Of a stretch of 64,000 nt of DNA, positions 1 through 64,000 are shown one piece after another; within the stretch, counting starts at the first letter, position 1, and the number at the start of each line of letters is the position of its first letter. Under the pieces are notes generated by a model. It worked only from the letters and a program-made list of their open reading frames with translations, was not told the DNA's origin and did no database searches. Made by a program: the position numbers and the translations under genes. The stretch comes from a virus. Taxonomy: Duplodnaviria; Heunggongvirae; Uroviricota; Caudoviricetes. The stretch lies in the IMG/VR virus record IMGVR_UViG_3300012286_000299, positions 109,277-173,276 of that record. One strand, written 5' to 3'.

Positions 1-1
1 T

Positions 2-1111
2 GAATATGGTCGTGTTGATTCTTCAAGTACTAAACTAACTAAATCTATGTCACAATGGGGTTCTATCTACCGTGAAAAAACTAAAAAAGGTTACAAAGAT
101 ATAACTCATTTAGTTACTGAAAAGGTAGAAGATGATTCTACAGATGAAGTAGATGAAGTATTAGCAAAATTAGATGAAGCTAAAGTAAATGCTTTTCTAG
201 ATTTAATGCAAAAGTATACTGATGGGTTAGTTAAAAATACTTATTCGGTTACTTATAAAAGTGTAACAGTTGAGCAAGTTAAAAAAGCACAGGATATCTT
301 AAATGAATTCGATGACATTAATAAAAGCGATGAGAAGGCTGTAAACGAAAAGTTAATCGAGTTATACACTGTTATTCCCCGAAGAATGGGTAAGGTTGGT
401 GATTATTTATTACCAAGATTAGATTTAGATAAAGCCTTAGAAAAAGAACAAGATAACATTGACGCGATGTCTTCTAAAGTTCAAATGTACGAGCAAGAGA
501 AAGAAAACTCTAAACAAAATAAGGATAAAAAAGAGAAACCAAAACAAACAATGTTGGATGTTTTAGGATTATCTAAAATGGTTGAAACTAAATCTAATTC
601 TGATTTAAAGTACTTAATTGATCAAATTGGTGGTAGTAGAAGAGTTGAAGGTATATTTGAATTAGTTAAACCTGAAGAAGATAAATCATTTGATAAGTGG
701 ATGAGTGGGCAGAAAAATGTTCAAACACGAACTTTAATTCATGGAACTAGATGTTCATCAGTATTATCAATTCTTAAACAAGGTTTGAAAATCAGACCTT
801 CAGGTAACTTCCAATTTTCAGGTAAAGTATATGGGAATGGTAATTACTTCTCAGAAGTAGTACAAAAATCCTTAGGTTATACTGGATATGATAATGATAA
901 AATATTATTAGTATACGAAGTACATACAGGTAATCCATTTGTTTATGATGGTTGGTATAGAGGTAATTCATTTACTTTAGATTACAAAAACTTACAACAA
1001 CGTGGATTTGATTCAACTTACGTTAAAGCAGGTAATGGATTATTAAACAGTGAAATTATTGCCTATAAAGAGGAACAATGTAGAATTAAATATATAATTT
1101 GGTTAAAATAA
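2..1111 (+). CDS. WGR-domain / PARP-like ADP-ribosyltransferase (5' end runs off the window)
   Basis: The frame stays open upstream of the Met at 47 back to nt 2 (EYGRVDSSS...KTKKGY looks like the tail of a WGR domain). The C-terminal half carries PARP H-Y-E triad contexts: LIHGTR, GNGNYFSE, LLNSEIIAY. Confidence 0.75.
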   Translation, partial: EYGRVDSSSTKLTKSMSQWGSIYREKTKKGYKDITHLVTEKVEDDSTDEVDEVLAKLDEAKVNAFLDLMQKYTDGLVKNTYSVTYKSVTVEQVKKAQDILNEFDDINKSDEKAVNEKLIELYTVIPRRMGKVGDYLLPRLDLDKALEKEQDNIDAMSSKVQMYEQEKENSKQNKDKKEKPKQTMLDVLGLSKMVETKSNSDLKYLIDQIGGSRRVEGIFELVKPEEDKSFDKWMSGQKNVQTRTLIHGTRCSSVLSILKQGLKIRPSGNFQFSGKVYGNGNYFSEVVQKSLGYTGYDNDKILLVYEVHTGNPFVYDGWYRGNSFTLDYKNLQQRGFDSTYVKAGNGLLNSEIIAYKEEQCRIKYIIWLK

Positions 1112-1139
1112 TAAGAACTTAATAAAAACTATAAGTAAT

Positions 1140-1712
1140 ATGAAAACAAGTAAGATTAACAAAGTGTTTAAAGTAGCAAAAGGTTTGTGTAAAGCAAATA
1201 ACACAGTAACTACTCTAGAAATTAAAAATGAATTGAGAAAAAAATACTCAAAAAGAAATTGGAGACAAGATGAAATTTCTCAAGTTATGGCTGATTTCTA
1301 TTTAGAGGGTAAATTTGATTACTTAGATAATGGTACATTCAGAGTGTATTCATTAGCAGGCACTAACCCAACATCAGCTCCAGCTACACAATCTACTGTA
1401 GTAAATAAAGTTGCAAAAGTAAAAGCACCAAAAGCTCCATTAACTACACAAAGAATTTCACGTACTAAAGCTTTGGATGTTATTCAAAACTCAAATGGTA
1501 AATTCTTCACAGTAACTTTCATTAAAAAAGATGGTTCACAACGTGTAATGAATGGTCAACATACATCAGATATGGGAGTAAGTCCATTAGGTTATATTTT
1601 AGTAAAAGATATGACAGCGGTACGTAAAAAAGAAACTTCAACTGTTAAAAGTGTAAATTTACAAACTATCGAAAGCATTAAATTAAATAATGTGTTGTTT
1701 AAAGTAGATTAA
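1140..1712 (+). CDS. hypothetical protein with a basic Ala/Pro/Lys linker and a small C-terminal barrel-like domain
   Basis: ORF track. Linker is VAKVKAPKAP. FFTVTFIKKDGSQRVMNG is reminiscent of WYL_2/DUF2693-type SH3 barrels (tentative). Confidence 0.6.
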   Translation: MKTSKINKVFKVAKGLCKANNTVTTLEIKNELRKKYSKRNWRQDEISQVMADFYLEGKFDYLDNGTFRVYSLAGTNPTSAPATQSTVVNKVAKVKAPKAPLTTQRISRTKALDVIQNSNGKFFTVTFIKKDGSQRVMNGQHTSDMGVSPLGYILVKDMTAVRKKETSTVKSVNLQTIESIKLNNVLFKVD

Positions 1713-1730
1713 ATTTTAAAAATTATTCAA

Positions 1731-1758
1731 AGAGAGCTTGCTTACGCAAGCTCTTTTT
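1731..1758 (+). terminator. rho-independent terminator
   Basis: 9-bp stem AGAGCTTGC / GCAAGCTCT with loop TTAC, followed by a T run. Confidence 0.75.
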
Positions 1759-1768
1759 CGTATATTTA
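1738..1768 (+). promoter_or_regulatory. promoter, TTG-N20-TATATTTA
   Basis: TTG at 1738-1740. The 20-nt spacer contains the terminator 3' arm. TTCG-TATATTTA core. Precedes ORF 1794. Confidence 0.65.
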
Positions 1769-1793
1769 AGTATATTAATTTAAAATAAAGGTT

Positions 1794-2054
1794 ATGAAGT
1801 TTTTAAGATTTCTTTTTGGAGTTCTGATAATGCCTGTAATAGGTTGTTTAGAAATTTTTCTAGCAATAATGTTTCTATGTTGGGCATTTAGTGGATTTGG
1901 GTTAATTATGATAGCTATAGATTATACTGATCATAATCATCATTTTACTTGGGTAGGGTATAGTTTAATGGTTTTAGATGCTATAATATTAATACTGTTT
2001 CTATATGAGCATGTAACAAATGTTTACGAAAAAGTTTATAAAAATCAAAATTAA
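1794..2054 (+). CDS. small membrane protein
   Basis: ORF track; two long hydrophobic segments. Confidence 0.65.
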   Translation: MKFLRFLFGVLIMPVIGCLEIFLAIMFLCWAFSGFGLIMIAIDYTDHNHHFTWVGYSLMVLDAIILILFLYEHVTNVYEKVYKNQN

Positions 2055-2059
2055 AAGTT

Positions 2060-2413
2060 ATGTTTAAAAAATTATTCGCTTACAAACCAACAGAGCAAGA
2101 ACAGCAGTTTATAGACATTGTTAAAGATTTATTAAATCATCCTGACACTGTAGTGAGAATGTCTTTTTATTCAAGAAAGTACTTTTTGACTAACGAGAAA
2201 AAGCATTACTATATGATGCTACAATGGCCAAATGTACAAGTAACTAATACTAAGTTTTCATTTTGTAAATCAATGCATCCAAAAGCATATGATATAATTT
2301 TAAAATTAGTACATGATTATATTGAAAAAGATCGTCAAGCGTTAGAAGATCATATTTTTGCAAACGAAAATAAAATGCTTGAACAAGTAAGAACTAAATT
2401 ACAATTAGCATAA
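2060..2413 (+). CDS. hypothetical protein
   Basis: ORF track; co-oriented and tightly packed; no motif recognised. Confidence 0.6.
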   Translation: MFKKLFAYKPTEQEQQFIDIVKDLLNHPDTVVRMSFYSRKYFLTNEKKHYYMMLQWPNVQVTNTKFSFCKSMHPKAYDIILKLVHDYIEKDRQALEDHIFANENKMLEQVRTKLQLA

Positions 2414-2652
2414 TGTATACAAAAAATATTTACATAGAAGGATTTTTAACTCGTAATGGGTTTAAAAAAATGAATGAAAATGATTTTGCTAATATGAAAT
2501 GTGTTGTAAAAGTTTTTCCCAAATATTATGAAATAGTATTTAATGATGATGAATTTGGGGAAATGACAATGTATACTGATAATATTTCAATACCTCAATT
2601 AGTAGGTATTTTAACTTGGCACGGTTTAATTGATAAAGATTACAATAAATAA
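2413..2652 (+). CDS. hypothetical protein
   Basis: ORF track; TAATG stop/start coupling to the upstream ORF. Confidence 0.6.
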   Translation: MYTKNIYIEGFLTRNGFKKMNENDFANMKCVVKVFPKYYEIVFNDDEFGEMTMYTDNISIPQLVGILTWHGLIDKDYNK

Positions 2653-2927
2653 TGAGAGTAAAACATAGTAAATTTAAAGATTGTGAATTTGTCGTTAGTG
2701 TTGATACTGATGGTAAAAGTTTTACATTAGTAAAAGATCCTTATCCGGCTTATGATGTTAAACCTGATTACTACATTTATTGGAGAAATATAGGAGAAGA
2801 TATTAGAACAGCAGGAAGAACATTATTACGTACTCCTTCAGGACGTAAAGTATCACAAAGTAGAGCTACTAAAATATTACATAATATGATAGCAGCATCA
2901 AAACAACTAACATTTAGCAAATTATAA
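2652..2927 (+). CDS. hypothetical protein
   Basis: ORF track; TAATG coupling. Confidence 0.6.
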   Translation: MRVKHSKFKDCEFVVSVDTDGKSFTLVKDPYPAYDVKPDYYIYWRNIGEDIRTAGRTLLRTPSGRKVSQSRATKILHNMIAASKQLTFSKL

Positions 2928-3160
2928 TGGCAGCACTATCAGACAACAAATACGATGTATTTAATTGGATTATAAAAGTTTATGATTCATGTGAGAATGT
3001 ATCTCAAATAATAACAACAGAAAAATTAATTCGAAACTTTTATAAAATGTACGACGATTATACTTTGTATGATAAGTTACAGGACTATTATTTCGAAGTA
3101 TCAGAAAGACTACAACAAAAAGTAGATAAAAAGACTAGAAAACAAATACTAAAAGGATAA
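2927..3160 (+). CDS. hypothetical protein
   Basis: ORF track; TAATG coupling. Confidence 0.6.
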   Translation: MAALSDNKYDVFNWIIKVYDSCENVSQIITTEKLIRNFYKMYDDYTLYDKLQDYYFEVSERLQQKVDKKTRKQILKG

Positions 3161-3163
3161 ATT

Positions 3164-3565
3164 ATGACATTTATACAGAAATACGTAGACTTTATCTTAG
3201 ATAACATCATACAGGATAATATAAGAGTTCAGCTTTACAAACCTTTTGAAGATGGTTCAAGAATGATTACAAAGATAGGACCTACAGTACATTGTAAAGT
3301 AAAGATTGAAGTAATTGAAAAGTATACACGATCTGCTAAACTAAAACTGACCTTTGATAAATACGAAATCGAAGAACTATTCTTCATACCTTTCAGCTCA
3401 AGTCCAGAATCAATTGAAGGTAAGACACGAACTAAAATTGAAAAGATCGTAAATCAAACTTTCATTGACGATAACAGAACTGAGGATATAAAGCAGATGT
3501 ACGAACAACAACACAAGTTATTAGGAGAAGCACTATCAAAAATAGTAGGTAAGAAAAAAATATGA
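3164..3565 (+). CDS. hypothetical protein
   Basis: ORF track; no motif recognised. Confidence 0.6.
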   Translation: MTFIQKYVDFILDNIIQDNIRVQLYKPFEDGSRMITKIGPTVHCKVKIEVIEKYTRSAKLKLTFDKYEIEELFFIPFSSSPESIEGKTRTKIEKIVNQTFIDDNRTEDIKQMYEQQHKLLGEALSKIVGKKKI

Positions 3566-3912
3566 AGCTAGATAAACAACTCACAACATTAAATCAAGTT
3601 GCTGGTGCTATGTTTTTAGCCAACTCTAGATTTAAAACACAAGCCCATATATCTTCTCAAATGCTAAATCCTGAATGCAATGTAGATCATGAGGAAAGAG
3701 TTAGATATGAAATAATACAAAATCTATCAAAGCATGCAGTTGATACTTTCTCCAAAGAAATTAAAAAACAACAAGTACATGATGGAGAAGTACATTCACT
3801 TGAATTATTTATATTTCCAACTGAAGCATTAAAACTAGCAGTAGAGTACATTATTTCAGAAATGCCACAATCAGAAATAGACAGAATAAGAACAACACCA
3901 ATTTTTATTTAA
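3562..3912 (+). CDS. hypothetical protein
   Basis: ORF track; ATGA overlap with the upstream ORF. Confidence 0.6.
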   Translation: MKLDKQLTTLNQVAGAMFLANSRFKTQAHISSQMLNPECNVDHEERVRYEIIQNLSKHAVDTFSKEIKKQQVHDGEVHSLELFIFPTEALKLAVEYIISEMPQSEIDRIRTTPIFI

Positions 3913-3939
3913 GATTAAGTAAAATAAAATGGAAAAAGT

Positions 3940-3970
3940 TTGCTTATTTAGATTTTTCTTCGTATATTTA
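3940..3970 (+). promoter_or_regulatory. promoter, TTG-N20-TATATTTA
   Basis: TTG at 3940-3942 and a TTCGTATATTTA core. Precedes ORF 4003. Confidence 0.65.
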
Positions 3971-4002
3971 AGTATTATAAATTTAAAAAATAAATAAAAA
4001 TT

Positions 4003-4170
4003 ATGAAAAACATACACATAATACCAACTACAAAGTCAAATAAGTTGTATAAAAATCTATTAACAGATAAATTATTTATTTTAGAAAATTCATTTATGGA
4101 TGTTTCTGAATGTAATAGAGAATATCAAAACATCTACATCACTTCTGATGAAGAAATTAAAGAAGGAGAT
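4003..4170 (+). repeat. dispersed direct repeat (copy 1), high nucleotide identity to 5706-5873
   Basis: Aligned by eye with only scattered substitutions. Includes the ATG and part of the upstream AAATAAATAA leader. Confidence 0.8.
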
Positions 4171-4953
4171 TATGGATTAATAGTAAATGAAGTATTATCA
4201 TATAGTCAAATGCACAAAAAATGGGGTATACCACAAGGTAAAAAAATCATTCTAACAACAGACCAAGACTTAATCAAAGATGGTGTACAACCTATTGATG
4301 ATGAGTTTTTAGAATGGTTTGTTAATAATCCAAGTTGTGAAAGTGTTGAGATTGAAGAATTATGTGGTGGATGTGGCAGTAATGATGGGGACTGTTGGAG
4401 AAGTAAAGAGTGTAATAAAGGGTATTATAAAAATAAATACAAAATAATCATTTCAAAAAAAGAACCTAAACAAGACATAAACACTTGTAAAAACTTTGAT
4501 AGAGAAATTGGTTGTGATTTAGCAGATTGTCTTTGTGAAAAAGAAGAACCTACTCAAGAACTAGCTAAAACAGAAATTGATTGGTCAGGTTTTCCAAAAT
4601 CAACACAAGAACAAGTTGGTTTTACTGAACCAAATATCATTGATGAATGGTTAGATAAAAATGGTAGTCCAGAAATTGCTAAACAAGTTGATGAAGAAGC
4701 AAAAGAGTTATGTGAACAAGAAACACTTGAAGAAGCTTTGGAAAGATTATCTTTAACAGATACTAAAAAATTAAGTATATTTTTAGATGGAATGAGGTAT
4801 CAACAAGAAAGAAGTTATAGTGAGGAAGAAGTTAAAATAATGTACAGAAGTTTATGGACTCCGAAGGATTTTGGGTTTTATAGTTCTTATGAAATGGAAA
4901 GTAATTTTGAAGACGATTTTAATTTATGGTTTGAACAATTTAAAAAGAAATAA
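4003..4953 (+). CDS. hypothetical Cys-rich protein (paralogue A of ORF 5706)
   Basis: ORF track. The N-terminal ~56 aa are near-identical to ORF 5706. Central CGGCGSNDGDCWRSKEC. Shares KEEPTQEL.KTEIDWSG with the paralogue. Confidence 0.7.
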   Translation: MKNIHIIPTTKSNKLYKNLLTDKLFILENSFMDVSECNREYQNIYITSDEEIKEGDYGLIVNEVLSYSQMHKKWGIPQGKKIILTTDQDLIKDGVQPIDDEFLEWFVNNPSCESVEIEELCGGCGSNDGDCWRSKECNKGYYKNKYKIIISKKEPKQDINTCKNFDREIGCDLADCLCEKEEPTQELAKTEIDWSGFPKSTQEQVGFTEPNIIDEWLDKNGSPEIAKQVDEEAKELCEQETLEEALERLSLTDTKKLSIFLDGMRYQQERSYSEEEVKIMYRSLWTPKDFGFYSSYEMESNFEDDFNLWFEQFKKK

Positions 4954-4954
4954 G

Positions 4955-5191
4955 ATGAAACAAACAGCAGTAGAATATTTAGAAAAAGAATTTAATACGT
5001 ATGGAACATTATTAAATGCTGATTTTATAAACGCAAAAGCAATGGAAAAGCAACAACAAGGCTATAGTGAAAATGAAGTTGAATTAATTGCTAATGAAAT
5101 GGTAAATTGGGCTATTGATAATATTGGTAATCCAAACCCTCAAAGTGGTAAAAAGTTTGATGAAGTTTTGGCTAAATATAAAAACAAATAA
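4955..5191 (+). CDS. hypothetical protein
   Basis: The ORF-track frame 4871-5191 was trimmed to the first non-overlapping ATG (MKQTAVEYL), 1 nt after the upstream stop. Confidence 0.55.
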   Translation: MKQTAVEYLEKEFNTYGTLLNADFINAKAMEKQQQGYSENEVELIANEMVNWAIDNIGNPNPQSGKKFDEVLAKYKNK

Positions 5192-5196
5192 AAATT

Positions 5197-5547
5197 ATGA
5201 AAACAGAAATTGCAGAATTAGAAATTAACCAACTAAAATCAGAAGGATTAAATTTTGATTATGAGTTTACACAAAAAAATTATCTTAATTACTTAAACTT
5301 GTGTATTGAAAAAGAAGGTTATGATATAAAAACAATTATATCAAAATTAAAACAAAATGAGAAAATTATTTTTTCACTTAATTTAGGTGATAACTTCAAT
5401 GGTTCAAAAGACCAAAAAAAAGGTAGCATTTATTGGAAACACCCACAATATGGTTTGTGCATTAGAGTTCAGTCAAGTGAAAAAAGTTTACAAGAATGGT
5501 CTTATGAATTAGAAAAAACATTTTCCTTAACTCCTTCTAACATATAA
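5197..5547 (+). CDS. hypothetical protein
   Basis: ORF track; no motif recognised. Confidence 0.6.
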   Translation: MKTEIAELEINQLKSEGLNFDYEFTQKNYLNYLNLCIEKEGYDIKTIISKLKQNEKIIFSLNLGDNFNGSKDQKKGSIYWKHPQYGLCIRVQSSEKSLQEWSYELEKTFSLTPSNI

Positions 5548-5705
5548 AAACAAATAAAATGAATAAACAAAATTTTTTTTTATCCTAAGAAAAATAATTG
5601 GGATATTGGGTGGCCTTGCTCTCCAAGATTTTTTAGTCTTTTAGTTTTAGGTATGACAGTGGTGATTTTAATATTAACTAATAACTTTTAAAAATAAATA
5701 AGATT

Positions 5706-5873
5706 ATGAAAAACATACACATATTATCAACAGATAAACCAAGTAGGTTGTATAGAAATCTATTAACAGACAAATTATTCATTTTAGAAAATTCAGTTAT
5801 GGATGTTTCTGAATGTAATAGAGAATACCAAAACATCTACATCACTAATGATGAAGAAATTAAAGATGGTGAT
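5706..5873 (+). repeat. dispersed direct repeat (copy 2) of 4003-4170
   Basis: See copy 1. Confidence 0.8.
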
Positions 5874-6194
5874 TGGTTTTTAACTCCGATGAATGATTTA
5901 GAATATGCAAATAAGGAATGGATAATTACTATTTCAAAATTTATACCTAAAACTAATTTTAAAAAAATCATCCTAACAACAGACCAAGATTTAGATGGAA
6001 TACAAGCTATTGATTATGAGTTTTTAGAATGGTTTTGTAAAAATAGTAGTTGTGAGTTTGTTGAGGTTCAAAAAGGATTTGCTGATGGAAGTAATTATGG
6101 TTATAACTTTCTTGATTACAAAATAATCATTACAAAAGAAGAACCTACTCAAGAACTTCCTAAAACAGAAATTGATTGGTCAGGACAAAACTAG
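5706..6194 (+). CDS. truncated paralogue B of ORF 4003
   Basis: Same N-terminus as ORF 4003 but lacks the Cys-rich insert. Homology breaks directly after EIDWSG, then QN-stop. Confidence 0.55.
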   Translation: MKNIHILSTDKPSRLYRNLLTDKLFILENSVMDVSECNREYQNIYITNDEEIKDGDWFLTPMNDLEYANKEWIITISKFIPKTNFKKIILTTDQDLDGIQAIDYEFLEWFCKNSSCEFVEVQKGFADGSNYGYNFLDYKIIITKEEPTQELPKTEIDWSGQN

Positions 6195-6295
6195 CAGCTG
6201 TACACTTAGGATGTGATCCATCAACAATTACAGCTAATTTAAGAGGAATAACAAAAAAAGGATTCGGTTATATATGGAAAAGAAAAACAACATAG
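6176..6295 (+). pseudogene. start-less remnant of a homing-endonuclease C-terminal DNA-binding tail
   Basis: Frame 2 reads LVRTKLAAVHLGCDPSTITANLRGITKKGFGYIWKRKTT-stop with no start codon. It resembles the tail of the intact HNH gene at 25103 (ISEAQRQIGGDIKGALAGRQKTAAGFIWKYKN). It overlaps the thyA-like start. Confidence 0.55.
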
Positions 6296-7509
6296 ATTCT
6301 CAGTATATTAAGCTACTAGAGGATATTTTAGAAAATGGTATTAAAAAACAAACAAGAAATGGTGAAACTATTTCAGTATTCGGAAGACAAATACGTCACG
6401 ATATGAAAGACGGTTTTCCGTTGCTTACAACCAAGAAAATGCCGTTCAAAACAATCGTAACAGAACTTCTTTGGTTCTTACGAGGTGATACCAATATTAA
6501 GTATTTGGTTGATAATAATTGTCATATTTGGGATGGTGATGCTTATAAGAATTATATAAATACCGCACCACCTACATTAGATGGGAAGTATTTATCACAA
6601 CCAGAATTTATTCATTGGATAAAAACAGATGATGAGTTTGCTAAGAAGTGGGGTGAGTTAGGTCCAATTTACGGTAAGCAATGGAGAGATATTCCTGTAA
6701 TAAAAGATGGAGATGTAGAAGGTCATAAGATATTAAGTAGTATAGACCAAATCCAAAACCTAATCAACGACCTTAAAACAAATCCAGACTCAAGACGATT
6801 AATGGTTAATGCTTGGAATGTTGGAGAATTAGACCAAATGGTTCTTCCACCTTGTCATTATGGATTTCAAGTTTATACTAGAGAGTTGACTAAACAGGAA
6901 CGTTGGATGGCTTATTGTAATAAATGTAATGAATTAAAAACAGAATCAATTATAGGTTCTACCGATGATAAAGTAATGGAAAGTTATTATCAAGAATATA
7001 ACATACCAACACGAGCAATCTCTTTAATGTGGAATCAACGTTCAGTGGATACATTCTTAGGTTTACCATTTAATATTGCTTCTTATGGATTGTTGTTGGA
7101 AATCATTGCTGAAATCGTTAACATGGTTCCTGACCAATTGATTGGTAATCTTGGTGATACACACTTGTATTCAAATCATATTGAACAAGCAAAAGAACAG
7201 ATTGGAAGAGAGCTTAATGAAGATGAGAGATATGAATTAGTAACCCAGCAAATGAGTAAACTAAGAGCGATCAGAGATGAAGATTACATTAATTACAATA
7301 TTCCAACTAGAACAAGACAACCTTATTCTTTACCTAAAGTAAGAATCAATACTGAATTCTGGAACCCTGGTACAGAAGATGGATGTGGAATGGGACCAGG
7401 AACTTATACAAAAGATATAGGTGCTCTTGTAGAAGGAATGGAAGTAAATGATTTTCAAATTGAGGATTATCAATCACATCCAACAATCAAAGCACCCTTA
7501 TCAAATTAA
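6274..7509 (+). CDS. thyA: thymidylate synthase (ThyA) family enzyme with large insertions; a dUMP-hydroxymethylase alternative is not excluded
   Basis: Motifs LPPCH, QRSVDTFLGLPFNIASY and GDTHLYSNH. 411 aa against ~264-320 for typical ThyA. Confidence 0.85.
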   Translation: MEKKNNIDSQYIKLLEDILENGIKKQTRNGETISVFGRQIRHDMKDGFPLLTTKKMPFKTIVTELLWFLRGDTNIKYLVDNNCHIWDGDAYKNYINTAPPTLDGKYLSQPEFIHWIKTDDEFAKKWGELGPIYGKQWRDIPVIKDGDVEGHKILSSIDQIQNLINDLKTNPDSRRLMVNAWNVGELDQMVLPPCHYGFQVYTRELTKQERWMAYCNKCNELKTESIIGSTDDKVMESYYQEYNIPTRAISLMWNQRSVDTFLGLPFNIASYGLLLEIIAEIVNMVPDQLIGNLGDTHLYSNHIEQAKEQIGRELNEDERYELVTQQMSKLRAIRDEDYINYNIPTRTRQPYSLPKVRINTEFWNPGTEDGCGMGPGTYTKDIGALVEGMEVNDFQIEDYQSHPTIKAPLSN

Positions 7510-7513
7510 AAAT

Positions 7514-7735
7514 ATGACACGAACTGAAATACACCCAAACACTTTTATATTTAGTGAAATACATGAATTAGAACCAGTTTCTTTAGAAATGGTGGTTGTG
7601 GATAAACAAGATGTTGTGTTATTTGACCATAAACAAGCAGCAGAACAGTTTTTAAATACTTTCCATGAAAAAGTTTGTGATTATTTTTTAATAGAACTAG
7701 TTGAAATAATTCAACAAACTAGATTAAATAAGTAA
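7514..7735 (+). CDS. hypothetical protein
   Basis: The ORF-track frame 7448-7735 was trimmed to the ATG at 7514 (MTRTEIHP), just after the thyA stop. Confidence 0.55.
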   Translation: MTRTEIHPNTFIFSEIHELEPVSLEMVVVDKQDVVLFDHKQAAEQFLNTFHEKVCDYFLIELVEIIQQTRLNK

Positions 7736-7740
7736 TTAAT

Positions 7741-8079
7741 ATGAATTTTATAATAGGGTTTTTATTAGGTTTATTGGCACAAGTATTAACTTTTATACAA
7801 TTACAAGGTCAATTCAAGTTTACTTGGATGAGAGAAAATCCATTTTTTGTAGCATTATTAGGATTACCCATTTCTTATTTATTAATTAAATCTGTTAATA
7901 GATTAGTAATACACTTTGATGGTCAATTATGGCCATCAAGGTTAATGGGTTTTTCAATAGGAGCAATAGTTTTTACTTTAATGTCACGTTGGTTATTTAA
8001 TGAACCCTTTACTTTAAAAACTGTTGTTTGTTTAACATTAGCATTTTGCATATTAATGATTCAATTATTTTGGAAATGA
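7741..8079 (+). CDS. membrane protein
   Basis: ORF track; several hydrophobic helices. Confidence 0.65.
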   Translation: MNFIIGFLLGLLAQVLTFIQLQGQFKFTWMRENPFFVALLGLPISYLLIKSVNRLVIHFDGQLWPSRLMGFSIGAIVFTLMSRWLFNEPFTLKTVVCLTLAFCILMIQLFWK

Positions 8080-8378
8080 AAAATTTAGAAACATGTCACC
8101 ATTGTGGTGAAGAAAAAGAAAACTGTTATCATGGATTTATAGCAATGACTCTTCCAATTCCTGAAGCAGAAGCTAAAAAGGAAAAATGGGGAGGGAAAGA
8201 ATGGTGGAAAAATTTAGAAAGAACAGATCTTACTAAAGAAGAGATGGAAGAGTTAGATGGACTTTGTACGTATGACCAACTACTAAATACAGTTGGAAGA
8301 GGAGTGCAGTGTGATGATTGTGGAAAAAGAGAAGCAGAACTTTATGAAATATATTATCCAAAAAGTTTGGAATCTTAA
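8076..8378 (+). CDS. small zinc-binding-type protein
   Basis: The frame of ORF 8028 was trimmed to the ATGA-coupled ATG at 8076. Two CxxC pairs (CHHCG, CDDCG). Confidence 0.55.
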   Translation: MKNLETCHHCGEEKENCYHGFIAMTLPIPEAEAKKEKWGGKEWWKNLERTDLTKEEMEELDGLCTYDQLLNTVGRGVQCDDCGKREAELYEIYYPKSLES

Positions 8379-8397
8379 AATAAATTTTGTATATTAA
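8367..8397 (+). promoter_or_regulatory. promoter, TTG-N20-TATATTAA
   Basis: TTG at 8367-8369 and a TTTGTATATTAA core. Precedes the small ORF 8414. Confidence 0.55.
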
Positions 8398-8413
8398 ATA
8401 AAAAATAAAAGTT

Positions 8414-8590
8414 ATGTTTGATACAATTTTAAAATGGTGGAACAGAAAGTGGAGTAATTGGGAACTTGATACTCCTGATTGTAAAGTATTTAATGATGAT
8501 TCATCAAAACGGCCTTGGCAGATCTACGATAGATTTAAACGTACATCTAATGATGGGTTAGTAGAGTATAAAAAAGTTATTAAATCATGA
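8414..8590 (+). CDS. hypothetical 58-aa protein (below the ORF-track cutoff)
   Basis: Translated by hand: MFDTILKWWNRKW...KKVIKS. Fills an otherwise empty gap. Confidence 0.5.
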   Translation: MFDTILKWWNRKWSNWELDTPDCKVFNDDSSKRPWQIYDRFKRTSNDGLVEYKKVIKS

Positions 8591-8763
8591 GACAAATAAA
8601 CGACCATATGAAAGACGTAGTAGGTATCGAACCCGTACAAAAACCACAACAACCACAACCTTCATTCAATCCTTTAAAATGGAATTGGACAGCAATTATT
8701 ACATGGGCAATAATGGGATTTATTGCTTTCAATATTTTTAAATACTTATTTAGTTTAATATGA
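8587..8763 (+). CDS. 58-aa membrane protein (below cutoff)
   Basis: ATGA coupling. C-terminal TM segment TAIITWAIMGFIAFNIF. Confidence 0.5.
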   Translation: MRQINDHMKDVVGIEPVQKPQQPQPSFNPLKWNWTAIITWAIMGFIAFNIFKYLFSLI

Positions 8764-8924
8764 GATCATTTTACGTTATTGCATTAGCAATTATTTTATT
8801 ACCTATACCTTATTTTACAGGATTACCACAATGGTTAGCTTTAATACCAACTGCTTATTTGGTTTGGATATTTATAACCTCTTCTTGGTATGCTATTAAA
8901 CGTACATTCTTTAACAAAGACTAA
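8760..8924 (+). CDS. 54-aa membrane protein (below cutoff)
   Basis: ATGA coupling at the 5' end and TAATG coupling at the 3' end. Two hydrophobic segments. Confidence 0.5.
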   Translation: MRSFYVIALAIILLPIPYFTGLPQWLALIPTAYLVWIFITSSWYAIKRTFFNKD

Positions 8925-9403
8925 TGATCTACACAATACAAAAAGGAAGTCATAGGAGTACCTGGTTACCTAAATTTAATACAAATACAATAATAAACTT
9001 TAAGTTTAAATTTTTATCTGATCCTTCATATATTTTAGGTAATAAATTAGATCAAGAAGACACTAACAAAATATTTGGAATATCAGATTCATGGTATCAT
9101 CGTAGACATTCAGTTAGATTAGGTTGGAGATATGATGACAAATTGCAAAAATCTATACTTTGTGTGTATTACTACAGAGATAGTAAACATTATACTCAAG
9201 ATTTAGGTGAAATGTATCAAGATAAAACATATTATGGTTTTATATCAATGTATAAAGATGAGTACATGATAGCATGTTTAGGAGATGTAATAACAATTCC
9301 AAGAACATCAAAATGGTGGGGTCCTCGATATTTATTGTTCCCATACTTTGGGGGACAACAAGTGGCACCAAAACAATTTAAAATAGAATTAACAAACTGG
9401 TAA
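8924..9403 (+). CDS. hypothetical protein, first gene of the queD-queE block
   Basis: ORF track; ends 3 nt before queD; no motif recognised. Confidence 0.65.
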   Translation: MIYTIQKGSHRSTWLPKFNTNTIINFKFKFLSDPSYILGNKLDQEDTNKIFGISDSWYHRRHSVRLGWRYDDKLQKSILCVYYYRDSKHYTQDLGEMYQDKTYYGFISMYKDEYMIACLGDVITIPRTSKWWGPRYLLFPYFGGQQVAPKQFKIELTNW

Positions 9404-9405
9404 AA

Positions 9406-9882
9406 ATGGGAAAATATCAATCAACAAAATTATTCGAGAACTACTCAGTAGCTATCAGACAATGGAAAGCACAACACTCACATTGTCAATTACTTCACGG
9501 ATATGCTTTAGAATTTAAAGTATGGTTTGAATCAATCGAACCTTTAGAAGAAAATCAATTAGACGAAATGAACTGGATCATGGACTATGGTGGGTTTAAA
9601 GAACAACCACAAGGAAACGGTTTAAAAGCATGGATGGACTATATGTGGGATCATACTCTACTAATCGAGAAAGATGATCCGCAATTAGAAACATTCCAAT
9701 ACATGCAAGAATTAGGTTTGTGTCATTTAAGAGTTATGGATAAGATTGGAGCTGAATCAGCTGCTAAACTAGTCTTCGATAAATTCAATGATGTAATGTC
9801 TAAGAATGGAGGAGGTAGAGTAAAAGTAGTAAAAGTAGAGTGCTGGGAAGCTCCTAAGAATTCATCAATTTATGGAGAGTAA
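9406..9882 (+). CDS. queD: 6-carboxytetrahydropterin synthase (QueD/PTPS family)
   Basis: HSHCQLLHGYALEF matches the QueD Cx3HG(H/Y) core. Size and neighbourhood (queE, folE) fit. Confidence 0.8.
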   Translation: MGKYQSTKLFENYSVAIRQWKAQHSHCQLLHGYALEFKVWFESIEPLEENQLDEMNWIMDYGGFKEQPQGNGLKAWMDYMWDHTLLIEKDDPQLETFQYMQELGLCHLRVMDKIGAESAAKLVFDKFNDVMSKNGGGRVKVVKVECWEAPKNSSIYGE

Positions 9883-10747
9883 ATTTCTACAAGAGAATGG
9901 TTTTTTCGATGATAATACAGGAAAAATATCTCTAGCAGATAAATTAGAAGGTAAAACAAAACAGTATATGAAATTAAAAAGAATAGAAGATTACAACAAA
10001 ATACTGCCGATAGTAGAAGTCTATACAGCAGTACAATCAGAAGGAAGTAGAGCAGGATATCCTACAGTAGTAATTCGAACAAGTGGCTGTACTCACCGCT
10101 GCTGGTTCGGTGAAGGAGGTTGGTGTGATAGTCCATACACATCAATTCATCCAGAGAAAGGGAAATATTCATTCCAGAATATAATTGAAGCATACGACAG
10201 AAATCCTCACATCACAGAGATGATGTTAACTGGAGGATCACCAACAATGCATCCAGCATTAGTAAACGAATTAACACATTTTGCACATGAAAGAGGAATT
10301 TTTATTACTATGGAAACAGAGGGATCACATTACTTGGAAACAGACTTTCCGATTAATTTACTTAGCATTAGCCCTAAGTTTTCAAATTCAATTCCAGCAT
10401 TGGGAACCCGCACTCCAGGCGGTGACATCGTTGATGAAAAGATGGTTAAACAGCATAACAAACTTAGATTAAATTATGATGCAATGTCTAAGTCAATTGC
10501 GTATCATTCTGATTATCACCTGAAACCAGTGTGGGATGGAGAGGATGAAGGAGCATTGAAAGAGATTATGGCTTGCATTAAAATTCTAGATATTCCAGAA
10601 GACAAAGTTTGGTTCATGCCAGCAGGAGATTCAAGAGAGGCTTTATTCAAATCATATCCTAAAATGTTTGATTGGGTAAGAGATAATGGATATAGATTGA
10701 CTTGGAGACCACACATCATTGCATTTGAAGATAAAAGAGAAGTATAA
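9872..10747 (+). CDS. queE: 7-carboxy-7-deazaguanine synthase (radical-SAM QueE)
   Basis: VVIRTSGCTHRCWFGEGGWCDSPYT cluster loop and GGSPTMH. Overlaps queD by 11 nt. Confidence 0.8.
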   Translation: MESKFLQENGFFDDNTGKISLADKLEGKTKQYMKLKRIEDYNKILPIVEVYTAVQSEGSRAGYPTVVIRTSGCTHRCWFGEGGWCDSPYTSIHPEKGKYSFQNIIEAYDRNPHITEMMLTGGSPTMHPALVNELTHFAHERGIFITMETEGSHYLETDFPINLLSISPKFSNSIPALGTRTPGGDIVDEKMVKQHNKLRLNYDAMSKSIAYHSDYHLKPVWDGEDEGALKEIMACIKILDIPEDKVWFMPAGDSREALFKSYPKMFDWVRDNGYRLTWRPHIIAFEDKREV

Positions 10748-10753
10748 TATCAT

Positions 10754-10784
10754 TTGGATATTAAAATAGAATTTATTACATTTA
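10754..10784 (+). promoter_or_regulatory. promoter, TTG-N20-TACATTTA
   Basis: TTG at 10754-10756, 20-nt spacer, TACATTTA. Precedes folE. Confidence 0.5.
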
Positions 10785-10803
10785 CCTATTAAAAAAATTA
10801 TAA

Positions 10804-11499
10804 ATGACAGAAAATAGAAAAAAAGTCCACAACGATTTAGAAGTGGTACAAGTGGGATTTGCTAATGGTGTAGCACCTGGATTTCCCCTAAATGAGATTG
10901 AAAAACAAGGTATGATTGAGCAGGCTGCTGAAGCCTATGGTCAGTTTTTAACAGCATTAGGTTGTGATTGGAAAAATGATCCTAATAGTGCTGATACACC
11001 AAGACGTGTAGCTAAAGCCTATGTTAACGATCTATGGAAAGGTAGATATACTCCAATGTCTGAAATTACTTCATTCCCAAGTGATGGTTATGATGGGATT
11101 GTGATTGAAAGAAATATCCCTTTAACATCAATGTGTTCACATCACCACCAAACAATTGGAGGGGTAGTTCATATTGGGTATGTGGTAGGTGAAAATGGTA
11201 GAGTAATTGGTTTATCTAAATTAAACCGAATTGTAGAGCATTTTGGGCGTAGAGGTGCTATTCAAGAACAATTAACCTCTGCTATTCATCAAGCTGTAGA
11301 TAAAATTTGTGAAAATAATAGAGGTGTAATAGTTTCTATTGTTGGTACTCACAATTGCGTTTCTTGTAGAGGTGTTAAGCATCAAGGTGCTTCAATGATT
11401 ACAACTAAAGCATCAGGTGTTTTTATGGAGAATGGAAACTTAGCAAGAGAAGAATTCTTTGATTCAATTAAAATTAATAATGGTAATCATCCAGTATAA
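10804..11499 (+). CDS. folE: GTP cyclohydrolase I
   Basis: SMCSHHHQTIGGVVHIGYV (compare SMCEHHLVPF in E. coli FolE) and RRGAIQEQLT. Confidence 0.9.
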   Translation: MTENRKKVHNDLEVVQVGFANGVAPGFPLNEIEKQGMIEQAAEAYGQFLTALGCDWKNDPNSADTPRRVAKAYVNDLWKGRYTPMSEITSFPSDGYDGIVIERNIPLTSMCSHHHQTIGGVVHIGYVVGENGRVIGLSKLNRIVEHFGRRGAIQEQLTSAIHQAVDKICENNRGVIVSIVGTHNCVSCRGVKHQGASMITTKASGVFMENGNLAREEFFDSIKINNGNHPV

Positions 11500-11903
11500 T
11501 GGCTTTAAGAATTCATAATAAAATTTATTTAGGTTGGGATGATATTAATGATTTAATTGATACATTATGTTCAAAAATTATTACTGATCTTCCTAATATT
11601 GATTCAGTTCATGGTATAAAACGCGGTGGGTTAATTCCTGCCGTGTTGGTATCACATAAATTAGGTTTACCGTGGTCTGACGTGATGTTACCTAATACTT
11701 TAGTAATAGATGATATTTGTGATACTGGAGTTACTTTAAAAAATACAGTTGGAACTTATACGGCTGCTTTACATTATAAACCTCATACTTCTTGTTTTAT
11801 ACCTAATATTTATGCCCACGAACATAAAGGTGATGAATGGATTATCTACCCTTGGGAAAGAAAAGATTCAGAATCTATACAAGATTATTTAAAAACAAAA
11901 TAA
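11499..11903 (+). CDS. type-I phosphoribosyltransferase, Gpt (xanthine-guanine PRT)-like
   Basis: PRPP loop LVIDDICDTGVTL, plus RGGLIPA and WIIYPWE. TAATG coupling to folE. Confidence 0.8.
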   Translation: MALRIHNKIYLGWDDINDLIDTLCSKIITDLPNIDSVHGIKRGGLIPAVLVSHKLGLPWSDVMLPNTLVIDDICDTGVTLKNTVGTYTAALHYKPHTSCFIPNIYAHEHKGDEWIIYPWERKDSESIQDYLKTK

Positions 11904-11907
11904 AAAC

Positions 11908-12099
11908 ATGGCAAAAACTGAACAAATTCTCCAAATTACAGAAGTTATTTCAAATTTAGGAAAAGATCTTTTATCTGCAAATGAATCTAAAACAAATGCA
12001 TCATCTGAAGATCTACTTTTAATAGAACAAAATATTCAATATCTTGAAACTGTTTTACAAGAACATAAAGATAAACTTCAACAACTTATTTCTGAATAA
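11908..12099 (+). CDS. hypothetical coiled-coil protein
   Basis: ORF track. Confidence 0.55.
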   Translation: MAKTEQILQITEVISNLGKDLLSANESKTNASSEDLLLIEQNIQYLETVLQEHKDKLQQLISE

Positions 12100-12102
12100 T
12101 AA

Positions 12103-12492
12103 ATGACAGAAAATTTTGATCCAAATGCTCCTTCAAGAGGATTAGGTGATACAATTGCTAAATTTACTCATACAACTGGTATAGCTAAAGCTGTAGAAGT
12201 TGTAACGGGTGCTTTAGGAATAGAAGATTGTGGTTGTGGAAGAAGACAAGAATGGGTTAATAATTTAATTCCATATGAGAATCAGCCCAACCATAATGTT
12301 CAATATGATCCTAATAATGCTACAGAAGTAGAAGAAGGGATATATGAGGTAATGTATGAGATCCATGCTACTAAAGAAGGTAATAAATTTGATTACAAAG
12401 TAGGTGAAAAAATTTTGATAAATGAAAATCATTTATTATATTCAAATTGGCCTTATTATATAATGATAGGCGCAGTTAAAAAACAAAATTAA
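12103..12492 (+). CDS. hypothetical protein
   Basis: ORF track; no motif recognised. Confidence 0.6.
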   Translation: MTENFDPNAPSRGLGDTIAKFTHTTGIAKAVEVVTGALGIEDCGCGRRQEWVNNLIPYENQPNHNVQYDPNNATEVEEGIYEVMYEIHATKEGNKFDYKVGEKILINENHLLYSNWPYYIMIGAVKKQN

Positions 12493-12501
12493 ATTAAAGT
12501 T

Positions 12502-13026
12502 ATGATTACAAAACCCAATGTACCTTTTATTGACGAGGTAGAAGAATTTAATGCCGTGATGGGCAAACCAAACAATTATGAACCAATTATTCCCGAAAGA
12601 AAAGAGTGGGAGTTCGTGTACAATTTCATCCTTGAGGAACTTGAAGAATATCGAGAAGCTTGCGAAGCAGGAAACATCGTGGAAGTTTTGGATGCTTTGT
12701 GCGATATTACTTATGTTGCCACTGGGAACGGTGCTATGCTACATGGCCTTAAGGGTAAGGTATGGCCGGCATATCAAGAAGTACAAGCTTCAAATTTATC
12801 GAAAGCTTGCCAAACTGAAGACGAAGCTAAAGCAACTGTCATTCAAAGATCGAGTGAACAAGGTGAAGAATGTCATTACGAAAAAGTTGGAGAATATTTC
12901 ATCGTATATCGAACAAGAGATAGAAAAGTAATGAAAAACGTAAATTACTTCAAACCAAACTTAAAACAATTCTTTACAGATAAAGAAATTCAAAAATCAT
13001 ATTTAATACAAATAACAGGAAATTAA
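12502..13026 (+). CDS. MazG-like all-alpha NTP pyrophosphohydrolase
   Basis: Acidic metal-binding helix pair EELEEYREACEAGNIVEVLDALCDITYV. Visibly GC-richer than its neighbours. Confidence 0.7.
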   Translation: MITKPNVPFIDEVEEFNAVMGKPNNYEPIIPERKEWEFVYNFILEELEEYREACEAGNIVEVLDALCDITYVATGNGAMLHGLKGKVWPAYQEVQASNLSKACQTEDEAKATVIQRSSEQGEECHYEKVGEYFIVYRTRDRKVMKNVNYFKPNLKQFFTDKEIQKSYLIQITGN

Positions 13027-13041
13027 TTTAAACTAGAAAAC

Positions 13042-13464
13042 ATGACAGCAATACAAGTATTAGGATTAATAGCATTTATAATAGCATTATCAGGTGTATT
13101 AGGGTTCTTATTTCAAGCCGGAAACGACGAAGAAGAAGAAGTTACATTTACTACTCCTGAGTATACTAAAGAAGAACTAGAAAATATTAAAGCTGCTGAA
13201 GCAGAATATAATAAACCTGTAGTAGCCGAAGAACTTGAAGTTACAGAACCTGAATTTGTAGCAAAAGGACTTAGTAGTACACCAGTAGCTCCGGAATTTC
13301 CAAACATAGGAAAGGATCTTACAAAAGTATTCCCACCAGATGCAACTATTAACACAGAAGAAATAGTAGAAACTAAATTGAAAAAGGTAAAAGAACCTAA
13401 ATCAGAGTTTCCAATTGATAAACCAAAGAAAAAAAGAAAATATTATCCTAAAAAAGCAAAATAA
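13042..13464 (+). CDS. membrane-anchored acidic protein with a Lys-rich tail
   Basis: N-terminal TM segment, EEEE/EELE-rich body, KPKKKRKYYPKKAK tail. Confidence 0.6.
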   Translation: MTAIQVLGLIAFIIALSGVLGFLFQAGNDEEEEVTFTTPEYTKEELENIKAAEAEYNKPVVAEELEVTEPEFVAKGLSSTPVAPEFPNIGKDLTKVFPPDATINTEEIVETKLKKVKEPKSEFPIDKPKKKRKYYPKKAK

Positions 13465-13539
13465 TATTAAATAAAGGTTAATTTTACATTATGGACTGAA
13501 TTAATTTAATTATTTTATAATCTGTCCATATTTATATGC

Positions 13540-14085
13540 ATGGATAAAAAAGTATGCAGTAAATGTAAAATTGAAAAAACTTTAGAAGAGTTTTCAATAG
13601 ATTTGTCTACTAAAAGTGGTAGAAAAAGTCAATGTAAAGAATGTAGAAAATTAATTTCTAAAAAGGAATATAAAAGTGATCCTTTATCTCATAATGTTAG
13701 AACTAGTGCTTATTATAAGGATAATAAAGAGTCTACTAGGAAGCAACAACGTGATTATGAAAGAAAACGTTTAAAAGTAGATCCCTTATTTAAATTAGGA
13801 AAATCAATGAGATGTCATTTGTATAGAATATTACAAGGACAAAAATCCATGAGTACTAAAGAATTATTAGGGTATAATGTTGAAGAATTAAAAATTCATA
13901 TTGAATCTCTTTGGGTAGAAGGAATGAATTGGGAAAATTGGGGTAAAGAATGGGAAATTGATCATATTTATCCTCTATCTCAATATTTAAAAGAAGGAGA
14001 AACTAGGCCTAGTATAATTAATAGTCTTAAAAATCTTCAACCTATAAGTAAAATTGAAAATCGAAAAAAATCAAATAAGTTATAA
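13540..14085 (+). CDS. HNH homing endonuclease (free-standing), paralogue of ORF 50911
   Basis: N-terminal CSKCK...CKEC zinc motif. C-terminal EIDHIYPLS...NLQPISKIENRKKSN. Abuts the polB start (TAATG). Confidence 0.8.
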   Translation: MDKKVCSKCKIEKTLEEFSIDLSTKSGRKSQCKECRKLISKKEYKSDPLSHNVRTSAYYKDNKESTRKQQRDYERKRLKVDPLFKLGKSMRCHLYRILQGQKSMSTKELLGYNVEELKIHIESLWVEGMNWENWGKEWEIDHIYPLSQYLKEGETRPSIINSLKNLQPISKIENRKKSNKL

Positions 14086-15812
14086 TGTATAAGAATATTG
14101 TTACGAATTCATTAGGGAAAAATAGATATAAGGTCATTTTATACACTGATGATGGAGTTGAAGAACATGAATTTCAAAATTATGCATATGAAGTGTGTAG
14201 CCAAAACCAGGCTACACATTTTGGTCTAAATGGAGAACCTTTAATGAAAACTACTTATTGGGATAAAACCAATCCCTTTATTCATTATCATGATATGCCT
14301 ATTCATCAAAAATTTTTAATTGATAAATATGGTACTAATGATGAACCCTCAACTACACATCAAGAAATATTTTTTGATATTGAGATTGAAATGGGAGGTG
14401 CTCTTACACCTGAGTACATTAGAAAAGCTCCAAAACCTGTTACTTCAATTGCTTGGTGGCATAAACAAGAAGATAAATGGTATATTTTAATTTTAGATAA
14501 AGATAATAAAATTGAAAAAACTACTATAGAGAATAAATATATTATTCCTGTACCTAACGAAAGAGAATTATTAAATAAGTGGTTAAATTATTTGAACAAA
14601 GTTAACCCTGATATCTTAATTGGCTATAATAGTGATTACTTCGATATACCTTACCTATACTATAGAATACTAAATCAATTAGGTGAACGTAGAGCTAATG
14701 CTTTCTCTCCAATAGGTAAAGTTAAAGAACAAAAACATTCAAATGAATCAGGAATGGTTTTTTGGAATGAAGAACAACCTATAAGAATAGAAGGAATGTA
14801 TTCTTTGGATTACATTCGCTTACATAAAAAATATTCGTTTGCAGATGAACCATCTTATAAATTAGATGCTTTAGGAGAAAAGTATTGTAAATTAGGTAAA
14901 ATTGAATATGAAGGTAGTTTAGACAGATTATTTGAAACTGATAAAGAAAAATTCATTGAATATAACTTTCGAGATGTTGAAATCCTAAAAGCACTTGATA
15001 ATAAATTTAATTATATTAGTTTAACTAAAAATCTAGCTCATAAGGGTAAAATCCATTATGATGATGTTTATCAATCATCTAAAATTCATGATGGAGCTAT
15101 TTCAGCATTCTTATTATCAGAAGATATAATTCCTCCTTCACGAGATAGAAACCCAATTAAAAAAGCTAATTACGCTGGTGGTTATTTGTTTTGTCCTAAA
15201 GCAGGGTTATATCGCTATATGTTTGATGAGGATTTAACTTCACTATACCCATCAATTATTATGTCTCTTAACATTGGTAAAGAAACATTAATAGGTAGAA
15301 TTATTGATTTAAATGATAGAAACAATCATTTAGGTTTAAATGATTTAATAAATGATATTGAAGATAGACCTCGTACTATGGAATGGTTTACTAATAAAGA
15401 TAAGTTCAGTAAAATTGATTGGACTTCTTCTAAAGTAGTTAAACTAATTCAACAATATAATTTGGCTATCTCAGCAAATGGTGTTATCTTTCGTACAGAT
15501 AAAGAGTCTGTATTATCAACTATTCTGAATAAGTGGTTTGATGAAAGGGTTTTATACAAAAATAAAATGAAAGCTGCATATAAAGCAGGAGATACAGTAG
15601 GTGGTGAGAAATATCATTTATTGCAATATACAATGAAAATCTTACTTAATTCACTTTATGGTGCTACAGCATTACCTTCATTTAGATATGGGAATGTAAT
15701 TCTATCAGAAGCAATCACTTTAAGTGGACAACGTATTATTCAAGAATCAGCACTTTGTGCTAACAGACATATGAACAAAGTTATTCGTGGTGAAATTAAA
15801 TTAGAGATATAA
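14085..15812 (+). CDS. family-B DNA polymerase, N-terminal piece (exonuclease domain plus motifs A and B)
   Basis: ExoI FFDIEIE, ExoII IGYNSDYFDIPYL, ExoIII YNFRDVEIL, motif A DLTSLYPSII, motif B KILLNSLYG. Stops before motif C. Confidence 0.92.
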   Translation: MYKNIVTNSLGKNRYKVILYTDDGVEEHEFQNYAYEVCSQNQATHFGLNGEPLMKTTYWDKTNPFIHYHDMPIHQKFLIDKYGTNDEPSTTHQEIFFDIEIEMGGALTPEYIRKAPKPVTSIAWWHKQEDKWYILILDKDNKIEKTTIENKYIIPVPNERELLNKWLNYLNKVNPDILIGYNSDYFDIPYLYYRILNQLGERRANAFSPIGKVKEQKHSNESGMVFWNEEQPIRIEGMYSLDYIRLHKKYSFADEPSYKLDALGEKYCKLGKIEYEGSLDRLFETDKEKFIEYNFRDVEILKALDNKFNYISLTKNLAHKGKIHYDDVYQSSKIHDGAISAFLLSEDIIPPSRDRNPIKKANYAGGYLFCPKAGLYRYMFDEDLTSLYPSIIMSLNIGKETLIGRIIDLNDRNNHLGLNDLINDIEDRPRTMEWFTNKDKFSKIDWTSSKVVKLIQQYNLAISANGVIFRTDKESVLSTILNKWFDERVLYKNKMKAAYKAGDTVGGEKYHLLQYTMKILLNSLYGATALPSFRYGNVILSEAITLSGQRIIQESALCANRHMNKVIRGEIKLEI

Positions 15813-16075
15813 TGGCATTAAAAGGACAATCAATTAGAAACGGGGTTACTATTAATATAAATGGTGTTAAAGCCGAAAAACAATTAGTTATTGATTTATC
15901 TGAAAATTGGGATGAATCACAAGAAAGATTCTTTAAGAAAATGCTTAAACAAGGAGGAAAATGTAAAGTTAATGGAAACTCATTTGAAATTATCCTCAAA
16001 GAAAGATCTGATATAGATTCAAAAGGAAATAGACCTATTAATTTACCACCAGTACCAGGAGAAAGAACATTTTAA
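15812..16075 (+). CDS. 87-aa ORF inserted between the two polB pieces
   Basis: ORF track. TAATG coupling upstream and TAATATG downstream. No nuclease or intein motif recognised. Confidence 0.5.
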   Translation: MALKGQSIRNGVTININGVKAEKQLVIDLSENWDESQERFFKKMLKQGGKCKVNGNSFEIILKERSDIDSKGNRPINLPPVPGERTF

Positions 16076-16076
16076 T

Positions 16077-17012
16077 ATGAAACATTTAGAAGATACCCCA
16101 TGGTGGATATGTGATGAAGGTGATTTTAATTTTTGTGCTTATGTTGATACAGATTCTAATTATTTCAATGCTGAGCCATTATTGAAACATTTATATCCTG
16201 ATTTTGATGAAAAAACTGATCAAGAAAAAGATGATTTATTAGAGAAAGTAGCTCTTAAGTACCAAGATATTATAACTGAACACTATGATATACTTGCTAA
16301 AGAAGCCTTTAATATTAGTACACACCGATTAGAAATGAAAACTGAGTGTGTTATTCGTTCTGCTTATTTTAGAGCTACAAGACGTTATGCTCAATGGATT
16401 ACTAAAAAAGAAGGTATAGCAAAAGAGGAATTAGACATTAAAGGATTAGAATTTAAAAAAGCTAATTTCCCTAAATATTTTGGAAAGTTTTATCAAGAAA
16501 TTCTTGAATTAATCATTAAAGGTACTTCACAGAGTATTATAGATAAGAAAATTCATGAATTTAGACAAGAAGCAACCTCAACTGATATAGATTTTACCCT
16601 TATAGGTAACCCAACATCAGTTAAAACATTAAATGAGTATATAGCTTCCCACCCTAAACCAGGTAAAATATTATCTGAAATAAAATCAGGAGCTGGTGCA
16701 TCAGTTAAAGCTTCTATCAAACATAATGATTTATTACGATTTTGGCAATTAGATTCAAAACATAGTCAAATAGTACAAGGTGATAAAGTAAAATGGGTTT
16801 ATTTAAAAAATAACCCTTATAATATAGAAGCTATTGCATTTTTAGAATTTGATATGGCTGATAAAATCAAAGACTTCATTAATGAATATATTGATAGAGG
16901 GAAAAGTTTTGAAACTATATTACAGAAAAAACTACAAGGCTTCTATGATGACCTTGAATGGATGTTACCACCAGCAAATCCACTAATACATAAATTTTTT
17001 ACATTCAACTAA
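16077..17012 (+). CDS. family-B DNA polymerase, C-terminal piece (motif C plus thumb)
   Basis: YVDTDSNYF (motif C) lies 25 aa from the start. Same reading frame as the N-terminal piece. Confidence 0.88.
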   Translation: MKHLEDTPWWICDEGDFNFCAYVDTDSNYFNAEPLLKHLYPDFDEKTDQEKDDLLEKVALKYQDIITEHYDILAKEAFNISTHRLEMKTECVIRSAYFRATRRYAQWITKKEGIAKEELDIKGLEFKKANFPKYFGKFYQEILELIIKGTSQSIIDKKIHEFRQEATSTDIDFTLIGNPTSVKTLNEYIASHPKPGKILSEIKSGAGASVKASIKHNDLLRFWQLDSKHSQIVQGDKVKWVYLKNNPYNIEAIAFLEFDMADKIKDFINEYIDRGKSFETILQKKLQGFYDDLEWMLPPANPLIHKFFTFN

Positions 17013-17734
17013 TGGATAAAACAATATTAACACAAATAATTGAAAGCTTTTACTTAAATGGATTAACATCTCAAGTTAAATTTAAGGTAAAAAACAACGA
17101 AGCTCACATTAAATTTGCAGTCGACAATAAGGATTGCATAGGAGAAGTTATTGCGCCTATAACTTTAGAAGATTGCGAGATTGGTATTTTTAATACTAGT
17201 CAATTACTTAAATTAATTAATATAACTAATGATTTTATTGATTTAAAATTAGAAAAAAATGGTATTCACTTTTTAAAACTTCATATTAGTGATAACCAAT
17301 TTGATTTATCATATAATTTAAGTGATTTAGGGTTAATTCAAGATCCTGGTGTAGTTCCTAATTTACCTCCTCATGATTTAGAATTTGATATTAATTTTGA
17401 TTTTACTCAAAAATATATTAAAGCACATAACGCATTAGATAAACCACCTCGTTTTGAAATAGGTGTATCTAAAGATTTTAAAAATGATGAAGTTATAAAT
17501 TTCATGATTGGTGAAAAATCATCTTATTCAAATAAAGCAAATTTTGCAGAATCTGGGAAAATTATAAATAAAATAAAACCTATAGCATTTAGTGCTAATA
17601 ACTTTAGAGAAGTAATATCTGTAAATAAAAATGCAGTAGGTAAGGTATGTGTTTATAAAGATGGGTTGTTAAAAATTAATCTAGAAGAAGCAGGAGTAAA
17701 ATCAGAATATTTTCTTGTAGCTTTACATGAGTAG
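17012..17734 (+). CDS. putative sliding clamp (gp45/PCNA-like)
   Basis: Call rests on position and size only: 240 aa, coupled to polB, with the clamp loader downstream. Confidence 0.45.
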   Translation: MDKTILTQIIESFYLNGLTSQVKFKVKNNEAHIKFAVDNKDCIGEVIAPITLEDCEIGIFNTSQLLKLINITNDFIDLKLEKNGIHFLKLHISDNQFDLSYNLSDLGLIQDPGVVPNLPPHDLEFDINFDFTQKYIKAHNALDKPPRFEIGVSKDFKNDEVINFMIGEKSSYSNKANFAESGKIINKIKPIAFSANNFREVISVNKNAVGKVCVYKDGLLKINLEEAGVKSEYFLVALHE

Positions 17735-17806
17735 TAATATTTATGACAAATGACCTAAGGGCAATTAATAACGAGTAGCAAAAGCACTCACAAAACGTAA
17801 ATCAAT

Positions 17807-18214
17807 ATGAGTACAAAATTTAATGAATTTGACATTCTATTCCACAATTTCTTTTACCCAACAAGTGGATTCGGTTCAGCAGCAACCACAAAACAACCTC
17901 ACCCTTTAAATATCTTTTATGACGATAACGGACTTCACTTTGAAGTAGCGTGTACTGGTCTTACTAAAGATGAGGTAAATGTAGATATCGAGGATGATAT
18001 CTTAAAAATTAGTTATAATAAAGCAGAAGAAGAAAAAGAACTTCATCCTGGAACAATCGTAAGAGGATTGTCTAAAAAATCTTTTAATTTAGGTTATAAA
18101 ATTTCAGCTAAATATGATTTGTCATTAGCACTAGCAAAACTAGAAAATGGTTTGCTAGAAATTTCTATACCTGTAGCTGAAAAAGCAAAACCAAAATCAA
18201 TAAAAATAAAATAA
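17807..18214 (+). CDS. small heat-shock protein (Hsp20/alpha-crystallin)
   Basis: LHFEVACTGLTKDEVNVDIEDDILKISYNK ... LENGLLEISIP. Confidence 0.8.
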   Translation: MSTKFNEFDILFHNFFYPTSGFGSAATTKQPHPLNIFYDDNGLHFEVACTGLTKDEVNVDIEDDILKISYNKAEEEKELHPGTIVRGLSKKSFNLGYKISAKYDLSLALAKLENGLLEISIPVAEKAKPKSIKIK

Positions 18215-18242
18215 AAATCTAAGCCCTTAGGTTAAGTTTTAT

Positions 18243-18273
18243 TTGGAGATTCAAGAAAAATTTATTATATTAT
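18243..18273 (+). promoter_or_regulatory. promoter, TTG-N20-TATATTAT
   Basis: TTG at 18243-18245 (the ORF track used it as a start codon), 20-nt spacer, TATATTAT. Confidence 0.55.
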
Positions 18274-18299
18274 ATAATAAAAATTTAATTATAAAAGTT

Positions 18300-18602
18300 A
18301 TGGCAAATCCTCAATTCAAAGGTAGACAAAAAGGATCTATCAAAAAAACATCAACAATTTCCGATCCATCATTGGGTAATTTTAAAATTATCGTAGATGA
18401 TGAAAGTTATAATCTAGTTTTAACTGACCCTGAAACTGGAAAGGAAAAAATTATTGGTTATTATACTAGATTAACTAATGCTTTAAAGTATGTAGTTAGA
18501 ACCCAAACAGTTGAGAAAAAACCAACTTATACTATTAAAGAATATATCCAAGAATTAGAAACAGTTTTAAACAATTTAAACAATTTAATTAACAATGAGT
18601 AA
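18300..18602 (+). CDS. hypothetical protein
   Basis: The ORF-track frame was trimmed to the first ATG (MANPQFKGRQ), downstream of the promoter. Confidence 0.6.
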   Translation: MANPQFKGRQKGSIKKTSTISDPSLGNFKIIVDDESYNLVLTDPETGKEKIIGYYTRLTNALKYVVRTQTVEKKPTYTIKEYIQELETVLNNLNNLINNE

Positions 18603-18888
18603 ATTAGAATCAAGAGGTGGTAGTATCATCTTAAAACAACTTGAAGAAAATGAAATGAAAGTTGGTAACATCATTATCCCTGATAATGGTCATGAAAAAT
18701 CACTTGTAGCTGAAATTATAGCAGTATCAGATGTATTTAATTGGCATAGAGGAGAATTTGTACCATCAGATCTAAAAATAGGTCAAAAAGTAGTAATCCC
18801 ACCAATGGGAGCACAAAAATTAACATTAGATAATGTAGATTATTTAATCATTTCACAAGAACAAATCCCAGCAATAATAGTAGATTAA
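18595..18888 (+). CDS. groES: co-chaperonin GroES/Cpn10-like
   Basis: 97 aa, directly upstream of groEL. GNIIIPD ... KIGQKVVIPP pattern. Confidence 0.75.
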   Translation: MSKLESRGGSIILKQLEENEMKVGNIIIPDNGHEKSLVAEIIAVSDVFNWHRGEFVPSDLKIGQKVVIPPMGAQKLTLDNVDYLIISQEQIPAIIVD

Positions 18889-18890
18889 TT

Positions 18891-20531
18891 ATGACAGAAA
18901 CAGTATTTGGACCCGAATTAAAATCAAAACTATTAGAAGGAGTTAGAAAACTCAATAATAGTGTATCATCTACCCTAGGACCAGCAGGTAGAACAGTATT
19001 AATTAAAGGTGAGTATGGTCAATTAACCGTAACTAAAGACGGTGTATCCGTAGCTAAGGCTTTTAAAGAATTAGAAGATCCAGTAGAATCTACAGGTGCA
19101 GAATTAGTACAAAAAGTATCAGTTAAATCCGCAAATGAAGTTGGAGATGGAACAACTACAGGTACTTTATTAACCTATGCTCTTTTAGAAGAAGGTTTAA
19201 AACATGTTAATGCAGGACAAAATGCAGTAGAAATTAAAAAAGGTATTGATGCTGCTGTAGAAGAAATTAAATCCTCACTTAACAATTTAACAGAAGATAT
19301 TTCTGATAACCAACAAATTAAAGAAGTTGCTACTATTTCAGGTAATAACGATGAAGAAATTGGTAATTTAATTGCTACTGCTTTAGAAAAAGTAGGCAGA
19401 GATGGAGTAGTTGCTATTGAAGAGTCTAAATCAGGCGAAACTTCACTTGAAGTTGTAGAAGGTATGCAGTTTGATAGAGGTTACAAATCACCTTATTTTG
19501 TAACTGATAATAATACAATGACAGCTGTATTAGATAACCCATATATTTTAATTTATAATGGTAGAATTACTAACCACCAAGAATTAATTCCAGCTTTAAC
19601 TTTAGCTAACACTGAAAAACGTTCATTATTAGTAGTAGCAGAAGATATTGATGGTGAAGCATTAGCAGTAGCTATTGTTAATAAAATGAGAGGTATTGTA
19701 AATGTTGTTGCTGTTAAAGCTCCTGATTTTGGAGATCGTAGAACAATGGCTTTAGAAGATTTAGCTATTATTACAGGTGGTCAAGTTTTATCTAAAGATA
19801 AGGGGCATAAATTAGAAAAAATTGATGTTAATACCTTAAAACAATGTTTAGGTACATCTCGTACTGCTACAATTGGAAAAGAGAAAACTACTATTGTAGA
19901 TGGTAAAGGTGAAGAAGAAGCTATTACAACTAGAGCTCAAGAAATTAAAAAACAAATTGATGACGCTGGTTCACCATTTGAAAAAGAAAAATTACAAGAG
20001 CGTTTAGGTAAGATGATTGGTGGAGTAGCTATTATTAACGTAGGTGGTAATAGTGAATTAGAAATCAAAGAGAAAAAAGATAGAGTAGAAGATGCTTTAT
20101 TCGCTACAAGAGCTGCTTTAGAAGAAGGTATTGTAGTAGGTGGTGGTACTGCTTTATTATATGCTAGAAAATCTATTACATTTGAAGGTGCAAATGATTT
20201 TGTTTTAGGTAAAAAAATAGTTTATAAAGCTGTAACAGCACCCTTCCAGAAAATTTTAACTAATGCCGGACACGATCTTGTAGAAGTACAATATTTAGGT
20301 TCTAAATTAACTGATTCTGAAAAAGGAAGTAATTGGGCAGGTCTTAATTATAAAGATTTATCAACAATGGATTTCAAATCAGCAGGTATTATTGATCCTA
20401 AAAAAGTAACTCGTATTGCATTAGAAAATGCAGCATCAGTTGCAGGTACAATTTTAACAACTGAATCTGTAATCTACGAGAAAAAAGAAGACAATAAAGA
20501 AGAAATCAATCCTATGCAAGGAATGATGTAA
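18891..20531 (+). CDS. groEL: chaperonin GroEL/Cpn60
   Basis: GPAGRTVLI, VTKDGVSVAK, VGDGTTTGT, GIVVGGGTALL, and a PMQGMM tail. Confidence 0.97.
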   Translation: MTETVFGPELKSKLLEGVRKLNNSVSSTLGPAGRTVLIKGEYGQLTVTKDGVSVAKAFKELEDPVESTGAELVQKVSVKSANEVGDGTTTGTLLTYALLEEGLKHVNAGQNAVEIKKGIDAAVEEIKSSLNNLTEDISDNQQIKEVATISGNNDEEIGNLIATALEKVGRDGVVAIEESKSGETSLEVVEGMQFDRGYKSPYFVTDNNTMTAVLDNPYILIYNGRITNHQELIPALTLANTEKRSLLVVAEDIDGEALAVAIVNKMRGIVNVVAVKAPDFGDRRTMALEDLAIITGGQVLSKDKGHKLEKIDVNTLKQCLGTSRTATIGKEKTTIVDGKGEEEAITTRAQEIKKQIDDAGSPFEKEKLQERLGKMIGGVAIINVGGNSELEIKEKKDRVEDALFATRAALEEGIVVGGGTALLYARKSITFEGANDFVLGKKIVYKAVTAPFQKILTNAGHDLVEVQYLGSKLTDSEKGSNWAGLNYKDLSTMDFKSAGIIDPKKVTRIALENAASVAGTILTTESVIYEKKEDNKEEINPMQGMM

Positions 20532-20536
20532 TAAAT

Positions 20537-20567
20537 TTGGAGTCTCGAAAGAGACTCCATATATTAA
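20537..20567 (+). promoter_or_regulatory. promoter, TTG-N20-TATATTAA
   Basis: TTG at 20537-20539. The spacer is the hairpin. TATATTAA at 20560-20567. Precedes ORF 20574. Confidence 0.55.
20539..20558 (+). terminator. hairpin after groEL
   Basis: GGAGTCTC GAAA GAGACTCC. There is no long T run, and it sits inside the next promoter's spacer. Confidence 0.55.
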
Positions 20568-20573
20568 AAAGTT

Positions 20574-21485
20574 ATGTTCAATAAAAAACACACTATTTGG
20601 GTAGAAAAATACAGACCAGATACTTTAGAAGGGTATATTGGTAATGAATTTTTTGTAGAGAAATTAAATCAATGGGTAGGAGATAATGATATCCCTCATC
20701 TATTACTTACAGGTCCTGCTGGTACAGGAAAAACAACTGCTGCTAAATTAATAGTAAATAATATTAATTGTGATTTTATCTACATTAATTGTTCAGATGA
20801 AAATGGTGTTGATACTATTAGAGATAAAGTAAAATCGTTTGTTTCCGCTGCTAGTTTTAAACCACTTAAAGTGGTTATAATGGATGAAGCAGATTTCTTA
20901 ACACTTAATGCTCAAGCATCTTTAAGAAACGTAATTGAAACTTATAGTTTAAATGCTCGTTTTATATTTACTTGTAATTTTGTAGAAAGAATTATGGAAC
21001 CAATTCAATCTAGAACAAATATATTTGAATTAATGCCTCCTTCTATGCAAGATGTAGCATTCAAATGTGTTGAAATTTTAGATTTAGAAAAAATTACTTA
21101 TACTAGAGCAGATATAGTAAGAATTGTAAAACAAACTTACCCTGATATTAGAAAGTGTTTAAACTTACTCCAAATATCTATTAGAAATGGAGAATTAATT
21201 GAAAGTAGAACTTCATCTAATTTTAAACAAACCTCTGACCAAGTAATAGAATTACTTAAAACTAAAAACGTTAAAAACTTTACTGCTATAAGACAGTTAG
21301 TAATGGATTCTAATGTTAGAGATTACAACGAGTTATATAGAGTATTATTTGAAAGAGCAGATGAATTTAATGAATCTGCTGTTACTACTCTTATAATAGC
21401 TGATTACCAACACAAATCAATTATGGCACCTGATAAAGAAATTACATTTTGTGCCTGTATCGCTAAATTATTAACAACTAAATAA
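20574..21485 (+). CDS. clamp-loader AAA+ ATPase (RFC small subunit / gp44-like)
   Basis: Walker A GPAGTGKTT, Walker B VIMDEADFLT, sensor PIQSRT. Confidence 0.9.
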   Translation: MFNKKHTIWVEKYRPDTLEGYIGNEFFVEKLNQWVGDNDIPHLLLTGPAGTGKTTAAKLIVNNINCDFIYINCSDENGVDTIRDKVKSFVSAASFKPLKVVIMDEADFLTLNAQASLRNVIETYSLNARFIFTCNFVERIMEPIQSRTNIFELMPPSMQDVAFKCVEILDLEKITYTRADIVRIVKQTYPDIRKCLNLLQISIRNGELIESRTSSNFKQTSDQVIELLKTKNVKNFTAIRQLVMDSNVRDYNELYRVLFERADEFNESAVTTLIIADYQHKSIMAPDKEITFCACIAKLLTTK

Positions 21486-21487
21486 AA

Positions 21488-21736
21488 ATGGAAGGACAAC
21501 AACCACAAATGAGCTTAGATTTAAGCAAAACAACTCCAATTTTAACTGCTGCTGGCGGTAAAATTTGGCATCAAGGATACCTTTTAAGAAAAGTATCTAA
21601 ATTTATAACTGGTACTAATGAAGACAATGTGCTACCAATCCAAGTATTCTATGATCCAGAAACTGGTGAGATTTTAAAAGATGGTTTACCTGATGAGTTT
21701 AAATTCATTTTAGAAGATGGACAAGAAAATCAATAG
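21488..21736 (+). CDS. hypothetical protein
   Basis: ORF track. Confidence 0.55.
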   Translation: MEGQQPQMSLDLSKTTPILTAAGGKIWHQGYLLRKVSKFITGTNEDNVLPIQVFYDPETGEILKDGLPDEFKFILEDGQENQ

Positions 21737-22139
21737 TATATTTGATTGGGTAAAACAAATGTCTTATGATAAAGAATCATGGTCCTCATTTTCGAATGAG
21801 GAGCATGAAATCTTTAGTAATTTTATGGTTAACAAAATAATTTCAATGAATCCTAACTATATTGAGTTAGTAGCTGAAATACAAGAATACCAAATGCCCA
21901 AACAAAAACTATATGAATTTTATTGTAAAACTTTACCTAAACAAAAATTCTTTAACAAATATCAAAAACCCTCTAAACAACAATACCCAAAAGAAGTAAT
22001 AAATTTATTAACACTTTATTATCAAATAAGTACAAGAGAAGTTTTAGATTACTGTAATATCTTAACACAACAAGATATAAAAGATATTTTATTACAATTA
22101 GGTAAAGATGAAAAAGAAATCAAAAAATTACTAAAATGA
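21717..22139 (+). CDS. hypothetical protein (possible clamp-loader accessory subunit, by position only)
   Basis: ORF track; 20-nt overlap with the upstream ORF. Confidence 0.5.
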   Translation: MDKKINSIFDWVKQMSYDKESWSSFSNEEHEIFSNFMVNKIISMNPNYIELVAEIQEYQMPKQKLYEFYCKTLPKQKFFNKYQKPSKQQYPKEVINLLTLYYQISTREVLDYCNILTQQDIKDILLQLGKDEKEIKKLLK

Positions 22140-22420
22140 GTGATTCAATAAAAAAATTTGAAGAAATGAATGATAGAGAAATGCATTTCACCATTGATGA
22201 TGATGAAAATAATATGGTAATACATCCAAATCACTATGGAGGTAAAGATAACCCTTATGAGGCTATCAAAGTTATAGAAGCTTGGGAAGTAGGATTTAAT
22301 TTAGGTAATACACTTAAATATATTTCCAGAGCAGGTAAAAAAGATAATATAATCCAGGATTTAGAAAAAGCTCTATTTTATTTAGATAGAGAAATCCAAA
22401 ATAGAAAAAAACTTGGCTAA
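22136..22420 (+). CDS. DUF3310-like phage protein
   Basis: HPNHYGG...PYEAIKVIEAW...GNTLKYISRAGKK...DLEKALFYL. Confidence 0.6.
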   Translation: MSDSIKKFEEMNDREMHFTIDDDENNMVIHPNHYGGKDNPYEAIKVIEAWEVGFNLGNTLKYISRAGKKDNIIQDLEKALFYLDREIQNRKKLG

Positions 22421-23384
22421 ACAAATCCCACCAGTATTAAAGGATCTTAAGAAGGTAATAGTTCCACCCGTCAACTACGAAGTTAATAAGTATATATCGT
22501 ATTCTCAATTAAGTATGTTTTCTAACTGCCCTTTTCAATGGGGTTTGAGATATAGAGATGGCTTTAAAGTATTTGAACCAAGTATACACGCGGTATTTGG
22601 AACAGCATTACACTTAACTCTACAAAACTATTTAACAGTATTGTATGAAGAAAGTGGTGTAGCAGCAGATCATTTAGATATTGAGACAGATTTTAAAAAT
22701 GCTTTAAAAAACGAATACAAACTTACTTTAGAAAAGAATAATAATGTTCATTTTTCTACAGCTGCGGAATTAGCAGAATTTTGTGATGATGGGATTCAAA
22801 TCCTTAATTTCATTAGAGAAAAACGAGCTGCTTACTTTTCTAAAAAAGGTTGGTATTTAGTAGGTTGTGAGTTACCAATTGTTTTGAACCCTATTAAAAC
22901 TCTAGAAAAAGTCTTTATAACAGGTTTTATTGATGTAGTGTTTTACCATGAACCAACTAATACAATTAAGATTCTTGATATAAAGACTTCAACTAGAGGT
23001 TGGGGTGACAAAGAAAAGAAAGATGATGTTAAAGTGACTCAAATACTTCTATACAAAAAGTTCTTTGCAGAACAATATGATTTCCCAATGGATAACATTG
23101 AGGTAGAATTCTTTATTACAAGAAGAAAAGTATATGAAGGTGGAGATTTCCCACAAAAACGAATTCAAGAATTTAAACCTGCTGCAGGTAAAATAAAATT
23201 GAATAAATCTACACAATTATTAGAAGGGTTTTTAAAACAAGTATTTGATTCTGAAGGGAATTACAATATGGCCGAATTAGAGAAAAAACCAAGTAAACGT
23301 AATTGTCATTTTTGTCCTTACAAAAATAATCAAGATTTATGTGATAAAAACGAGGATATTAAAAAAACATTCAAATTTTATTAG
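22413..23384 (+). CDS. PD-(D/E)XK exonuclease, Cas4/AddB-like with Fe-S cysteines
   Basis: GFIDVVF...ILDIKTS (D...DxK), QILLYK (QxxxY), an N-terminal Cys plus C-terminal CHFCPYKNNQDLC. The track start is TTG; the true start is uncertain. Confidence 0.75.
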   Translation: MAKQIPPVLKDLKKVIVPPVNYEVNKYISYSQLSMFSNCPFQWGLRYRDGFKVFEPSIHAVFGTALHLTLQNYLTVLYEESGVAADHLDIETDFKNALKNEYKLTLEKNNNVHFSTAAELAEFCDDGIQILNFIREKRAAYFSKKGWYLVGCELPIVLNPIKTLEKVFITGFIDVVFYHEPTNTIKILDIKTSTRGWGDKEKKDDVKVTQILLYKKFFAEQYDFPMDNIEVEFFITRRKVYEGGDFPQKRIQEFKPAAGKIKLNKSTQLLEGFLKQVFDSEGNYNMAELEKKPSKRNCHFCPYKNNQDLCDKNEDIKKTFKFY

Positions 23385-23425
23385 AGTACATATATTTATA
23401 TATAATAACAATAAAAATATAAATT

Positions 23426-23614
23426 ATGTCACAAAATCAACAATTAACAAGTGTGAAGGTAGACAAAGATATCTTTGAAGCTTTCAAAATTGAGACTATT
23501 AAAACTAAGTTCTCATTACAAAAATTAGCAGATAGGTGTATGCATCTATACTTAACAGACCCTGAATTTCAAAAAATGGTTCACGATCATATGAATTTGG
23601 AATTAGAAAAATAA
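23426..23614 (+). CDS. small protein, possibly a ribbon-helix-helix DNA binder
   Basis: SVKVDKDIFEAFKIETIKTKFSLQKLADRCMHLY has a strand-helix-helix pattern (tentative). Confidence 0.5.
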   Translation: MSQNQQLTSVKVDKDIFEAFKIETIKTKFSLQKLADRCMHLYLTDPEFQKMVHDHMNLELEK

Positions 23615-23619
23615 AATTT

Positions 23620-25044
23620 ATGAAAGAAGGTTATATACCAAAAGAACAAAGAAAAAAGATATTATTCATTTGTGATGATATCAGAATGCACTCGGGTGTA
23701 GCTACAATGGCTCGAGAAATAGTTTTAGGAACCTCTCACCATTATAACTGGGTAATAATTGGAGCAGCTATTGATCATCCTGAATCAGGACAAAGATTAG
23801 ACTTATCTGATGCTACTAACAAAGAAACTGGAAATGAGGATACAAATGTAATTATCTATCCTAGTAATGGATATGGAAGTGCTGATTTAATCAGATATAT
23901 GATAAAGAATGAAAAACCTGATGGGTTAATGTTCTTTACGGATCCAAGATATTATGACTGGTTATTTGCTATCGAAAATGAAGTAAGAAAACAAATACCA
24001 ATGATTTACTTAAACATTTGGGATGATTTACCTGCTCCACTTTATAATAGAGCATTCTATGAATCATGTGATGCTTTATTAGCTATCTCAAAACAAACCA
24101 AAAACATTAATGAAATGGTTTTAGGTAAAAAAGCAGATGGTAAAGTTATCTCTTATGTACCTCATGGTATTAATGAAAAAATGTTTTATCCTATAGAAGA
24201 TAAAACACAGTTACAAGAAACTAAGAAAAAATTATTTGGAGATAAAGAATTTGATTTTGTATTATTCTTTAATTCACGTAATATTAGGAGAAAATGTACT
24301 AGTGATTTATTAGCAGCTCATAAAATGTTTTTAGATTCTTTACCTAAAGAAAAAGCTGATAAAATTGCCTTAGTATTACATACACAAGTTGTAGATAATA
24401 ATGGTACTGATTTAGATGCTGTTAGAACTTTATTATTTGGTAAGAAATCAAACATATTCTTTTCAGATCAAAGAATTGATACTGCTGAGTTAAATAGAAT
24501 TTATAATATATCTGATGCTGTAGTATTACCTTCTTCAAATGAAGGATGGGGATTAGCAATAACTGAAGCTATGATGGCTGGTAAAATGATAATCGCTAAT
24601 GTAACTGGAGGTATGCAAGATCAAATGCGTTTTGAGGATGAAAATGGTAAATGGATTGAATTAACACCTGAATTTCCTTCTAATCATTTTGGTACTTATA
24701 AAAAATGTGGTAAGTGGGCTGTACCTGTATTCCCTAATAACATGTCATTAGTAGGTTCACCTATAACTCCTTATATTTGGGATGATAGATTAGATTTTAG
24801 AGACTTAGCAAATGCTATTAATCAGGTTTATGAATTATCTCCTGAAGAAAGAGTAGAAAATGGTAAAGCAGCTAGAGAATGGGTAACTTCTGATGAATCT
24901 GGTATGAGTGCTAGAATGATGTGCAATAATGTAATTAAAGATATTGATTTAACTTTAGAAACATTTAAACCTAAAAAATCATTTGATCTACTTTTAGTAG
25001 AAGATTTGGAACCTCTAGAATTAGTTCATAAATTAACGTATTAA
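23620..25044 (+). CDS. GT-B glycosyltransferase (GT4-like)
   Basis: LPSSNEGWGLAITEAMMAGKMIIANVTGG (EX7E motif). Confidence 0.8.
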   Translation: MKEGYIPKEQRKKILFICDDIRMHSGVATMAREIVLGTSHHYNWVIIGAAIDHPESGQRLDLSDATNKETGNEDTNVIIYPSNGYGSADLIRYMIKNEKPDGLMFFTDPRYYDWLFAIENEVRKQIPMIYLNIWDDLPAPLYNRAFYESCDALLAISKQTKNINEMVLGKKADGKVISYVPHGINEKMFYPIEDKTQLQETKKKLFGDKEFDFVLFFNSRNIRRKCTSDLLAAHKMFLDSLPKEKADKIALVLHTQVVDNNGTDLDAVRTLLFGKKSNIFFSDQRIDTAELNRIYNISDAVVLPSSNEGWGLAITEAMMAGKMIIANVTGGMQDQMRFEDENGKWIELTPEFPSNHFGTYKKCGKWAVPVFPNNMSLVGSPITPYIWDDRLDFRDLANAINQVYELSPEERVENGKAAREWVTSDESGMSARMMCNNVIKDIDLTLETFKPKKSFDLLLVEDLEPLELVHKLTY

Positions 25045-25102
25045 TTAGATAAGATAAGTTTTCCATTGGGTACATATATTTATTATCATAAATACGTACC
25101 TA

Positions 25103-25774
25103 ATGGATTATCAAAGAATTTACAACCAATTAATAGAAAAAGCTCAAAGTAGAACCTTAGAAGGTTATATTGAAAAACATCATATTATCCCTAAATGTCT
25201 AGGAGGAAGTAATGATAAAGAAAATTTAGTAGAATTAACAGCAAGAGAACATTTTTTATGTCATATGTTACTTTGTGAGATTTATCCTAAAGAAAATAAA
25301 CTAAAACATGCCTTATTTTTAATGTCTATTGGTAAACAAAGGATTAAAGAAAAACATTATGTTGTTGGTTCTAGAGTTTATGAAAGGCTTAAAACTGAAT
25401 ATTCTCAATTTTTAACAGGTAAAAAACAATCACAAGAAACTAAAGATAAAAAGAGTAAAGCTATGTTAGGAATTTGGGAAGATAAAACCCAAGAAGAAAA
25501 ATCTAAGATAGGACAAAAAAGATGGGACACTAGAATCAAAAATGGGACTACTAATATTAAAAGTATTAATAGAAGTAAATCATTAAAGGGTAGAGAAATT
25601 ACATGGGACCGAGGAGTTAATAAAATCATTATTCAATATGATAAACAAAATAACTTTATTAAAGAATGGTCTAGTATATCAGAAGCTCAAAGGCAAATAG
25701 GAGGGGATATTAAAGGTGCTTTAGCAGGGAGGCAAAAAACTGCTGCAGGTTTTATTTGGAAATACAAAAACTAG
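25103..25774 (+). CDS. HNH homing endonuclease with a C-terminal HTH tail, inserted between two GT genes
   Basis: EKHHIIPKCLGGSNDKENLVELTAREH. Tail reads WSSISEAQRQIGGDIKGALAGRQKTAAGFIWKY. Confidence 0.85.
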   Translation: MDYQRIYNQLIEKAQSRTLEGYIEKHHIIPKCLGGSNDKENLVELTAREHFLCHMLLCEIYPKENKLKHALFLMSIGKQRIKEKHYVVGSRVYERLKTEYSQFLTGKKQSQETKDKKSKAMLGIWEDKTQEEKSKIGQKRWDTRIKNGTTNIKSINRSKSLKGREITWDRGVNKIIIQYDKQNNFIKEWSSISEAQRQIGGDIKGALAGRQKTAAGFIWKYKN

Positions 25775-25786
25775 TTATTATATTAA
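25756..25786 (+). promoter_or_regulatory. promoter, TTG-N20-TATATTAA
   Basis: The -33 TTG lies inside the 3' end of the HNH ORF. TATATTAA at 25779-25786. Precedes ORF 25798. Confidence 0.5.
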
Positions 25787-25797
25787 AATAAAAAAAA

Positions 25798-27105
25798 ATG
25801 AAAAATACATTTGTGATATCATGTCCCATAGATTGTTATGCAGGGTATGGAGCACGTTCACGTGATTTAGTTAAAGCGTTAATTAATTTAGATAAATACG
25901 ATGTTAAAATAATGCCTCAACGTTGGGGAAATACACCTTGGAGTTTTATTGAAGATCATCAAGAAGAATGGGGATTTTTACAACCACATATTTTAACAGG
26001 TCAGTTAACTCAACAACCTGATATTTGGGCTCAAATAACAGTACCTAATGAATTTCAAGCTATTGGAAAATATAATATTGGAATAACAGCGGGTATCGAA
26101 ACTACTATTTGTGCTCCTCAATGGATTGAGGGTATGAATAGAATGAGTTTAAATTTAGTTTCATCAGAACATGCTAAAAAAGTATTTCAAGATTCTAAAT
26201 TTCAAAAACATGATGAAAGGACTAAACAAGTTGTTGGTGTAATAGAATTAACATCTCCTATTGAAGTATTATTTGAAGGAGTAGATATTGTTAAATACTT
26301 TGCATCTACATTAACTCCTACTTCCGAAATAAAGCAAGCCTTAGATAATGTAAAAGAAGAGTTTGCATTTTTATTTGTGGGTCATTGGCTTCAAGGTGAT
26401 TGGGGTCAAGATAGAAAAGATGTAGGAGGGTTAGTTAGAGTATTCTTAGAAGCCTTTAAAAATAAATCTAAAAAACCTGCTCTTATATTAAAAACAATGT
26501 CAGGTCCAACTAGTATTATAGATAGAGATAATATCTTGAAAAAAATAGACGTTATAAGACAATCTATGCCTACTAAAAACTTACCTAATATTTACTTATT
26601 TCATGGTGAAATATCAGACGATGAAATGAATCAATTATATAACCATTCTAAAGTAAAAGCAATGGTTAGTTTTACTAAAGGAGAAGGATTTGGTAGACCT
26701 TTACTTGAATTTACTCAAACTAAAAAACCAGTTATTGCTTCAAATTGGAGTGGACAATTGGATTTCTTAAACCCTGAATTTACTTCATTAATACCTGGTA
26801 CTTTAACTAATATTCATCCATCTGCTCAAGTTAAGGATATGTTAATTGATGGTTCACAGTGGTTTACAGTAGATTATGGATTTGCTGGTGGTATATTAAG
26901 AGATTATTTTGAAAATTATAAAAAATATCAAGATAATGGTAAACGTTTAGCACATTATTGTAAAACTAATTTCTCATTTGAGAAAATGCAAGAAAAATTA
27001 GATACTATATTAACTGCTAATATACCTGAGTTTCCAAAGCAAGTGCAATTGAAATTACCTCAATTAAAAAAGGTTGAGTTACCTAAATTAAAAAAAGTAG
27101 AATAA
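25798..27105 (+). CDS. GT-B glycosyltransferase
   Basis: SFTKGEGFGRPLLEFTQTKKPVIASNWSG (EX7E-like). Confidence 0.75.
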   Translation: MKNTFVISCPIDCYAGYGARSRDLVKALINLDKYDVKIMPQRWGNTPWSFIEDHQEEWGFLQPHILTGQLTQQPDIWAQITVPNEFQAIGKYNIGITAGIETTICAPQWIEGMNRMSLNLVSSEHAKKVFQDSKFQKHDERTKQVVGVIELTSPIEVLFEGVDIVKYFASTLTPTSEIKQALDNVKEEFAFLFVGHWLQGDWGQDRKDVGGLVRVFLEAFKNKSKKPALILKTMSGPTSIIDRDNILKKIDVIRQSMPTKNLPNIYLFHGEISDDEMNQLYNHSKVKAMVSFTKGEGFGRPLLEFTQTKKPVIASNWSGQLDFLNPEFTSLIPGTLTNIHPSAQVKDMLIDGSQWFTVDYGFAGGILRDYFENYKKYQDNGKRLAHYCKTNFSFEKMQEKLDTILTANIPEFPKQVQLKLPQLKKVELPKLKKVE

Positions 27106-27106
27106 A

Positions 27107-27559
27107 ATGAAAGATAAATTATCTATATGCCCACGTTGCGGGAGTGATGCTTGTTATGTCACTCCTGTAAATGAAGTAAAAAACAACTATTTCTGTTTTG
27201 GATGTGGTTTTCAAACAAATGACCTAATGAAAGAAGGTGAATTTGATTTTGAAACATATGAAGAACCATTACCTGAACTATATAAAGATCTTAAAAACAC
27301 TGATTCAGAAAAACGTGTTTGGTATCCAATTACTATTAATATTCAGGATAAAGGAACGGTATTTGCCAATGGAAAAACCAAAGATAATTGGACATGGGCA
27401 GGAGTAAAGGCCGTTGAAGTAAGCGAAGAAGAAAAAGGTAAATTTAAAATACCTGGTACTGAAGATTACTATACTCATAAAACTGATATTAAATCTTTAA
27501 AGAATTATCCACAAGATGATTTTATTGAAGCCCTAGATTATATAGGTTTTTATAATTAA
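27107..27559 (+). CDS. zinc-ribbon protein
   Basis: CPRCGSDAC ... CFGCG. Confidence 0.6.
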   Translation: MKDKLSICPRCGSDACYVTPVNEVKNNYFCFGCGFQTNDLMKEGEFDFETYEEPLPELYKDLKNTDSEKRVWYPITINIQDKGTVFANGKTKDNWTWAGVKAVEVSEEEKGKFKIPGTEDYYTHKTDIKSLKNYPQDDFIEALDYIGFYN

Positions 27560-27562
27560 TAT

Positions 27563-28180
27563 ATGAGAATAAGTTATGCAATTCCTGTTTGTAATGAACA
27601 TGAAGAATTAATGAGATTACTAAGCATCCTCATCACCAATAAAAGAGATGAGGATGAAATAGTAGTTCAATGTGATCAGGGTAATACTACACCTGAAGTA
27701 TATAAAGTATTAGACCAATTTTTTGGTAGAATAAGTGTTATAGAATTTCCATTAAAAGGTAATTTTGCGGCTTTTAAAAATAATTTAAAGAAGCATTGTA
27801 CTGGAGAATGGATTTTTCAAATTGATGCTGATGAATACGTAACTATTGAATTTTTACAAAGTTTACATTTAATTTTACAAGATAATCCTACAACAGAAGT
27901 ATTTTTGCTTCCTAGAATTAATACTGTAGAAGGATTAACTCAAGAGCATATTAATAAATGGAGATGGAATGTAAATGAGAAAGGATGGGTTAACTTCCCA
28001 GATTTACAACCTCGTATACTTCAAAATTCACCTAAAATTAATTGGGGTAATAAAGTACATGAAGTACTAATGGGTCATAGTACATGGTCTACTTTACCAT
28101 TAGAAGATGATTATTGTCTGTATCATCCAAAACATATTGAAAGACAAGAACGACAAAATAATTTATACGATTTATTATGA
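27563..28180 (+). CDS. GT-A (family 2-like) glycosyltransferase
   Basis: ISYAIPVCNEHEEL ... QIDADEY (DxD). Confidence 0.7.
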   Translation: MRISYAIPVCNEHEELMRLLSILITNKRDEDEIVVQCDQGNTTPEVYKVLDQFFGRISVIEFPLKGNFAAFKNNLKKHCTGEWIFQIDADEYVTIEFLQSLHLILQDNPTTEVFLLPRINTVEGLTQEHINKWRWNVNEKGWVNFPDLQPRILQNSPKINWGNKVHEVLMGHSTWSTLPLEDDYCLYHPKHIERQERQNNLYDLL

Positions 28181-29529
28181 TAAAATTTATAATATTTGAT
28201 TTAGATGGTGTTTTAGTAGAAGCCAAAAATATTCATTTTGAAGCTTTAAATGAAGCTTTAGGAAAAAAATATGAAATATCTTGGAATGAACATTTAAGTA
28301 AATATGATGGTTTAAAAACAAATCAAAAACTTGAAATGTTAACTCAAGATAAAGGGTTACCTGTTGCATTATATAAACAAGTTTGGGATGAAAAACAACG
28401 ATTAACTTTACATAAGTTAAAAAACTTACAACCTGATACTCAATTAATGGTTTGTATGGATTCATTAGTACAACAAGGTTATAAATTAGCAGTATGTTCA
28501 AATAGTATACGTAAAACTGTATTAACAGTGTTATCTAAATTAAATATAATTGAAAATTTTGATTTAATATTATCTAATGAAGACGTAAAGAATAGTAAAC
28601 CTCATCCTGAGATTTATTGGAAAGCCATATCACAAATGGGTTTTTTACCTGAGGAAACACTTATTGTTGAGGATTCACCTTATGGTTTACTAGCCGCAAG
28701 CAGGAGTAAAGCTTCTGTAATGAGAGTTGGATCCCCAAAAGATATTTCGTATAATAACATTTATAAATACTTAAACCAAGAAAAAATGAATTTAACACCT
28801 AAATGGAAAGATGACAAATTAAATGTTTTAATTCCTATGGCTGGAGCTGGTTCACGTTTTGAACAAGCAGGTTATACTTTTCCTAAACCTCTAATAGAAG
28901 TAAAAGGTAAACCAATGATCCAAGTTGTAGTTGAAAACTTAAACTTAGAAGCAAATTATATTTATGTAGTACAAAAAGCTCATAGACAAAAATATAACTT
29001 AGATACATTATTAAATCTAATTACACCAGGATGTAAAATTGTAGAGACTGATGGGTTAACTGAAGGAGCAGCATGTACTGCTTTATTAGCTAAAGAATTT
29101 ATAGACAACAATGCTCCATTGTTTTTTGCTAATTCAGATCAATTTGTAGAATGGGACTCAAATGAATTTATGTATAAAATGAATGAAACTAACGCTGATG
29201 GTGGTATTGTTTCATTTACTGCTACTCACCCTAAATGGTCATTTGCTAAAGTTGATGAAAACGGATTAGTAACTAAAGTTGCTGAGAAAAATCCTATTTC
29301 AGATATAGCAACTGTAGGATATTACTACTGGAAACATGGTTCAGATTTTGTTAAATATGCTGAGCAAATGATTGAAAAAAATATAAGAGTAAATAATGAA
29401 TTCTATGTATGTCCTGTATTTAATCAAGCAATTGAAGATTGTAAACAAATCCGAACTTTTAACACTAATGGAATGTGGGGTCTTGGAACACCTGAAGATT
29501 TAAATTATTATTTAGAACATTATGTATAA
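28177..29529 (+). CDS. bifunctional HAD phosphatase/mutase-like plus sugar-phosphate nucleotidyltransferase
   Basis: N-terminal IIFDLDGVLVEA (DxDG) ... VCSNS ... VEDSPYG. C-terminal LIPMAGAGSRF...KPLIEVKGKPMI. Confidence 0.8.
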   Translation: MIKFIIFDLDGVLVEAKNIHFEALNEALGKKYEISWNEHLSKYDGLKTNQKLEMLTQDKGLPVALYKQVWDEKQRLTLHKLKNLQPDTQLMVCMDSLVQQGYKLAVCSNSIRKTVLTVLSKLNIIENFDLILSNEDVKNSKPHPEIYWKAISQMGFLPEETLIVEDSPYGLLAASRSKASVMRVGSPKDISYNNIYKYLNQEKMNLTPKWKDDKLNVLIPMAGAGSRFEQAGYTFPKPLIEVKGKPMIQVVVENLNLEANYIYVVQKAHRQKYNLDTLLNLITPGCKIVETDGLTEGAACTALLAKEFIDNNAPLFFANSDQFVEWDSNEFMYKMNETNADGGIVSFTATHPKWSFAKVDENGLVTKVAEKNPISDIATVGYYYWKHGSDFVKYAEQMIEKNIRVNNEFYVCPVFNQAIEDCKQIRTFNTNGMWGLGTPEDLNYYLEHYV

Positions 29530-30322
29530 ATTACATATAGTAATACCTATTGGAGTAAGTTCACCTGGGACTCCAGTACCTGAATTTTTATTAAATGGTA
29601 TAGAAAGTTTAAAAGAACAAACATTAGATGATATTCTAATTACAGTAGCAGCTGACGAAAATATATCAGATGAATGTAAACAAGTATTAAAAGATACAGG
29701 TGTAAATGTTGAATGGTTTCCTGAGTATTCTTATTTTACTAAAGAAGGAATTTGGGGTAAAATATTTAAATGTTGGGAAAATTATGATTCACAATATGTT
29801 TCATTTCTTCATTATGATGATCTTTGGGAAAGTAATAAAGCTTTAAATCAAATTAATTTTATTGAAAAAAACAATTTAGATGGTTGTTGGTCCCAAGTAT
29901 ATCTTATAAATGATAATAATGAAATTACTAGTGGAGATAGTATGCAAATTAGTAAATTATCTGCTAATTCTGTAGGATATTTAATTCCATGGATGTGTCA
30001 TTCTACTATTATAAAAAAAGATACCATATTAAACTGTGGAATATTAGAATATAGAGAAAAATGGAATTGTGATTTTGAATGGTTATATACTGTATTTTTA
30101 CATAAAATTAAAAACCTAATGAAATGTGAGGATGCTATATTTTTATGGAGACAACATGAAAGTCAAGTATCACACGCTCAAGGGATTAATATGAAAGAAG
30201 ATAATAATCATGTTAAAGAACAAAGAGAACTTGTAGGTTATTCGTTTGATGAAACCATGGAAGATTCTCGTTATGTGATGGAAAATATAAATTTAGAGGA
30301 GATTAAAAAACTATACAAATAA
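29522..30322 (+). CDS. GT-A (family 2-like) glycosyltransferase
   Basis: LHIVIPIG...ESLKEQT...ILITVAADE...FLHYDDLW. Confidence 0.65.
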   Translation: MYKLHIVIPIGVSSPGTPVPEFLLNGIESLKEQTLDDILITVAADENISDECKQVLKDTGVNVEWFPEYSYFTKEGIWGKIFKCWENYDSQYVSFLHYDDLWESNKALNQINFIEKNNLDGCWSQVYLINDNNEITSGDSMQISKLSANSVGYLIPWMCHSTIIKKDTILNCGILEYREKWNCDFEWLYTVFLHKIKNLMKCEDAIFLWRQHESQVSHAQGINMKEDNNHVKEQRELVGYSFDETMEDSRYVMENINLEEIKKLYK

Positions 30323-30324
30323 AA

Positions 30325-31011
30325 ATGGAAAATTTAAATCAATATGTAAATATGCTTAATGAAGCATACAAAATGGGAACAAATAACCACCCAGAACACA
30401 ATTCAAATCCTAATTATTGGGGCTTACTTTTAAATAGTATTAAATCAAATCCTGAAAACTGGGATGGGAAAAAAGCACTTGATTTTGGGTGTGGTAAAGG
30501 AAGAAATGTAACTAATATGTTATCTTTAGCTAATTTTGAAAGAGTAGATGGTATAGATGTTAGTGAAGATAATGTTAGATACTGTAAAGAAATATACACT
30601 AATCAACCTTCTGACTTTTATAAAAATTCAGGGGAAGATTTATCTGATTTAAATGATAATGAATATGATTTTGTAATGAGTACTATTGTATTCCAACATA
30701 TTTGTGTACATGAATTAAGATATAAATTAAAAGAAGAAATATATAGAGTATTAAAACCTGGAGGAGAATTTTCATTCCAAATGGGATTTGGACCTATAGA
30801 TTGGAGTGGTAATACAAAACAGAGAACTTACTTTGAAAATGGGTATAACGCTGAAAATTCTAATGGAAGTAATGATGTTCGAGTATCAGACCCACAAGAT
30901 TTAGTTAATGATTTAAGTAAAATTGGTTTTAAAGATATTACTTATTCTGTTGAAGAGCCTTGGGAAGATGGAGGTCATCCTAATTGGATTTATGTAAAAT
31001 GTTTTAAATAA
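30325..31011 (+). CDS. SAM-dependent methyltransferase
   Basis: Motif I ALDFGCGKGRN, then LKPGGEF. Confidence 0.8.
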   Translation: MENLNQYVNMLNEAYKMGTNNHPEHNSNPNYWGLLLNSIKSNPENWDGKKALDFGCGKGRNVTNMLSLANFERVDGIDVSEDNVRYCKEIYTNQPSDFYKNSGEDLSDLNDNEYDFVMSTIVFQHICVHELRYKLKEEIYRVLKPGGEFSFQMGFGPIDWSGNTKQRTYFENGYNAENSNGSNDVRVSDPQDLVNDLSKIGFKDITYSVEEPWEDGGHPNWIYVKCFK

Positions 31012-31871
31012 TGAACACTTGTATATTTACAACTCATACCACTTTAAATTTAAAACATGCTGAATACAGTTTGAAGTCCCTATTGGGGCTTCAAAGTGTT
31101 GATGTGATATGGGATAATTTTATAATTTATAATACTCATGATCATGAATTGAGTAACTATGATTTAGTAAATTTAATTAAACAATTTGATGTTAAGAATT
31201 ATATTAAAAACCTTTTAATATTTCCTTATGATTCTGAAATAAATAAAAAAAATTTATTACAAGATATAAGAAATTGGTATGATATAGGATTATCATTAGA
31301 ATTACAAAACACACCAGGTAAAATGTTATGGTTAAAATCAGACTATTGTGTTTCTAATAATTTCAACCAAATATTCTTAGAACATAGTCTTAATAATTGT
31401 ATGTGGTCATTACCTACATTAGGGGCTAAACAAAAAATTAGTTATGACACTATATTAACTAAACTTAATTTACCTGAGTTTACTACATCAGATTTTGAAA
31501 CATATTATAGGGGAGGAGATAATCCTAATAATGAATTATCTAATGAAGAAATATCACCTAATGGAGAAATGGATTATCATCCATCTATAAATTATGTTTC
31601 TCATAATTACGTTCATGATTTTAACTTACATGTTATATCTAATGATACTTTAGAATTAGGTAGAGAATTAGCTTATCATCCTCAAGTATTCGATATGAAT
31701 TCAACATGGGGTGGTCCCCATAATTTATTTTATGGTTTGAAACAAAATGGAGTGTATTTTAGTGGTGAATATAGAGCTTATGGTATCCATATGTTTCATG
31801 AAATAATTTCTGAAAATAGGTTGGAAGACAGAGGAGATGATCGTAAATTACATATAGGAGAAAAATATTAA
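31011..31871 (+). CDS. hypothetical protein of the glycosylation island
   Basis: ORF track; TAATG coupling; no motif recognised. Confidence 0.6.
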   Translation: MNTCIFTTHTTLNLKHAEYSLKSLLGLQSVDVIWDNFIIYNTHDHELSNYDLVNLIKQFDVKNYIKNLLIFPYDSEINKKNLLQDIRNWYDIGLSLELQNTPGKMLWLKSDYCVSNNFNQIFLEHSLNNCMWSLPTLGAKQKISYDTILTKLNLPEFTTSDFETYYRGGDNPNNELSNEEISPNGEMDYHPSINYVSHNYVHDFNLHVISNDTLELGRELAYHPQVFDMNSTWGGPHNLFYGLKQNGVYFSGEYRAYGIHMFHEIISENRLEDRGDDRKLHIGEKY

Positions 31872-31877
31872 AAAATT

Positions 31878-32312
31878 ATGATACTAATTTCACATAGAGG
31901 GAATACAAACGGGAAGTTTGAATCCTATGAAAATGAACCTAATTACATTGATAAAGCCATATCAGAAGGATATGATGTTGAAATTGATATTTGGTGTATT
32001 GAAGGTCTTTTATTATTAGGACATGATAAACCACAATACGGTATAACACAACATTGGTTAAATGAACGACATGATAAATTATGGATACATTGTAAAAATG
32101 TAGAAGCTGTAGAATGGTTTAACATGATTAAAGGGTTTAATTATTTTTGGCATGAAGAAGATACAGTAACATTGACATCACATGGATTTATTTGGGCTTA
32201 CCCAGGTAAACAACCTATAAAAAATTCAATAGCAGTATTACCTGAAAAATACAATGATAATTTAAATCAATGTATAGGAATATGCTCCGATTATTTAAAA
32301 AATTATAAATAA
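31878..32312 (+). CDS. glycerophosphodiester phosphodiesterase (GDPD)-like
   Basis: ISHRGN...ENEPNYIDKAISEGYDVEIDIW follows the HRG..EN..E.D pattern. Confidence 0.6.
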   Translation: MILISHRGNTNGKFESYENEPNYIDKAISEGYDVEIDIWCIEGLLLLGHDKPQYGITQHWLNERHDKLWIHCKNVEAVEWFNMIKGFNYFWHEEDTVTLTSHGFIWAYPGKQPIKNSIAVLPEKYNDNLNQCIGICSDYLKNYK

Positions 32313-32908
32313 TGAAAAACAGAGTTATTTTAGGAGGACCTTTAAGAGGAAATATAAATAACTGGAATAAATTACAAGAATTATTCTCATTATTATCAGC
32401 TGAGGTATACGTGTCATCTTATACAAAATGGGAAAATGTTCCTTTTGAATATCATTATACTCAAACAAAACCCTTTTTAGATTTAACATGTTTTTCTCAA
32501 GGACAACATGTTCACAATGCTAGATATAAAGAACAATGGGAATCATTATATACTTGTTATTCTACCTTTTCTCCATCATTTTCAGAAGATGATATAATCT
32601 TTAAATTAAGAAATGATATATGTTTAGAATCTTCATTAAATATATTATTAGAACTCCAAATAAAAGATAATTACATACACGCTCCCAATACTGAATTTCA
32701 TATGAATTGTCCATTTGATGTGAATGTAGTATGTAATGACCAATTTTATATTTCTAAAAAACCAGTAGCTGATAAGATCTTTAATCTTCCTTATAATTTT
32801 GTATTTGATTCTAATAAAGATTTAGGTATAGAAGCTATTTTACGGGATTATATGTCACAACAAAATATCAATTTAGAAACATTTGAATTTAAATACTCCC
32901 GAGTATGA
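32312..32908 (+). CDS. hypothetical protein of the glycosylation island
   Basis: ORF track; TAATG coupling. Confidence 0.6.
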   Translation: MKNRVILGGPLRGNINNWNKLQELFSLLSAEVYVSSYTKWENVPFEYHYTQTKPFLDLTCFSQGQHVHNARYKEQWESLYTCYSTFSPSFSEDDIIFKLRNDICLESSLNILLELQIKDNYIHAPNTEFHMNCPFDVNVVCNDQFYISKKPVADKIFNLPYNFVFDSNKDLGIEAILRDYMSQQNINLETFEFKYSRV

Positions 32909-33618
32909 AGTTAGCAATTTGCATAAGTGGTCAACCTAGAAATTTTGAACAAGGTTATGAAAGTTTAAAAACTTATTTTTTAGACAAATATGATTGTGAT
33001 ATTTACTTTCATACTTGGAAAATTGATAGTTTTGAATCAACTAATTTTGGTTTTGGTAATCATCAATATAGTTTTGATAGAAATGATTATTATAGTTTAA
33101 ACTTTTTATATCAACCCAAAAATCACATTTTAGAAAATCCTATTATATTTGATAGTAGTGGTTATAAATGTCCAATTTGGAGACAACCACTAAATAATAC
33201 ATTAAGTATGTTTTATTCTATTTATAGATCTTTTCAATTAATTGAAGGGAATTATGATTATATTATAAGAACTAGATTTGATGTAAATTACTCTAAATTT
33301 AATTTGGAGTTTCCAGAAAAAGGTATTATATTACCAGAATGGAATACTGATATTAGAGTTAAATCTAGGGGTTATTATGATGTATTTGCTTTGGGTAAAC
33401 CCGAAGATATGAAAATATATTCACAAGTATTTTCAAATATTATATCTTATGTAACTAATGATGAAGATTTTCTTAACTTCTTAACAGGAGGTTGGCCTGG
33501 ACAAGACTCACCATTAAGAAATGAGTATTTATTAAAATGGCATTTATTAAAAAATAATATAAAAGTAAAAGAATTACCTACATTAGAAATAAAAGCTGAT
33601 GTTGGTTTAATAAGATAA
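32905..33618 (+). CDS. hypothetical protein of the glycosylation island (possible transferase)
   Basis: ORF track. The N-terminus MKLAICISGQPRN loosely echoes ORF 32312 (ILGGPLRGN). Confidence 0.6.
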   Translation: MKLAICISGQPRNFEQGYESLKTYFLDKYDCDIYFHTWKIDSFESTNFGFGNHQYSFDRNDYYSLNFLYQPKNHILENPIIFDSSGYKCPIWRQPLNNTLSMFYSIYRSFQLIEGNYDYIIRTRFDVNYSKFNLEFPEKGIILPEWNTDIRVKSRGYYDVFALGKPEDMKIYSQVFSNIISYVTNDEDFLNFLTGGWPGQDSPLRNEYLLKWHLLKNNIKVKELPTLEIKADVGLIR

Positions 33619-33619
33619 T

Positions 33620-34534
33620 ATGAAAGGAGTCATAACTATATTTGCATTACCCCAAGAATTAGAAGATTTATCTTTAACATTATATAACCTAAAAAGAAAT
33701 TCAGTTTATTTAGACCCACAAGACAAATATTCAGTAGACATAACATTATGTTTATCAGATGAATTAACAGATTGGAACAGTTCTATATTACCTAAAGATT
33801 ATATTGAACAACGAACTATTGAATTATGTAAAAAGTTTTTAGATTGGTGTGAATATGATTTAAATATTGAAAAAGGAGATAATATATTAGGATGTGTTTC
33901 TCAAAGACGATATAGTTTAAATAAACATCAAGATGCTGATTTTTTTATTTGGTTAGATTGTGATTTTATATTTAAAGATTCAACATTATCCTATATGGCT
34001 ACTGCATATCAAAATATAAAAGATATAGGAACTAATAATTTTATTCTAACCCCTCAATTTGTAAGACAATGGGACACTTCATGGGATGTATTAGTTAATG
34101 AAAAATTTATAAATCACCCTATATGTTACCACGAATCAGCAGATGTTTATATTGATACCCTTCCACAAAATGATGAAATACAAGTTAAACAAATCAATAA
34201 CATTAAATTTGCAGGTGGGTGGTTCACATTAATAACAGGTAAATTATTACAAGAAATAACTATCCCTGAATCTTTAGGCCATTATGGTTTAGAAGATAAT
34301 TTTGTTATTGAGTGTTCTAAAATACTACAACATAAAGGTGTAAATATATCTCAATTTATATTAGACGGACTTGTTATAGGTGAAAGTTATACTCATAGAC
34401 CAAATCAAACTATTAAAAATTTTATTACAAGTAAAAATAGAAAACAAGAATTTACTCAAATAGCACAAGATAATTTTCCAATTGAATTAAATAAATTTTA
34501 TGAAAGAAGTAACAGTAGTATTAACAGCCTGTAA
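33620..34534 (+). CDS. GT-A-like glycosyltransferase (tentative)
   Basis: FIWLDCDFIF DxD-type motif; context. Confidence 0.5.
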   Translation: MKGVITIFALPQELEDLSLTLYNLKRNSVYLDPQDKYSVDITLCLSDELTDWNSSILPKDYIEQRTIELCKKFLDWCEYDLNIEKGDNILGCVSQRRYSLNKHQDADFFIWLDCDFIFKDSTLSYMATAYQNIKDIGTNNFILTPQFVRQWDTSWDVLVNEKFINHPICYHESADVYIDTLPQNDEIQVKQINNIKFAGGWFTLITGKLLQEITIPESLGHYGLEDNFVIECSKILQHKGVNISQFILDGLVIGESYTHRPNQTIKNFITSKNRKQEFTQIAQDNFPIELNKFYERSNSSINSL

Positions 34535-35189
34535 TAGGGCAGATTTATTAGAACGAACTTTAGATAGTTTTTTCGAAATGAACACTTATCCTCTTAAACG
34601 TTTTATTATCATTGATGATGGGATGAATTTTGGATGTAATGATTTTGTTAAAGATAAATATGATTTTCCTATTGAATTAATTTATAATGATCCTAAATTA
34701 TATCAAATTAAATCTATTGATTATGCCTATTCTTTAGTTGATACTGAATATATATTTCATATGGAAGAGGATTGGTTATTTCTTAAATCAGGTTTTATTG
34801 AAGATTCAATAGAAATATTAGAACAAGATCCTAACATAGTTCAAGTATGGTTAAGAGGTTTAGATGATAAAACTTTAAATCACCCTTATTCTCCTGATTT
34901 ATATTCTAGTGGTGATAAAAAATTAGTAATGAATTTACCTAATGGAGTATGGGGTGGAATTAGTTTTAACCCGGGATTAAATAGATTAAGTGATTGGAAA
35001 TCATTTGCTAATGGTTATGATGGATGTACTAGATTAACTCCTCCAGAAAACAGTGGTGGTGTAACACTTGAATGTGATATATCATATGAAAACATTCAAC
35101 GAGGTAAAATCACTATGAGATTTGTAGAATCATACATAGAACATATAGGATGGGATAGACATATAATACACGGAATAAATGGAGAATAA
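34500..35189 (+). CDS. GT-A (family 2-like) glycosyltransferase
   Basis: VTVVLTACNRADLLERTLDSF...FIIIDDG...HMEEDW. Confidence 0.7.
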   Translation: MKEVTVVLTACNRADLLERTLDSFFEMNTYPLKRFIIIDDGMNFGCNDFVKDKYDFPIELIYNDPKLYQIKSIDYAYSLVDTEYIFHMEEDWLFLKSGFIEDSIEILEQDPNIVQVWLRGLDDKTLNHPYSPDLYSSGDKKLVMNLPNGVWGGISFNPGLNRLSDWKSFANGYDGCTRLTPPENSGGVTLECDISYENIQRGKITMRFVESYIEHIGWDRHIIHGINGE

Positions 35190-36384
35190 ATTTAATATAA
35201 GCAATATATCAGTTGTTGTACCAAGTTACAATAATTTAGAATACCTTAAATCTTTATATAAATCAGTTAGACAAGTTTCATCTGAAATTGAATTAATAAT
35301 GTTTAGTGATGGTTCAACTGATGGGACTAAAGAATGGTTAGAACAATTAAATGATTCTAATTCAATAATAAAATGTTATAATGAAAGAAAGGGACATACC
35401 TTATTATATGATGAAGGATTTTTATTAGCAACTAAAGAAATCATAGGTATATTACATGCTGATATGATTGTAAATAAGAATTTCTTTAATTCTATTATAA
35501 AACATATTGCTACTAATAATATAGTTTGTGGAACGTGTATAGAACCACCTTTACACCCACCTGGAGGAGAAAAACATATATTAGATCTTGGAATGTATCC
35601 TAATGAATTCAATGAGGATAAATTTAATAGTTTTTGTAATGATAAAGATGTAAATCAAATATCCGAAGGTATATTTGCTCCTTGGTTTTTACTTAAAGAT
35701 GATTATATATCAAAAATAGGTAAACATGATATTATATATGCTCCTTATGGATACGAAGATAGTGATCTATTTACTAGAATGGCTTTAGCTAATTTTAATT
35801 TTATACAAAGTAGAGATGCTTTTGTATATCATTTTACTCAAAGAGGTCATAAATGGACTAAAGGAGTAGGGATAGAAAATAATGATTATCAGTATCAAAT
35901 GGGTAAAACTCGAAAAGAATATATTAGAAAGTTTGGGAGTGATCCTAAATTTGATTTTAATCATAAACCTACCCCTTCACCTAAATATAATATTGCTTAT
36001 GTAGTTAAACATGCAAACATGCAAATAGTAGAAGTATTAGAACCTTGGTGTGATAGACTTTATATTGAAGACAGTATGCAAGTGATTACAGATTCTTATA
36101 GAGAAAAAGAACAACTAAATACCAAGTTTGATTTATCAAAAAGAGTTCTTACATTGGAGTATAATGATCCAAAAGGAGAGAATGACATCGTAGTAGAATT
36201 TGATGCAAAACAATTTACAAATGCCGATTTTGCTTTCTTACAAAGACTTCCTGAGATTATAAAAGATAATGGAGATATAGGTGAATTTGAATTTGATATA
36301 TTTAAAATAACTATCAATTCAATGACTGAATACCAAAATGATTTAATTTATTTTGATAAAAATAATATTTATATTAAAACATAA
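35179..36384 (+). CDS. family 2 glycosyltransferase
   Basis: ISVVVPSYNNLEYLKSLYKSV...FSDGSTDGT...HADMIV. Confidence 0.85.
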   Translation: MENKFNISNISVVVPSYNNLEYLKSLYKSVRQVSSEIELIMFSDGSTDGTKEWLEQLNDSNSIIKCYNERKGHTLLYDEGFLLATKEIIGILHADMIVNKNFFNSIIKHIATNNIVCGTCIEPPLHPPGGEKHILDLGMYPNEFNEDKFNSFCNDKDVNQISEGIFAPWFLLKDDYISKIGKHDIIYAPYGYEDSDLFTRMALANFNFIQSRDAFVYHFTQRGHKWTKGVGIENNDYQYQMGKTRKEYIRKFGSDPKFDFNHKPTPSPKYNIAYVVKHANMQIVEVLEPWCDRLYIEDSMQVITDSYREKEQLNTKFDLSKRVLTLEYNDPKGENDIVVEFDAKQFTNADFAFLQRLPEIIKDNGDIGEFEFDIFKITINSMTEYQNDLIYFDKNNIYIKT

Positions 36385-36387
36385 ATT

Positions 36388-36834
36388 ATGGAATTTAAAT
36401 TACGAGATTTTTTCTTAAATGAAGAACTTCTTAGAGAAGAAGGTGAACTAAATTATGAAGCCACTTTAGGAGGTGAAAAATTTAGAGTGGTAGTTGATGT
36501 AAATAAAAACCCAACTAAAAAAGGTATCAAGGTTAAATTTTTCCCTGTTAATGAACAAGGAATGGTCCTTAGTAACTTAACACCTGAAGAAATAGATACA
36601 TTACAAAATAGTATTGCAACTGCAGTAACATCAAAATTTACTGATTATGGTTTAGAATTTGATAGAGATACAGATGCCCCTGATAGACAAGCAGCTAATT
36701 TCCAAATCCCATTAGATTCAGTATTTGCTTTTATTAGAGATACAATATTAGGAGGAGGCGAAGAATCAAGTATGGAAACACAACCTACTGAAGTTCCAAA
36801 TGAAATAGGTTATGATGAAGAAGAAAACGCCTAA
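36388..36834 (+). CDS. hypothetical acidic protein
   Basis: ORF track. Confidence 0.6.
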   Translation: MEFKLRDFFLNEELLREEGELNYEATLGGEKFRVVVDVNKNPTKKGIKVKFFPVNEQGMVLSNLTPEEIDTLQNSIATAVTSKFTDYGLEFDRDTDAPDRQAANFQIPLDSVFAFIRDTILGGGEESSMETQPTEVPNEIGYDEEENA

Positions 36835-37135
36835 TTTAATTTTAACAAGCTATAGTTTAAGAGGGGTACTAGATACCCTTTTTAATACTGAAATTCAAAA
36901 TGTTTTATATAATGAAACTTTTGAAAGTATTAAAACTGCTTTACAAACTAAAAAACGAGAATGTGTTGTATGTAACATTGGGCAATTAGAAACAACTATA
37001 ACACTTTCTAAATCCAATTGGGAACCTGCTTTAAAATCAATATTAGACTTTTATGTTAAAATAGAAGATTATGATAAATGTTCTCAAATTAACAAATTAA
37101 TACAAGAATTAAATGGAGAAGGAAGTAAAAAGTAA
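36812..37135 (+). CDS. hypothetical protein with a UVR-like C-terminal motif
   Basis: EDYDKCSQINKLIQEL. Paralogous tails occur in ORFs 38609 and 53629. Confidence 0.55.
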   Translation: MMKKKTPNLILTSYSLRGVLDTLFNTEIQNVLYNETFESIKTALQTKKRECVVCNIGQLETTITLSKSNWEPALKSILDFYVKIEDYDKCSQINKLIQELNGEGSKK

Positions 37136-37532
37136 TCTTGAAGAGGGATTTAATAAACTTTTCAACACTACAGTTAATATTAAGAGACAAAAAAAGGATA
37201 AAGAATTAAGAAAAAAAACATTATTCATATCTCTTATTAAACAATATGAAGATGTTATATCTAATTCATTTAAATTATTTGAAGGTTTTGGAATTGATTT
37301 AAAAGATTATGAAGATAATTATCATCAAATCATAGATAAAGTGCTCTTACTAAGTTGGGGTGCTGATGTATATGAAATAATTAATTATTATTTATATGAT
37401 CGTTTCGCTATGGATGGATTACCTAATTGCATTATAGAAGAAGTAGAAGGTGTAGAACAAGAGGTATTTTTAAGTAACCCTGAAGAATTGTATAACTACT
37501 TAGTAAATATAAATCCGAATTTTTTAAAATAA
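37113..37532 (+). CDS. hypothetical protein
   Basis: ORF track. Confidence 0.55.
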   Translation: MEKEVKSNLEEGFNKLFNTTVNIKRQKKDKELRKKTLFISLIKQYEDVISNSFKLFEGFGIDLKDYEDNYHQIIDKVLLLSWGADVYEIINYYLYDRFAMDGLPNCIIEEVEGVEQEVFLSNPEELYNYLVNINPNFLK

Positions 37533-37535
37533 GTT

Positions 37536-38192
37536 ATGGGAACTAGAGGTAAAGCCCCTAAAATTTACTCTAAGGAAGATTTGTTACGTTCAATGAAGGT
37601 TACTAAGAGTATCAGAGCAGCTGCTCGATACTTAAACTGTTCATATCAACATATTAAACCTTATTTTAAATCATATCGAGTTGATGACAACGATCCCAAC
37701 TCGCCTACATTATTTGATGTTCATAAAAATCAATTAGGTAAAGGTATTCCTAAATTCCTAAAACATCATGGTAAAGACCCGGATTTACAGAAAATACTAA
37801 CAGGAGAGTTATACACTGAATCATTTAGTATAGACAAATTCAAACGTCGTTTAATTCAGGAAGCTATATTAGCTGAAGAATGTGTTTGTTGTGGATTTAA
37901 AGAACAACGTGTATCAGATTATAGAGTACCCTTATTAATTAATTTTAAAAATGGGAATAAACGAGATTGGAAACGAGAAAATTTAGAATTTCTTTGTTAT
38001 AACTGTTACTTCTTAACAATTGGAGATGTGTTTACTAAAAAACAAACACAGGATATTGAAGATTATAATGAGGGGTATAAAGCAAATCAGGTAACTTGGG
38101 AATTAGATGAATATGCTGAAGAGCATTTCCGTTCACTAGGGTTAATTGATACTCCAAATGAAGAAGATGACTTTGTTTCTTATAATAGATAA
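37536..38192 (+). CDS. HNH-type homing endonuclease-like protein with an N-terminal HTH
   Basis: SIRAAARYLNCSYQHI, then CVCCG...PLLINFKNGNKRDWKRENLEFLCYNCY (a degenerate HNH/zinc pattern). Confidence 0.55.
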   Translation: MGTRGKAPKIYSKEDLLRSMKVTKSIRAAARYLNCSYQHIKPYFKSYRVDDNDPNSPTLFDVHKNQLGKGIPKFLKHHGKDPDLQKILTGELYTESFSIDKFKRRLIQEAILAEECVCCGFKEQRVSDYRVPLLINFKNGNKRDWKRENLEFLCYNCYFLTIGDVFTKKQTQDIEDYNEGYKANQVTWELDEYAEEHFRSLGLIDTPNEEDDFVSYNR

Positions 38193-38194
38193 GT

Positions 38195-38225
38195 TTGGAA
38201 ATTTAAAATTTTCTTCGTATATTAT
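38195..38225 (+). promoter_or_regulatory. promoter, TTG-N20-TATATTAT
   Basis: TTG at 38195-38197 and a TTCGTATATT core. Precedes ORF 38243. Confidence 0.65.
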
Positions 38226-38242
38226 AAGGTAAATCAAAAATT

Positions 38243-38608
38243 ATGAAAGTAGAAAATAGAGGTAGACAAGCCATAAATGATACTGTTATAAAACAATATA
38301 CTCAAGTATTTAAAGACCACAAAGGTGAAATAACTACTTGGGAATGGGACAAAAACATTCACGCAAATGGTCCTATTAGTGTTACTATTAAAGATCCCTT
38401 CTGGAGTGTTTTTGATAAAAAAGAAAAACAATTAGCTGATCTCTTAGATAGATACGAACCCAAAGGTAACGAGCGCAAACCACGTATTACAAAAGCTGAT
38501 AAAGAATTAATGGAGCAACTAGAATCCGAAATAAATGAAATCTGGTATGACTCATTCCCTGAAGATAGACCCAAAACTAGAAAACCAAGAACACCTAAAA
38601 ACAAATAA
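38243..38608 (+). CDS. hypothetical basic protein
   Basis: ORF track. Confidence 0.6.
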   Translation: MKVENRGRQAINDTVIKQYTQVFKDHKGEITTWEWDKNIHANGPISVTIKDPFWSVFDKKEKQLADLLDRYEPKGNERKPRITKADKELMEQLESEINEIWYDSFPEDRPKTRKPRTPKNK

Positions 38609-38920
38609 ATGAAAGCCAAAAAAATGACCTTAAGGGATTTAGATGAACTAATTGATTTCTCTGAAAATGAACCTGATCAAATTCATAATCAGACCTACAA
38701 AATGTTAAACCAAGAATGGAATAAGAATAAAAAATTCTCCATAGTTGACTTGTTTGTAGTTGAATTAACTGATGATGATGAAATGGAAGAGGTTATTTTA
38801 ACAGTTCAAGAACATGAATGGGAACGAGCCTTAGAATTAGGATTAGAACATTTTGAATCAGTTGAAAATTATGAAATGTGTGCTAAAGTTAAAAAATTAT
38901 TAGAAACAATTACTTTATAA
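38609..38920 (+). CDS. hypothetical protein with a UVR-like C-terminal motif
   Basis: ENYEMCAKVKKLLETI. Confidence 0.6.
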   Translation: MKAKKMTLRDLDELIDFSENEPDQIHNQTYKMLNQEWNKNKKFSIVDLFVVELTDDDEMEEVILTVQEHEWERALELGLEHFESVENYEMCAKVKKLLETITL

Positions 38921-38952
38921 TATTTATATCATATAATTTAAACTAATATAAA

Positions 38953-39429
38953 ATGAATAACGACTTTAACTTAAAACAATTCCTTACTGAAGGAAAATTA
39001 TTGAAAGAAAGTAAAGAAACTTTTAATACTCCTGAAGATTTAGCTGATTTTCTTAATCAGCATAAAGAAGAATTCTTTAATGAATTTAATACAGATGTTA
39101 TAATGTATGTAGTAGATGCCTTTGGGCCATTTGACGTTGATGGTGAAAATATAGATAACGAATGGGTTGAGGATCACTGGGATCATGAAAATATTAAAAA
39201 TTTTATTAAAAAATATTGGATGAAACCTGAAATGAAATTTGAAGTTGTAGATTTAGATACAGCAGAGGGTAATTTTCCTATAGTAAGTATATCTTGGCCC
39301 GGGTCCGATACTGATGTAGATATGTCAGGATATACATGGTTCCAAAATACTCCTGATACTGATACATCTTTTGGAGGTGATAAAACTGTAAACTTTTTAG
39401 GTAGAAAATTTTGGTATGATTATAATTAA
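38953..39429 (+). CDS. hypothetical acidic protein
   Basis: ORF track. Confidence 0.6.
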   Translation: MNNDFNLKQFLTEGKLLKESKETFNTPEDLADFLNQHKEEFFNEFNTDVIMYVVDAFGPFDVDGENIDNEWVEDHWDHENIKNFIKKYWMKPEMKFEVVDLDTAEGNFPIVSISWPGSDTDVDMSGYTWFQNTPDTDTSFGGDKTVNFLGRKFWYDYN

Positions 39430-39451
39430 ACTAAAATTTACATATAAAAAT

Positions 39452-39482
39452 TTGGCTCCCTAAGGGAGCCTTTGTATATTTA
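39452..39482 (+). promoter_or_regulatory. promoter, TTG-N20-TATATTTA
   Basis: TTG at 39452-39454. The spacer is the hairpin. TTTGTATATTTA core. Precedes ORF 39508. Confidence 0.6.
39454..39470 (+). terminator. hairpin terminator
   Basis: GGCTCCC TAA GGGAGCC followed by TTTG. Confidence 0.6.
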
Positions 39483-39507
39483 ACATTATAAATTTAAAAC
39501 AATAAAA

Positions 39508-39711
39508 ATGAGTTATTTCCAAGTAAACGTGTCTATTATAGACACAAATGACAAAGGTAAACAAACTAAAGTTACCGAACAATACCTAGTTGACGCTGTA
39601 AGTGTAACTGATGCCGAAGTAAAAGTTACTAAAATGTACGAAGACGAAGGTGGAAGCGTTGATTTCCAAGTTAAAAGTGTTAAGGAAACTAAGATCTTAC
39701 AGGTAATTTAA
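39508..39711 (+). CDS. small protein, DUF4494-like (tentative)
   Basis: KVTEQYLVDAVSVTDAEVKV recalls the Bacteroidota DUF4494 core, from memory. Confidence 0.55.
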   Translation: MSYFQVNVSIIDTNDKGKQTKVTEQYLVDAVSVTDAEVKVTKMYEDEGGSVDFQVKSVKETKILQVI

Positions 39712-39747
39712 TACCCGTCCCTATTTATATCCCTCCATATATACGCC

Positions 39748-39951
39748 ATGAAACACCTATTTAAACACAACGACAAACTCTATGTTATCATACGCGATAT
39801 GGCTATGCACAATTTTGAAAACAAAAATGGTAGCATTAACATGGAGGTACTCAAAGCATGGAGGGATCATATGGGGTGCGATCACGTTTTAAGACACAAC
39901 GACCGTTATTTATTAGTACAAACAATACAAGACGCAATAATAGAAGAATAG
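39748..39951 (+). CDS. hypothetical protein
   Basis: ORF track; locally GC-richer. Confidence 0.55.
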   Translation: MKHLFKHNDKLYVIIRDMAMHNFENKNGSINMEVLKAWRDHMGCDHVLRHNDRYLLVQTIQDAIIEE

Positions 39952-39953
39952 TT

Positions 39954-40157
39954 ATGGCAAGTGAATTTATAAATCACATGAAGGGTAAATACCCGGAATT
40001 AGATATAGACACGATTGTTAAATTAGTTAACCAAAATGTTAACAGTATTCAAACTCATACTAAAAATCCTAACAAACAAATATCTGTTCCATTAGGATGT
40101 GACATGAATAAAAATTTGATAATCAAAACTATTTCAGAATATTTAAAAAAAGATTAA
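39954..40157 (+). CDS. hypothetical protein
   Basis: The ORF-track frame 39858 was trimmed to the ATG at 39954 (MASEFINHMKG), right after the upstream stop. Confidence 0.55.
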   Translation: MASEFINHMKGKYPELDIDTIVKLVNQNVNSIQTHTKNPNKQISVPLGCDMNKNLIIKTISEYLKKD

Positions 40158-40158
40158 A

Positions 40159-40410
40159 ATGAAAACAGTAATTAAATACGGAGCAGCATGGTGCGGGCCT
40201 TGTAAGGTTTATGCCCCTAAATTTGCTCAAGCACAAAGTGAAATTTCAGGAGTTAATTTCCAATCAGTAGATGTTGATTCGGGTGATCCAAGAATTGTTG
40301 AACATGGAATTAGAAACGTTCCTACTACAGTGGTAATTGATGAGAATGGAAGCGTTCGTAAACAAACAGGTGTTATGAGTGTAGACCAATTAAGAGCGTT
40401 CATAGGGTAA
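40159..40410 (+). CDS. thioredoxin
   Basis: YGAAWCGPCKVYAPKF active site; 83 aa. Confidence 0.9.
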   Translation: MKTVIKYGAAWCGPCKVYAPKFAQAQSEISGVNFQSVDVDSGDPRIVEHGIRNVPTTVVIDENGSVRKQTGVMSVDQLRAFIG

Positions 40411-40434
40411 TATTTATTACCATACACTAAACTT

Positions 40435-41658
40435 ATGGCTCAATTAAAAGATATATTACCTCAAATACCTAAAGATGAATTAGCGATTTTAAAATCATTA
40501 AATCAGGAATTAGGAAAAGAATTAACAGAAGCAACTGCTAAAGAAACTGCTCAAGCTGTTAAAACAATAATTAAAGGATGGAAAGGTTGGTCACAGGCCA
40601 TGTTAGCAGCAATGCTATTAACACCAAATATATCTAATGCCTTAGAGACATACGCACCTGATACTTTAGATGCAATTAAAACTGAAATATCAGGAGAAAA
40701 ATCAAGTGAAATTAAAGGTAACCCAACTGCTGTTAAAACAGTAGACTTCTCACAAACCTTTTCTTCAGGGCAATCAGAAATTGTTAATAAACAAGTTATA
40801 CTTGAGAAAGTTAATGATTTGAAAAAATGGATAAGTGAAAATAAAACTAAACCATTTAAAATTGTAATCACAGCTAGCGAATCAAGAGTACCAAATCAAG
40901 CAGGATTTGAAGAAGGTGAATTGGCTCAAGCAAGAGGTGAAGCAATTAAAGCCGTAGTTGACAATTTAGGAGCACAAGATGTTGAAATCAAATCATTAGT
41001 AGGTGGACCTGCTTGGGATGGTAAAAACAAAGATGATGTTAAATATACTAAACACCAATACATTAAAGTTAGTATAGTAATTGATACAGAAAGTATCTGT
41101 ACTATGAATAGTATTGATGATACAGGTAAACAAGGTAATTCAACCAACAACTTTAGAACATATGATGAGTATCTAAGTGGAGATGGTAATATAACACTTC
41201 ATACAGGAACAATACCTGATAGAATGATTGTATTGGATGAAAATGATAATATCACACACGATACAGGATATGTAGCAACTGATGAGACTAATGCTCAAAG
41301 TGGGTATCAAGAATGGAATTACGTTCCAATTTATGTTTTAAAATTAACTAAATTGAAATCTAATCAAACTGTAATGGGATCAAATGTAGAAACCATTAAA
41401 GTAACATCTTATGAAGATTTAGTTAACAAAATGTTAAAACCAGGAGCTAAACAAGCTAAAAGTGATACTGTAGATAAAGCATTAGAAGAGTTAAAATCAA
41501 TGGTTGAAAGTGGGGTTAAAGAATTTGTTATTTATAAAGTAGGAACAGGTGATTTAAAAGTCGAGTTCATGAATAATAAAGGAGATACTAAAGTGCAAAT
41601 ATTCTCACCCGTTGGTAAAACAGGGTTCAGTTTAAAAGGACAATGTACTAGAATATAA
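40435..41658 (+). CDS. hypothetical 407-aa protein (weak OmpA-C-like middle segment)
   Basis: ORF track. KIVITASESRVPNQ...LAQARGEAIKAVVDNLG is only suggestive. Confidence 0.6.
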   Translation: MAQLKDILPQIPKDELAILKSLNQELGKELTEATAKETAQAVKTIIKGWKGWSQAMLAAMLLTPNISNALETYAPDTLDAIKTEISGEKSSEIKGNPTAVKTVDFSQTFSSGQSEIVNKQVILEKVNDLKKWISENKTKPFKIVITASESRVPNQAGFEEGELAQARGEAIKAVVDNLGAQDVEIKSLVGGPAWDGKNKDDVKYTKHQYIKVSIVIDTESICTMNSIDDTGKQGNSTNNFRTYDEYLSGDGNITLHTGTIPDRMIVLDENDNITHDTGYVATDETNAQSGYQEWNYVPIYVLKLTKLKSNQTVMGSNVETIKVTSYEDLVNKMLKPGAKQAKSDTVDKALEELKSMVESGVKEFVIYKVGTGDLKVEFMNNKGDTKVQIFSPVGKTGFSLKGQCTRI

Positions 41659-41662
41659 AAAG

Positions 41663-41682
41663 AGGCTTGTTAATTCAAGCCT
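41663..41682 (+). terminator. hairpin terminator
   Basis: AGGCTTG TTAATT CAAGCCT followed by TTCTT. Confidence 0.7.
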
Positions 41683-41697
41683 TTCTTCGTATATTAT
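41667..41697 (+). promoter_or_regulatory. promoter, TTG-N20-TATATTAT
   Basis: The -33 TTG is part of the terminator's 5' arm. TTCGTATATT core. Precedes ORF 41719. Confidence 0.65.
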
Positions 41698-41718
41698 ATC
41701 AAATTAAAATAATAAGTT

Positions 41719-42327
41719 ATGGAAGTTAAAATCTACAGAGAGCCTGAAAATGAAGCTCTAATATTGGATGAAGAACAATTAGCAGAATATCATGAATTAA
41801 CTGCTGAGTTGGGTCTTCAAGTTGTTGATCAGCAAGAACAAAAAGTACCAAACGTTTATACATTTCTAAACTCTGCTATGACTAAACAATTACATGCTAT
41901 ATGTCCTAGACATTTAAAAGTGGAAGAGTATAAAAAATCTACTATACCTGTAGAGGTATTGAAAGTGTTAAAGTTTGCTAAAGAACAAAACATGTATGAA
42001 GGTTATGAAATTTGGTATAATGATGTTGAACCAGATCCACTGTTAATTGGATGGAATTATTCAAATGATAGAGCTAGAGAAAACAATTATGATTGGCAAA
42101 AAGATAGATTCTTAATGGCTCGTTGGGGTGATTGCGCTATGGAATTACCTGAATTACTACAAGTAGGATTTGATAAGTTAAAACAAGAATTAATTGATAA
42201 AGCTAAACAAGCCATATCAACTTGCAAATCAGTAATAGAAGACCCTGACATGTATGTTAGAAAAGTGTTGAGTGATCAATCTGCTAACATCGATTTAACT
42301 ACTACTTCATCAAACACAATTTATTAA
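41719..42327 (+). CDS. hypothetical protein
   Basis: ORF track. Confidence 0.6.
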   Translation: MEVKIYREPENEALILDEEQLAEYHELTAELGLQVVDQQEQKVPNVYTFLNSAMTKQLHAICPRHLKVEEYKKSTIPVEVLKVLKFAKEQNMYEGYEIWYNDVEPDPLLIGWNYSNDRARENNYDWQKDRFLMARWGDCAMELPELLQVGFDKLKQELIDKAKQAISTCKSVIEDPDMYVRKVLSDQSANIDLTTTSSNTIY

Positions 42328-42328
42328 T

Positions 42329-42925
42329 ATGAAATTCAAATCACAACAAGCTTTTAATTATCACGAATTAAAAGGGTTATATCCTTACATTAAAGGTACA
42401 AAAGGTTTTATAGCAGGAGGATGCTTCAAAGACATATTTGCAGGTAACAAAGCTAGAGACATTGATGTTTTCTTTGAAAATGAAAGCGACTATAAAAAGG
42501 CTGTAAAACTTTATAAAACCAAAAATAATTTTAAGAAAATATACTCAAACGACAACTGTACAGGGTATAGAGATCTTAAAAACAATGTTGGAGTTGAATT
42601 AGTTAAATCAATATTTGGAACACCTGAAGCGGTGTTGGAGCAATTCGATTTTACTATTGTAAAAGCAGCTTACTATAACCCACCTACAGACGAGCAAGAA
42701 ATTCAATTCATATTTCACCCTGACTTTTTTGAGCATTTGCTTCTTAAAAGATTAGTTTTAGATGATGCTATACCTAGAGCTGTAGCAACACTTAACAGAA
42801 GTTGGAAATATGCTGCTTATGGATTTGGGTTGTGTAGAGAAAGTAAAGTTAAATTATCAAATGAGATTATCAACAAAGGAGTTGTTGATGACATTAATGG
42901 AGATTTATATTTTGGATATGACTAA
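42329..42925 (+). CDS. divergent class-II nucleotidyltransferase (CCA/poly(A)-polymerase head-domain-like)
   Basis: AGGCFKDIFAGNKARDIDVFF (GGxxxD...DxD) and QFDFTIVKAAY (compare RRDFTINA). Confidence 0.55.
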   Translation: MKFKSQQAFNYHELKGLYPYIKGTKGFIAGGCFKDIFAGNKARDIDVFFENESDYKKAVKLYKTKNNFKKIYSNDNCTGYRDLKNNVGVELVKSIFGTPEAVLEQFDFTIVKAAYYNPPTDEQEIQFIFHPDFFEHLLLKRLVLDDAIPRAVATLNRSWKYAAYGFGLCRESKVKLSNEIINKGVVDDINGDLYFGYD

Positions 42926-43403
42926 TAAAATATATAGAATGTATGGGTTAGTTCCATACAATATTAGCCCAATTCAGCAAGCTATTCAATATGGACATGC
43001 AGTTGTTGAGTATTTGAACAGTTATTTTAATGAACCTGACTGTACTGAGTGGAGATTGAATGATAAAACATTTATTATCTTAAATGGGGGTACAACTAAC
43101 AAATCATATTCAGAGTTTGGTACATTAAATAAACATCAACAGACGTTAAAATTTGCTGGAGTACGTAATGCTAGTTTTTTTGAACCTGATTTAGGAAATC
43201 AATTAACAGCAGTTGTCTTCTTGGTTGATGAAAGAGTTTATGATAAAAAGATGTGGCCTGATTATAATGGGTTATGTTACATGGATGGAACACCTGATGA
43301 AACAGAGTATTATACTTGGAAAATGCAATTTGCTGAAACTGAAGAAGAAGTAAACCAAATATTATTTTTAAGAGATTTCTTAAAACAATTTAGATTGGCT
43401 TAA
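42918..43403 (+). CDS. PTH2-like (peptidyl-tRNA hydrolase 2 fold) protein, tentative
   Basis: The track frame 42810 was trimmed to the ATG at 42918. SPIQQAIQYGHAV and FFEPDLGNQLTAVVFLV resemble PTH2 blocks. Confidence 0.4.
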   Translation: MTNKIYRMYGLVPYNISPIQQAIQYGHAVVEYLNSYFNEPDCTEWRLNDKTFIILNGGTTNKSYSEFGTLNKHQQTLKFAGVRNASFFEPDLGNQLTAVVFLVDERVYDKKMWPDYNGLCYMDGTPDETEYYTWKMQFAETEEEVNQILFLRDFLKQFRLA

Positions 43404-43425
43404 CTAAAAATTCTTCGTATATTAA
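43395..43425 (+). promoter_or_regulatory. promoter, TTG-N20-TATATTAA
   Basis: TTG at 43395-43397 and a TTCGTATATT core. Precedes ORF 43443. Confidence 0.65.
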
Positions 43426-43442
43426 ATCAAAATTAAAAGGTT

Positions 43443-44180
43443 ATGCCAAAATTATTTAAAGTAGGAGGATGTGTTAGAGATAGGTTGCTAGGAGTAAAGA
43501 CAAAAGATATTGACTTTGTATTTGTTCTAGATGATCTAAACAAAACAGTTGAAGAAGGATTTCAAGAGATGAAATCTTGGATGGAGAATGAAGGATTTAC
43601 AATATTCCTATCAGTCCCTGAAATGTACACAATCAGAGCTAAATTCCCACCTGACCATAAATTCGCTAAATTAGATGCTGACTTTGTAATGGCTCGTAAA
43701 GAAACTGGTTATGAAGAAGGAACAAGACGTCCTGTTTTAGAATTAGGAACTCTTGAAGATGATTTGGTTCGTAGAGACTTCACAGTTAATGCTATGGCTG
43801 AGGATGAGGATGGAAACATTATTGATATGTTCAATGGATTAGAAGATTTAGATTTTATGTTACTTCGTACTCCATTAGATCCAAAAGATACATTCATGGA
43901 TGATCCTTTGAGAATCTTACGTGCATTGAGATTTGTAATTACAAAAGGATTTACAATGTACGTAGATGTTTGGGAAGCAATACAACAACCACACATCCTA
44001 GCCAAACTAACTCAAACTGTAAGCAGTGAGAGAATAAGAGAAGAGGTATTAAAGATGATGGCTGTAGATACTCCAAGAACAATTCGATTGTTAATAGATA
44101 TTGATAATGAAGTGCCAGGATTTTTAGAAGTAGTATTCAAAGAAGGATTGTGGTTAAAACCAACATTTGAAAAAATATAG
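43443..44180 (+). CDS. cca: tRNA nucleotidyltransferase (CCA-adding enzyme family), short form
   Basis: GGCVRDRLLGVKTKDIDFVF, RRDFTVNAMA, DPLRILRALRF. Confidence 0.88.
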   Translation: MPKLFKVGGCVRDRLLGVKTKDIDFVFVLDDLNKTVEEGFQEMKSWMENEGFTIFLSVPEMYTIRAKFPPDHKFAKLDADFVMARKETGYEEGTRRPVLELGTLEDDLVRRDFTVNAMAEDEDGNIIDMFNGLEDLDFMLLRTPLDPKDTFMDDPLRILRALRFVITKGFTMYVDVWEAIQQPHILAKLTQTVSSERIREEVLKMMAVDTPRTIRLLIDIDNEVPGFLEVVFKEGLWLKPTFEKI

Positions 44181-44182
44181 TT

Positions 44183-44404
44183 ATGGAGAATTTTAGATTA
44201 CAAGCACTAGAAAGACGTGCTGAGGAACTAGTATTGGAATTAAGGGAACAAGGATTAATCAATCCAGATTTTGAATTGATCGGAGCAATAATATTTAATA
44301 AGTATAAGGGCTCTGAAGATAGGTTTAATGACCTTATTGGTAATATTGTAGAATTGAGAAAAGAAGCAGAAGACTTCCTTAAAAAACTAAAAGATGATAA
44401 ATAA
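44183..44404 (+). CDS. small coiled-coil protein
   Basis: ORF track. Confidence 0.55.
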   Translation: MENFRLQALERRAEELVLELREQGLINPDFELIGAIIFNKYKGSEDRFNDLIGNIVELRKEAEDFLKKLKDDK

Positions 44405-44996
44405 TATAGAACAAATAAAAGGATTGCTTCATTTTGAAGCACCAGGTGATTTTTATATGTTATACGTTTTTAAACGTAAGAAAGATCAGCCTGAAGGTGA
44501 AAGAGATAATCATCAATCAGTACGAACAATTAAGACATACTGTATTGAAAGTATCGATCACTTGGAAAGACGTTATGATGAGATCATACAACTGTGTGAA
44601 ATGTTTAAAGCAAGAGCTTATATTCACGTACAGAAACAGAACCATGCAGATGTATCATTGGAAATGATGATGGCACTTGCTCAACGTATTAAGAACGGAC
44701 AGCCAAATCAAAAAGGTTTATTCGATTCTGTTGTAGGTCAAATCAAGACTCAAGAAAAGAGATGGATTGTTGACATTGATACAAAAGATTTTGACTATGT
44801 GAAGAATGTACATGACTTTATCAATACTTTACAACCTGCAGGGCATAAAACTGAAGCTATTGTACCTACTAAGAATGGTTGTCATTTAATTACTTGTAAG
44901 TTTAATGTAATGGAATTTGCAAAACAATTCCCGGATGTTGATATACAGAAAAAGAATCCAACTTTATTATACTATCCTGATAGTTTGGATTTTTAA
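44394..44996 (+). CDS. hypothetical protein (WIVDIDTKD ... VPTKNGCHLI; a faint AEP/prim-pol-like pattern, unverified)
   Basis: ORF track; motif resemblance only. Confidence 0.55.
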   Translation: MINNIEQIKGLLHFEAPGDFYMLYVFKRKKDQPEGERDNHQSVRTIKTYCIESIDHLERRYDEIIQLCEMFKARAYIHVQKQNHADVSLEMMMALAQRIKNGQPNQKGLFDSVVGQIKTQEKRWIVDIDTKDFDYVKNVHDFINTLQPAGHKTEAIVPTKNGCHLITCKFNVMEFAKQFPDVDIQKKNPTLLYYPDSLDF

Positions 44997-45015
44997 ATTA
45001 AACTTCGTATATTTA
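44985..45015 (+). promoter_or_regulatory. promoter, TTG-N20-TATATTTA
   Basis: TTG at 44985-44987 (inside the 3' end of ORF 44394) and a TTCGTATATTTA core. Precedes ORF 45038. Confidence 0.65.
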
Positions 45016-45037
45016 ATCAAATAAAAAGATAAAGGTT

Positions 45038-45490
45038 ATGAAATTAAAAGAAAAGTTATTTGCTGACTTCATCACAGCAATGAAAGCTAAAGATGAAGTA
45101 GCTAAATCTGCCTTAAGTAGTGTTAAAGCCAAAATTATTGAAGCTGAAAAAGCAGCTGGTAATTGGGAACCTACAGATAGTGAAGTGTTAAAGATTATAA
45201 TCAAAGCTATTAAACAACGTGAAGAATCACAAGCTATATTTTTTAGTTCAGGCAGGATTCAACTTTCAATAGACGAAGCCAATGAAGCATCTGTACTGAG
45301 AAATTATTTACCCCAACAAATGACTGAAGTTGAAATTGAAAATGCAATACGCACAATTTCATCTGATATAATTGGTGTTGTTAATAATATGCAGGCCCTG
45401 AAAGGTAAAGTTATTGGTGAATTCAATAAACAATATAATGGGCAAGCTGATATAAATTTGGTAAAGCAAATTGTAGAGCGTATATTATGA
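45038..45490 (+). CDS. GatB/YqeY-domain protein
   Basis: LKEKLFADFITAMKAKDEVAKSALSSVKAKI ... LRNYLPQQMTEVEIENAI ... NLVKQIVERIL. Confidence 0.75.
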   Translation: MKLKEKLFADFITAMKAKDEVAKSALSSVKAKIIEAEKAAGNWEPTDSEVLKIIIKAIKQREESQAIFFSSGRIQLSIDEANEASVLRNYLPQQMTEVEIENAIRTISSDIIGVVNNMQALKGKVIGEFNKQYNGQADINLVKQIVERIL

Positions 45491-45666
45491 AAACAGTTTT
45501 AAGATTAATAAGTCGTGAGGGTAGTGACTTCATTGAAGTCCCAAACCCTTATAATATGACTCCAAGAAAAGACGATAATTTCGTTTGGAAAGAAAAATGT
45601 TATGTAGTTGATTGGGTTGAGTTTGATTTTGACACAAACACACTTTATATAATTTCAGTAAAATAA
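45487..45666 (+). CDS. hypothetical 59-aa protein (below cutoff)
   Basis: ATGA coupling to the YqeY-like ORF. Fills the gap before the ligase gene. Confidence 0.5.
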   Translation: MKTVLRLISREGSDFIEVPNPYNMTPRKDDNFVWKEKCYVVDWVEFDFDTNTLYIISVK

Positions 45667-45668
45667 TT

Positions 45669-46790
45669 ATGACAAAATTTCCAGCGTTGTATAAACGTTC
45701 AAACAGTAAAGACCACATTAATGAGTGGCAAATCGAAGTTGATGGTTGTATGTTTAGAACTACAACTGGGTTTGTAGGTATGAAAATGTTTACAGGCGAT
45801 TGGACAGTATGTTCTCCTAAAAATATTGGGAAGAAAAACGGAACCACTGCAGAACAACAAGCATTAGCTGAAGCTCAAGCGCTATGGCAAAAACGTAAAG
45901 ATTTAGGTTATTGGGAGGACGTTAATGACTGTGATAAGAAAGTATTCTTCCAACCTATGTTGGCACAAGACTATGATAAACGTAAAGGTAAAATCAAATA
46001 CCCTATCTTATCACAACCTAAATTAGATGGTGTTAGATGTGTCATTAAATCAGACGGAATGTGGTCTCGTAATGGTAAAGAAATTATATCTGCACCACAT
46101 ATATTTGAGAATCTAAAGCATATCTTCGAGAGTCAACCTGACCTAGTGTTAGACGGTGAGTTATATACTTCAGATAGGAGCGTTGATTTTAACACAATTA
46201 TTTCATGTGTTAGAAAGACAAAACCAACACAAGATGATTTAGATATGTCACAACAATACATAGAGTATTGGATGTATGATATAGTAAATGATAAGGATCA
46301 AGGTTATGAAGAGCGATATGAAGATTTAATTGACTTGATGTTGAATTACAAATTAGATACTTTATTGTTTCATGTAGTAGCTACTTATGAACTGCCTGAT
46401 GAAAAACACGTTATTGACCAGTTAAGTCATTACCTTGAACAAGGTTTTGAAGGGCAAATACTACGTGAATGTAATTCGTTTTATGAAAATAAACGCTCAA
46501 ATGGTTTATTAAAGCATAAAATATTTCATGATGAAGAATTTAAAATTCTAGCTATCAATGAAGGTGTAGGTAAATTTGCTAATAAAGCTGCTACAATGTC
46601 GTTTCAAACATCAATTGGTGTTAAATTTGATGCTACTATTAATGGTACTATGGCTTATTTAGAAGAAATTTGGGCTAATAAAGACAATTTAATAGGTAAG
46701 TTAGCAACTGTTAAGTATTTTGAAGAAACTACTGATGGTTCACTACGTTTTCCTAAAGTAATTAATATTGATAGAGCTAGTTATGAATAA
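45669..46790 (+). CDS. ATP-dependent DNA ligase
   Basis: Motif I KLDGVR, motif III VLDGELY, motif IV EGQILR, motif V LLKHK, motif VI-like LRFPKV. Confidence 0.88.
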   Translation: MTKFPALYKRSNSKDHINEWQIEVDGCMFRTTTGFVGMKMFTGDWTVCSPKNIGKKNGTTAEQQALAEAQALWQKRKDLGYWEDVNDCDKKVFFQPMLAQDYDKRKGKIKYPILSQPKLDGVRCVIKSDGMWSRNGKEIISAPHIFENLKHIFESQPDLVLDGELYTSDRSVDFNTIISCVRKTKPTQDDLDMSQQYIEYWMYDIVNDKDQGYEERYEDLIDLMLNYKLDTLLFHVVATYELPDEKHVIDQLSHYLEQGFEGQILRECNSFYENKRSNGLLKHKIFHDEEFKILAINEGVGKFANKAATMSFQTSIGVKFDATINGTMAYLEEIWANKDNLIGKLATVKYFEETTDGSLRFPKVINIDRASYE

Positions 46791-47163
46791 GTTTATATTA
46801 ACAATATTATTAATGAGCAGTATGTTGTGTACTGCTCAGTTTTTTAACAGTGATTTAGATAGAAGATATTTTTATCATTGGGAATCAGTTAATCCACAAC
46901 AGAATGATATGGAAATTATTATTCATAGAGAAAGTGGTAAAGCTAGGGTAACTGAAATTAAATTTGAGAAAGAAGGTAAATTAGGACAAGCTGTTGTTTA
47001 TACTACAGTTTATGTTTGTAAAAATAGAAAAGGTAAAATGGTAGTTGAAACTATTGATCCATCTACATTACAAATCATAGATAGTGAGTATATTCTCACT
47101 AAGGATAAAAAGTTATTGAGAATAACACAAAACGATACTATTACATTTCAAAGGCGATATTAA
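46783..47163 (+). CDS. secreted protein
   Basis: The track frame was trimmed to the ATG at 46783. Signal peptide MNKFILTILLMSSMLCTAQ. Confidence 0.6.
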   Translation: MNKFILTILLMSSMLCTAQFFNSDLDRRYFYHWESVNPQQNDMEIIIHRESGKARVTEIKFEKEGKLGQAVVYTTVYVCKNRKGKMVVETIDPSTLQIIDSEYILTKDKKLLRITQNDTITFQRRY

Positions 47164-47433
47164 ATGGAAAAAACAGGTAATACTGAGAAACTCAAATACA
47201 CATTTGAAACTGCAGCTAATTTAGAAGTGTTTATGCCTAATTTAAACGATTGGTATAGAGTTACAGCAAGAGAATTTCGCTCATTTAATGGAAAAAGACG
47301 TATAAACAACGTTGAGTATAATGGTGATATATACTTGTATGGAACCAATAAATTAATCGATTTAAACACAGAGATTCAAGGGAAAATAGCAGGTTATAGT
47401 TGGGTTTCTAAAAGAAGAGCAGGAGAGGATTAG
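47164..47433 (+). CDS. hypothetical protein
   Basis: ORF track. Confidence 0.6.
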   Translation: MEKTGNTEKLKYTFETAANLEVFMPNLNDWYRVTAREFRSFNGKRRINNVEYNGDIYLYGTNKLIDLNTEIQGKIAGYSWVSKRRAGED

Positions 47434-47461
47434 AATTATTAAAACTTTCTTCGTATATTTA
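47431..47461 (+). promoter_or_regulatory. promoter core TTCGTATATTTA (TAG replaces TTG at -33)
   Basis: Core at 47450-47461. Precedes ORF 47485. Confidence 0.55.
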
Positions 47462-47484
47462 AGTATAATTTTAAAAATAAAATA

Positions 47485-47679
47485 ATGTTAGAAAAAATTG
47501 GAACAGTTATTGGATTATTAGTTGTAGTAGCAGTATTATTGGCTTGGCCAGTCCAGTTACTATGGAATGGTTGTTTAGTTGGAGCAGTTGATGGAGTACA
47601 TCCAATTGGCTTTTGGCAAGCAATGGGGTTAAATTTCTTGTTTGGTATGTTATTTAAATCATCTAGTTCAAGTAAGTAA
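47485..47679 (+). CDS. small membrane protein
   Basis: ORF track; two hydrophobic helices. Confidence 0.6.
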   Translation: MLEKIGTVIGLLVVVAVLLAWPVQLLWNGCLVGAVDGVHPIGFWQAMGLNFLFGMLFKSSSSSK

Positions 47680-47897
47680 TGAGTGGTAAAATAACAAAAA
47701 TTCAGGAAAAAGTACCTCAAGAGACTACACTACCTGATGGAACATATACCGGAACGTGGGGTGGATACACCATTGACGTTAGGTACAAGGACAAGTCTTA
47801 TGAACTTACTACTGAAGAAGGAGTAAGAGGAATGGGATTCAAAGTAGTAGTTCATATTGTGGACGGAGTAGCAACATTCACATCAACAAATAATTAA
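47679..47897 (+). CDS. hypothetical protein
   Basis: ORF track; TAATG coupling. Confidence 0.6.
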   Translation: MSGKITKIQEKVPQETTLPDGTYTGTWGGYTIDVRYKDKSYELTTEEGVRGMGFKVVVHIVDGVATFTSTNN

Positions 47898-47899
47898 TT

Positions 47900-48133
47900 A
47901 TGAAGATATCAACAGGATGGAAAATAATATTATATGCTTTTGCAGTAATATTACTAATACAGGGTTTGGATTTATCATATTATTTGATGAATCAAAAAGA
48001 TAGTTACTTAGCTAACTTAGGGATAATAGCCTTAGTAGCAAATATTGCAGCTATAGGATATTGTTTAGTGCAAATAGTAACAAATGCTTTACAACACATT
48101 AAAGAACAAATTAAAAAAGAAGAACAGCCATGA
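47900..48133 (+). CDS. small membrane protein
   Basis: ORF track; two TM segments. Confidence 0.6.
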   Translation: MKISTGWKIILYAFAVILLIQGLDLSYYLMNQKDSYLANLGIIALVANIAAIGYCLVQIVTNALQHIKEQIKKEEQP

Positions 48134-48501
48134 TTATATTATTTTTATTAGTAATAGCTTTAGTTATAGGAATTATAATAGAGTGTATAAACATGGCTGA
48201 ACATGGAACACCCGCTAAAGATTCTGACATTTTAGAGATGTTAGAGAATTGTGAATCAAGTTATGAAGTAGAAAAAAAATGGAATGACAAATTCAAACTA
48301 AAAGCATCATATAGAACATTAGCACCTACTATACATCAAACACAGTATAGTGTTATATTTCCATATTATATAAGTGATGTAGGTGTTATTCCTATCTGGT
48401 ATAAGTCAGCAGGTAGAATTAGAAAAATATTTGAGGAAAAGATCTCTGCCTCAAAATATGATGTAACAAAGAGAGATAAATTAGGTTTAAATAAAAAATA
48501 A
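48130..48501 (+). CDS. membrane-anchored protein
   Basis: N-terminal TM segment MIILFLLVIALVIGIIIECI. Confidence 0.6.
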   Translation: MIILFLLVIALVIGIIIECINMAEHGTPAKDSDILEMLENCESSYEVEKKWNDKFKLKASYRTLAPTIHQTQYSVIFPYYISDVGVIPIWYKSAGRIRKIFEEKISASKYDVTKRDKLGLNKK

Positions 48502-48504
48502 GTT

Positions 48505-48861
48505 ATGATGATATTATTAATAATATTAGGAGTTATATGGATTGCTGGTACAATAGCATCATTTAGTAGTTTTAAATACTATAAATCAACTTACCAAAAA
48601 TTAGTAAATGGTAATGTTGTGTTTAATTATAAATCAAGTGGGTTATATTGGTTTTGTGAACCTTCAAATAAAGATAAATATATAGATGATGTTGTATTTT
48701 TTACACATCTTGATGGGACTATAAGTGATATAAAAGTAGGAGATGGAGAATATATACATGGGGGTGTATTATCATATATGAGCCCTTATTCACTTTACTG
48801 GTTGTTCAAGTATAAAAATTGGTTTAAAGAAAATAAAGCTAAATTTGATTCTATAAAATAA
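48505..48861 (+). CDS. membrane-anchored protein
   Basis: N-terminal TM segment MMILLIILGVIWIAGTIASF. Confidence 0.6.
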   Translation: MMILLIILGVIWIAGTIASFSSFKYYKSTYQKLVNGNVVFNYKSSGLYWFCEPSNKDKYIDDVVFFTHLDGTISDIKVGDGEYIHGGVLSYMSPYSLYWLFKYKNWFKENKAKFDSIK

Positions 48862-48875
48862 TTTTCGTATATTTA
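48845..48875 (+). promoter_or_regulatory. promoter, TTG-N20-TATATTTA
   Basis: TTG at 48845-48847. Precedes ORF 48902. Confidence 0.65.
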
Positions 48876-48901
48876 ATTATAATTTTAAACAAATAAAGTT
48901 T

Positions 48902-49156
48902 ATGACAACGTACAAACACATTCGTACAGGTAGAGTAATTACCGAATCAGATTACAGAAGATTAAGTTCATACGAACAAAGAGACTATTCATACAATGGA
49001 AGCTCTTCATCAACATCAGACAGTTCAGGAGATTTTTTAACATCAGCAGCTATTGGTTATGCAACTGATAATGCTTTGTTAGGAGGTGCACTTGGAGGAG
49101 ATATGCTTGGAGGTATTGTAGGTGATCTTTTAGATGGTGACGGAGGATTATTCTAA
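48902..49156 (+). CDS. glycine-zipper protein
   Basis: C-terminal LLGGALGGDMLGGIVGDLLDGDGG. Confidence 0.6.
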   Translation: MTTYKHIRTGRVITESDYRRLSSYEQRDYSYNGSSSSTSDSSGDFLTSAAIGYATDNALLGGALGGDMLGGIVGDLLDGDGGLF

Positions 49157-49443
49157 TGAAAAAAGTACTATTAGCATTACTGTTAGTTATAAGTATAGCT
49201 AGCTGTAATAAGGCTGAAGAAGCAAAAGATACAGGTAATACACAACAAGAACAAGTAGCTTGGGATTTAGACACAACTACATATGATGCTGTTGACGTAG
49301 ATGAAACTTCAGAAGATGAAGTATCTAATGGTCCCACAGAATGGATTTGGGACGGTAGTCAATTCGATACATTATATGTTGGAGCTACTTTAAGAATCTC
49401 AAACATTGATGGAGATAAAGTTTATTTAGTTATGTCAAAATAA
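49156..49443 (+). CDS. lipoprotein
   Basis: Signal peptide plus lipobox LLLVISIASC. Confidence 0.65.
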   Translation: MKKVLLALLLVISIASCNKAEEAKDTGNTQQEQVAWDLDTTTYDAVDVDETSEDEVSNGPTEWIWDGSQFDTLYVGATLRISNIDGDKVYLVMSK

Positions 49444-49445
49444 AT

Positions 49446-49476
49446 TTGATTATATAAATTTTTCTTCGTATATTAA
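49446..49476 (+). promoter_or_regulatory. promoter, TTG-N20-TATATTAA
   Basis: TTG at 49446-49448. A second, perfect TAnnTTTG box (TACCTTTG, 49509-49516) lies in the long leader before ORF 49568. Confidence 0.6.
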
Positions 49477-49567
49477 ATCATTAGAAATTTAAAAATTAAG
49501 GTTGATACTACCTTTGCAAAAATAGTATTAGATAAATAAAAACAAGTTATAAATTAAAAACAAAAAA

Positions 49568-50407
49568 ATGAAGAAAATTTTAGGTATTTTAGGAGCGATT
49601 GTATTAATTTTCGCAATGTTTAGTTCATGTGATGTGGTAAATGCCGGTCACGTAGGGGTTAAGGTTGATATGTTTGGTTCCGGTAAAGGAGTACAGAATG
49701 TAACAGCATGTACAGGATGGGTATTTTACAACCCAATCACAACAAAGGTATATGAGTTCCCAACTTATATCCAGCATAAAGAGTATAAGAAAACAGAAGA
49801 TGGAGATAATTCATTTACTGTAAATACTAAAGACGGGTCTGAGTTTAGAGTGTCACCTATACTAAATTATTCAGTTAATCCTGATAAAGCACCTTCAATC
49901 TTTGCTAAATATAGACGTACATTACCTGAATTAGAGGAAGGATTTTTAAAGACTGCTATTTATGATGCATTTAGATTAGCAACAAATAAATATTCAGCTG
50001 AAGAATTAATATCTAATCGAGCTAAATTTGAAGTTGAAGTACGTAAATTATTAGAAGCACAAATTGTTAAAGAAGGATTTATTGTTAATCAATTTACATC
50101 TAATTTAGAATATCCAACATCATTTAAGAATGCTATTAATGCTAAGAATAATGCAGTACAAGCTGCTTTAACAGCTGAGAATCAAGTTAAAACAGCTGAA
50201 GCACAAGCTAAAATTAAAGTAGCACAAGCAGCTGGTAACGCTGAAGCATTACTTACAAATGCACGAGCTGAAGCTGAATCTAATAAATTAAGATTATCAA
50301 CATTGACTCCAATGCTATTACAACAACAATGGATTGAAAAGTGGGATGGTGCATTACCAACTACACAGTTAGCATCAGGTGCTAATACAATGTATGGTTT
50401 GAAGTAA
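49568..50407 (+). CDS. SPFH/Band-7 (prohibitin/stomatin-like) lipoprotein
   Basis: Lipobox AMFSSC, GHVGVKVDMFG ... SPFH-type body, and an Ala/Gln-rich coiled-coil tail. Confidence 0.8.
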   Translation: MKKILGILGAIVLIFAMFSSCDVVNAGHVGVKVDMFGSGKGVQNVTACTGWVFYNPITTKVYEFPTYIQHKEYKKTEDGDNSFTVNTKDGSEFRVSPILNYSVNPDKAPSIFAKYRRTLPELEEGFLKTAIYDAFRLATNKYSAEELISNRAKFEVEVRKLLEAQIVKEGFIVNQFTSNLEYPTSFKNAINAKNNAVQAALTAENQVKTAEAQAKIKVAQAAGNAEALLTNARAEAESNKLRLSTLTPMLLQQQWIEKWDGALPTTQLASGANTMYGLK

Positions 50408-50425
50408 TAAAAATACTCAAAGAGG

Positions 50426-50443
50426 GGCTTGTTAATACAAGCC
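50426..50443 (+). terminator. hairpin terminator
   Basis: GGCTTG TTAATA CAAGCC followed by TTTCTTT. Confidence 0.7.
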
Positions 50444-50459
50444 TTTCTTTGTATATTAA
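50429..50459 (+). promoter_or_regulatory. promoter, TTG-N20-TATATTAA
   Basis: The TTG lies in the hairpin's 5' arm. TTTGTATATT core. Precedes ORF 50474. Confidence 0.6.
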
Positions 50460-50473
50460 ATCAAATAAAATAT

Positions 50474-50656
50474 ATGCCTCAAAAATATTATCAAGTACTG
50501 TTAAAAACAGGAAAAACACACCCATCACTTTATATTAATCTTCAAACAGCAATTAAAAAAGTAGGAGTAGAAAATATAAAAGAAATCAAAGAAATTAGAG
50601 CAGAATTAGTTAATGCCAAGTACAACGAAATAGTAGGAACAATCAATATAGAATAG
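50474..50656 (+). CDS. hypothetical protein
   Basis: The track frame 50429 (TTG inside the terminator) was trimmed to the ATG at 50474 (MPQKYYQ). Confidence 0.55.
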   Translation: MPQKYYQVLLKTGKTHPSLYINLQTAIKKVGVENIKEIKEIRAELVNAKYNEIVGTINIE

Positions 50657-50657
50657 T

Positions 50658-50798
50658 ATGTCTAAAAACTCAGCAAAATCAAATTACGAACAATTAATGG
50701 CATGGTTACCAACATTGAATGCACCAAAATTAAAAGTAGAACAATCTTCTACTAAGTTTTCAAAATCTACATATTACAAAGAAAAAGGTGTAAAGTAA
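50658..50798 (+). CDS. hypothetical 46-aa protein (below cutoff)
   Basis: Translated by hand: MSKNSAKSNYEQLMAWLP... Starts 2 nt after the upstream stop. Confidence 0.4.
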   Translation: MSKNSAKSNYEQLMAWLPTLNAPKLKVEQSSTKFSKSTYYKEKGVK

Positions 50799-50910
50799 TA
50801 TAAAATATTAATATTTATAGGTATAGTGTCGGACCTATAATATAAAATATTAATTTAAAGCTTATGGTGAGTAGAGAGTCCGACCTCGAAAACCTAAGCT
50901 TTTATTTTTT

Positions 50911-51546
50911 ATGGAAACCAAGGAATGTAAAGTTTGTAAAAATGAAAAAACATTAAATAATTTTAGTAAAAATCAAAAATCTATTGATGGGTTACATTAT
51001 AAATGTAAGGAATGTGTTAAAGAATATAATAAACATCATTACCAAAATAATGAGGAATCTATTAAAAATTATCACCAAAAATGGAGAGAAGATAATTTTA
51101 GTTATTTTAAAGATTACTATCAAAATAATGAGGAATACCTTAAAGGTAAAAATAAAGATTGGAGAGAAAATAATAAGGAAATGTTTAAAAATTATCAAAA
51201 AAACTATTCTAAATATAGGTTACAAAATGATCCTGTTTTTAAATTCAAATTTAATGTTAGAAATTTAATCAAGGGGTCTTTTAAAAGAGCTTGTAATGGT
51301 TTATTTCCTAAAACAGCAAAATCTATAGATATATTAGGATGTAATTTTGAATATTTTATTCAACATATACAATCTCAATTTACAGAAGGTATGACTTTAG
51401 AAAATTATGGTAAATGGCATTTAGACCATATTATACCCATATCAAAAGCACAAACCGAGGAAGATATTATAAAATTAAATCATTATACTAATTTTCAACC
51501 CTTATGGGCTATTGATAATTTAAAAAAAGGAAATAAAATTAAATAA
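50911..51546 (+). CDS. HNH homing endonuclease (free-standing), paralogue of ORF 13540
   Basis: CKVCKNEKTLNNF...CKEC, then WHLDHIIPIS...NFQPLWAIDNLKKGNK. Preceded by a 110-nt repeat- and hairpin-rich spacer. Confidence 0.8.
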   Translation: METKECKVCKNEKTLNNFSKNQKSIDGLHYKCKECVKEYNKHHYQNNEESIKNYHQKWREDNFSYFKDYYQNNEEYLKGKNKDWRENNKEMFKNYQKNYSKYRLQNDPVFKFKFNVRNLIKGSFKRACNGLFPKTAKSIDILGCNFEYFIQHIQSQFTEGMTLENYGKWHLDHIIPISKAQTEEDIIKLNHYTNFQPLWAIDNLKKGNKIK

Positions 51547-51553
51547 ACAACTA

Positions 51554-51730
51554 ATGACTGAAAGAAAACAAATTATTCAGCAAGTAAAAGAGTTAGGTAT
51601 CAAAACTGATAAACCTGCTCATATGTGCACTACATCTTATCTTAAAGGGTTATTACCTAAAGAAGAAGTTAAACAAGAAGAAGTTAAAATTGGGTTTTTT
51701 AAGAAGGTTTTAAGAGGATTAGGCTTTTAA
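51554..51730 (+). CDS. 58-aa protein with a HeH/SAP-like N-terminus (below cutoff), paralogous to the N-terminus of ORF 59038
   Basis: IIQQVKELGIKTDKPAHMCTTSYLKGLL against IIAEVKKLGLTTEKPAHQCKTDYLQQVL. Confidence 0.55.
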   Translation: MTERKQIIQQVKELGIKTDKPAHMCTTSYLKGLLPKEEVKQEEVKIGFFKKVLRGLGF

Positions 51731-51750
51731 AGCCTTTCTTCGTATATTAA
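51720..51750 (+). promoter_or_regulatory. promoter core TTCGTATATTAA (TAG at -33)
   Basis: Core at 51739-51750. Precedes ORF 51778. Confidence 0.55.
51721..51735 (+). terminator. short hairpin
   Basis: AGGCTT TTA AAGCCT followed by TTCTT. Confidence 0.45.
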
Positions 51751-51777
51751 AGCATTATTAATTTAAAAATAAAGGTT

Positions 51778-52575
51778 ATGAGTTTAAAAGCATTATCAAA
51801 AGGGGAATTAGCAGCATTAGCTCCTCAAACATTCAATCATGAAATCGGTTCTAATTTAACTGATAAGTATGTTCATATTCCAACTGATACCATAGTTGAT
51901 GATATGGAAGCGTTAGGTTGGTTTCCGTATGATGTAAAAACAGTTAGAGCAAGAAAGAAAAATGCTCAAACTGCTAAACATTTAATTCAGTTTTTTAACC
52001 CAAATATTGTTATTAATAACGAAGAAGGTGAAGCTGATATGCACCCAACACTATTACTTATCAATTCACATGATGGCTCTACAGCGGTTAGATTTGAAAT
52101 GGGTGTGTTTAGAATGATTTGTGAAAATGGTTTAGTAATCAAATCACAGGATTTCGGTGGATTCAGAATGAGACACATGGGTTATACCTTTGAAGATTTA
52201 CGTCAGTACATTAATCAATTGGTTGAAACACTACCAACTGTAGTTGCTAACCTGAATAAGTTTTCACAAGTATTAATGACACCTGAGCAACAACACGATT
52301 TCGCTGTTAAAGCAGTTGCAGCTCGTTTTGGTGAAGATAAACAATTGTCAGATGAGGCTATTAAAGATTTATTATTAGCAGAACGTAAAGAGGATATTGG
52401 TGATAATGTTTGGGTTGTATTAAATCGTGTTCAAGAAAAATTAACAAGTGGTGGTTTTAGTTACTTGGGTGTTAAAGGTAAACCAAGAAAAGCACGAGCT
52501 GTTAAAAATTTCACACAGGATGTTGAAATGAACTCCAAATTGTGGGAATTAGCTGAAACATATTTAATTAACTAA
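51778..52575 (+). CDS. DUF932-family protein
   Basis: LLLINSHDGSTAVRFEMGVFRMICENGLV. Confidence 0.7.
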   Translation: MSLKALSKGELAALAPQTFNHEIGSNLTDKYVHIPTDTIVDDMEALGWFPYDVKTVRARKKNAQTAKHLIQFFNPNIVINNEEGEADMHPTLLLINSHDGSTAVRFEMGVFRMICENGLVIKSQDFGGFRMRHMGYTFEDLRQYINQLVETLPTVVANLNKFSQVLMTPEQQHDFAVKAVAARFGEDKQLSDEAIKDLLLAERKEDIGDNVWVVLNRVQEKLTSGGFSYLGVKGKPRKARAVKNFTQDVEMNSKLWELAETYLIN

Positions 52576-52580
52576 TAATA

Positions 52581-52602
52581 AAGGGCCTGGAATAGGGCCC
52601 TT
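52581..52602 (+). terminator. hairpin terminator
   Basis: AAGGGCC ... GGCCCTT followed by TAAATTTT. Confidence 0.65.
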
Positions 52603-52623
52603 TAAATTTTCTTCGTATATTTA
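52593..52623 (+). promoter_or_regulatory. promoter core TTCGTATATTTA (TAG at -33)
   Basis: Core at 52612-52623. Precedes denV. Confidence 0.55.
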
Positions 52624-52637
52624 ATAAAATAAAGGTT

Positions 52638-53075
52638 ATGACAAGAATTAATGCATTCATACCAGTTGAGGATTTATCAAACAAACATTTGATAGCTGAA
52701 CACAGAGAGATAAAACGTATACCTAATCACGTAGCTAAACATTTTAGTAAAATGTCTCTATCAAAAATACCTAAACAATTTACGCTTAATACTGGTCACG
52801 TTACTTTCTTCTTTGATAAAGGGCAATTTACCTATGAAAGGTATAAGCAGCTTTATGAAGAGTGTAAAAAAAGAGGGTTCAATATCACTTATTATGGACA
52901 TGCTTGGGATGTTTATAAAGATAAACCTGATGTTTGGAATAAAGATTTAAACGTAACATCACAAGAAAAAATACGCATACAAACCCTAATTAAAGATAGA
53001 ATTAGGAGTAATGAAAAAATAGCCCTTGAAAAAAAGTTAGCAAAAAAGTTAAGTAAATCTATTTTGGATTTATAA
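52638..53075 (+). CDS. denV: pyrimidine-dimer DNA glycosylase (T4 endonuclease V family)
   Basis: MTRINAFIPVEDLSNKHLIAEHREIKRIP...GHVTFFFDK...KRGFNI is near-collinear with T4 DenV ([27 protein letters not shown]...GHVTFFYDK...KRGFNI). Confidence 0.95.
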   Translation: MTRINAFIPVEDLSNKHLIAEHREIKRIPNHVAKHFSKMSLSKIPKQFTLNTGHVTFFFDKGQFTYERYKQLYEECKKRGFNITYYGHAWDVYKDKPDVWNKDLNVTSQEKIRIQTLIKDRIRSNEKIALEKKLAKKLSKSILDL

Positions 53076-53094
53076 AATAATCTTCGTATATTTA
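53064..53094 (+). promoter_or_regulatory. promoter, TTG-N20-TATATTTA
   Basis: TTG at 53064-53066. Precedes ORF 53117. Confidence 0.65.
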
Positions 53095-53116
53095 ATTATA
53101 ATTAAAAATAAAGGTT

Positions 53117-53350
53117 ATGACATCACAAATGAATGAATACCATACTACTTTAAATAAGGTAGAAGAAATTATCACAATGTTAAGAAGTTTAACTCATAAA
53201 GGTGATTGTGTTGATGGAGAGACAATGCAATACATACTTGAACAGGTAGGTATGCAAGACCAAATGTTAAGACAACTAATGATGTCTATGCCTTATGATG
53301 AGGTTGAGTACATAATGGAAGAAAGAGCAATCTTTGAAAACAATAAGTAA
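53117..53350 (+). CDS. hypothetical protein
   Basis: ORF track. Confidence 0.6.
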   Translation: MTSQMNEYHTTLNKVEEIITMLRSLTHKGDCVDGETMQYILEQVGMQDQMLRQLMMSMPYDEVEYIMEERAIFENNK

Positions 53351-53625
53351 TGATAGTAGAACTATACACAATAGCATTTCCACATAATGGGGAAATAGTG
53401 TCTGAATTACACACATTCGATTCAGAAGATGAAAGTGATTTATTTGCTGTAATAGAGTATTTGGAAGAAGATGGAATTGATAGAGATGAAATGTCTCAAG
53501 ATGAATTTGAAACTGCTTGTAGAAAATGGTTATTTGAAGATGAAGTAGCATCTTGGGGACAAGCATTTGTTAATTGCATAGTTGTAACTAAAGAACAGTT
53601 AAAAAGAATTAAAAATATACAATAA
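53350..53625 (+). CDS. hypothetical acidic protein
   Basis: ORF track; TAATG coupling. Confidence 0.6.
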   Translation: MIVELYTIAFPHNGEIVSELHTFDSEDESDLFAVIEYLEEDGIDRDEMSQDEFETACRKWLFEDEVASWGQAFVNCIVVTKEQLKRIKNIQ

Positions 53626-53628
53626 GCT

Positions 53629-53991
53629 ATGGATAATAATTGGAAACCCGGAGACATTGGTATTTGTATCAATACAGGAAAACTACCTCATCAAAAAAAT
53701 GGTACAAACTTACCACCATTAAGACTTAAGGCAGAATATCTAGTTCAAAATGTTTCAAATTGTGGATGTGGTCTAATAGTGTTAGATGTAGGTTTTGGCT
53801 TAACTGACGGCAAAGGTGTAAATTGTAGTTGTGGAGCAACTACATCACCAGCAACCGGAATTAGATGGATAGCAGCTGAAAGATTAGTTAAGAAACAAAC
53901 TAAAAGTGAAATTGAATCGCAAATTGAAGAAGCAGTTGCTAATGAAAATTATGAGTTAGCTCCGGAATTAACAAAAAAATTAGAACAATAA
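53629..53991 (+). CDS. hypothetical protein with a UVR-like C-terminal motif
   Basis: ENYELAPELTKKLEQ. Confidence 0.6.
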   Translation: MDNNWKPGDIGICINTGKLPHQKNGTNLPPLRLKAEYLVQNVSNCGCGLIVLDVGFGLTDGKGVNCSCGATTSPATGIRWIAAERLVKKQTKSEIESQIEEAVANENYELAPELTKKLEQ

Positions 53992-53997
53992 AAGGTT

Positions 53998-54396
53998 ATG
54001 AAAAGAGTAATAGTTAAGTACAAAGATAGTGAACAAACACTAATTTATCACATTGTTAGTTTTAAAAACGACAAACGTCAAATTCTAGTTGAGGATGTAA
54101 AAGAATTCTTAGCAAACCCAAGAGTAGAATCATACGAAATCATAGACATGTCAGGGCGATCATCGAATTCTGATGGTGAAGGTAAAGTATACGAATCGAA
54201 GTACGAACGGGAAAATAATAACTTACCTAAAATAATCGCTAATGAGGTAATACAAGTTGCTACATCATTAAAAGGTTGTACTAAGGAAACCATTGATAAA
54301 TGGAACCAACATCTTGATTTTGACTTACATGAAAAGTTAAATGGTGAATACGGTTTTACAGGCGCCAAAAGATTATATAATATCTTTGGATTGTAA
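53998..54396 (+). CDS. hypothetical protein
   Basis: ORF track. Confidence 0.6.
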   Translation: MKRVIVKYKDSEQTLIYHIVSFKNDKRQILVEDVKEFLANPRVESYEIIDMSGRSSNSDGEGKVYESKYERENNNLPKIIANEVIQVATSLKGCTKETIDKWNQHLDFDLHEKLNGEYGFTGAKRLYNIFGL

Positions 54397-54416
54397 AATA
54401 TAACTTCGTATATTAA
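54386..54416 (+). promoter_or_regulatory. promoter, TTG-N20-TATATTAA
   Basis: TTG at 54386-54388. Precedes the small ORF 54438. Confidence 0.65.
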
Positions 54417-54437
54417 AGCATAATTAAAATATAAATT

Positions 54438-54551
54438 ATGAAAGATTTTGCAGATTGCGGGTTTTATTTTGCAATGGGATGTTGTCTCTTTGCTTGTGGT
54501 GTAATGGTGAGTGCACTAATTTTTAGAATGTTTAAAGATTTATTTAGATAA
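54438..54551 (+). CDS. 37-aa Cys-rich membrane peptide (below cutoff)
   Basis: Promoter-driven. MKDFADCGFYFAMGCCLFACGVMVSALIFRMFKDLFR. Confidence 0.5.
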   Translation: MKDFADCGFYFAMGCCLFACGVMVSALIFRMFKDLFR

Positions 54552-54553
54552 TT

Positions 54554-54670
54554 ATGAGTTTAGTAAGTAATTGTTGTGGTGCGTATTCAGAATATGCTGA
54601 GGACATAGACATTTGTCCTGATTGTCTTGAACATTGTGAATTCGAAGATGATGAAGAAGATGAAGATTAA
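54554..54670 (+). CDS. 38-aa Cys-rich acidic peptide (below cutoff)
   Basis: MSLVSNCCGAYSEYAEDIDICPDCLEHCEFEDDEEDED. Confidence 0.45.
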   Translation: MSLVSNCCGAYSEYAEDIDICPDCLEHCEFEDDEEDED

Positions 54671-54676
54671 ATAAAT

Positions 54677-54707
54677 TTGTTTTATTAAAATTTACTTAGT
54701 ATATTAA
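54677..54707 (+). promoter_or_regulatory. promoter, TTG-N20-TATATTAA (TTAG variant)
   Basis: TTG at 54677-54679. Precedes ORF 54730. Confidence 0.6.
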
Positions 54708-54729
54708 ATCATAATTAAAATAATAAGTT

Positions 54730-54933
54730 ATGTTTAAAACGGAAAAAGCAAGAGATTTATTTAGTCAATTATTGGATGTTAATTGGAAAATTGACAATAA
54801 AGAATATCGTTCACCTGAAGAACGAATTGAATTGAATGCCCAATACCGTAAGTTATATGATGAACTTATGTTAGAGATGGGTACAGAAGAGTTCACCAAA
54901 TTCATGGAAATGGGTCACAAATTGTTTAATTAA
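54730..54933 (+). CDS. hypothetical protein
   Basis: ORF track. Confidence 0.6.
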   Translation: MFKTEKARDLFSQLLDVNWKIDNKEYRSPEERIELNAQYRKLYDELMLEMGTEEFTKFMEMGHKLFN

Positions 54934-54943
54934 AATAAAGGTT

Positions 54944-55132
54944 ATGATATTACAGGTAATTAACACCAAAAAGGAAAAACACAATCAAATTCGTACAACT
55001 AAGGAAACTTTATTTCAAGACCTTAAAACTCAAGGTTGGGCAGTCCAAGATTGTAAAGTAACAGAACTAAATGAGGCTTTAGTAAACACTGTATATCGTG
55101 GTACTGATGGTAAAAATTCATTAAAACGTTAA
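54944..55132 (+). CDS. hypothetical protein
   Basis: ORF track. Confidence 0.55.
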   Translation: MILQVINTKKEKHNQIRTTKETLFQDLKTQGWAVQDCKVTELNEALVNTVYRGTDGKNSLKR

Positions 55133-55135
55133 AAT

Positions 55136-55288
55136 ATGGTAGTATTATTAGCACAACTTGTATTAATGGGTATAAATTTATATCTAGCAAAAGTACAAAC
55201 AGAACAGGGTAGAAATCCAGCAATACAATATTTTGTTGCAGGAATGTGTTTTATGGGTGCAATTGATGCACTTATTAAATTACTTTAG
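55136..55288 (+). CDS. 50-aa membrane peptide (below cutoff)
   Basis: MVVLLAQLVLMGINLYLAK...FVAGMCFMGAIDALIKLL. Confidence 0.45.
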   Translation: MVVLLAQLVLMGINLYLAKVQTEQGRNPAIQYFVAGMCFMGAIDALIKLL

Positions 55289-55297
55289 TAAGGCAAT

Positions 55298-55366
55298 AGT
55301 CAGGTAGTGTAATGGTAGCACCCGGAGGTCACACTTCTAGAACAGGTTCGAATCCTGTCCTGACTA
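55298..55366 (+). tRNA. tRNA-like element 1 (69 nt, non-canonical; possible pseudo-tRNA, loop GUCACAC would read CAC/Val)
   Basis: Good acceptor stem AGTCAGG/CCTGACT, D arm GTGT-AATGGTA-GCAC and T arm ACAGG-TTCGAAT-CCTGT. Only 20 nt remain for position 26, the anticodon arm and the variable loop, and the best stem needs 2 G-U pairs and a C-A mismatch. No encoded CCA. Confidence 0.45.
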
Positions 55367-55367
55367 C
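55344..55367 (+). repeat. 24-nt exact direct repeat (copy 1): AGGTTCGAATCCTGTCCTGACTAC
   Basis: Identical to 55560-55583. It is the T arm plus 3' acceptor of both tRNA-like elements. Confidence 0.95.
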
Positions 55368-55482
55368 AAAGTAATGCCTGGCGAAGTTGTCAAAACCGGG
55401 ATGAAGCAGAATTGTAAATAAAACACGCGAGTGTATAATGACAGATGGGATACACAAAAGTTACAATTAGAATTACTTAAAC

Positions 55483-55582
55483 AGTCAGGTGGCACTGAAG
55501 GTAGAGTGCTCCATAAAATAAGCAATAAGTGGTAATATGGTACCAATACTTATAGCCTTAGGTTCGAATCCTGTCCTGACTA
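55483..55582 (+). tRNA. tRNA-like element 2 (100 nt) with a long internal hairpin in place of a normal anticodon/variable region
   Basis: Same acceptor stem and T loop as element 1. D arm GCAC-TGAAGGTAGA-GTGC (type-II-like). Local positions 40-74 (55522-55556) fold into a ~13-bp interrupted hairpin (ATAAGT/ACTTAT plus TGGTA/TACCA). No encoded CCA. Confidence 0.4.
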
Positions 55583-55583
55583 C
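55560..55583 (+). repeat. 24-nt exact direct repeat (copy 2)
   Basis: See 55344-55367. Confidence 0.95.
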
Positions 55584-55592
55584 TATAACAAT

Positions 55593-55615
55593 ATAAGTGT
55601 TTCATAACCACTTAT
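55593..55615 (+). terminator. hairpin after tRNA-like element 2
   Basis: ATAAGTG tttcataac CACTTAT followed by TATTTTT. Confidence 0.5.
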
Positions 55616-55637
55616 TATTTTTAATTATGCCCGTAAT

Positions 55638-55655
55638 TAGCCCCGAAAGGGGCTA
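55638..55655 (+). terminator. hairpin terminator
   Basis: TAGCCCC GAAA GGGGCTA followed by TTACTTTATTT. Confidence 0.65.
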
Positions 55656-55664
55656 TTACTTTAT

Positions 55665-55695
55665 TTGGAGGGTATAAATTAAATTCGTATATTTA
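55665..55695 (+). promoter_or_regulatory. cassette promoter (TTGGAGGGTATAAATTAAATTCGTATATTT)
   Basis: Extended right-arm consensus. Precedes ORF 55712. Confidence 0.6.
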
Positions 55696-55711
55696 TTACA
55701 AATAAAATAAA

Positions 55712-55849
55712 ATGAAAGTAGTACAATTCACATTACAGGAAAGATGGGCTGCATCAAAGCACATGGTTCAAAAGAACAAGAAAAAATACAATAGGGAAAA
55801 AGATAAAAGAGAAAATAGGGAGGCTGGTAAGTCTCCTTACTTCATTTAA
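55712..55849 (+). CDS. 45-aa basic peptide (below cutoff)
   Basis: Promoter-driven. MKVVQFTLQERWAASKHMVQKNKKKYNREKDKRENREAGKSPYFI. Confidence 0.45.
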   Translation: MKVVQFTLQERWAASKHMVQKNKKKYNREKDKRENREAGKSPYFI

Positions 55850-55878
55850 TATATTTATAAGGGTCCTTATTTAGTTTC

Positions 55879-55909
55879 TTTGAGTGTTTAAAACTAATTC
55901 GTATATTAA
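55879..55909 (+). promoter_or_regulatory. cassette promoter
   Basis: TTTGAGTG...AATTCGTATATTAAAGTATAATTAA. Precedes ORF 55933. Confidence 0.6.
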
Positions 55910-55932
55910 AGTATAATTAAAAAATAAAGGTT

Positions 55933-56202
55933 ATGAATAAAATTGAAATAGAAGGTAAAGTTTATGAGCAAATTGAACAAAAATCTTCTAATAATGGGGT
56001 AAGTAAAAAAATGCTAGGAATGTTAGCTATGGCACAAGCTATGTATAACTTATCTTTTGGTGGTTCCAATTATAGCCGACAAAGACCCTCTGTAAATATA
56101 GTTGAAGAGTTCCGACTAATACAACAAAAGAAAAGTAAATTAAATCGTTCTGATAGGGACTGGGTTATATATCAATTTAATAGAAATTTTAAAGAAGTAT
56201 AA
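55933..56202 (+). CDS. hypothetical protein
   Basis: ORF track; own promoter. Confidence 0.65.
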   Translation: MNKIEIEGKVYEQIEQKSSNNGVSKKMLGMLAMAQAMYNLSFGGSNYSRQRPSVNIVEEFRLIQQKKSKLNRSDRDWVIYQFNRNFKEV

Positions 56203-56206
56203 GGTT

Positions 56207-56524
56207 ATGAATTTAGATTTTGACTTAATTAGAAGTGAGGTATTAGTAGCACGTAAGGAAGATAGTCCTAACGATTGCCCTTCCACAAATGTTGAAGAAC
56301 TTTCTGAAAATATAAAATATTTACTTGAAGAGCTTCCTATAATGAATTTATCTAATATTGAAGACCTCGATGAGGATGAATTCAGTTTATTTGATGATTA
56401 CTTTGAGGATGAACAATTCTGGATATTGATTTGGAAAGGCAGAACATTCTTTGTAGATACTCAAGGGTATTCCTATGCAAGATATTGTGGTGAATTAATT
56501 AATTATAATGAAGTTGAGGGTTAA
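56207..56524 (+). CDS. hypothetical acidic protein
   Basis: ORF track. Confidence 0.6.
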   Translation: MNLDFDLIRSEVLVARKEDSPNDCPSTNVEELSENIKYLLEELPIMNLSNIEDLDEDEFSLFDDYFEDEQFWILIWKGRTFFVDTQGYSYARYCGELINYNEVEG

Positions 56525-56543
56525 AATTAACTTAGTATATTAA
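56513..56543 (+). promoter_or_regulatory. cassette promoter (TTAG variant)
   Basis: TTGAGGGTTAAAATTAACTTAGTATATTAAAGTATATTAA. Precedes ORF 56567. Confidence 0.6.
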
Positions 56544-56566
56544 AGTATATTAATAATTAAAAAGTT

Positions 56567-56761
56567 ATGGCAAGTAAGATATTAATGTATAATGATGTAA
56601 CCGGGGAAGTAGTAGCTACTACTGCTAGTCTTGAAGGGCATAAGTTTGCAAACTTCATTGAAAAAGGATTTAAACCTATTTGTATAGCTTACCCTGTAAG
56701 TTACTCAGTAGCTGTAGAATCCTATACTGAAGAAAAACATGTAAGGTTAACTAAAAAATAA
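56567..56761 (+). CDS. hypothetical protein
   Basis: ORF track; own promoter. Confidence 0.6.
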   Translation: MASKILMYNDVTGEVVATTASLEGHKFANFIEKGFKPICIAYPVSYSVAVESYTEEKHVRLTKK

Positions 56762-56765
56762 GATT

Positions 56766-56927
56766 ATGACACAATTTGAAAAAAATTCTTTATCAATAGC
56801 AAAAGAACTAATTGAATTAAAATTTAAGGTTCAAGTTATTGCAATAGATTTTGAAGATGGTTCGGGAAGAAATTTTATTGTAACTACAAAGGATAATCCT
56901 TTAAAGAAAAGATTTGTTAAATTTTAA
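56766..56927 (+). CDS. 53-aa protein (below cutoff)
   Basis: MTQFEKNSLSIAKELIELKF... Shares the MTQFE start with the next ORF. Confidence 0.45.
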   Translation: MTQFEKNSLSIAKELIELKFKVQVIAIDFEDGSGRNFIVTTKDNPLKKRFVKF

Positions 56928-56935
56928 ATAAGGTT

Positions 56936-57100
56936 ATGACACAGTTTGAAGAAAACAACCCTAAGGAATTAAAGAAATTTATTTCCGAGTTAGACAATCT
57001 TATAGATGAATTTCACCCTAACATATATCTAATTGATGATGTGTTTAAAGGGGTAGAAATTATAAGAAACGCTATTAAGGAAGTGATTGCTGAGAAATAA
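56936..57100 (+). CDS. 54-aa protein (below cutoff)
   Basis: MTQFEENNPKELKKFISELDNLIDEF... Confidence 0.45.
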   Translation: MTQFEENNPKELKKFISELDNLIDEFHPNIYLIDDVFKGVEIIRNAIKEVIAEK

Positions 57101-57113
57101 CTTCGTATATTTA
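57083..57113 (+). promoter_or_regulatory. cassette promoter
   Basis: AACTTCGTATATTTAAGCATAATTAA. Precedes ORF 57137. Confidence 0.6.
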
Positions 57114-57136
57114 AGCATAATTAAAATAATAAAGTT

Positions 57137-57382
57137 ATGGCAAGAGGAGAAGGAACAATTACCTATGATGGTGTAGAAATTGATATTGAATTCCAATATG
57201 AACCTTTAGTAAGAGGTAGAATGTGGATGGACAATGGTGACCCAGGTTACCCTGATGAAGGAGGTGAATTCTATATTGAAAAAGCATTCATTGGAGGGCA
57301 AGATGTAACTGATTTACTTGGTGAAGACAAGCTAGAATCAATAGCTGAAGCCTATCAAGAAAAACATGGTGGGGAATATTAA
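57137..57382 (+). CDS. hypothetical protein
   Basis: ORF track; own promoter. Confidence 0.65.
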   Translation: MARGEGTITYDGVEIDIEFQYEPLVRGRMWMDNGDPGYPDEGGEFYIEKAFIGGQDVTDLLGEDKLESIAEAYQEKHGGEY

Positions 57383-57391
57383 TTCCCTGTC

Positions 57392-57422
57392 GTGTTTATT
57401 ATAAATTTACCTCGTATATTAA
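57392..57422 (+). promoter_or_regulatory. cassette promoter (CTCG variant)
   Basis: TTACCTCGTATATTAAAGCATAATTAA. Precedes ORF 57447. Confidence 0.55.
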
Positions 57423-57446
57423 AGCATAATTAAAATAAGAAAAGTT

Positions 57447-57842
57447 ATGAGTGCTGAATCAATTAAAATTGCATTTATTAAATTAAATGCTGCTGATAAA
57501 ATTAAAGTAAGGGCTTATATAAAATCCCTTAGTGAATCTTATAAGAAACCACCCTTAAAAGTTAAGGAATATAAAGTTAATACTATAACGGGTGCACTCA
57601 AACATACCCTATCCTCAATGGGGTGTGATATTGAAAATAAATATACATTTTCAGATAATCGTACCATTGGAATCAGTGTTAAAATATGTAACTTAAAACT
57701 TACAAAATCCCAGGAACAAGAAGTGAAATCTAAAATGGAAAACTTGGGGTACACTTACCACAGTATAAAAAGACCTTCACATAATCATGGTTCACCATAT
57801 TATAGAGATACTTTTAAGGGTACAAGATTTCATTTTTCTTAA
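57447..57842 (+). CDS. hypothetical protein
   Basis: ORF track; own promoter. Confidence 0.65.
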   Translation: MSAESIKIAFIKLNAADKIKVRAYIKSLSESYKKPPLKVKEYKVNTITGALKHTLSSMGCDIENKYTFSDNRTIGISVKICNLKLTKSQEQEVKSKMENLGYTYHSIKRPSHNHGSPYYRDTFKGTRFHFS

Positions 57843-57855
57843 AATAGTTAAGGTA

Positions 57856-57886
57856 TAGTGAGGTATAAATTAACTTCGTATATTAA
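57856..57886 (+). promoter_or_regulatory. cassette promoter
   Basis: GTGAGGTATAAATTAACTTCGTATATTAAGGCATAATTAA. Precedes ORF 57914. Confidence 0.65.
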
Positions 57887-57913
57887 GGCATAATTAATTA
57901 AAACATTAATATA

Positions 57914-58222
57914 ATGGATTACGGAAAAAAGTATTTCACTAACAACAATAAATTTGGTGTTGGTAGAGTTGAGACAATGAGGTTAGTTAATCAACCTGAA
58001 ATTTTGAATTTCATAACTCACAATCCTGGAAGAACAGAACTACAAATTATGGAGCAGTTGTATAATTACCCTAATTATGTAGGTATATTTCAGGAAAGTA
58101 ATAAAAAGTATGCTGACCGATTAAGAGCATTACTTCATAGTGGGAAAATATCCCGAGTTAAAGCTAGAACCATAGATGGGCCTCGTTTTATATATTTCTC
58201 AATATATGAGAAAAAGGCATAG
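57914..58222 (+). CDS. hypothetical protein
   Basis: ORF track; own promoter. Confidence 0.65.
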   Translation: MDYGKKYFTNNNKFGVGRVETMRLVNQPEILNFITHNPGRTELQIMEQLYNYPNYVGIFQESNKKYADRLRALLHSGKISRVKARTIDGPRFIYFSIYEKKA

Positions 58223-58250
58223 TAAGGTATAAATTAACTTCGTATATTAA
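58220..58250 (+). promoter_or_regulatory. cassette promoter
   Basis: GTAAGGTATAAATTAACTTCGTATATTAAGGCATAATTAA. Precedes ORF 58275. Confidence 0.65.
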
Positions 58251-58274
58251 GGCATAATTAAAATATTAAATGTT

Positions 58275-58571
58275 ATGAGTAAGTATGTAGAATTAATGAA
58301 TAACCCACCTAAATTAACTATTAAGGAGGGTGCTCGAGAAGTAGTGTTTAAAACCATAGCAAGTATGTGTGATAATGTTCACTACATTACATTCAAGAAA
58401 AATAATGAAGGTGACTTCAAAATGAGCGGTAATGGGTTTTCACTCTCAAACTGGGGAATGAAACATACACCTCAAGAGATTGAGTGGGAAGCAGATGAAA
58501 ACCTATGGGGAGGGGTTATTGCAATGGTTAATTCAGGTTATGAAGTTATTGAATCTGTAGTAAGTAGATAA
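58275..58571 (+). CDS. hypothetical protein
   Basis: ORF track; own promoter. Confidence 0.65.
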   Translation: MSKYVELMNNPPKLTIKEGAREVVFKTIASMCDNVHYITFKKNNEGDFKMSGNGFSLSNWGMKHTPQEIEWEADENLWGGVIAMVNSGYEVIESVVSR

Positions 58572-58578
58572 TAAGGCA

Positions 58579-58609
58579 TTTTGAGGTATAAATTAACTTC
58601 GTATATTAA
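58579..58609 (+). promoter_or_regulatory. cassette promoter
   Basis: TTGAGGTATAAATTAACTTCGTATATTAAAGTATAATTAA. Precedes ORF 58638. Confidence 0.65.
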
Positions 58610-58637
58610 AGTATAATTAAAATAAATAATTAAGGTT

Positions 58638-58952
58638 ATGACAAAAACACAAACAGTAGACTTATTAAAAAGTCAATTGCCAGGATTTTATTCCGCAGAA
58701 CAAGTAATCAATCTAATTGAGAAGATGGAGGACACTCCAAAAATTACTCAGGAACACATTAAAGAAATTGCAAGAAGTATCATGAATGATATTGAAAGCG
58801 AGGCACAAAGAGGTCACATTGTCAGTAATGACGAGGTTGAATTTGACTTAAGACACAGAGAAATTGAAGTGACTGACGTTCCAATTAACTTTGATACCAT
58901 CAGAGAGTGTATTGAAGAAGGTCTATCAAATGCCTTTGAAGAAGAAGAATAA
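58638..58952 (+). CDS. hypothetical acidic protein
   Basis: ORF track; own promoter. Confidence 0.65.
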   Translation: MTKTQTVDLLKSQLPGFYSAEQVINLIEKMEDTPKITQEHIKEIARSIMNDIESEAQRGHIVSNDEVEFDLRHREIEVTDVPINFDTIRECIEEGLSNAFEEEE

Positions 58953-58961
58953 ATCAAGGTA

Positions 58962-58992
58962 GTTGAGGGACAAAAATAAATTCGTATATTTA
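58962..58992 (+). promoter_or_regulatory. cassette promoter
   Basis: TTGAGGGACAAAAATAAATTCGTATATTTAAAACATATTAA. Precedes ORF 59038. Confidence 0.6.
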
Positions 58993-59037
58993 AAACATAT
59001 TAATAATAAAAAAGTTTAATTTTAAAATTTAAAGGTT

Positions 59038-59499
59038 ATGAACAGAATTGAAATCATTGCAGAAGTAAAAAAATTAGGTTTAACAACAGAAAAACCTGCG
59101 CACCAATGTAAAACTGATTACTTACAACAAGTATTAGATGCACACTATGCAACTAGTGTTGAAGTAAAACAGAAAGGTAGACCTGTGAATGAAAACAGTG
59201 AACGCCAAAAACGACTTGCTGAATTAGAAGCAAAACGTGAAGCAGGTGAACTACGTAAAGGTAGACCAGTAGTGGAAGGTAGTGCTCGTCAAGTGAGATT
59301 ATCACTTAAAGGTACATTGCCATTAGGTAGAAAACCAAATCCTGAAAGCGCTGCTTACAAACGTAAAATGGAATTGGAAGCAAAACGTGCTGCGGGTGAA
59401 CTAAAAAGAGGTAGACCAGCACAAGTAAAAGAAGCAGCTGAACCAGTAGCAGCTCAAGTAGAAGCGCCTGCAGCAGCAGAGCCACAAACTGAAGTATAA
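59038..59499 (+). CDS. AT-hook-type DNA-binding protein with a HeH/SAP-like N-terminus and an internal repeat
   Basis: GRP cores x4 (KGRPVNE, KGRPVVE, LGRKPNP, KRGRPAQ). Repeated ELEAKR(E/A)AGEL(R/K)(K/R)GRP. Ala/Pro-rich tail. Visibly GC-richer. Confidence 0.7.
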   Translation: MNRIEIIAEVKKLGLTTEKPAHQCKTDYLQQVLDAHYATSVEVKQKGRPVNENSERQKRLAELEAKREAGELRKGRPVVEGSARQVRLSLKGTLPLGRKPNPESAAYKRKMELEAKRAAGELKRGRPAQVKEAAEPVAAQVEAPAAAEPQTEV

Positions 59500-59516
59500 G
59501 AATTAATTACAGAAAA

Positions 59517-59541
59517 GGGACATGACGATTAGTTATGTCCC
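59517..59541 (+). terminator. hairpin after ORF 59038
   Basis: GGGACAT gacgattagtt ATGTCCC followed by TTACTTT. Confidence 0.55.
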
Positions 59542-59568
59542 TTACTTTAACCCTTAATCAGTATATAT

Positions 59569-59805
59569 TTGAAAAGACATACAGTAATTAGCAAAAAATA
59601 TGTTGAAACCTACAAAAATTACCCTAAAGCAAAACCCAAACCACAATATATAATTGGGTGTGTTTATTATGGAAGAAACCGCTCAAATCATTTAAAATTA
59701 GGCATACTAACCTTATTTGGTGATAGGGTATCAACTTTAAAAACTAAAGATGGTAAATTGGTTAAAGTTAAAAATAACACTCTAAAAAGCGCTCAAACAG
59801 GGTAG
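59569..59805 (+). CDS. hypothetical basic protein (start codon doubtful)
   Basis: The ORF track uses a TTG that is part of a perfect TATATTTG (-7-type) box at 59564-59571. There is no in-frame ATG. Confidence 0.35.
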   Translation: MKRHTVISKKYVETYKNYPKAKPKPQYIIGCVYYGRNRSNHLKLGILTLFGDRVSTLKTKDGKLVKVKNNTLKSAQTG

Positions 59806-59835
59806 TTTGAGGTATAATTTAACTTCGTATATTAA
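59805..59835 (+). promoter_or_regulatory. cassette promoter
   Basis: TTGAGGTATAATTTAACTTCGTATATTAAAGTATAATTAA. Precedes ORF 59860. Confidence 0.65.
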
Positions 59836-59859
59836 AGTATAATTAATAAATACATTATT

Positions 59860-59982
59860 ATGGTAAAAGTAGTTAAATCAGGCATCACATATTATGAGGT
59901 AAATTTAGGTAGTATATCTCTAATTGCATTTGAACCACAGGAATTAGTTATTAGCAACAGAAAAACCTGCGCACCAATGTAA
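59860..59982 (+). CDS. 40-aa ORF whose 3' end is rewritten by the duplication junction
   Basis: MVKVVKSGITYYEVNLGSISLIAFEPQELVI then SNRKTCAPM-stop. The second copy at 60731 ends RMVNMNISLN-stop. Confidence 0.4.
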   Translation: MVKVVKSGITYYEVNLGSISLIAFEPQELVISNRKTCAPM

Positions 59983-60370
59983 AACTGATTACTTACAACA
60001 AGTATTAGATGCACACTATGCAACTAGTGTTGAAGTAAAACAGAAAGGTAGACCTGTGAATGAAAACAGTGAACGCCAAAAACGACTTGCTGAATTAGAA
60101 GCAAAACGTGAAGCAGGTGAACTACGTAAAGGTAGACCAGTAGTGGAAGGTAGTGCTCGTCAAGTGAGATTATCACTTAAAGGTACATTGCCATTAGGTA
60201 GAAAACCAAATCCTGAAAGCGCTGCTTACAAACGTAAAATGGAATTGGAAGCAAAACGTGCTGCGGGTGAACTAAAAAGAGGTAGACCAGCACAAGTAAA
60301 AGAAGCAGCTGAACCAGTAGCAGCTCAAGTAGAAGCGCCTGCAGCAGCAGAGCCACAAACTGAAGTATAA
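59948..60370 (+). pseudogene. 5'-truncated duplicate of the AT-hook gene (lacks the first 15 codons, promoter and ATG)
   Basis: The frame opens after a TAG at 59945-59947. The ORF track could only start it at a GTG (60056). Sequence is identical to 59077-59499. Confidence 0.6.
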
Positions 60371-60387
60371 GAATTAATTACAGAAAA

Positions 60388-60412
60388 GGGACATGACGAT
60401 TAGTTATGTCCC
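60388..60412 (+). terminator. hairpin (duplicate of 59517-59541)
   Basis: Identical sequence at +871. Confidence 0.55.
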
Positions 60413-60439
60413 TTACTTTAACCCTTAATCAGTATATAT

Positions 60440-60676
60440 TTGAAAAGACATACAGTAATTAGCAAAAAATATGTTGAAACCTACAAAAATTACCCTAAAG
60501 CAAAACCCAAACCACAATATATAATTGGGTGTGTTTATTATGGAAGAAACCGCTCAAATCATTTAAAATTAGGCATACTAACCTTATTTGGTGATAGGGT
60601 ATCAACTTTAAAAACTAAAGATGGTAAATTGGTTAAAGTTAAAAATAACACTCTAAAAAGCGCTCAAACAGGGTAG
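60440..60676 (+). CDS. duplicate of ORF 59569 (same start-codon doubt)
   Basis: Identical 78-aa translation. Confidence 0.35.
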   Translation: MKRHTVISKKYVETYKNYPKAKPKPQYIIGCVYYGRNRSNHLKLGILTLFGDRVSTLKTKDGKLVKVKNNTLKSAQTG

Positions 60677-60706
60677 TTTGAGGTATAATTTAACTTCGTA
60701 TATTAA
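60676..60706 (+). promoter_or_regulatory. cassette promoter (duplicate)
   Basis: Identical to 59805-59835. Precedes ORF 60731. Confidence 0.65.
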
Positions 60707-60730
60707 AGTATAATTAATAAATACATTATT

Positions 60731-60856
60731 ATGGTAAAAGTAGTTAAATCAGGCATCACATATTATGAGGTAAATTTAGGTAGTATATCTCTAATTGCAT
60801 TTGAACCACAGGAATTAGTTATTAGAATGGTAAACATGAATATATCACTAAACTAA
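60731..60856 (+). CDS. 41-aa ORF, presumably the ancestral version of ORF 59860
   Basis: Promoter-driven; below the ORF-track cutoff. Confidence 0.45.
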   Translation: MVKVVKSGITYYEVNLGSISLIAFEPQELVIRMVNMNISLN

Positions 60857-60864
60857 TAAAGGTT

Positions 60865-61128
60865 ATGACGGAAAAATCAACTCAACAAGCGGCAAACGTT
60901 GCCAAAATAGGATTAATTATTTTATGGGCGGCATTCATGTATTCCCTAACATCATGTGGTTCACAATGTTCAAGAACAAAACGTTATTGGAGAAACCATA
61001 GATGTGTCGAGGTGAAAACCCAAAAATCAATCAACAGGGCAAGAAGATCATTGGATAGAAGAATACAATCAGCACAACAACAGTATGCTATTGTCAACAA
61101 TGAAATCATAATGTTTGAAAATTATTAG
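60865..61128 (+). CDS. lipoprotein / membrane-anchored basic protein
   Basis: IGLIILWAAFMYSLTSCGS (signal peptide plus lipobox). Confidence 0.6.
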   Translation: MTEKSTQQAANVAKIGLIILWAAFMYSLTSCGSQCSRTKRYWRNHRCVEVKTQKSINRARRSLDRRIQSAQQQYAIVNNEIIMFENY

Positions 61129-61133
61129 TGGTC

Positions 61134-61164
61134 GTTTGAGGTATAAATTTACTTCGTATATTTA
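61134..61164 (+). promoter_or_regulatory. cassette promoter
   Basis: TTGAGGTATAAATTTACTTCGTATATTTAAGCATATTAA. Precedes ORF 61193. Confidence 0.65.
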
Positions 61165-61192
61165 AGCATATTAATAATTAAAATATAATGTT

Positions 61193-61375
61193 ATGAAATT
61201 TAATGGTTTTGAAAAGTACTTAATTATACAAGGGTTAAATATAGTTAAGGAACAAGCTAAAACTGAAATACGTGAAGCTATAGCCAAAGGTGAAATGCCT
61301 ATTATGACGGAAGATTTCATTGATATAACTGTGAAAGAAGCCCTAGACAAATTAAATAAATTAACTGTAGAATAA
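61193..61375 (+). CDS. hypothetical protein
   Basis: ORF track; own promoter. Confidence 0.6.
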   Translation: MKFNGFEKYLIIQGLNIVKEQAKTEIREAIAKGEMPIMTEDFIDITVKEALDKLNKLTVE

Positions 61376-61377
61376 TT

Positions 61378-61563
61378 ATGGTAGCTAAAGTAAGAGAATA
61401 CTTCAGACAAAACTATGGACACGTGTACTTTGATGACATTAGTGATTCATTTATTGAAGAATACATGTCACGTTCCTACGTAGTCTCATTATCATTTGAA
61501 ATGCAAATGGACTGTTTGTATGATGCAGTCATGTCACAATCAATGGTTGATTATGACGAATAA
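61378..61563 (+). CDS. hypothetical protein
   Basis: ORF track. Confidence 0.55.
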   Translation: MVAKVREYFRQNYGHVYFDDISDSFIEEYMSRSYVVSLSFEMQMDCLYDAVMSQSMVDYDE

Positions 61564-61579
61564 AAAATTAATTATGGTA

Positions 61580-61610
61580 TGTGAGGGTTAAATATAACCT
61601 CGTATATTTA
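61580..61610 (+). promoter_or_regulatory. cassette promoter (CTCG variant)
   Basis: GTGAGGGTTAAATATAACCTCGTATATTTAAGTATAATTAA. Precedes ORF 61635. Confidence 0.6.
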
Positions 61611-61634
61611 AGTATAATTAATAAATAAAACATC

Positions 61635-61901
61635 ATGACAAAAGAGGAATTTATAGCAGGAACACCGTTCTATGTAGGTAAAAAAAGATACAGAGGTGAA
61701 TCAACACACTATTATGACCCAAAAATAGGTTGTATTTGTAAACAAAATAGATCTTCGGCCGATGAAAGAATTGTACTTGAAGATTATGCTTGCAATATTA
61801 AAAAAGTAGGTAGATTAGGGTTCGAAGGGTTCACTCATGTAATGAATAAACAAGTGAATGTTAAATATAAATTTGAGCATTTGAGTGTATTTGAGGGTTA
61901 A
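61635..61901 (+). CDS. hypothetical protein
   Basis: ORF track; own promoter. Confidence 0.65.
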   Translation: MTKEEFIAGTPFYVGKKRYRGESTHYYDPKIGCICKQNRSSADERIVLEDYACNIKKVGRLGFEGFTHVMNKQVNVKYKFEHLSVFEG

Positions 61902-61920
61902 GATTAGCTTCGTATATTAA
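61890..61920 (+). promoter_or_regulatory. cassette promoter
   Basis: TTGAGGGTTAAGATTAGCTTCGTATATTAAGGTATAATTAA. Overlaps the 3' end of ORF 61635. Precedes ORF 61951. Confidence 0.65.
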
Positions 61921-61950
61921 GGTATAATTAATAATAAAAACATAAAGGTT

Positions 61951-62316
61951 ATGAAAAAAGTTGTAAAAAAAGCATCACAGGTTAAGGTATCTATTACCCA
62001 CAAAACATTAATGGTGAATTTCGAGTTCCCAATTGTAGTAGGACAAGTTAAGATAATTGCTATTGGTCTAGCTCATGTTTATAAGGGTGATGAATCAGGA
62101 CAAATTGAAGCAGATATCGATTTTATGGATTATGGGGAAACAACCTATATGGACATGCCTGTTGAGGGGTATGAGGGTGTGAAAAAGTTAAAGGAAATGC
62201 ACAAAGGATTTGGTATTGACTTAGGTACCCTAATTGATAATGAATTCAATAAGGTTGTAACAGAGGAATTCAAAACCGAATTCCTAAAACAATTCGACGT
62301 TAGAATGTTTGAATAA
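61951..62316 (+). CDS. hypothetical protein
   Basis: ORF track; own promoter. Confidence 0.65.
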   Translation: MKKVVKKASQVKVSITHKTLMVNFEFPIVVGQVKIIAIGLAHVYKGDESGQIEADIDFMDYGETTYMDMPVEGYEGVKKLKEMHKGFGIDLGTLIDNEFNKVVTEEFKTEFLKQFDVRMFE

Positions 62317-62323
62317 TAAAAAT

Positions 62324-62342
62324 AAGCCCCGGAATGGGGCTT
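62324..62342 (+). terminator. hairpin terminator
   Basis: AAGCCCC GGAAT GGGGCTT. Confidence 0.6.
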
Positions 62343-62365
62343 ATAAATTTTACTTCGTATATTTA
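62335..62365 (+). promoter_or_regulatory. cassette promoter
   Basis: TTTTACTTCGTATATTTAAGTATAATTAA. Precedes ORF 62388. Confidence 0.6.
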
Positions 62366-62387
62366 AGTATAATTAAAAATTAAGGTT

Positions 62388-62705
62388 ATGTTAAATACAA
62401 CTTATTTAGGAAGAGAAATCACTAGACGTGATAATGTTAAAGTAGAAGGTACATTCCAATCATTTTATGAGGCATCAAAACGTTTGATGGGGATGGGTTA
62501 TATAATGGGAAGCATGTGTGGAGATGAACCAATAGGGTTTGCCGATGCAGACAAATACGAGTATATTGCCAAATGGAGAAACATTGACCCGAGCGATAGA
62601 GTAAAAGTGGACGGGGTAATGATCAGTAGTGACTGGAGAGAGGGTAGTGTTGAAATAATATGGTTTAAAGAGCCATTAAATAAGGCAGTAGCGGGTATAA
62701 ATTAA
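62388..62705 (+). CDS. hypothetical protein
   Basis: ORF track; own promoter. Confidence 0.65.
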   Translation: MLNTTYLGREITRRDNVKVEGTFQSFYEASKRLMGMGYIMGSMCGDEPIGFADADKYEYIAKWRNIDPSDRVKVDGVMISSDWREGSVEIIWFKEPLNKAVAGIN

Positions 62706-62718
62706 CTTCGTATATTGA
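62688..62718 (+). promoter_or_regulatory. cassette promoter
   Basis: GCGGGTATAAATTAACTTCGTATATTGAGGTATAATTAA. Overlaps the 3' end of ORF 62388. Precedes ORF 62743. Confidence 0.6.
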
Positions 62719-62742
62719 GGTATAATTAAAAAAGTAAACGTT

Positions 62743-63087
62743 ATGGTAAAAGAAATTACTGCAATAGATAAACTGATTGCTATTGAGGAAATGCTTGTTA
62801 AAATGAGGTATGACACTACAGGAATGAGTGTGAGCCAAGCACTGGAAATAATGAAGGCAACGGTAAAGGCTATTGATAAAGCAAAATTACCCTCAAACAC
62901 GATTTACCCTATGACACGAGACGATTTATACAAAATAATGGATTCAGAAAACTATACGGTGGACGAGATCAAAGATTCAGTGTATATGGGGAACAGAATA
63001 ACCACTATATTGGAGAATGAGGACGTGGAGATAGATGACGAACAGGTAAAGGTGTTGGTGGTAGAGTACCAAAATGCTAGAGCATAG
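62743..63087 (+). CDS. hypothetical protein
   Basis: ORF track; own promoter. Confidence 0.65.
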   Translation: MVKEITAIDKLIAIEEMLVKMRYDTTGMSVSQALEIMKATVKAIDKAKLPSNTIYPMTRDDLYKIMDSENYTVDEIKDSVYMGNRITTILENEDVEIDDEQVKVLVVEYQNARA

Positions 63088-63231
63088 TAATGTTAAACCA
63101 TTCCAATATCTAAAGATATCGTAATGTGGAAACTTATTCCTAGTATATTGGGGTAACGGACAAATGTTCCGGCGGTAACGCTTAATAGTATAGTTGTATG
63201 TGGAAATTGGGTTAAATTGGGGTGGATAATA

Positions 63232-63256
63232 GGGCAGGGTCTCCGCTCCCCTGCCC
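63232..63256 (+). other. GC-rich 8-bp stem hairpin inside an ORF-free GC-rich spacer
   Basis: GGGCAGGG tctccgctc CCCTGCCC. Confidence 0.7.
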
Positions 63257-63311
63257 CGTTATGGAATAACTTTCCTCCCTACCTCCCTTGTATATACAAT
63301 TTTTAATGGAA

Positions 63312-63342
63312 CTAGGTGGAACAAATCAACTTCGTATATTAT
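63312..63342 (+). promoter_or_regulatory. cassette promoter
   Basis: CAACTTCGTATATTATAGTATATTAA. Precedes ORF 63371. Confidence 0.6.
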
Positions 63343-63370
63343 AGTATATTAATAATTAAACAACTATATT

Positions 63371-63553
63371 ATGATAAAGTTTGAGGTTTACCCAAGTGTT
63401 AGATTACAAGCACACCAATTGTTAATCAATTCGAACCGTTTGAAAAGTGTATTTTATAATACTGGAAATACTTTCCTAATTGACCCCGTTGATTTACCTC
63501 GTTGTAAGGAAATACTTACCAAACGAATGATTAAATTAAAGGTAGTTAATTAA
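63371..63553 (+). CDS. hypothetical protein
   Basis: ORF track; own promoter. Confidence 0.6.
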   Translation: MIKFEVYPSVRLQAHQLLINSNRLKSVFYNTGNTFLIDPVDLPRCKEILTKRMIKLKVVN

Positions 63554-63557
63554 GGTA

Positions 63558-63588
63558 ATAGGGGAATAAAAATCCCTTCGTATATTAT
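63558..63588 (+). promoter_or_regulatory. cassette promoter
   Basis: TCCCTTCGTATATTATAGTATAATAA. Precedes ORF 63619. Confidence 0.6.
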
Positions 63589-63618
63589 AGTATAATAAAA
63601 AATATAAAATTAAAGGTT

Positions 63619-63855
63619 ATGAAAGCTAAAGTACAAATTAAATCAGTGTTCGAACAAATTGCAGGTAAAGTATTTACCATGACCAATGTTACCCAAGCCA
63701 AAGAGTATATCACTGAATTTATTACCAGTAAAGGTATTGATGGTACCGACAAACAAACCATCGTTAATAACGTTAATAAATGTACCTCAATTGCACAACT
63801 ACAACGTTACGTGTGTAATTCATTATTAATGTATGAGGGTATGGGTATCAGTTAA
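63619..63855 (+). CDS. hypothetical protein
   Basis: ORF track; own promoter. Confidence 0.65.
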   Translation: MKAKVQIKSVFEQIAGKVFTMTNVTQAKEYITEFITSKGIDGTDKQTIVNNVNKCTSIAQLQRYVCNSLLMYEGMGIS

Positions 63856-63885
63856 TACCCCGCTATTACCCACATTCCCACCGCA

Positions 63886-63930
63886 GGGACCCAGGCTTTA
63901 CAGCCCCGGGTCCCTTCTTTGTTTTTCTTT
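63886..63930 (+). terminator. strong GC-rich rho-independent terminator
   Basis: GGGACCC-a-GGCT ttac AGCC-cc-GGGTCCC followed by TTCTTTGTTTTTCTTT. Confidence 0.75.
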
Positions 63931-63940
63931 CCCTTTTCGT

Positions 63941-63961
63941 CCGAATTCGGTCCGCATGCGG
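63941..63961. repeat. two back-to-back perfect 10-bp palindromes
   Basis: CCGAATTCGG (63941-63950) and CCGCATGCGG (63952-63961), separated by one T, in GC-rich DNA. Confidence 0.9.
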
Positions 63962-64000
63962 ATCGGCACGGGTTGCCCACGCGGCGTTGCTGTCCATAAA

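Follow-up and report, generated by a model that had tools for sequence, protein, structure and literature searches.

Early genes of a phage 7-deazaguanine pathway with a compact phosphoribosyltransferase, a possible guanine-salvage helper of FolE

A 64-kb stretch of phage DNA (hereafter the window) carries genes for the early steps of 7-deazaguanine synthesis together with a Gpt-like phosphoribosyltransferase (PRT) and a MazG-like pyrophosphohydrolase, which raises the question of how the deazapurine base would be used. The original prediction, made from the window alone, was a pre-replicative route without DpdA, in which the PRT would join 7-carboxy-7-deazaguanine (CDG) or a derivative to PRPP, giving a 7-deazaguanine ribonucleotide, and the MazG-like enzyme would remove the competing (d)GTP. 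For such a route, kinases and the ribonucleotide reductase of the host would carry the product to the dNTP, and the phage polymerase would incorporate it. We examined the window and a further 8.8 kb upstream, in all 73 kb of a probable 173-kb genome.

Table 1. Features of the region, in positions of the window
Feature	Position	Strand	Evidence
Neighbour ORF 8924, small beta-jelly-roll protein with polysaccharide-lyase-like fold, outside the pathway	8924..9403	+	
queD, 6-carboxytetrahydropterin synthase	9406..9882	+	Pfam PTPS 1.4e-11; PHROG QueD-like 2.6e-33
queE, 7-carboxy-7-deazaguanine synthase, radical SAM	9872..10747	+	Pfam Radical_SAM, NCBIfam QueE models
folE, GTP cyclohydrolase I	10804..11499	+	Pfam 7.3e-43; NCBIfam FolE 4e-43
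Compact Gpt-like type I purine PRT, 134 aa	11499..11903	+	PF00156; NCBIfam xanthine PRT 3e-12, sub-cutoff
Two small ORFs (63 and 129 aa) that separate the PRT gene from the MazG gene	11908..12492	+	
MazG-like all-alpha NTP pyrophosphohydrolase	12502..13026	+	Pfam PRA-PH 3.4e-9, over cutoff; PHROG 671 6e-27

The ORF list and searches with Pfam, PHROG and NCBIfam models confirmed the predicted identities and coordinates of queD, queE, folE, the PRT and the MazG-like gene, all five of which lie on the + strand in intact reading frames (Table 1). The 11-nt overlap of queE with queD and the TAATG in which folE stops and the PRT gene starts were likewise as described. Together, FolE, QueD and QueE would convert GTP to CDG. 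The window QueD is 96% identical to that of locus L007 and 90% to that of L087, and has the phage-type CxxxHGY motif, whose HGY is common to all relatives including phage immuto. The window QueE and FolE match those of phage phiST (phmmer 8e-135 and 1.7e-92, respectively), and QueE is 87.6% identical to the immuto protein from window position 9974 onward, its N-terminus having about 34 extra residues relative to its relatives. The MazG-like gene is indeed GC-richer than its neighbours (35.6% vs 29.7% for the window; GC3 28%), and queD and queE are also GC-richer than the window.

The layout recurs in related phages. In phiST and immuto, FolE, QueD and QueE homologous to those of the window (QueE 88% to immuto) and a PRT of the same family (window 61% identical to immuto, 27% to phiST) are encoded beside replication genes, as in the window, and immuto has the same MazG-like protein (88% identity). 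The PRT is never mentioned in the published descriptions of these systems (PMC10516641). G is fully replaced in both phages. The Cellulophaga phage phiST carries dDG and phiSM carries mdPreQ1; dCDG, assigned in the original prediction to a Cellulophaga phage, is reported from Sulfolobus virus STSV-2. The window phage differs from phiST and immuto in that no DpdA3, QueC, QueF, DpdN or DpdL was found in the 73 kb, and its polymerase is a split family-B enzyme, whereas that of immuto is PolA.

The absence of QueC, QueF and a transglycosylase noted originally was borne out, with DpdL added, in four kinds of test. No QueC, QueF, DpdL or DpdA was found with immuto and phiST proteins as queries (tblastn, phmmer) or when every ORF of 190 aa or more was scanned with Pfam or PHROG. 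HMMs built from 46 DpdA3 and 42 QueC proteins gave a best E-value of 0.17 against all six-frame ORFs of the window and the 8.8 kb upstream, and hhalign of 18 unannotated ORFs with the DpdA3 profile gave probabilities of at most 0.8%, compared with 96% for a control at 16% identity. In 44 DpdA3-positive relatives, no more than about 6 kb separates DpdA3 from the cluster; around the window cluster none was found over 18 kb on the upstream side or 51 kb on the downstream side. Judging by these searches, an enzyme inserting the deazaguanine into nucleic acid appears not to be encoded within these 73 kb. Genes of a deazaguanine pathway need not lie together: in phiST the PRT is 20 kb from the cluster, and in immuto QueC is 11 kb from queD. 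About 100 kb of the probable genome lies outside the examined DNA, so that a DpdA may be encoded elsewhere.

The window belongs to a small syntenic clade (with four independent contigs, L006/L007, L009/L098, L035 and possibly L012) without the QueC-DpdA3 segment, which relatives hold at the position where the clade has none. The loss of this segment from its position would suit a decaying remnant left by its deletion. We consider this highly improbable, since all frames are intact, the catalytic motifs are invariant, and dN/dS stays far under 1 in several diverged contigs. Within the DpdA3-less clade, all five genes have dN/dS values of 0.02-0.43, a mark of purifying selection. The region appears to be the early part of a phage 7-deazaguanine system, functional and kept by selection, and the retention of all five genes by a DpdA3-less clade is its remaining unusual feature.

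A phage lacking a DNA-inserting enzyme might instead support tRNA queuosine. Surplus CDG would pass through host QueC, QueF and TGT into tRNA while the PRT supplied GTP, and the gain would be better decoding of NAU codons, abundant in a 30%-GC genome. Besides the failure to find DpdA or QueC in the 73 kb and the 29.7% GC of the window, a full queuosine pathway is reported in all hosts of DpdA-less preQ0-pathway phages, and PRT-FolE coupling would fit such a supply role. However, DNA modification is the use of the pathway in every characterised relative, and the module lies within the replication block, beside the polymerase, which makes the tRNA reading distinctly unlikely.

The sequence of the PRT was compared with known families. 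The nearest are Gpt/XGPRT and the archaeal purine PRTs (PDB 1A95/1NUL, 4TRB, 1VDM), with 4trb (8e-11), 1vdm (3e-10) and E. coli XGPRT (2e-3) as the nearest solved structures. Common to these enzymes and the phage PRT are an RGG PPi loop, a PRPP motif of the form DDxxDTGxT, a conserved lysine and the C-terminal W-x-x-x-P-W-E stacking motif, so that the 6-oxopurine motifs DDxxDTG, K and W are kept. Within the family, R42-G43-G44, D71-D72, D75, G77, T79 and P118-W119-E120 are invariant and K94 nearly so. The phage protein differs from Gpt and the archaeal enzymes in its size of 134 aa, in the absence of a loop/hairpin of about 25 residues, and in being embedded in a folE operon, sometimes fused. 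Gpt/HGPRT enzymes have a flexible catalytic loop that the phage PRT lacks. Its score against the NCBIfam xanthine PRT model is 46 bits, far under the equivalog cutoff of 138; given this and the lost loop, the substrate could have shifted. The loop loss favours the pre-replicative route, but the invariance of D75, the DTG aspartate, which in 6-oxopurine PRTases contacts purine N7, argues against it.

At least 411 relatives in IMG/VR show the PRT family to be widespread. Most of the 80 related loci contain it along with folE, queD and queE, which bears out the claim that it is a genuine part of the deazaguanine module. Of 69 related loci, 57 have the PRT and folE as neighbours less than 200 nt apart, and Stenotrophomonas phage NC_072504 encodes a PRT-FolE fusion of 297 aa, with the same compact PRT as N-terminal domain and the motifs RGG, DDIIDSGDT and WVVFPWE intact. 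This siphophage has QueE, QueC, QueD, PRT-FolE and a classical DpdA in Queuovirinae gene order, and modification in the Queuovirinae group is post-replicative. Clusters of the Queuovirinae type (QueE-QueC-QueD-FolE-DpdA; iggy, CAjan; PMC10484667) share the biosynthetic genes of the window; unlike the window, they include QueC and a classical DpdA, and part of G is modified at sequence motifs after replication (PMC10484667). By adjacency and fusion, the PRT is most closely tied to FolE, the GTP-consuming first enzyme, rather than to QueE. The PRT and DpdA3 occur together in 44 of the 80 loci, as also in immuto, phiST and Brevundimonas phage MaInes, and most PRT-bearing relatives carry QueC as well as DpdA3. 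The PRT is absent from 19 of 34 DpdA3-selected loci containing folE, including some clusters otherwise identical (order DpdA3-QueC-QueD-QueE-FolE-MazG-PolB), and is dispensable in DpdA3 clusters.

We therefore tentatively favour, at somewhat less than even confidence, an explanation in which the region is a CDG front half, the PRT is a guanine-salvage helper feeding GTP to FolE, and the inserting enzyme is encoded elsewhere. The PRT would convert guanine and PRPP to GMP, whose phosphorylation to GTP would refill the FolE substrate pool; in phages with a DpdA transglycosylase, guanine expelled from DNA may be recycled in this way. In the window phage, the base would most likely be used by a DpdA in the other ~100 kb, perhaps accompanied by QueC or a DpdL-type decarboxylase; otherwise host QueC, QueF and TGT might take over. 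Against salvage, without a DpdA no guanine would be released, leaving the enzyme less to do, and the usual nearness of DpdA3 to the cluster, the clade-wide DpdA3 gap and the atypical PRT are further points against this explanation. In several lineages, moreover, the PRT is followed by an NTP pyrophosphatase of one family or another (MazG, or dCTP-deaminase/dUTPase-like), a hint of nucleotide-level chemistry. On balance, the PRT resembles a pathway helper more than a new DNA-building route.

The pre-replicative route is, in comparison with this salvage explanation, unlikely, although several observations agree with it. QueC, DpdA3 and DpdL are undetectable in the 73 kb and in four syntenic relatives, all five genes of the clade are under selection, and DpdA3 activity has never been reconstituted in the literature. 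In phiST and immuto, the two Bacteroidota phages whose G is replaced to 100%, the PRT is accompanied by an NTP pyrophosphatase, and nucleotide kinases, an HD domain or ribonucleotide reductase adjoin the cluster in phiST, L087, CP220 and MaInes. Of the predicted route, the gene identities and the local absence of QueC and DpdA stood, and TubE gives a biochemical precedent for a CDG-specific PRT; the linkage of the PRT to FolE, its fusion in a DpdA-dependent phage, its coexistence with DpdA3 and absence from many DpdA3 clusters, and the retained aspartate weigh against it, as do the limited share of the genome covered and the lack of any kinase or ribonucleotide reductase in ORF scans of the window. 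Nor was such a route undescribed for deazaguanines: a modified-dGTP route was floated in 2019 for Campylobacter phages and set aside in 2023.

TubE and ToyH, the CDG- or preQ0-PRPP PRTs of tubercidin and toyocamycin synthesis, are type I PRTs encoded with FolE, QueD and QueE homologues, as here, and TubE is proven to be CDG-specific (PMC6112128). By gene content the tubercidin cluster can be likened to the window, as it also lacks QueC and has a nucleotide hydrolase. TubE differs, however, in its 194 aa and its partners, a UbiD decarboxylase and a GMP reductase, and the product is a secreted nucleoside, not DNA (PMC6112128). The window phage might similarly make a free 7-deazapurine nucleotide or nucleoside acting against the host or its defences. 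The parallel with the core TubC, TubA, TubB and TubE plus the Nudix enzyme TubG, and the dioxygenase-like and sulfotransferase-like genes between PRT and MazG in L041, point this way; yet ORF scans of the window found neither a UbiD decarboxylase nor a GMP reductase nor any further tailoring enzyme, DNA modification is what the phage family is known for, and the PRT is coupled to FolE, so we regard such a product as quite improbable.

Similar to the Z-genome (PurZ/MazZ/DatZ) and T4 hmC systems, the window has a nucleotide-metabolism enzyme and an NTP pyrophosphatase beside the polymerase, and base replacement is complete in the related phiST and immuto. Unlike those systems, the window has no dedicated kinase, the PRT product would be a ribonucleotide rather than a deoxyribonucleotide, and (d)GTP specificity of the MazG-like enzyme is only putative. 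The MazG-like family has 6256 metagenomic homologues, a conserved extension of about 90 aa at the C-terminus and invariant motif residues E45, E46, E49, D64 and D68; a search of solved structures gave no detectable sequence match. Homologues occur in jumbo phages without deazaguanine genes, and a family so unspecific to deazaguanine phages speaks against the proposed purging of (d)GTP. As part of the salvage explanation, and with the same tentativeness, the enzyme, encoded immediately ahead of the DNA polymerase, is predicted to be a generic NTP pyrophosphatase belonging to the replication module.

ORF 8924, which ends 2 nt before queD and not 3 nt as first given, had been listed as a candidate for a tailoring step and was rejected as such, having an alginate-lyase-like fold and homologues in unrelated genomic contexts. 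The 63-aa and 129-aa ORFs had no Pfam or NCBIfam match. By tblastn, the 129-aa ORF is found among close relatives only in the DpdA3-lacking loci L006, L007, L009 and L035, and also occurs in the distant DpdA3-positive loci L062-64, L067, L070 and L073.

Within the window (GC content 29.7%, nearly all substantial ORFs on the + strand, part of a large phage genome), the five genes named in the original prediction, queD, queE, folE, a Gpt-like phosphoribosyltransferase (PRT) gene and a gene for a MazG-like pyrophosphohydrolase, were all found where it had placed them, and both the overlap of queD with queE and the stop/start shared by folE and PRT were confirmed. FolE, QueD and QueE are 45-88% identical to the enzymes of phage immuto and Cellulophaga phage phiST, and have matches in Pfam, NCBIfam and PHROG. 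Similarity at the DNA level, about 84%, was detected only at queE, folE and mazG. The mazG gene had been described as GC-richer than its surroundings, and its GC content is indeed 35.6% (GC3 28%), with queD and queE likewise GC-rich; these three also show the highest similarity (86-96%) to genes from other phage lineages, which points to mosaic exchange. A change of HGH to HGY in QueD was considered as a marker of QueC-less pathways and rejected, HGY being universal in the family.

Features of the window and of L085, the contig that extends it upstream (window coordinates unless L085 is given)
Feature	Position	Remarks
PARP-like ADP-ribosyltransferase	47-1111	at window start
CTTCGTATATTnnrGyATAAT	1756-3978, 43413-63596	25 copies, all on the + strand; 0.01 expected
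Thymidylate-synthase homologue	6274-7509	unusually long (411 aa), insertion
queD	9406-9882	Pfam and PHROG matches
queE	9872-10747	11-nt overlap with queD
folE	10804-11499	
PRT, 134 aa, type I	11499-11903	ATG overlapping the folE stop (TAATG)
MazG-like pyrophosphohydrolase	12502-13026	
Split family-B DNA polymerase (PolB)	13540-17012	HNH endonuclease just upstream
PolB, N-terminal ORF	14085-15812	575 aa
PolB, C-terminal ORF	16077-17012	311 aa
Sugar-metabolism block	23620-36384	13 kb
tRNA gene	55298-55367	single; Rfam 44.8 bits
Tandem duplication	59080-60820	exact, 871-bp period
Composition change	63100-64000	abrupt
NAD-related block	L085:4322-8710	directly upstream of the window
Nucleoside 2-deoxyribosyltransferase-like protein	L085:6606-7070	within the NAD-related block

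PRT carries the KRGG PPi loop and the VIDDICDTGVT PRPP motif of type I phosphoribosyltransferases. It is most similar to Gpt/XGPRT and to archaeal purine PRTs (4trb, 8e-11; 1vdm, 3e-10), and with 46.3 bits against the NCBIfam xanthine PRT model NF006613 (cutoff 138) it scores below the curated Gpt equivalog cutoff; its GenBank label is simply phosphoribosyltransferase. In an alignment of 35 members, R42-G43-G44, D71-D72-I-x-D75-x-G77-x-T79 and P118-W119-E120 are invariant and K94 is nearly so. Compared with the phiST PRT, which retains this element, and with PDB 1vdm, the window PRT is missing about 25 residues of the Gpt-type flexible catalytic loop/hairpin, which follows the second strand and precedes the PRPP motif. 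In 6-oxopurine PRTases, purine N7 is contacted by the DTG aspartate and O6 by the lysine. Given the invariance of the N7-contacting aspartate, guanine or xanthine would fit better than a 7-carboxy-7-deazapurine.

An IMG/VR scan recovered at least 411 PRT relatives, and 80 loci were analysed. FolE is encoded in 69 of these, QueD in 56, QueE in 51, the same MazG in 55, QueC in 43, the transglycosylase DpdA3 in 44 and a split PolB in 54, the commonest order being DpdA3-(x)-QueC-QueD-QueE-FolE-PRT-MazG-PolB. PRT lies less than 200 nt from FolE in 57 of the 69 loci. It is also present in immuto, whose DNA contains fdPreQ1, and in phiST, phi13:1 and phi19:2, whose DNA contains dDG, with all G replaced in both cases; in Brevundimonas phage MaInes its neighbours are a DpdA3-like gene and genes for a dNMP kinase and a ribonucleotide reductase. 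In siphophages of Stenotrophomonas and Pseudomonas, PRT and FolE are one protein, with PRT as its N-terminal domain: gp47 of Stenotrophomonas phage NC_072504 (L094:35672-36565), annotated only as GTP cyclohydrolase I, retains the RGG, DDIIDSGDT and WVVFPWE motifs, and Pseudomonas phages Baskent_P4_1 and PSASB_03 give the same pattern of matches. NC_072504 carries a classical DpdA, in the same QueE-QueC-QueD-FolE-DpdA order as the Queuovirinae, whose modification is post-replicative (PMC10484667).

A second, unbiased set of DpdA3 loci was chosen solely by a degenerate DpdA3 motif in IMG/VR (at least 120 matches). Among the matches listed, PRT is absent from 19 of the 34 containing folE, and several of the PRT-less loci read DpdA3-QueC-QueD-QueE-FolE-MazG-PolB. 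The adjacency and fusion to FolE, together with these PRT-less DpdA3 clusters, indicate that PRT does not form a required final step but is an optional helper, most closely tied to FolE, the first, GTP-consuming enzyme. The literature found does not discuss this conserved component, a compact purine PRT that is coupled or fused to FolE, and our literature searches returned no paper linking PRT to phage deazaguanine DNA.

In the scheme that we propose, FolE, QueD and QueE would make 7-carboxy-7-deazaguanine (CDG), PRT would convert guanine (or xanthine) and PRPP to GMP, and the GTP formed from it by phosphorylation would feed FolE. Where DpdA is present, PRT would close a cycle by reusing the guanine that is exchanged out of the DNA, and MazG would serve the replication module as a general pyrophosphatase. 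Taken as a whole, this scheme is plausible, with a chance that we put a little short of even. If PRT does recycle guanine, this would explain how phages cope with the heavy GTP consumption that modifying the full genome entails.

The steps after CDG were sought in the window and in 8.8 kb upstream of it, added by contig L085 from the Logan assembly of ERR3489837, in which the same phage is present with 100% identity; together these make 73 kb of a genome of probably ~173 kb. A JGI contig of 173,276 nt is recorded as carrying an identical ORF 8924 protein, so the window probably amounts to slightly more than one third of the whole. With proteins of immuto and phiST as queries, tblastn and phmmer revealed no QueC, QueF, DpdL, DpdN or DpdA. 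HMMs of DpdA3 and QueC (46 and 42 sequences), applied to all six-frame ORFs in the window and L085, gave a best E-value of 0.17, the QueC HMM alone 0.38, and phmmer with the phiST decarboxylase DpdL 0.084. When every ORF of 190 aa or more was scanned with Pfam or PHROG, no DpdA, QueC, QueF or DpdL was detected, and 18 unannotated ORFs that hhalign compared with the DpdA3 profile reached probabilities of at most 0.8%, with 96% for a control of 16% identity. Four types of test agree with the original prediction, in which no QueC, QueF or TGT/DpdA was recognised in the 64 kb; the search for dpdA and queC that it proposed beyond the window was likewise negative for the 8.8 kb upstream. The DpdA-family protein, the proposed signature of phage 7-deazaguanine systems (Hutinet 2019; Cui 2023), was not found within the 73 kb, nor were the enzymes that would act after CDG, QueC for preQ0/ADG or DpdL for 7-deazaguanine. 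CDG might instead be taken over by QueC, QueF and TGT of the host, which by estimate, not computation, is quite improbable.

The window is colinear with loci L006/L007, L009 (with L098) and L035, the last being the 111-kb IMG/VR contig 3300008267_000007, from thyA to the polymerase, GroEL and clamp loader genes, and all members of this small clade are without the QueC-DpdA3 segment, which their relatives have 2-5 kb upstream of queD. Within the clade, dN/dS is 0.02-0.43 for queD, queE, folE, PRT and mazG, so all five genes are kept by selection without that segment. A DpdA elsewhere in the genome is a fair possibility, though by our own estimate, which was not computed, still less likely than not: deazaguanine genes can be scattered, QueC of immuto lying 11 kb from queD and the phiST PRT 20 kb away from its cluster. 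Of the 80 loci analysed, the 44 that have DpdA3 carry it no more than about 6 kb away from the cluster; around the window cluster, it was not found in the 18 kb upstream or the 51 kb downstream. A 199-kb contig reached via the upstream glucosaminidase (L096) shows no colinearity with the window. Among close relatives, the loci without DpdA3 are exactly those that contain ORF 12103; neither this ORF nor ORF 11908, both proposed earlier as tailoring candidates, has a recognisable family in Pfam, NCBIfam or PHROG.

According to the literature, every virus with 7-deazaguanine synthesis genes also encodes DpdA, and all such DNA modifications are consequently treated as post-replicative; DpdA3 is credited with 100% replacement, yet its activity has never been shown (PMC10516641). 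This gap and the very existence of a DpdA3-less clade speak for a different reading, in which the clade has truly lost DpdA3 and QueC, PRT makes a 7-deazaguanine ribonucleotide that host or phage enzymes convert to the dNTP, and MazG depletes (d)GTP, a CDG-type base thus being introduced pre-replicatively. Given that PRT is coupled to FolE, is dispensable and conserves the N7-contacting aspartate, we regard this as unlikely. TubE provides a precedent for it (PMC6112128), and as in the TubE type, the window has a PRT within a FolE/QueD/QueE cluster without QueC (absent from the 73 kb); tubercidin/TubE systems, however, co-encode UbiD and GMP-reductase-type enzymes, and Pfam scans of the window ORFs detected no UbiD decarboxylase or GMP-reductase-type tailoring enzyme. 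This reading is also favoured by genes for nucleotide kinases and hydrolases that adjoin the cluster in phiST, L087 (a locus with a phiST-like cluster), CP220 and MaInes. Scans of the window found no (d)NMP kinase or reductase that would be dedicated to a modified nucleotide; these four do have such genes. The logic of Z-genome phages or T4 would call for an NTP pyrophosphatase specific to the canonical dNTP that is replaced; the window encodes a member of the MazG-fold family, which is also found in phages without deazaguanine genes. Such a route had been put forward as not described for deazaguanines; a modified-dGTP route was in fact suggested in 2019 for Campylobacter phages, and withdrawn in 2023 after DpdA3 was recognised (PMC10516641). 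The dCDG ascribed to a Cellulophaga phage has been reported in Sulfolobus virus STSV-2, the base in phiST being dDG. If the pre-replicative reading were true, the pair of PRT and NTP-pyrophosphatase would explain the 100% G replacement in phiST and immuto, and the clade, if truly DpdA-free, would be a clean test system for a nucleotide-pool route to deazaguanine DNA. GATC, AGCT, TGCA, CATG and CTAG are under-represented across the window (z -4.4 to -5.5); as a proxy for modification, restriction-site avoidance was discarded as uninformative, fully modified immuto showing the same pattern.

With a PRA-PH score of 37.4 bits (cutoff 21.3), the MazG of the window falls into the MazG / all-alpha NTP pyrophosphohydrolase family, and E45, E46, E49, D64 and D68 of its EExxE ... 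D metal-binding motif are invariant. The family is very large and highly conserved (6256 metagenomic homologues) and extends to jumbo phages without deazaguanine genes; PDB sequence and profile searches gave no solved relative, and the structure model, built on a shallow alignment, has a pLDDT of 54. In lineages without the window-type MazG (L062, L077 and L087), a dCTP-deaminase/dUTPase-like protein follows PRT, and in phiST another MazG follows folE. In locus L041, genes for an Asp/Asn-hydroxylase-like dioxygenase and a sulfotransferase (L041:10384-11588) lie between PRT and MazG and may represent extra tailoring chemistry; QueD, QueC and DpdA3 were not found within 8 kb upstream there.

In distant lineages, DpdA3 has nucleotide-metabolism genes at its side. 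An AAA_18 kinase-like gene lies beside DpdA3 in phiST (L004:18382-18861) and L087 (15366-15848), a thymidylate kinase does so in immuto, and in CP220 (L093:10862-13355) an HD-domain/P-loop protein and a thymidylate-kinase-like gene flank DpdA3. The PolB-type marine loci depart from this pattern, and a kinase always adjoining DpdA3 was rejected as a general rule.

ORF 8924 had also been named as an unassigned candidate for a tailoring step. Its high-confidence model is a beta-jelly roll similar in fold to PL7, PL14 and PL36 alginate lyases; in unrelated phages, homologues of 38-43% identity have portal or DHFR genes as neighbours, and one of 82% identity is found in L087, whose phiST-like cluster is complete with DpdL, kinase and DpdA3. 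Given this fold, these unrelated contexts, and a cluster that also has DpdA3 and DpdL, we conclude that ORF 8924 is not a deazaguanine tailoring enzyme. Homology to phiST CGPG_00066, which is of equal length, was also rejected, because phmmer detected none and CGPG_00066 is AAA_18 kinase-like.

Downstream of the cluster, the two halves of the split polymerase are separated by an 87-aa ORF; the same split is kept in about 50 related loci, and L007 has an HNH-like gene between the halves. Besides glycosyltransferases of the GT1/GT4 (two) and GT2 (at least five) types, the sugar-metabolism block encodes a HAD-phosphatase/nucleotidyltransferase fusion and a SAM methyltransferase. An HNH/NUMOD endonuclease gene and several ORFs without an assigned function are scattered through the block, whose products may act on DNA, the virion or the host surface. 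The CTTCGTATATTnnrGyATAAT element has no copy between 3978 and 43413, that is, in the deazaguanine, replication and glycosyltransferase block, and is probably a phage-specific promoter, since small ORFs begin just downstream of most copies. The tandem duplication copies a small basic repeat-containing ORF together with such a promoter-like element. ARAGORN gave no anticodon for the tRNA gene. The last stretch of the window contains GC-rich inverted repeats, e.g. GGGCAGGGTCTCCGCTCCCCTGCCCC and GGGACCCAGGCTTTACAGCCCCGGGTCCC, and a GC-rich final 120 nt; it matches no Rfam family and may be a genome end or junction.

The NAD-related block on L085 encodes a Nampt-like NAPRTase (545 aa), a 298-aa PF00156 protein and a NADAR protein, and its nucleoside 2-deoxyribosyltransferase-like protein, absent from L009/L098, is conceivably a base-exchange enzyme. 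The thymidylate-synthase homologue retains the PFNIAS asparagine typical of dUMP-specific thymidylate synthases, and in L007 and L009 the corresponding gene is interrupted by an HNH-type endonuclease.

Follow-up and report, generated by a model that had tools for sequence, protein, structure and literature searches.

In the T4-related Aeromonas and Acinetobacter phages 25, 31, 44RR, 65 and 133 the gp43 gene is divided into two cistrons, 43A and 43B (Petrov et al. 2006, 2010; PMC2988022, PMC3061061). According to these accounts, the two products of the Aeromonas phages co-purify and are active, and the intercistronic space measures from 2 bp to 3 kb and sometimes harbours a homing endonuclease gene (seg) (PMC2988022, PMC3061061); the gene is cut upstream of motif B, at the fingertip, where the break separates the two finger helices (PMC3061061). 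In Methanothermobacter thermautotrophicus, the polypeptides PolB1 and PolB2 are described as forming one active enzyme (Kelman et al. 1999, via PMC3061061) from genes 85 kb apart (PMC3061061), and a split DNAP is reported for the group B magroviruses (PMC5434244). Comparable breaks are described for nrdA of phage Aeh1, which is split by the homing endonuclease mobE and gives a functional split NrdA, and for T4 gene 39/60, split by mobA (PMC2988022, PMC3045599). The assembly of the fragmented Aeh1 NrdA is attributed to protein interaction domains that originate in the mobile element (PMC3045599). Metagenomes, finally, contain fractured genes that carry split inteins and have a free-standing endonuclease lodged between their two halves (PMC2677866).

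The locus described here lies in a window of 64,000 nucleotides of phage DNA (the whole stretch that was analysed) and resembles 43A/43B in that a T4-type family-B replicative polymerase is encoded on two adjacent cistrons. At its core are three genes, polN, mid and polC (Table 1), and the ORF reading of the window showed all three to be real at the positions given in a preliminary description of this DNA. With a probability of about 0.78, we regard the locus as a T4-type polB in pieces that was cut once, long ago, so that the enzyme would consist of two non-covalently reassembling subunits, with mid as a resident gene at the cut.

Table 1. Features of the split polymerase locus, with positions in the window.
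Feature	Position	Strand	Description
HNH-type homing endonuclease gene, free-standing	13540-14085	+	stop overlaps polN start codon
polN	14085-15812	+	575 aa; N-terminal polymerase subunit
polN C-terminal tail RGEIKLEI	15786-15809	+	additional relative to unsplit relatives
TAATG junction	15810-15814	+	polN stop and mid start overlap by 1 nt
mid	15812-16075	+	87 aa; frame differs from polN and polC
TAA-T-ATG junction	16073-16079	+	mid stop, 1-nt spacer, polC start
polC	16077-17012	+	311 aa; C-terminal polymerase subunit
polC N-terminal tail MKHLEDTPWWICDEGD	16077-16124	+	mostly additional relative to unsplit relatives
240-aa gene	17012-17734	+	sliding clamp (gp45) position; start overlaps polC stop

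By its motifs and profile matches, the polymerase is of family B and of the T4 gp43 type. polN comprises the N-terminal and 3'-5' exonuclease domains, the part of the palm with motif A and the fingers with motif B, and the signatures assigned to it beforehand were all recovered (Exo I FFDIEIE, Exo II YNSDYFD, Exo III YNFRDVE, motif A DLTSLYPS, motif B KILLNSLYG). polC carries, as had been described, motif C (YVDTDS), 21 and not 25 residues from its start. Besides the palm strand with this motif it contains a KKRY-like region (RRYAQW), the thumb and a C-terminal tail ending in KFFTFN, which is probably a clamp-binding peptide. In profile searches polN matched PF03104 (1.5e-21), PF00136 (6e-22) and phrog_262 (1.9e-108, positions 22-567), and polC matched phrog_262 (1.6e-45, positions 565-846) and phrog_1918 (3.6e-42); together the two proteins cover positions 22-846 of phrog_262 without loss. 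RB69 and T4 structures align with the polymerase at motif B. The enzyme is not read as a single polypeptide of the gp43 type, given the stop codon at 15810-15812 and the separate start at 16077. Both halves are under strong purifying selection (dN/dS 0.11-0.13), and the database matches to polC are dominated by stand-alone homologues of 308-311 aa.

In the window, polN and polC share a reading frame, and the interval 15810-16076 measures 267 nt, just as the preliminary description had it. The shared frame is, however, no conserved trait: it was found in only 40 of 80 related loci, and 24 of these 40 belong to the window's near clade (polN identity at least 82%). The two junctions, which had been read correctly, suggest from their sequence a translational coupling of polN to mid (TAATG) and of mid to polC (TAA-T-ATG). 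Such start/stop coupling is the rule at split loci. At 60 of the 80 loci the stop codon of polN shares nucleotides with an ATG (TAATG or ATGA), and the ORF upstream of polC, whatever the gene, ends -2 to +4 nt from the polC ATG in 66 of them. The HNH gene upstream of polN (phrog_1035, E 1e-18; weak matches to Pfam HNH_4 and His-Me finger) has a paralogue at 50911-51546 and is missing in close relatives, with L016 lacking exactly 13476-14064, an indel; it is variable cargo outside the polymerase. The 240-aa gene directly 3' of polC is kept in relatives, and in Mel-JY01 and phiN3 the clamp, or a gene of similar size, occupies the position after the polymerase. Because profile HMM searches (Pfam, PHROG) returned no match for the 240-aa protein, its assignment as the clamp is by position only. 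A scan of 13000-18000 for consensus promoters and terminators gave results no better than shuffled sequence.

What had been presented as a local feature proved to be clade-wide. All 80 distinct related loci (polN identity at least 50%) are cut at the same residue and carry homologous new tails. In a quick neighbour-joining tree, built on about 300 residues and lacking support values, the split loci form a monophyletic group to which the unsplit L090 is sister; the loci that lack mid branch inside this group, within mid-bearing lineages. In L090 as well as in the outgroups Mel-JY01 and phiN3, polB is continuous at the cut position. Here, an essential gene is cut where its relatives are continuous, and an inserted gene lies between the pieces. 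An artificially fused junction used as a query yielded 3,514 matches, the best 120 of which were of half length only, and no close fused relative. The search for cultured relatives returned none by blastn and only identities of at most 37% by tblastn, and none of the GenBank phages in the collection searched has mid or this split. As far as sequence comparison can tell, the split is an old, stable arrangement of a large uncultured group of aquatic T4-like phages.

The cut aligns after residue 609 of RB69 gp43 (609/610), with polN residue 567 corresponding to RB69 609. On this alignment it is in a surface loop of the palm before the motif C beta-strand, equivalent to RB69 gp43 610-616; polN runs through motif B to residue 575, that is, the protein is not split at the fingertip. 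If the halves were fused, motifs B and C would be separated by about 70 aa, compared with a spacer of about 50 in both RB69 and the unsplit L090, whereas it had been put close to ~60 before. About 20 residues are extra at the cut relative to RB69 and L090. On the polN side, the pattern ...HMNKV[IL]RGE[IL]KLE[IL]* recurs in the 80 split loci, with some variant tails, and its RGEIKLEI end is missing from L090. On the polC side, the pattern M.HLE[DE]TPW[WF]IC... is found in nearly all split loci, and the corresponding tail of the window, MKHLEDTPWWICDEGD, is missing in the alignments of L090, RB69 and Mel-JY01. This polC tail is a probable docking element for polN. The idea of a two-subunit polymerase, raised in the preliminary description, is strengthened by these results, as the same cut with conserved tails occurs throughout the clade, both halves are under selection and no close fused relative was found.

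The gap between the halves varies among the relatives, from a 4-nt ATGA overlap (L024, L028, L033, L034 and L046) up to 2.8 kb of unrelated genes. Only some relatives have an endonuclease-type gene in the gap, of the HNH (L007, L009), GIY-YIG (L110) or T5orf172 type (L044); other gap genes are Smr-like, KdsA-like, or encode a transaldolase, a SET protein, a cupin, a methyltransferase or a glycosyltransferase. In the window, the inserted gene is mid, a non-nuclease gene and no homing endonuclease insert.

Taking these observations together, we propose the following course of events. A T4-type family-B polB would have been cut once, long ago, in the palm loop before motif C. From then on it would have been made as two polypeptides, polN with the exonuclease, motifs A and B and the fingers, and polC with motif C, the thumb and the clamp-binding tail, which would have to reassemble non-covalently, the approximately 20 new residues at the cut (RGEIKLEI-COOH of polN and the N-terminal tail of polC) being likely docking elements. 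In the window, polN, mid and polC would form a single unit of coupled translation. mid would have entered polB in the ancestor of the split clade, possibly carried there by endonuclease-triggered repair, and most probably caused the split, because the insertion and the split fall on the same branch; this is a parsimony argument on one branch. It is also possible that a simple frameshift split, in the ATGA-overlap form, came first and mid was inserted later, but the five loci of that form are nested within mid-bearing lineages. Under the proposed course, the cut site would subsequently have become an intergenic hotspot that gained homing endonucleases and metabolic cargo, and a few lineages would have lost mid from it.

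Far from being the private ORF it was first taken for, mid belongs to a large conserved family, whose members include genes of phages with an intact polB. The family comprises 1,758 protein clusters at E<=1e-3, or 140 representatives at 50% identity, nearly all of them stand-alone proteins of about 87 aa. It is present in more than 100 viral contigs, and one variant is recorded in 237 blocks of a public collection, including Tara Oceans samples. A dN/dS of 0.195 indicates purifying selection, and the invariant residues (Q6, S7, I8, R9, K23, S30, W33, Q37, F41, K43, Q47, G48, G49 and P82) include no His, Asp, Glu or Cys. According to an AF2 model of moderate confidence (pLDDT 74, pTM 0.52), residues 12-62 are predicted to form a core of a beta-hairpin, two helices and another beta-hairpin, followed by a predicted disordered tail that ends in a conserved PG...F motif. 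A fold comparison gave no match, and nothing credible was returned by searches against Pfam, PHROG and the PDB sequence profiles, or by a Pfam search with 26 members. Since those collections include the HNH, GIY-YIG and LAGLIDADG families, the earlier statement that mid lacks their signatures stands. In an HMM search of the window mid matched only itself and is thus single-copy, and no similarity was seen to the endonucleases of the window or of the relatives' gaps.

Several candidate identities were rejected. Because the HMM search returned mid alone, it is not considered an endonuclease remnant or a paralogue of a window gene; a free-standing homing endonuclease was dismissed for want of a nuclease motif or domain and of a patchy presence. 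T4 RegA had been considered from the gene position in T4 and phiN3, but phiN3 RegA, compared with the mid sequences and the window by phmmer and tblastn, gave nothing below E 0.1, and PHROG was likewise without a match. Two ORFs that precede gp44, a small one in phiN3 and one of 90 aa in L138, show no relationship to mid. As a side observation, the mid core occurs inside a sigma-like protein of 281 aa, a singleton on a 1-kb contig.

Among 119 sampled mid-bearing contigs, the gene adjoins the polB halves or lies between them in 105, is located elsewhere in 4 and could not be classified in 10. The order GroEL/mid/gp44, with mid beside the clamp-loader gene gp44, is found in L090, whose PolB is intact, and the same placement in L221 and L248, while L093 has mid between nrdB and nrdA. 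We take mid to be a phage gene in its own right, strongly conserved and belonging to the replication/nucleotide-metabolism module. It could function as a third component of the polymerase or replisome, either by bridging polN and polC or promoting their assembly, or as an adaptor to the clamp or clamp loader, and its place between the halves would then be maintained to hold the output of the three proteins at a fixed ratio. Its retention at the split in about 105 of the 109 classifiable contigs, where other cargo is variable, is consistent with such a role, as are the apparent translational coupling to both halves in the window and the near clade, the alternative sites in the same module (by gp44; nrdB/nrdA), and the strong purifying selection, invariant core and docking-type PG...F tail. 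We consider this role unlikely all the same, since mid occurs in a phage with unsplit PolB and resembles no replisome protein in sequence or structure. Moreover, several split lineages with overlapping polN and polC have no mid within 6 kb or at the GroEL/gp44 position and keep the same tails, and in others unrelated genes part mid from polN or from polC. Slightly more doubtful is the notion of mid as an obligatory small replisome subunit, a novel type of adaptor whose basic core and PG...F tail would tether the halves to each other or connect them with the clamp or the clamp loader. By transposing into polB, it would have made a three-gene polymerase operon. If it were true, a pre-existing accessory gene would have broken an essential enzyme and would now help to hold it together. 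Within the two-subunit scheme that we prefer, our best guess is that mid may be a small basic protein docking on a replisome partner via its C-terminal PG...F tail.

Conversely, mid might be a selfish or passenger element with no role in replication, that is, what is left of a degenerated homing endonuclease, or a small mobile cassette with conserved genes as its insertion targets. Its locations (inside polB, between nrdB and nrdA, by gp44) are sites favoured by free-standing endonucleases, and genuine HNH, GIY-YIG and T5orf172 genes occupy the same gap in relatives. Alleles of mid and polN are also shuffled among close relatives (L011: polN 83%, mid 92%; L004: polN 92%, mid 78%). The sigma-like protein with a mid core would fit a mobile cassette as well, but this chimera is the singleton mentioned above. 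We judge the passenger explanation improbable: mid has neither a nuclease motif nor an invariant His, Asp, Glu or Cys, is unlike the endonucleases of window and gaps, and is single-copy in the window. In contrast to the patchy HNH gene at 13540-14085, it is fixed among the window's close relatives, being present in all of those with a polN identity of at least 82%, and a dN/dS of 0.20, about 1,750 clusters and a constant length speak for a maintained gene.

It is very improbable that the insert is removed after transcription or translation, as a group I/II intron, an intein or by ribosomal bypass, to give one continuous polymerase, even though the halves share a frame in the window and the interval is a multiple of three. 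The Rfam search recommended in the preliminary description found no intron family in 15300-16600, nor any other RNA family even at E<=10, where only chance-level matches of the snoRNA/miRNA type appeared, far below gathering scores. Removal at the RNA level is further contradicted by the unconserved frame relation, present in half of the loci and there chiefly in the near clade, by gaps of 0 to 2.8 kb filled with unrelated protein-coding genes, and by the protein-level selection on mid. As polN ends with TAA and mid has its own ATG and TAA in another frame, mid is not an in-frame insertion and an intein is excluded, in keeping with the initial assessment; a Pfam search gave no Hint/intein match. 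That the stop codons inside a conserved gene, the sole hint in this direction, reflect an artefact of sequencing or assembly, or a pseudogene in decay, is hardly credible, because the same architecture recurs in well over 100 independent contigs from many samples and is therefore due neither to chance nor to the sequencing error envisaged at first, both halves have a low dN/dS, and the start and stop signals are conserved.

The palm, where motifs A and B are parted from motif C, represents a third natural cut site for family-B polymerases of T4-like phages. Since motifs A and B are on polN and motif C is on polC, the catalytic aspartates of one active site reside on two polypeptides. The split is a natural experiment on how modular polymerases are, and it might serve as a template for engineering split enzymes. 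It is also the mark of a group of T4-like phages from aquatic habitats, uncultured and widespread, and because it is so widespread, annotation pipelines and surveys that use polB as a marker will mis-handle such phages unless they are aware of it. Furthermore, the locus displays the aftermath of gene breakage, in which a cut turned into a cargo island of homing endonucleases and auxiliary metabolic genes within a formerly essential ORF, and it brings up an abundant 87-aa orphan family of the phage replication module as an experimental target.

In the literature searched we found no description of this palm split or of the mid family. For 43A/43B, PHROG families 2062 and 1918 put the cut near residue 500-508 of polN, the match to phrog_2062 stopping at residue 499 and that to phrog_1918 starting at 508; the cut here is located about 70 residues downstream of that point, past motif B, in the palm loop that precedes motif C. 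Moreover, a conserved non-endonuclease gene lies in the gap, and a large uncultured clade has this arrangement as a fixed trait. The M. thermautotrophicus and magrovirus enzymes are, as far as the cited descriptions go, also family-B polymerases cut within the catalytic palm domain. They belong to archaea or archaeal viruses and represent independent events, and the portions of the two sources dealing with them (PMC3061061, PMC5434244) mention no resident conserved small gene or cargo island. With Aeh1 nrdA and T4 39/60 the locus shares an essential replication or nucleotide gene broken by an inserted gene. In those cases the insert is described as a recognisable HNH endonuclease, in one phage each, whereas mid lacks nuclease features, the split is ancient and clade-wide, and endonucleases are secondary visitors only. 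The interaction domains to which the assembly of Aeh1 NrdA is attributed would be the direct analogue of the new polN and polC tails. As in the fractured genes of metagenomes (PMC2677866), a gene of replication or nucleotide metabolism is present in two pieces with an ORF between them. Unlike those, it has no split-intein halves, and the match to the PolB profile runs on through the cut, where no more than about 20 residues are added; therefore, trans-splicing is not expected for polN and polC.

The polymerase locus of the window, whose G+C content is 29.7%, comprises three ORFs that abut one another, polN, mid and polC (see table). Both Pfam and PHROGs identify polN and polC as a family-B DNA polymerase (PolB). 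Since polN matches positions 22-567 of phrog_262 and polC positions 565-846, no part of the enzyme is missing at the cut. polN and polC are in the same reading frame, mid is in another, and the junctions read TAATG (polN/mid) and TAA-T-ATG (mid/polC). In these respects, and in its motifs, the split PolB is as the preliminary description had it. The distance from the polC start to YVDTDS, put there at 25 aa, is actually 21 aa, and the spacing of motifs B and C is not as close to RB69-type enzymes as proposed, since a fused protein would have about 20 residues more between these motifs than RB69 gp43 or its counterpart in the unsplit sister locus L090.

Positions of features in the window and in related IMG/VR loci (L handles)
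Locus	Feature	Position	Strand	Description
Window	ORF	4003-4953		316 aa
Window	ORF	5706-6194		162 aa
Window	HNH / endonuclease VII-like ORF	13540-14085		phrog_1035; paralogous to 50911-51546
Window	polN	14085-15812	+	575 aa; Exo I-III, motif A (DLTSLYPS), motif B (KILLNSLYG); C-terminal tail RGEIKLEI, putative docking element
Window	mid	15812-16075	+	87 aa
Window	polC	16077-17012	+	311 aa; motif C (YVDTDS); N-terminal tail MKHLEDTPWWICDEGD, putative docking element
Window	Hsp20, GroES, GroEL	17807-20531		GroEL full-length
Window	gp44	20574-21485		clamp loader
Window	ORF	21488-21736		82 aa
Window	gp62	21717-22139		clamp loader
Window	ORF run	23620-36384		long, same strand; ORFs of ~150-475 aa
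Window	HNH / endonuclease VII-like ORF	50911-51546		phrog_1035; paralogous to 13540-14085
Window	tRNA-like gene	55298-55367		ARAGORN; abnormal two-base 'anticodon' (ca)
L090	Counterpart of 82-aa ORF	7204-7428		CxxC...CxxC
L145	P0316	202-1047		281 aa; 1-kb metagenome contig
L027	Smr-like ORF	6991-7215		71-74 aa
L029	Smr-like ORF	7713-7928		71-74 aa
L110	Smr-like ORF	6245-6466		71-74 aa
L112	Smr-like ORF	1867-2088		71-74 aa
L116	Smr-like ORF	939-1154		71-74 aa
L119	Smr-like ORF	4599-4814		71-74 aa

Used as queries against IMG/VR, polN and mid retrieved 135 loci. Eighty distinct loci have a polN with at least 50% identity to that of the window, and in every one of them the polymerase gene is split; it is one continuous gene in relatives at 45% (L090) and 35% (the L048 group), as well as in the nearest cultured phages, Microcystis phage Mel-JY01 and Sinorhizobium phage phiN3. 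A quick NJ tree groups the split loci in a single clade, with L090 as its sister. They are cut at the same residue and carry homologous tails that are missing from the unsplit relatives, polN ending in ...HMNKV[IL]RGE[IL]KLE[IL]-stop and polC beginning with M.HLE[DE]TPW[WF]IC...CAYVDTDS. A fused-junction query (the last 100 aa of polN plus the first 109 aa of polC) matched 3,514 proteins, and since the best 120 of these cover the polC half only (308-311 aa except for fragments), there is no close fused relative. The end of polN has a dN/dS ratio of 0.13, and the start of polC one of 0.11. The identical cut in 80/80 loci, with homologous tails and low dN/dS in both halves, excludes a pseudogene as well as a sequencing error, whose correction, according to the preliminary description, might have fused the ORFs. 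The polymerase is encoded by two cistrons throughout the clade and is under selection. The GenBank phage collection searched holds no representative of the clade, which is apparently uncultured.

In an alignment, residue 567 of polN is the counterpart of residue 609 of RB69 gp43. Therefore, the cut falls in the loop of RB69 residues 610-616, just before the strand of the motif C aspartates. The natural splits known from the T4-related phages 25, 31, 44RR, 65 and 133 are upstream of motif B, in the fingertip (PMC3061061, PMC2988022), and the boundary between PHROG families 2062 and 1918, which stand for split forms of this kind, is near polN residues 499-508; the window is thus cut at a different site. 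Splits in the palm domain are known from Methanothermobacter PolB and group B magroviruses (PMC3061061, PMC5434244). At ~259594-267284 of LR756508.1, an uncultured 484-kb phage, tblastn located a polN-like part, itself in two pieces, and a polC-like part with about 5 kb between them, which suggests an independent interruption of the PolB gene in a jumbo phage.

Removal of the insert at the RNA level had also been considered. An Rfam scan of 15300-16600 (E<=10) yielded chance-level matches only, and there is no splicing signal at the locus. Moreover, only 40/80 loci have polN and polC in one frame, 24 of which belong to the near clade (polN identity of 82% or more to the window), and the gap between the two genes ranges from a 4-nt ATGA overlap (L024, L028, L033, L034, L046) to 2.8 kb. 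The chance-level matches and the variable frame and gap size argue against such removal. An intein is ruled out, because polN has a terminal stop codon and mid is an ORF of a different frame with a start and a stop of its own.

Regarded as private in the preliminary description, mid in fact belongs to a family of 1,758 clusters (profile search, E<=1e-3), the listed matches all being 86-88 aa long, free of Pfam domains and named 'hypothetical'. A single-sequence search returned 212 proteins (the 120 listed all have 87 aa), and 140 of 1.84 billion representatives matched in an exhaustive profile search, nearly all of them stand-alone. Residues Q6, S7, I8, R9, K23, S30, W33, Q37, F41, K43, Q47, G48, G49 and P82 are invariant, the terminal Phe is near-invariant, and dN/dS is 0.20. 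An AlphaFold2 model (137-sequence alignment; pLDDT 74) predicts a beta-hairpin, two helices, a second beta-hairpin and a disordered tail. Mid is a conserved, independent gene in the gap. RegA was rejected as a relative for absence of sequence similarity, as were the endonucleases at the site and the other window ORFs. The mid core also occurs inside another protein, P0316 (residues 120-173), whose N-terminus weakly resembles sigma-70 region 2 (E 0.04) and whose C-terminus was judged by eye to be region-4-like; either a genuine insertion of the domain between the two or a chimera from assembly may account for this.

In 105 of 119 sampled mid-bearing contigs, mid lies beside or between the polB halves (elsewhere in 4, unclassified in 10). 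In L090, where PolB is intact, it is located between GroEL and the clamp-loader gene gp44, a placement shared by L221 and L248; L093 has it between nrdB and nrdA, and L092 after ribonucleotide reductase. The window possesses the module of clamp candidate, Hsp20, GroES, GroEL, gp44 and gp62, with no mid between GroEL and gp44. The split loci without mid are nested inside mid-bearing lineages (NJ tree) and lack it at GroEL|gp44 as well as within 6 kb; mid was therefore secondarily lost from their split site.

The chaperone genes lie between the clamp candidate (the 240-aa gene after polC, named by position) and gp44, a layout conserved in relatives; these phages have their own chaperonin system within the replication module. 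No family match was found for the 82-aa ORF between gp44 and gp62. The cysteine pattern of its L090 counterpart is suggestive of a zinc ribbon, and a small ORF occupies this position in phiN3 (84 aa) and Mel-JY01 (81 aa) as well. Elsewhere in the window, the 316-aa and 162-aa ORFs are nearly alike in their first 40 residues (MKNIHI..T.K...LY.NLLTDKLFILENS.MDVSECNRE) and represent a local duplication of one gene; L106 also has a relative of this family. The long ORF run, two members of which have relatives adjoining glycosyltransferase-like ORFs in L107, is suggestive of a large cluster for cell-surface or nucleotide-sugar modification, a cargo that would be unusual in a T4-like phage. The tRNA-like gene might be degenerate or otherwise unusual, or else falsely predicted.

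In relatives, the gap accommodates genes for endonucleases, namely HNH (L007, L009), seg-like GIY-YIG (L110) and T5orf172 (L044), and for KdsA-like (DAHP-synthase-family) proteins, transaldolase, cupin, methyltransferases, glycosyltransferases, a SET-domain protein, cytidylyltransferase and DUF6165. In several relatives the Smr-like ORF, with the motif LDLHG..H...GNS, sits directly upstream of polC and overlaps the polC start. A Pfam scan of a single copy, that of L029, produced a weak Smr match below the cutoff (E 6e-4); possibly the ORF encodes a free-standing Smr-type nickase that behaves as a mobile element at the split. In L007 and L009, where HNH is present, polN has KILKDxKFKEEF... as its C-terminal tail in place of RGEIKLEI; L014, L015 and L016 keep this alternative tail without HNH, and it has the look of a scar left when an endonuclease was inserted and lost. 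In the window, the HNH gene preceding polN is an indel relative to close relatives. As it ends on the polN start codon and is missing in close relatives, it is probably an active or recent free-standing homing endonuclease that targets the polB neighbourhood. In 66/80 loci the gene before polC, whichever it is, has its stop at -2 to +4 nt from the polC ATG, and in 60/80 the polN stop overlaps an ATG; the pieces are thus translationally coupled as a rule.

From the cases of 43A/43B and Aeh1 NrdA (PMC2988022, PMC3045599) we infer by analogy that polN and polC reassemble, and the new tails at the cut would act as docking elements. Mid presumably arrived in the same event that split the gene, because both changes map to the branch between the split clade and L090; endonuclease-induced repair may have moved it. 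A replisome-associated role for mid is suggested by its retention at the site, its coupling, the module in which it lies and a tail of the docking type. Its occurrence with intact PolB, its loss from some split lineages and the unrelated genes inserted on either side of it speak against an obligatory polymerase subunit.

The window locus is a member of the genes-in-pieces replication enzymes. A description of this split was not found in the literature searched, which does not prove its absence. Whereas the described phage cases are cut in the fingertip, here the cut lies in the palm loop before motif C. Unlike those cases, the split is old and broad, encompassing a whole clade, and it holds a conserved non-nuclease orphan as resident at a cut that later turned into a cargo island.
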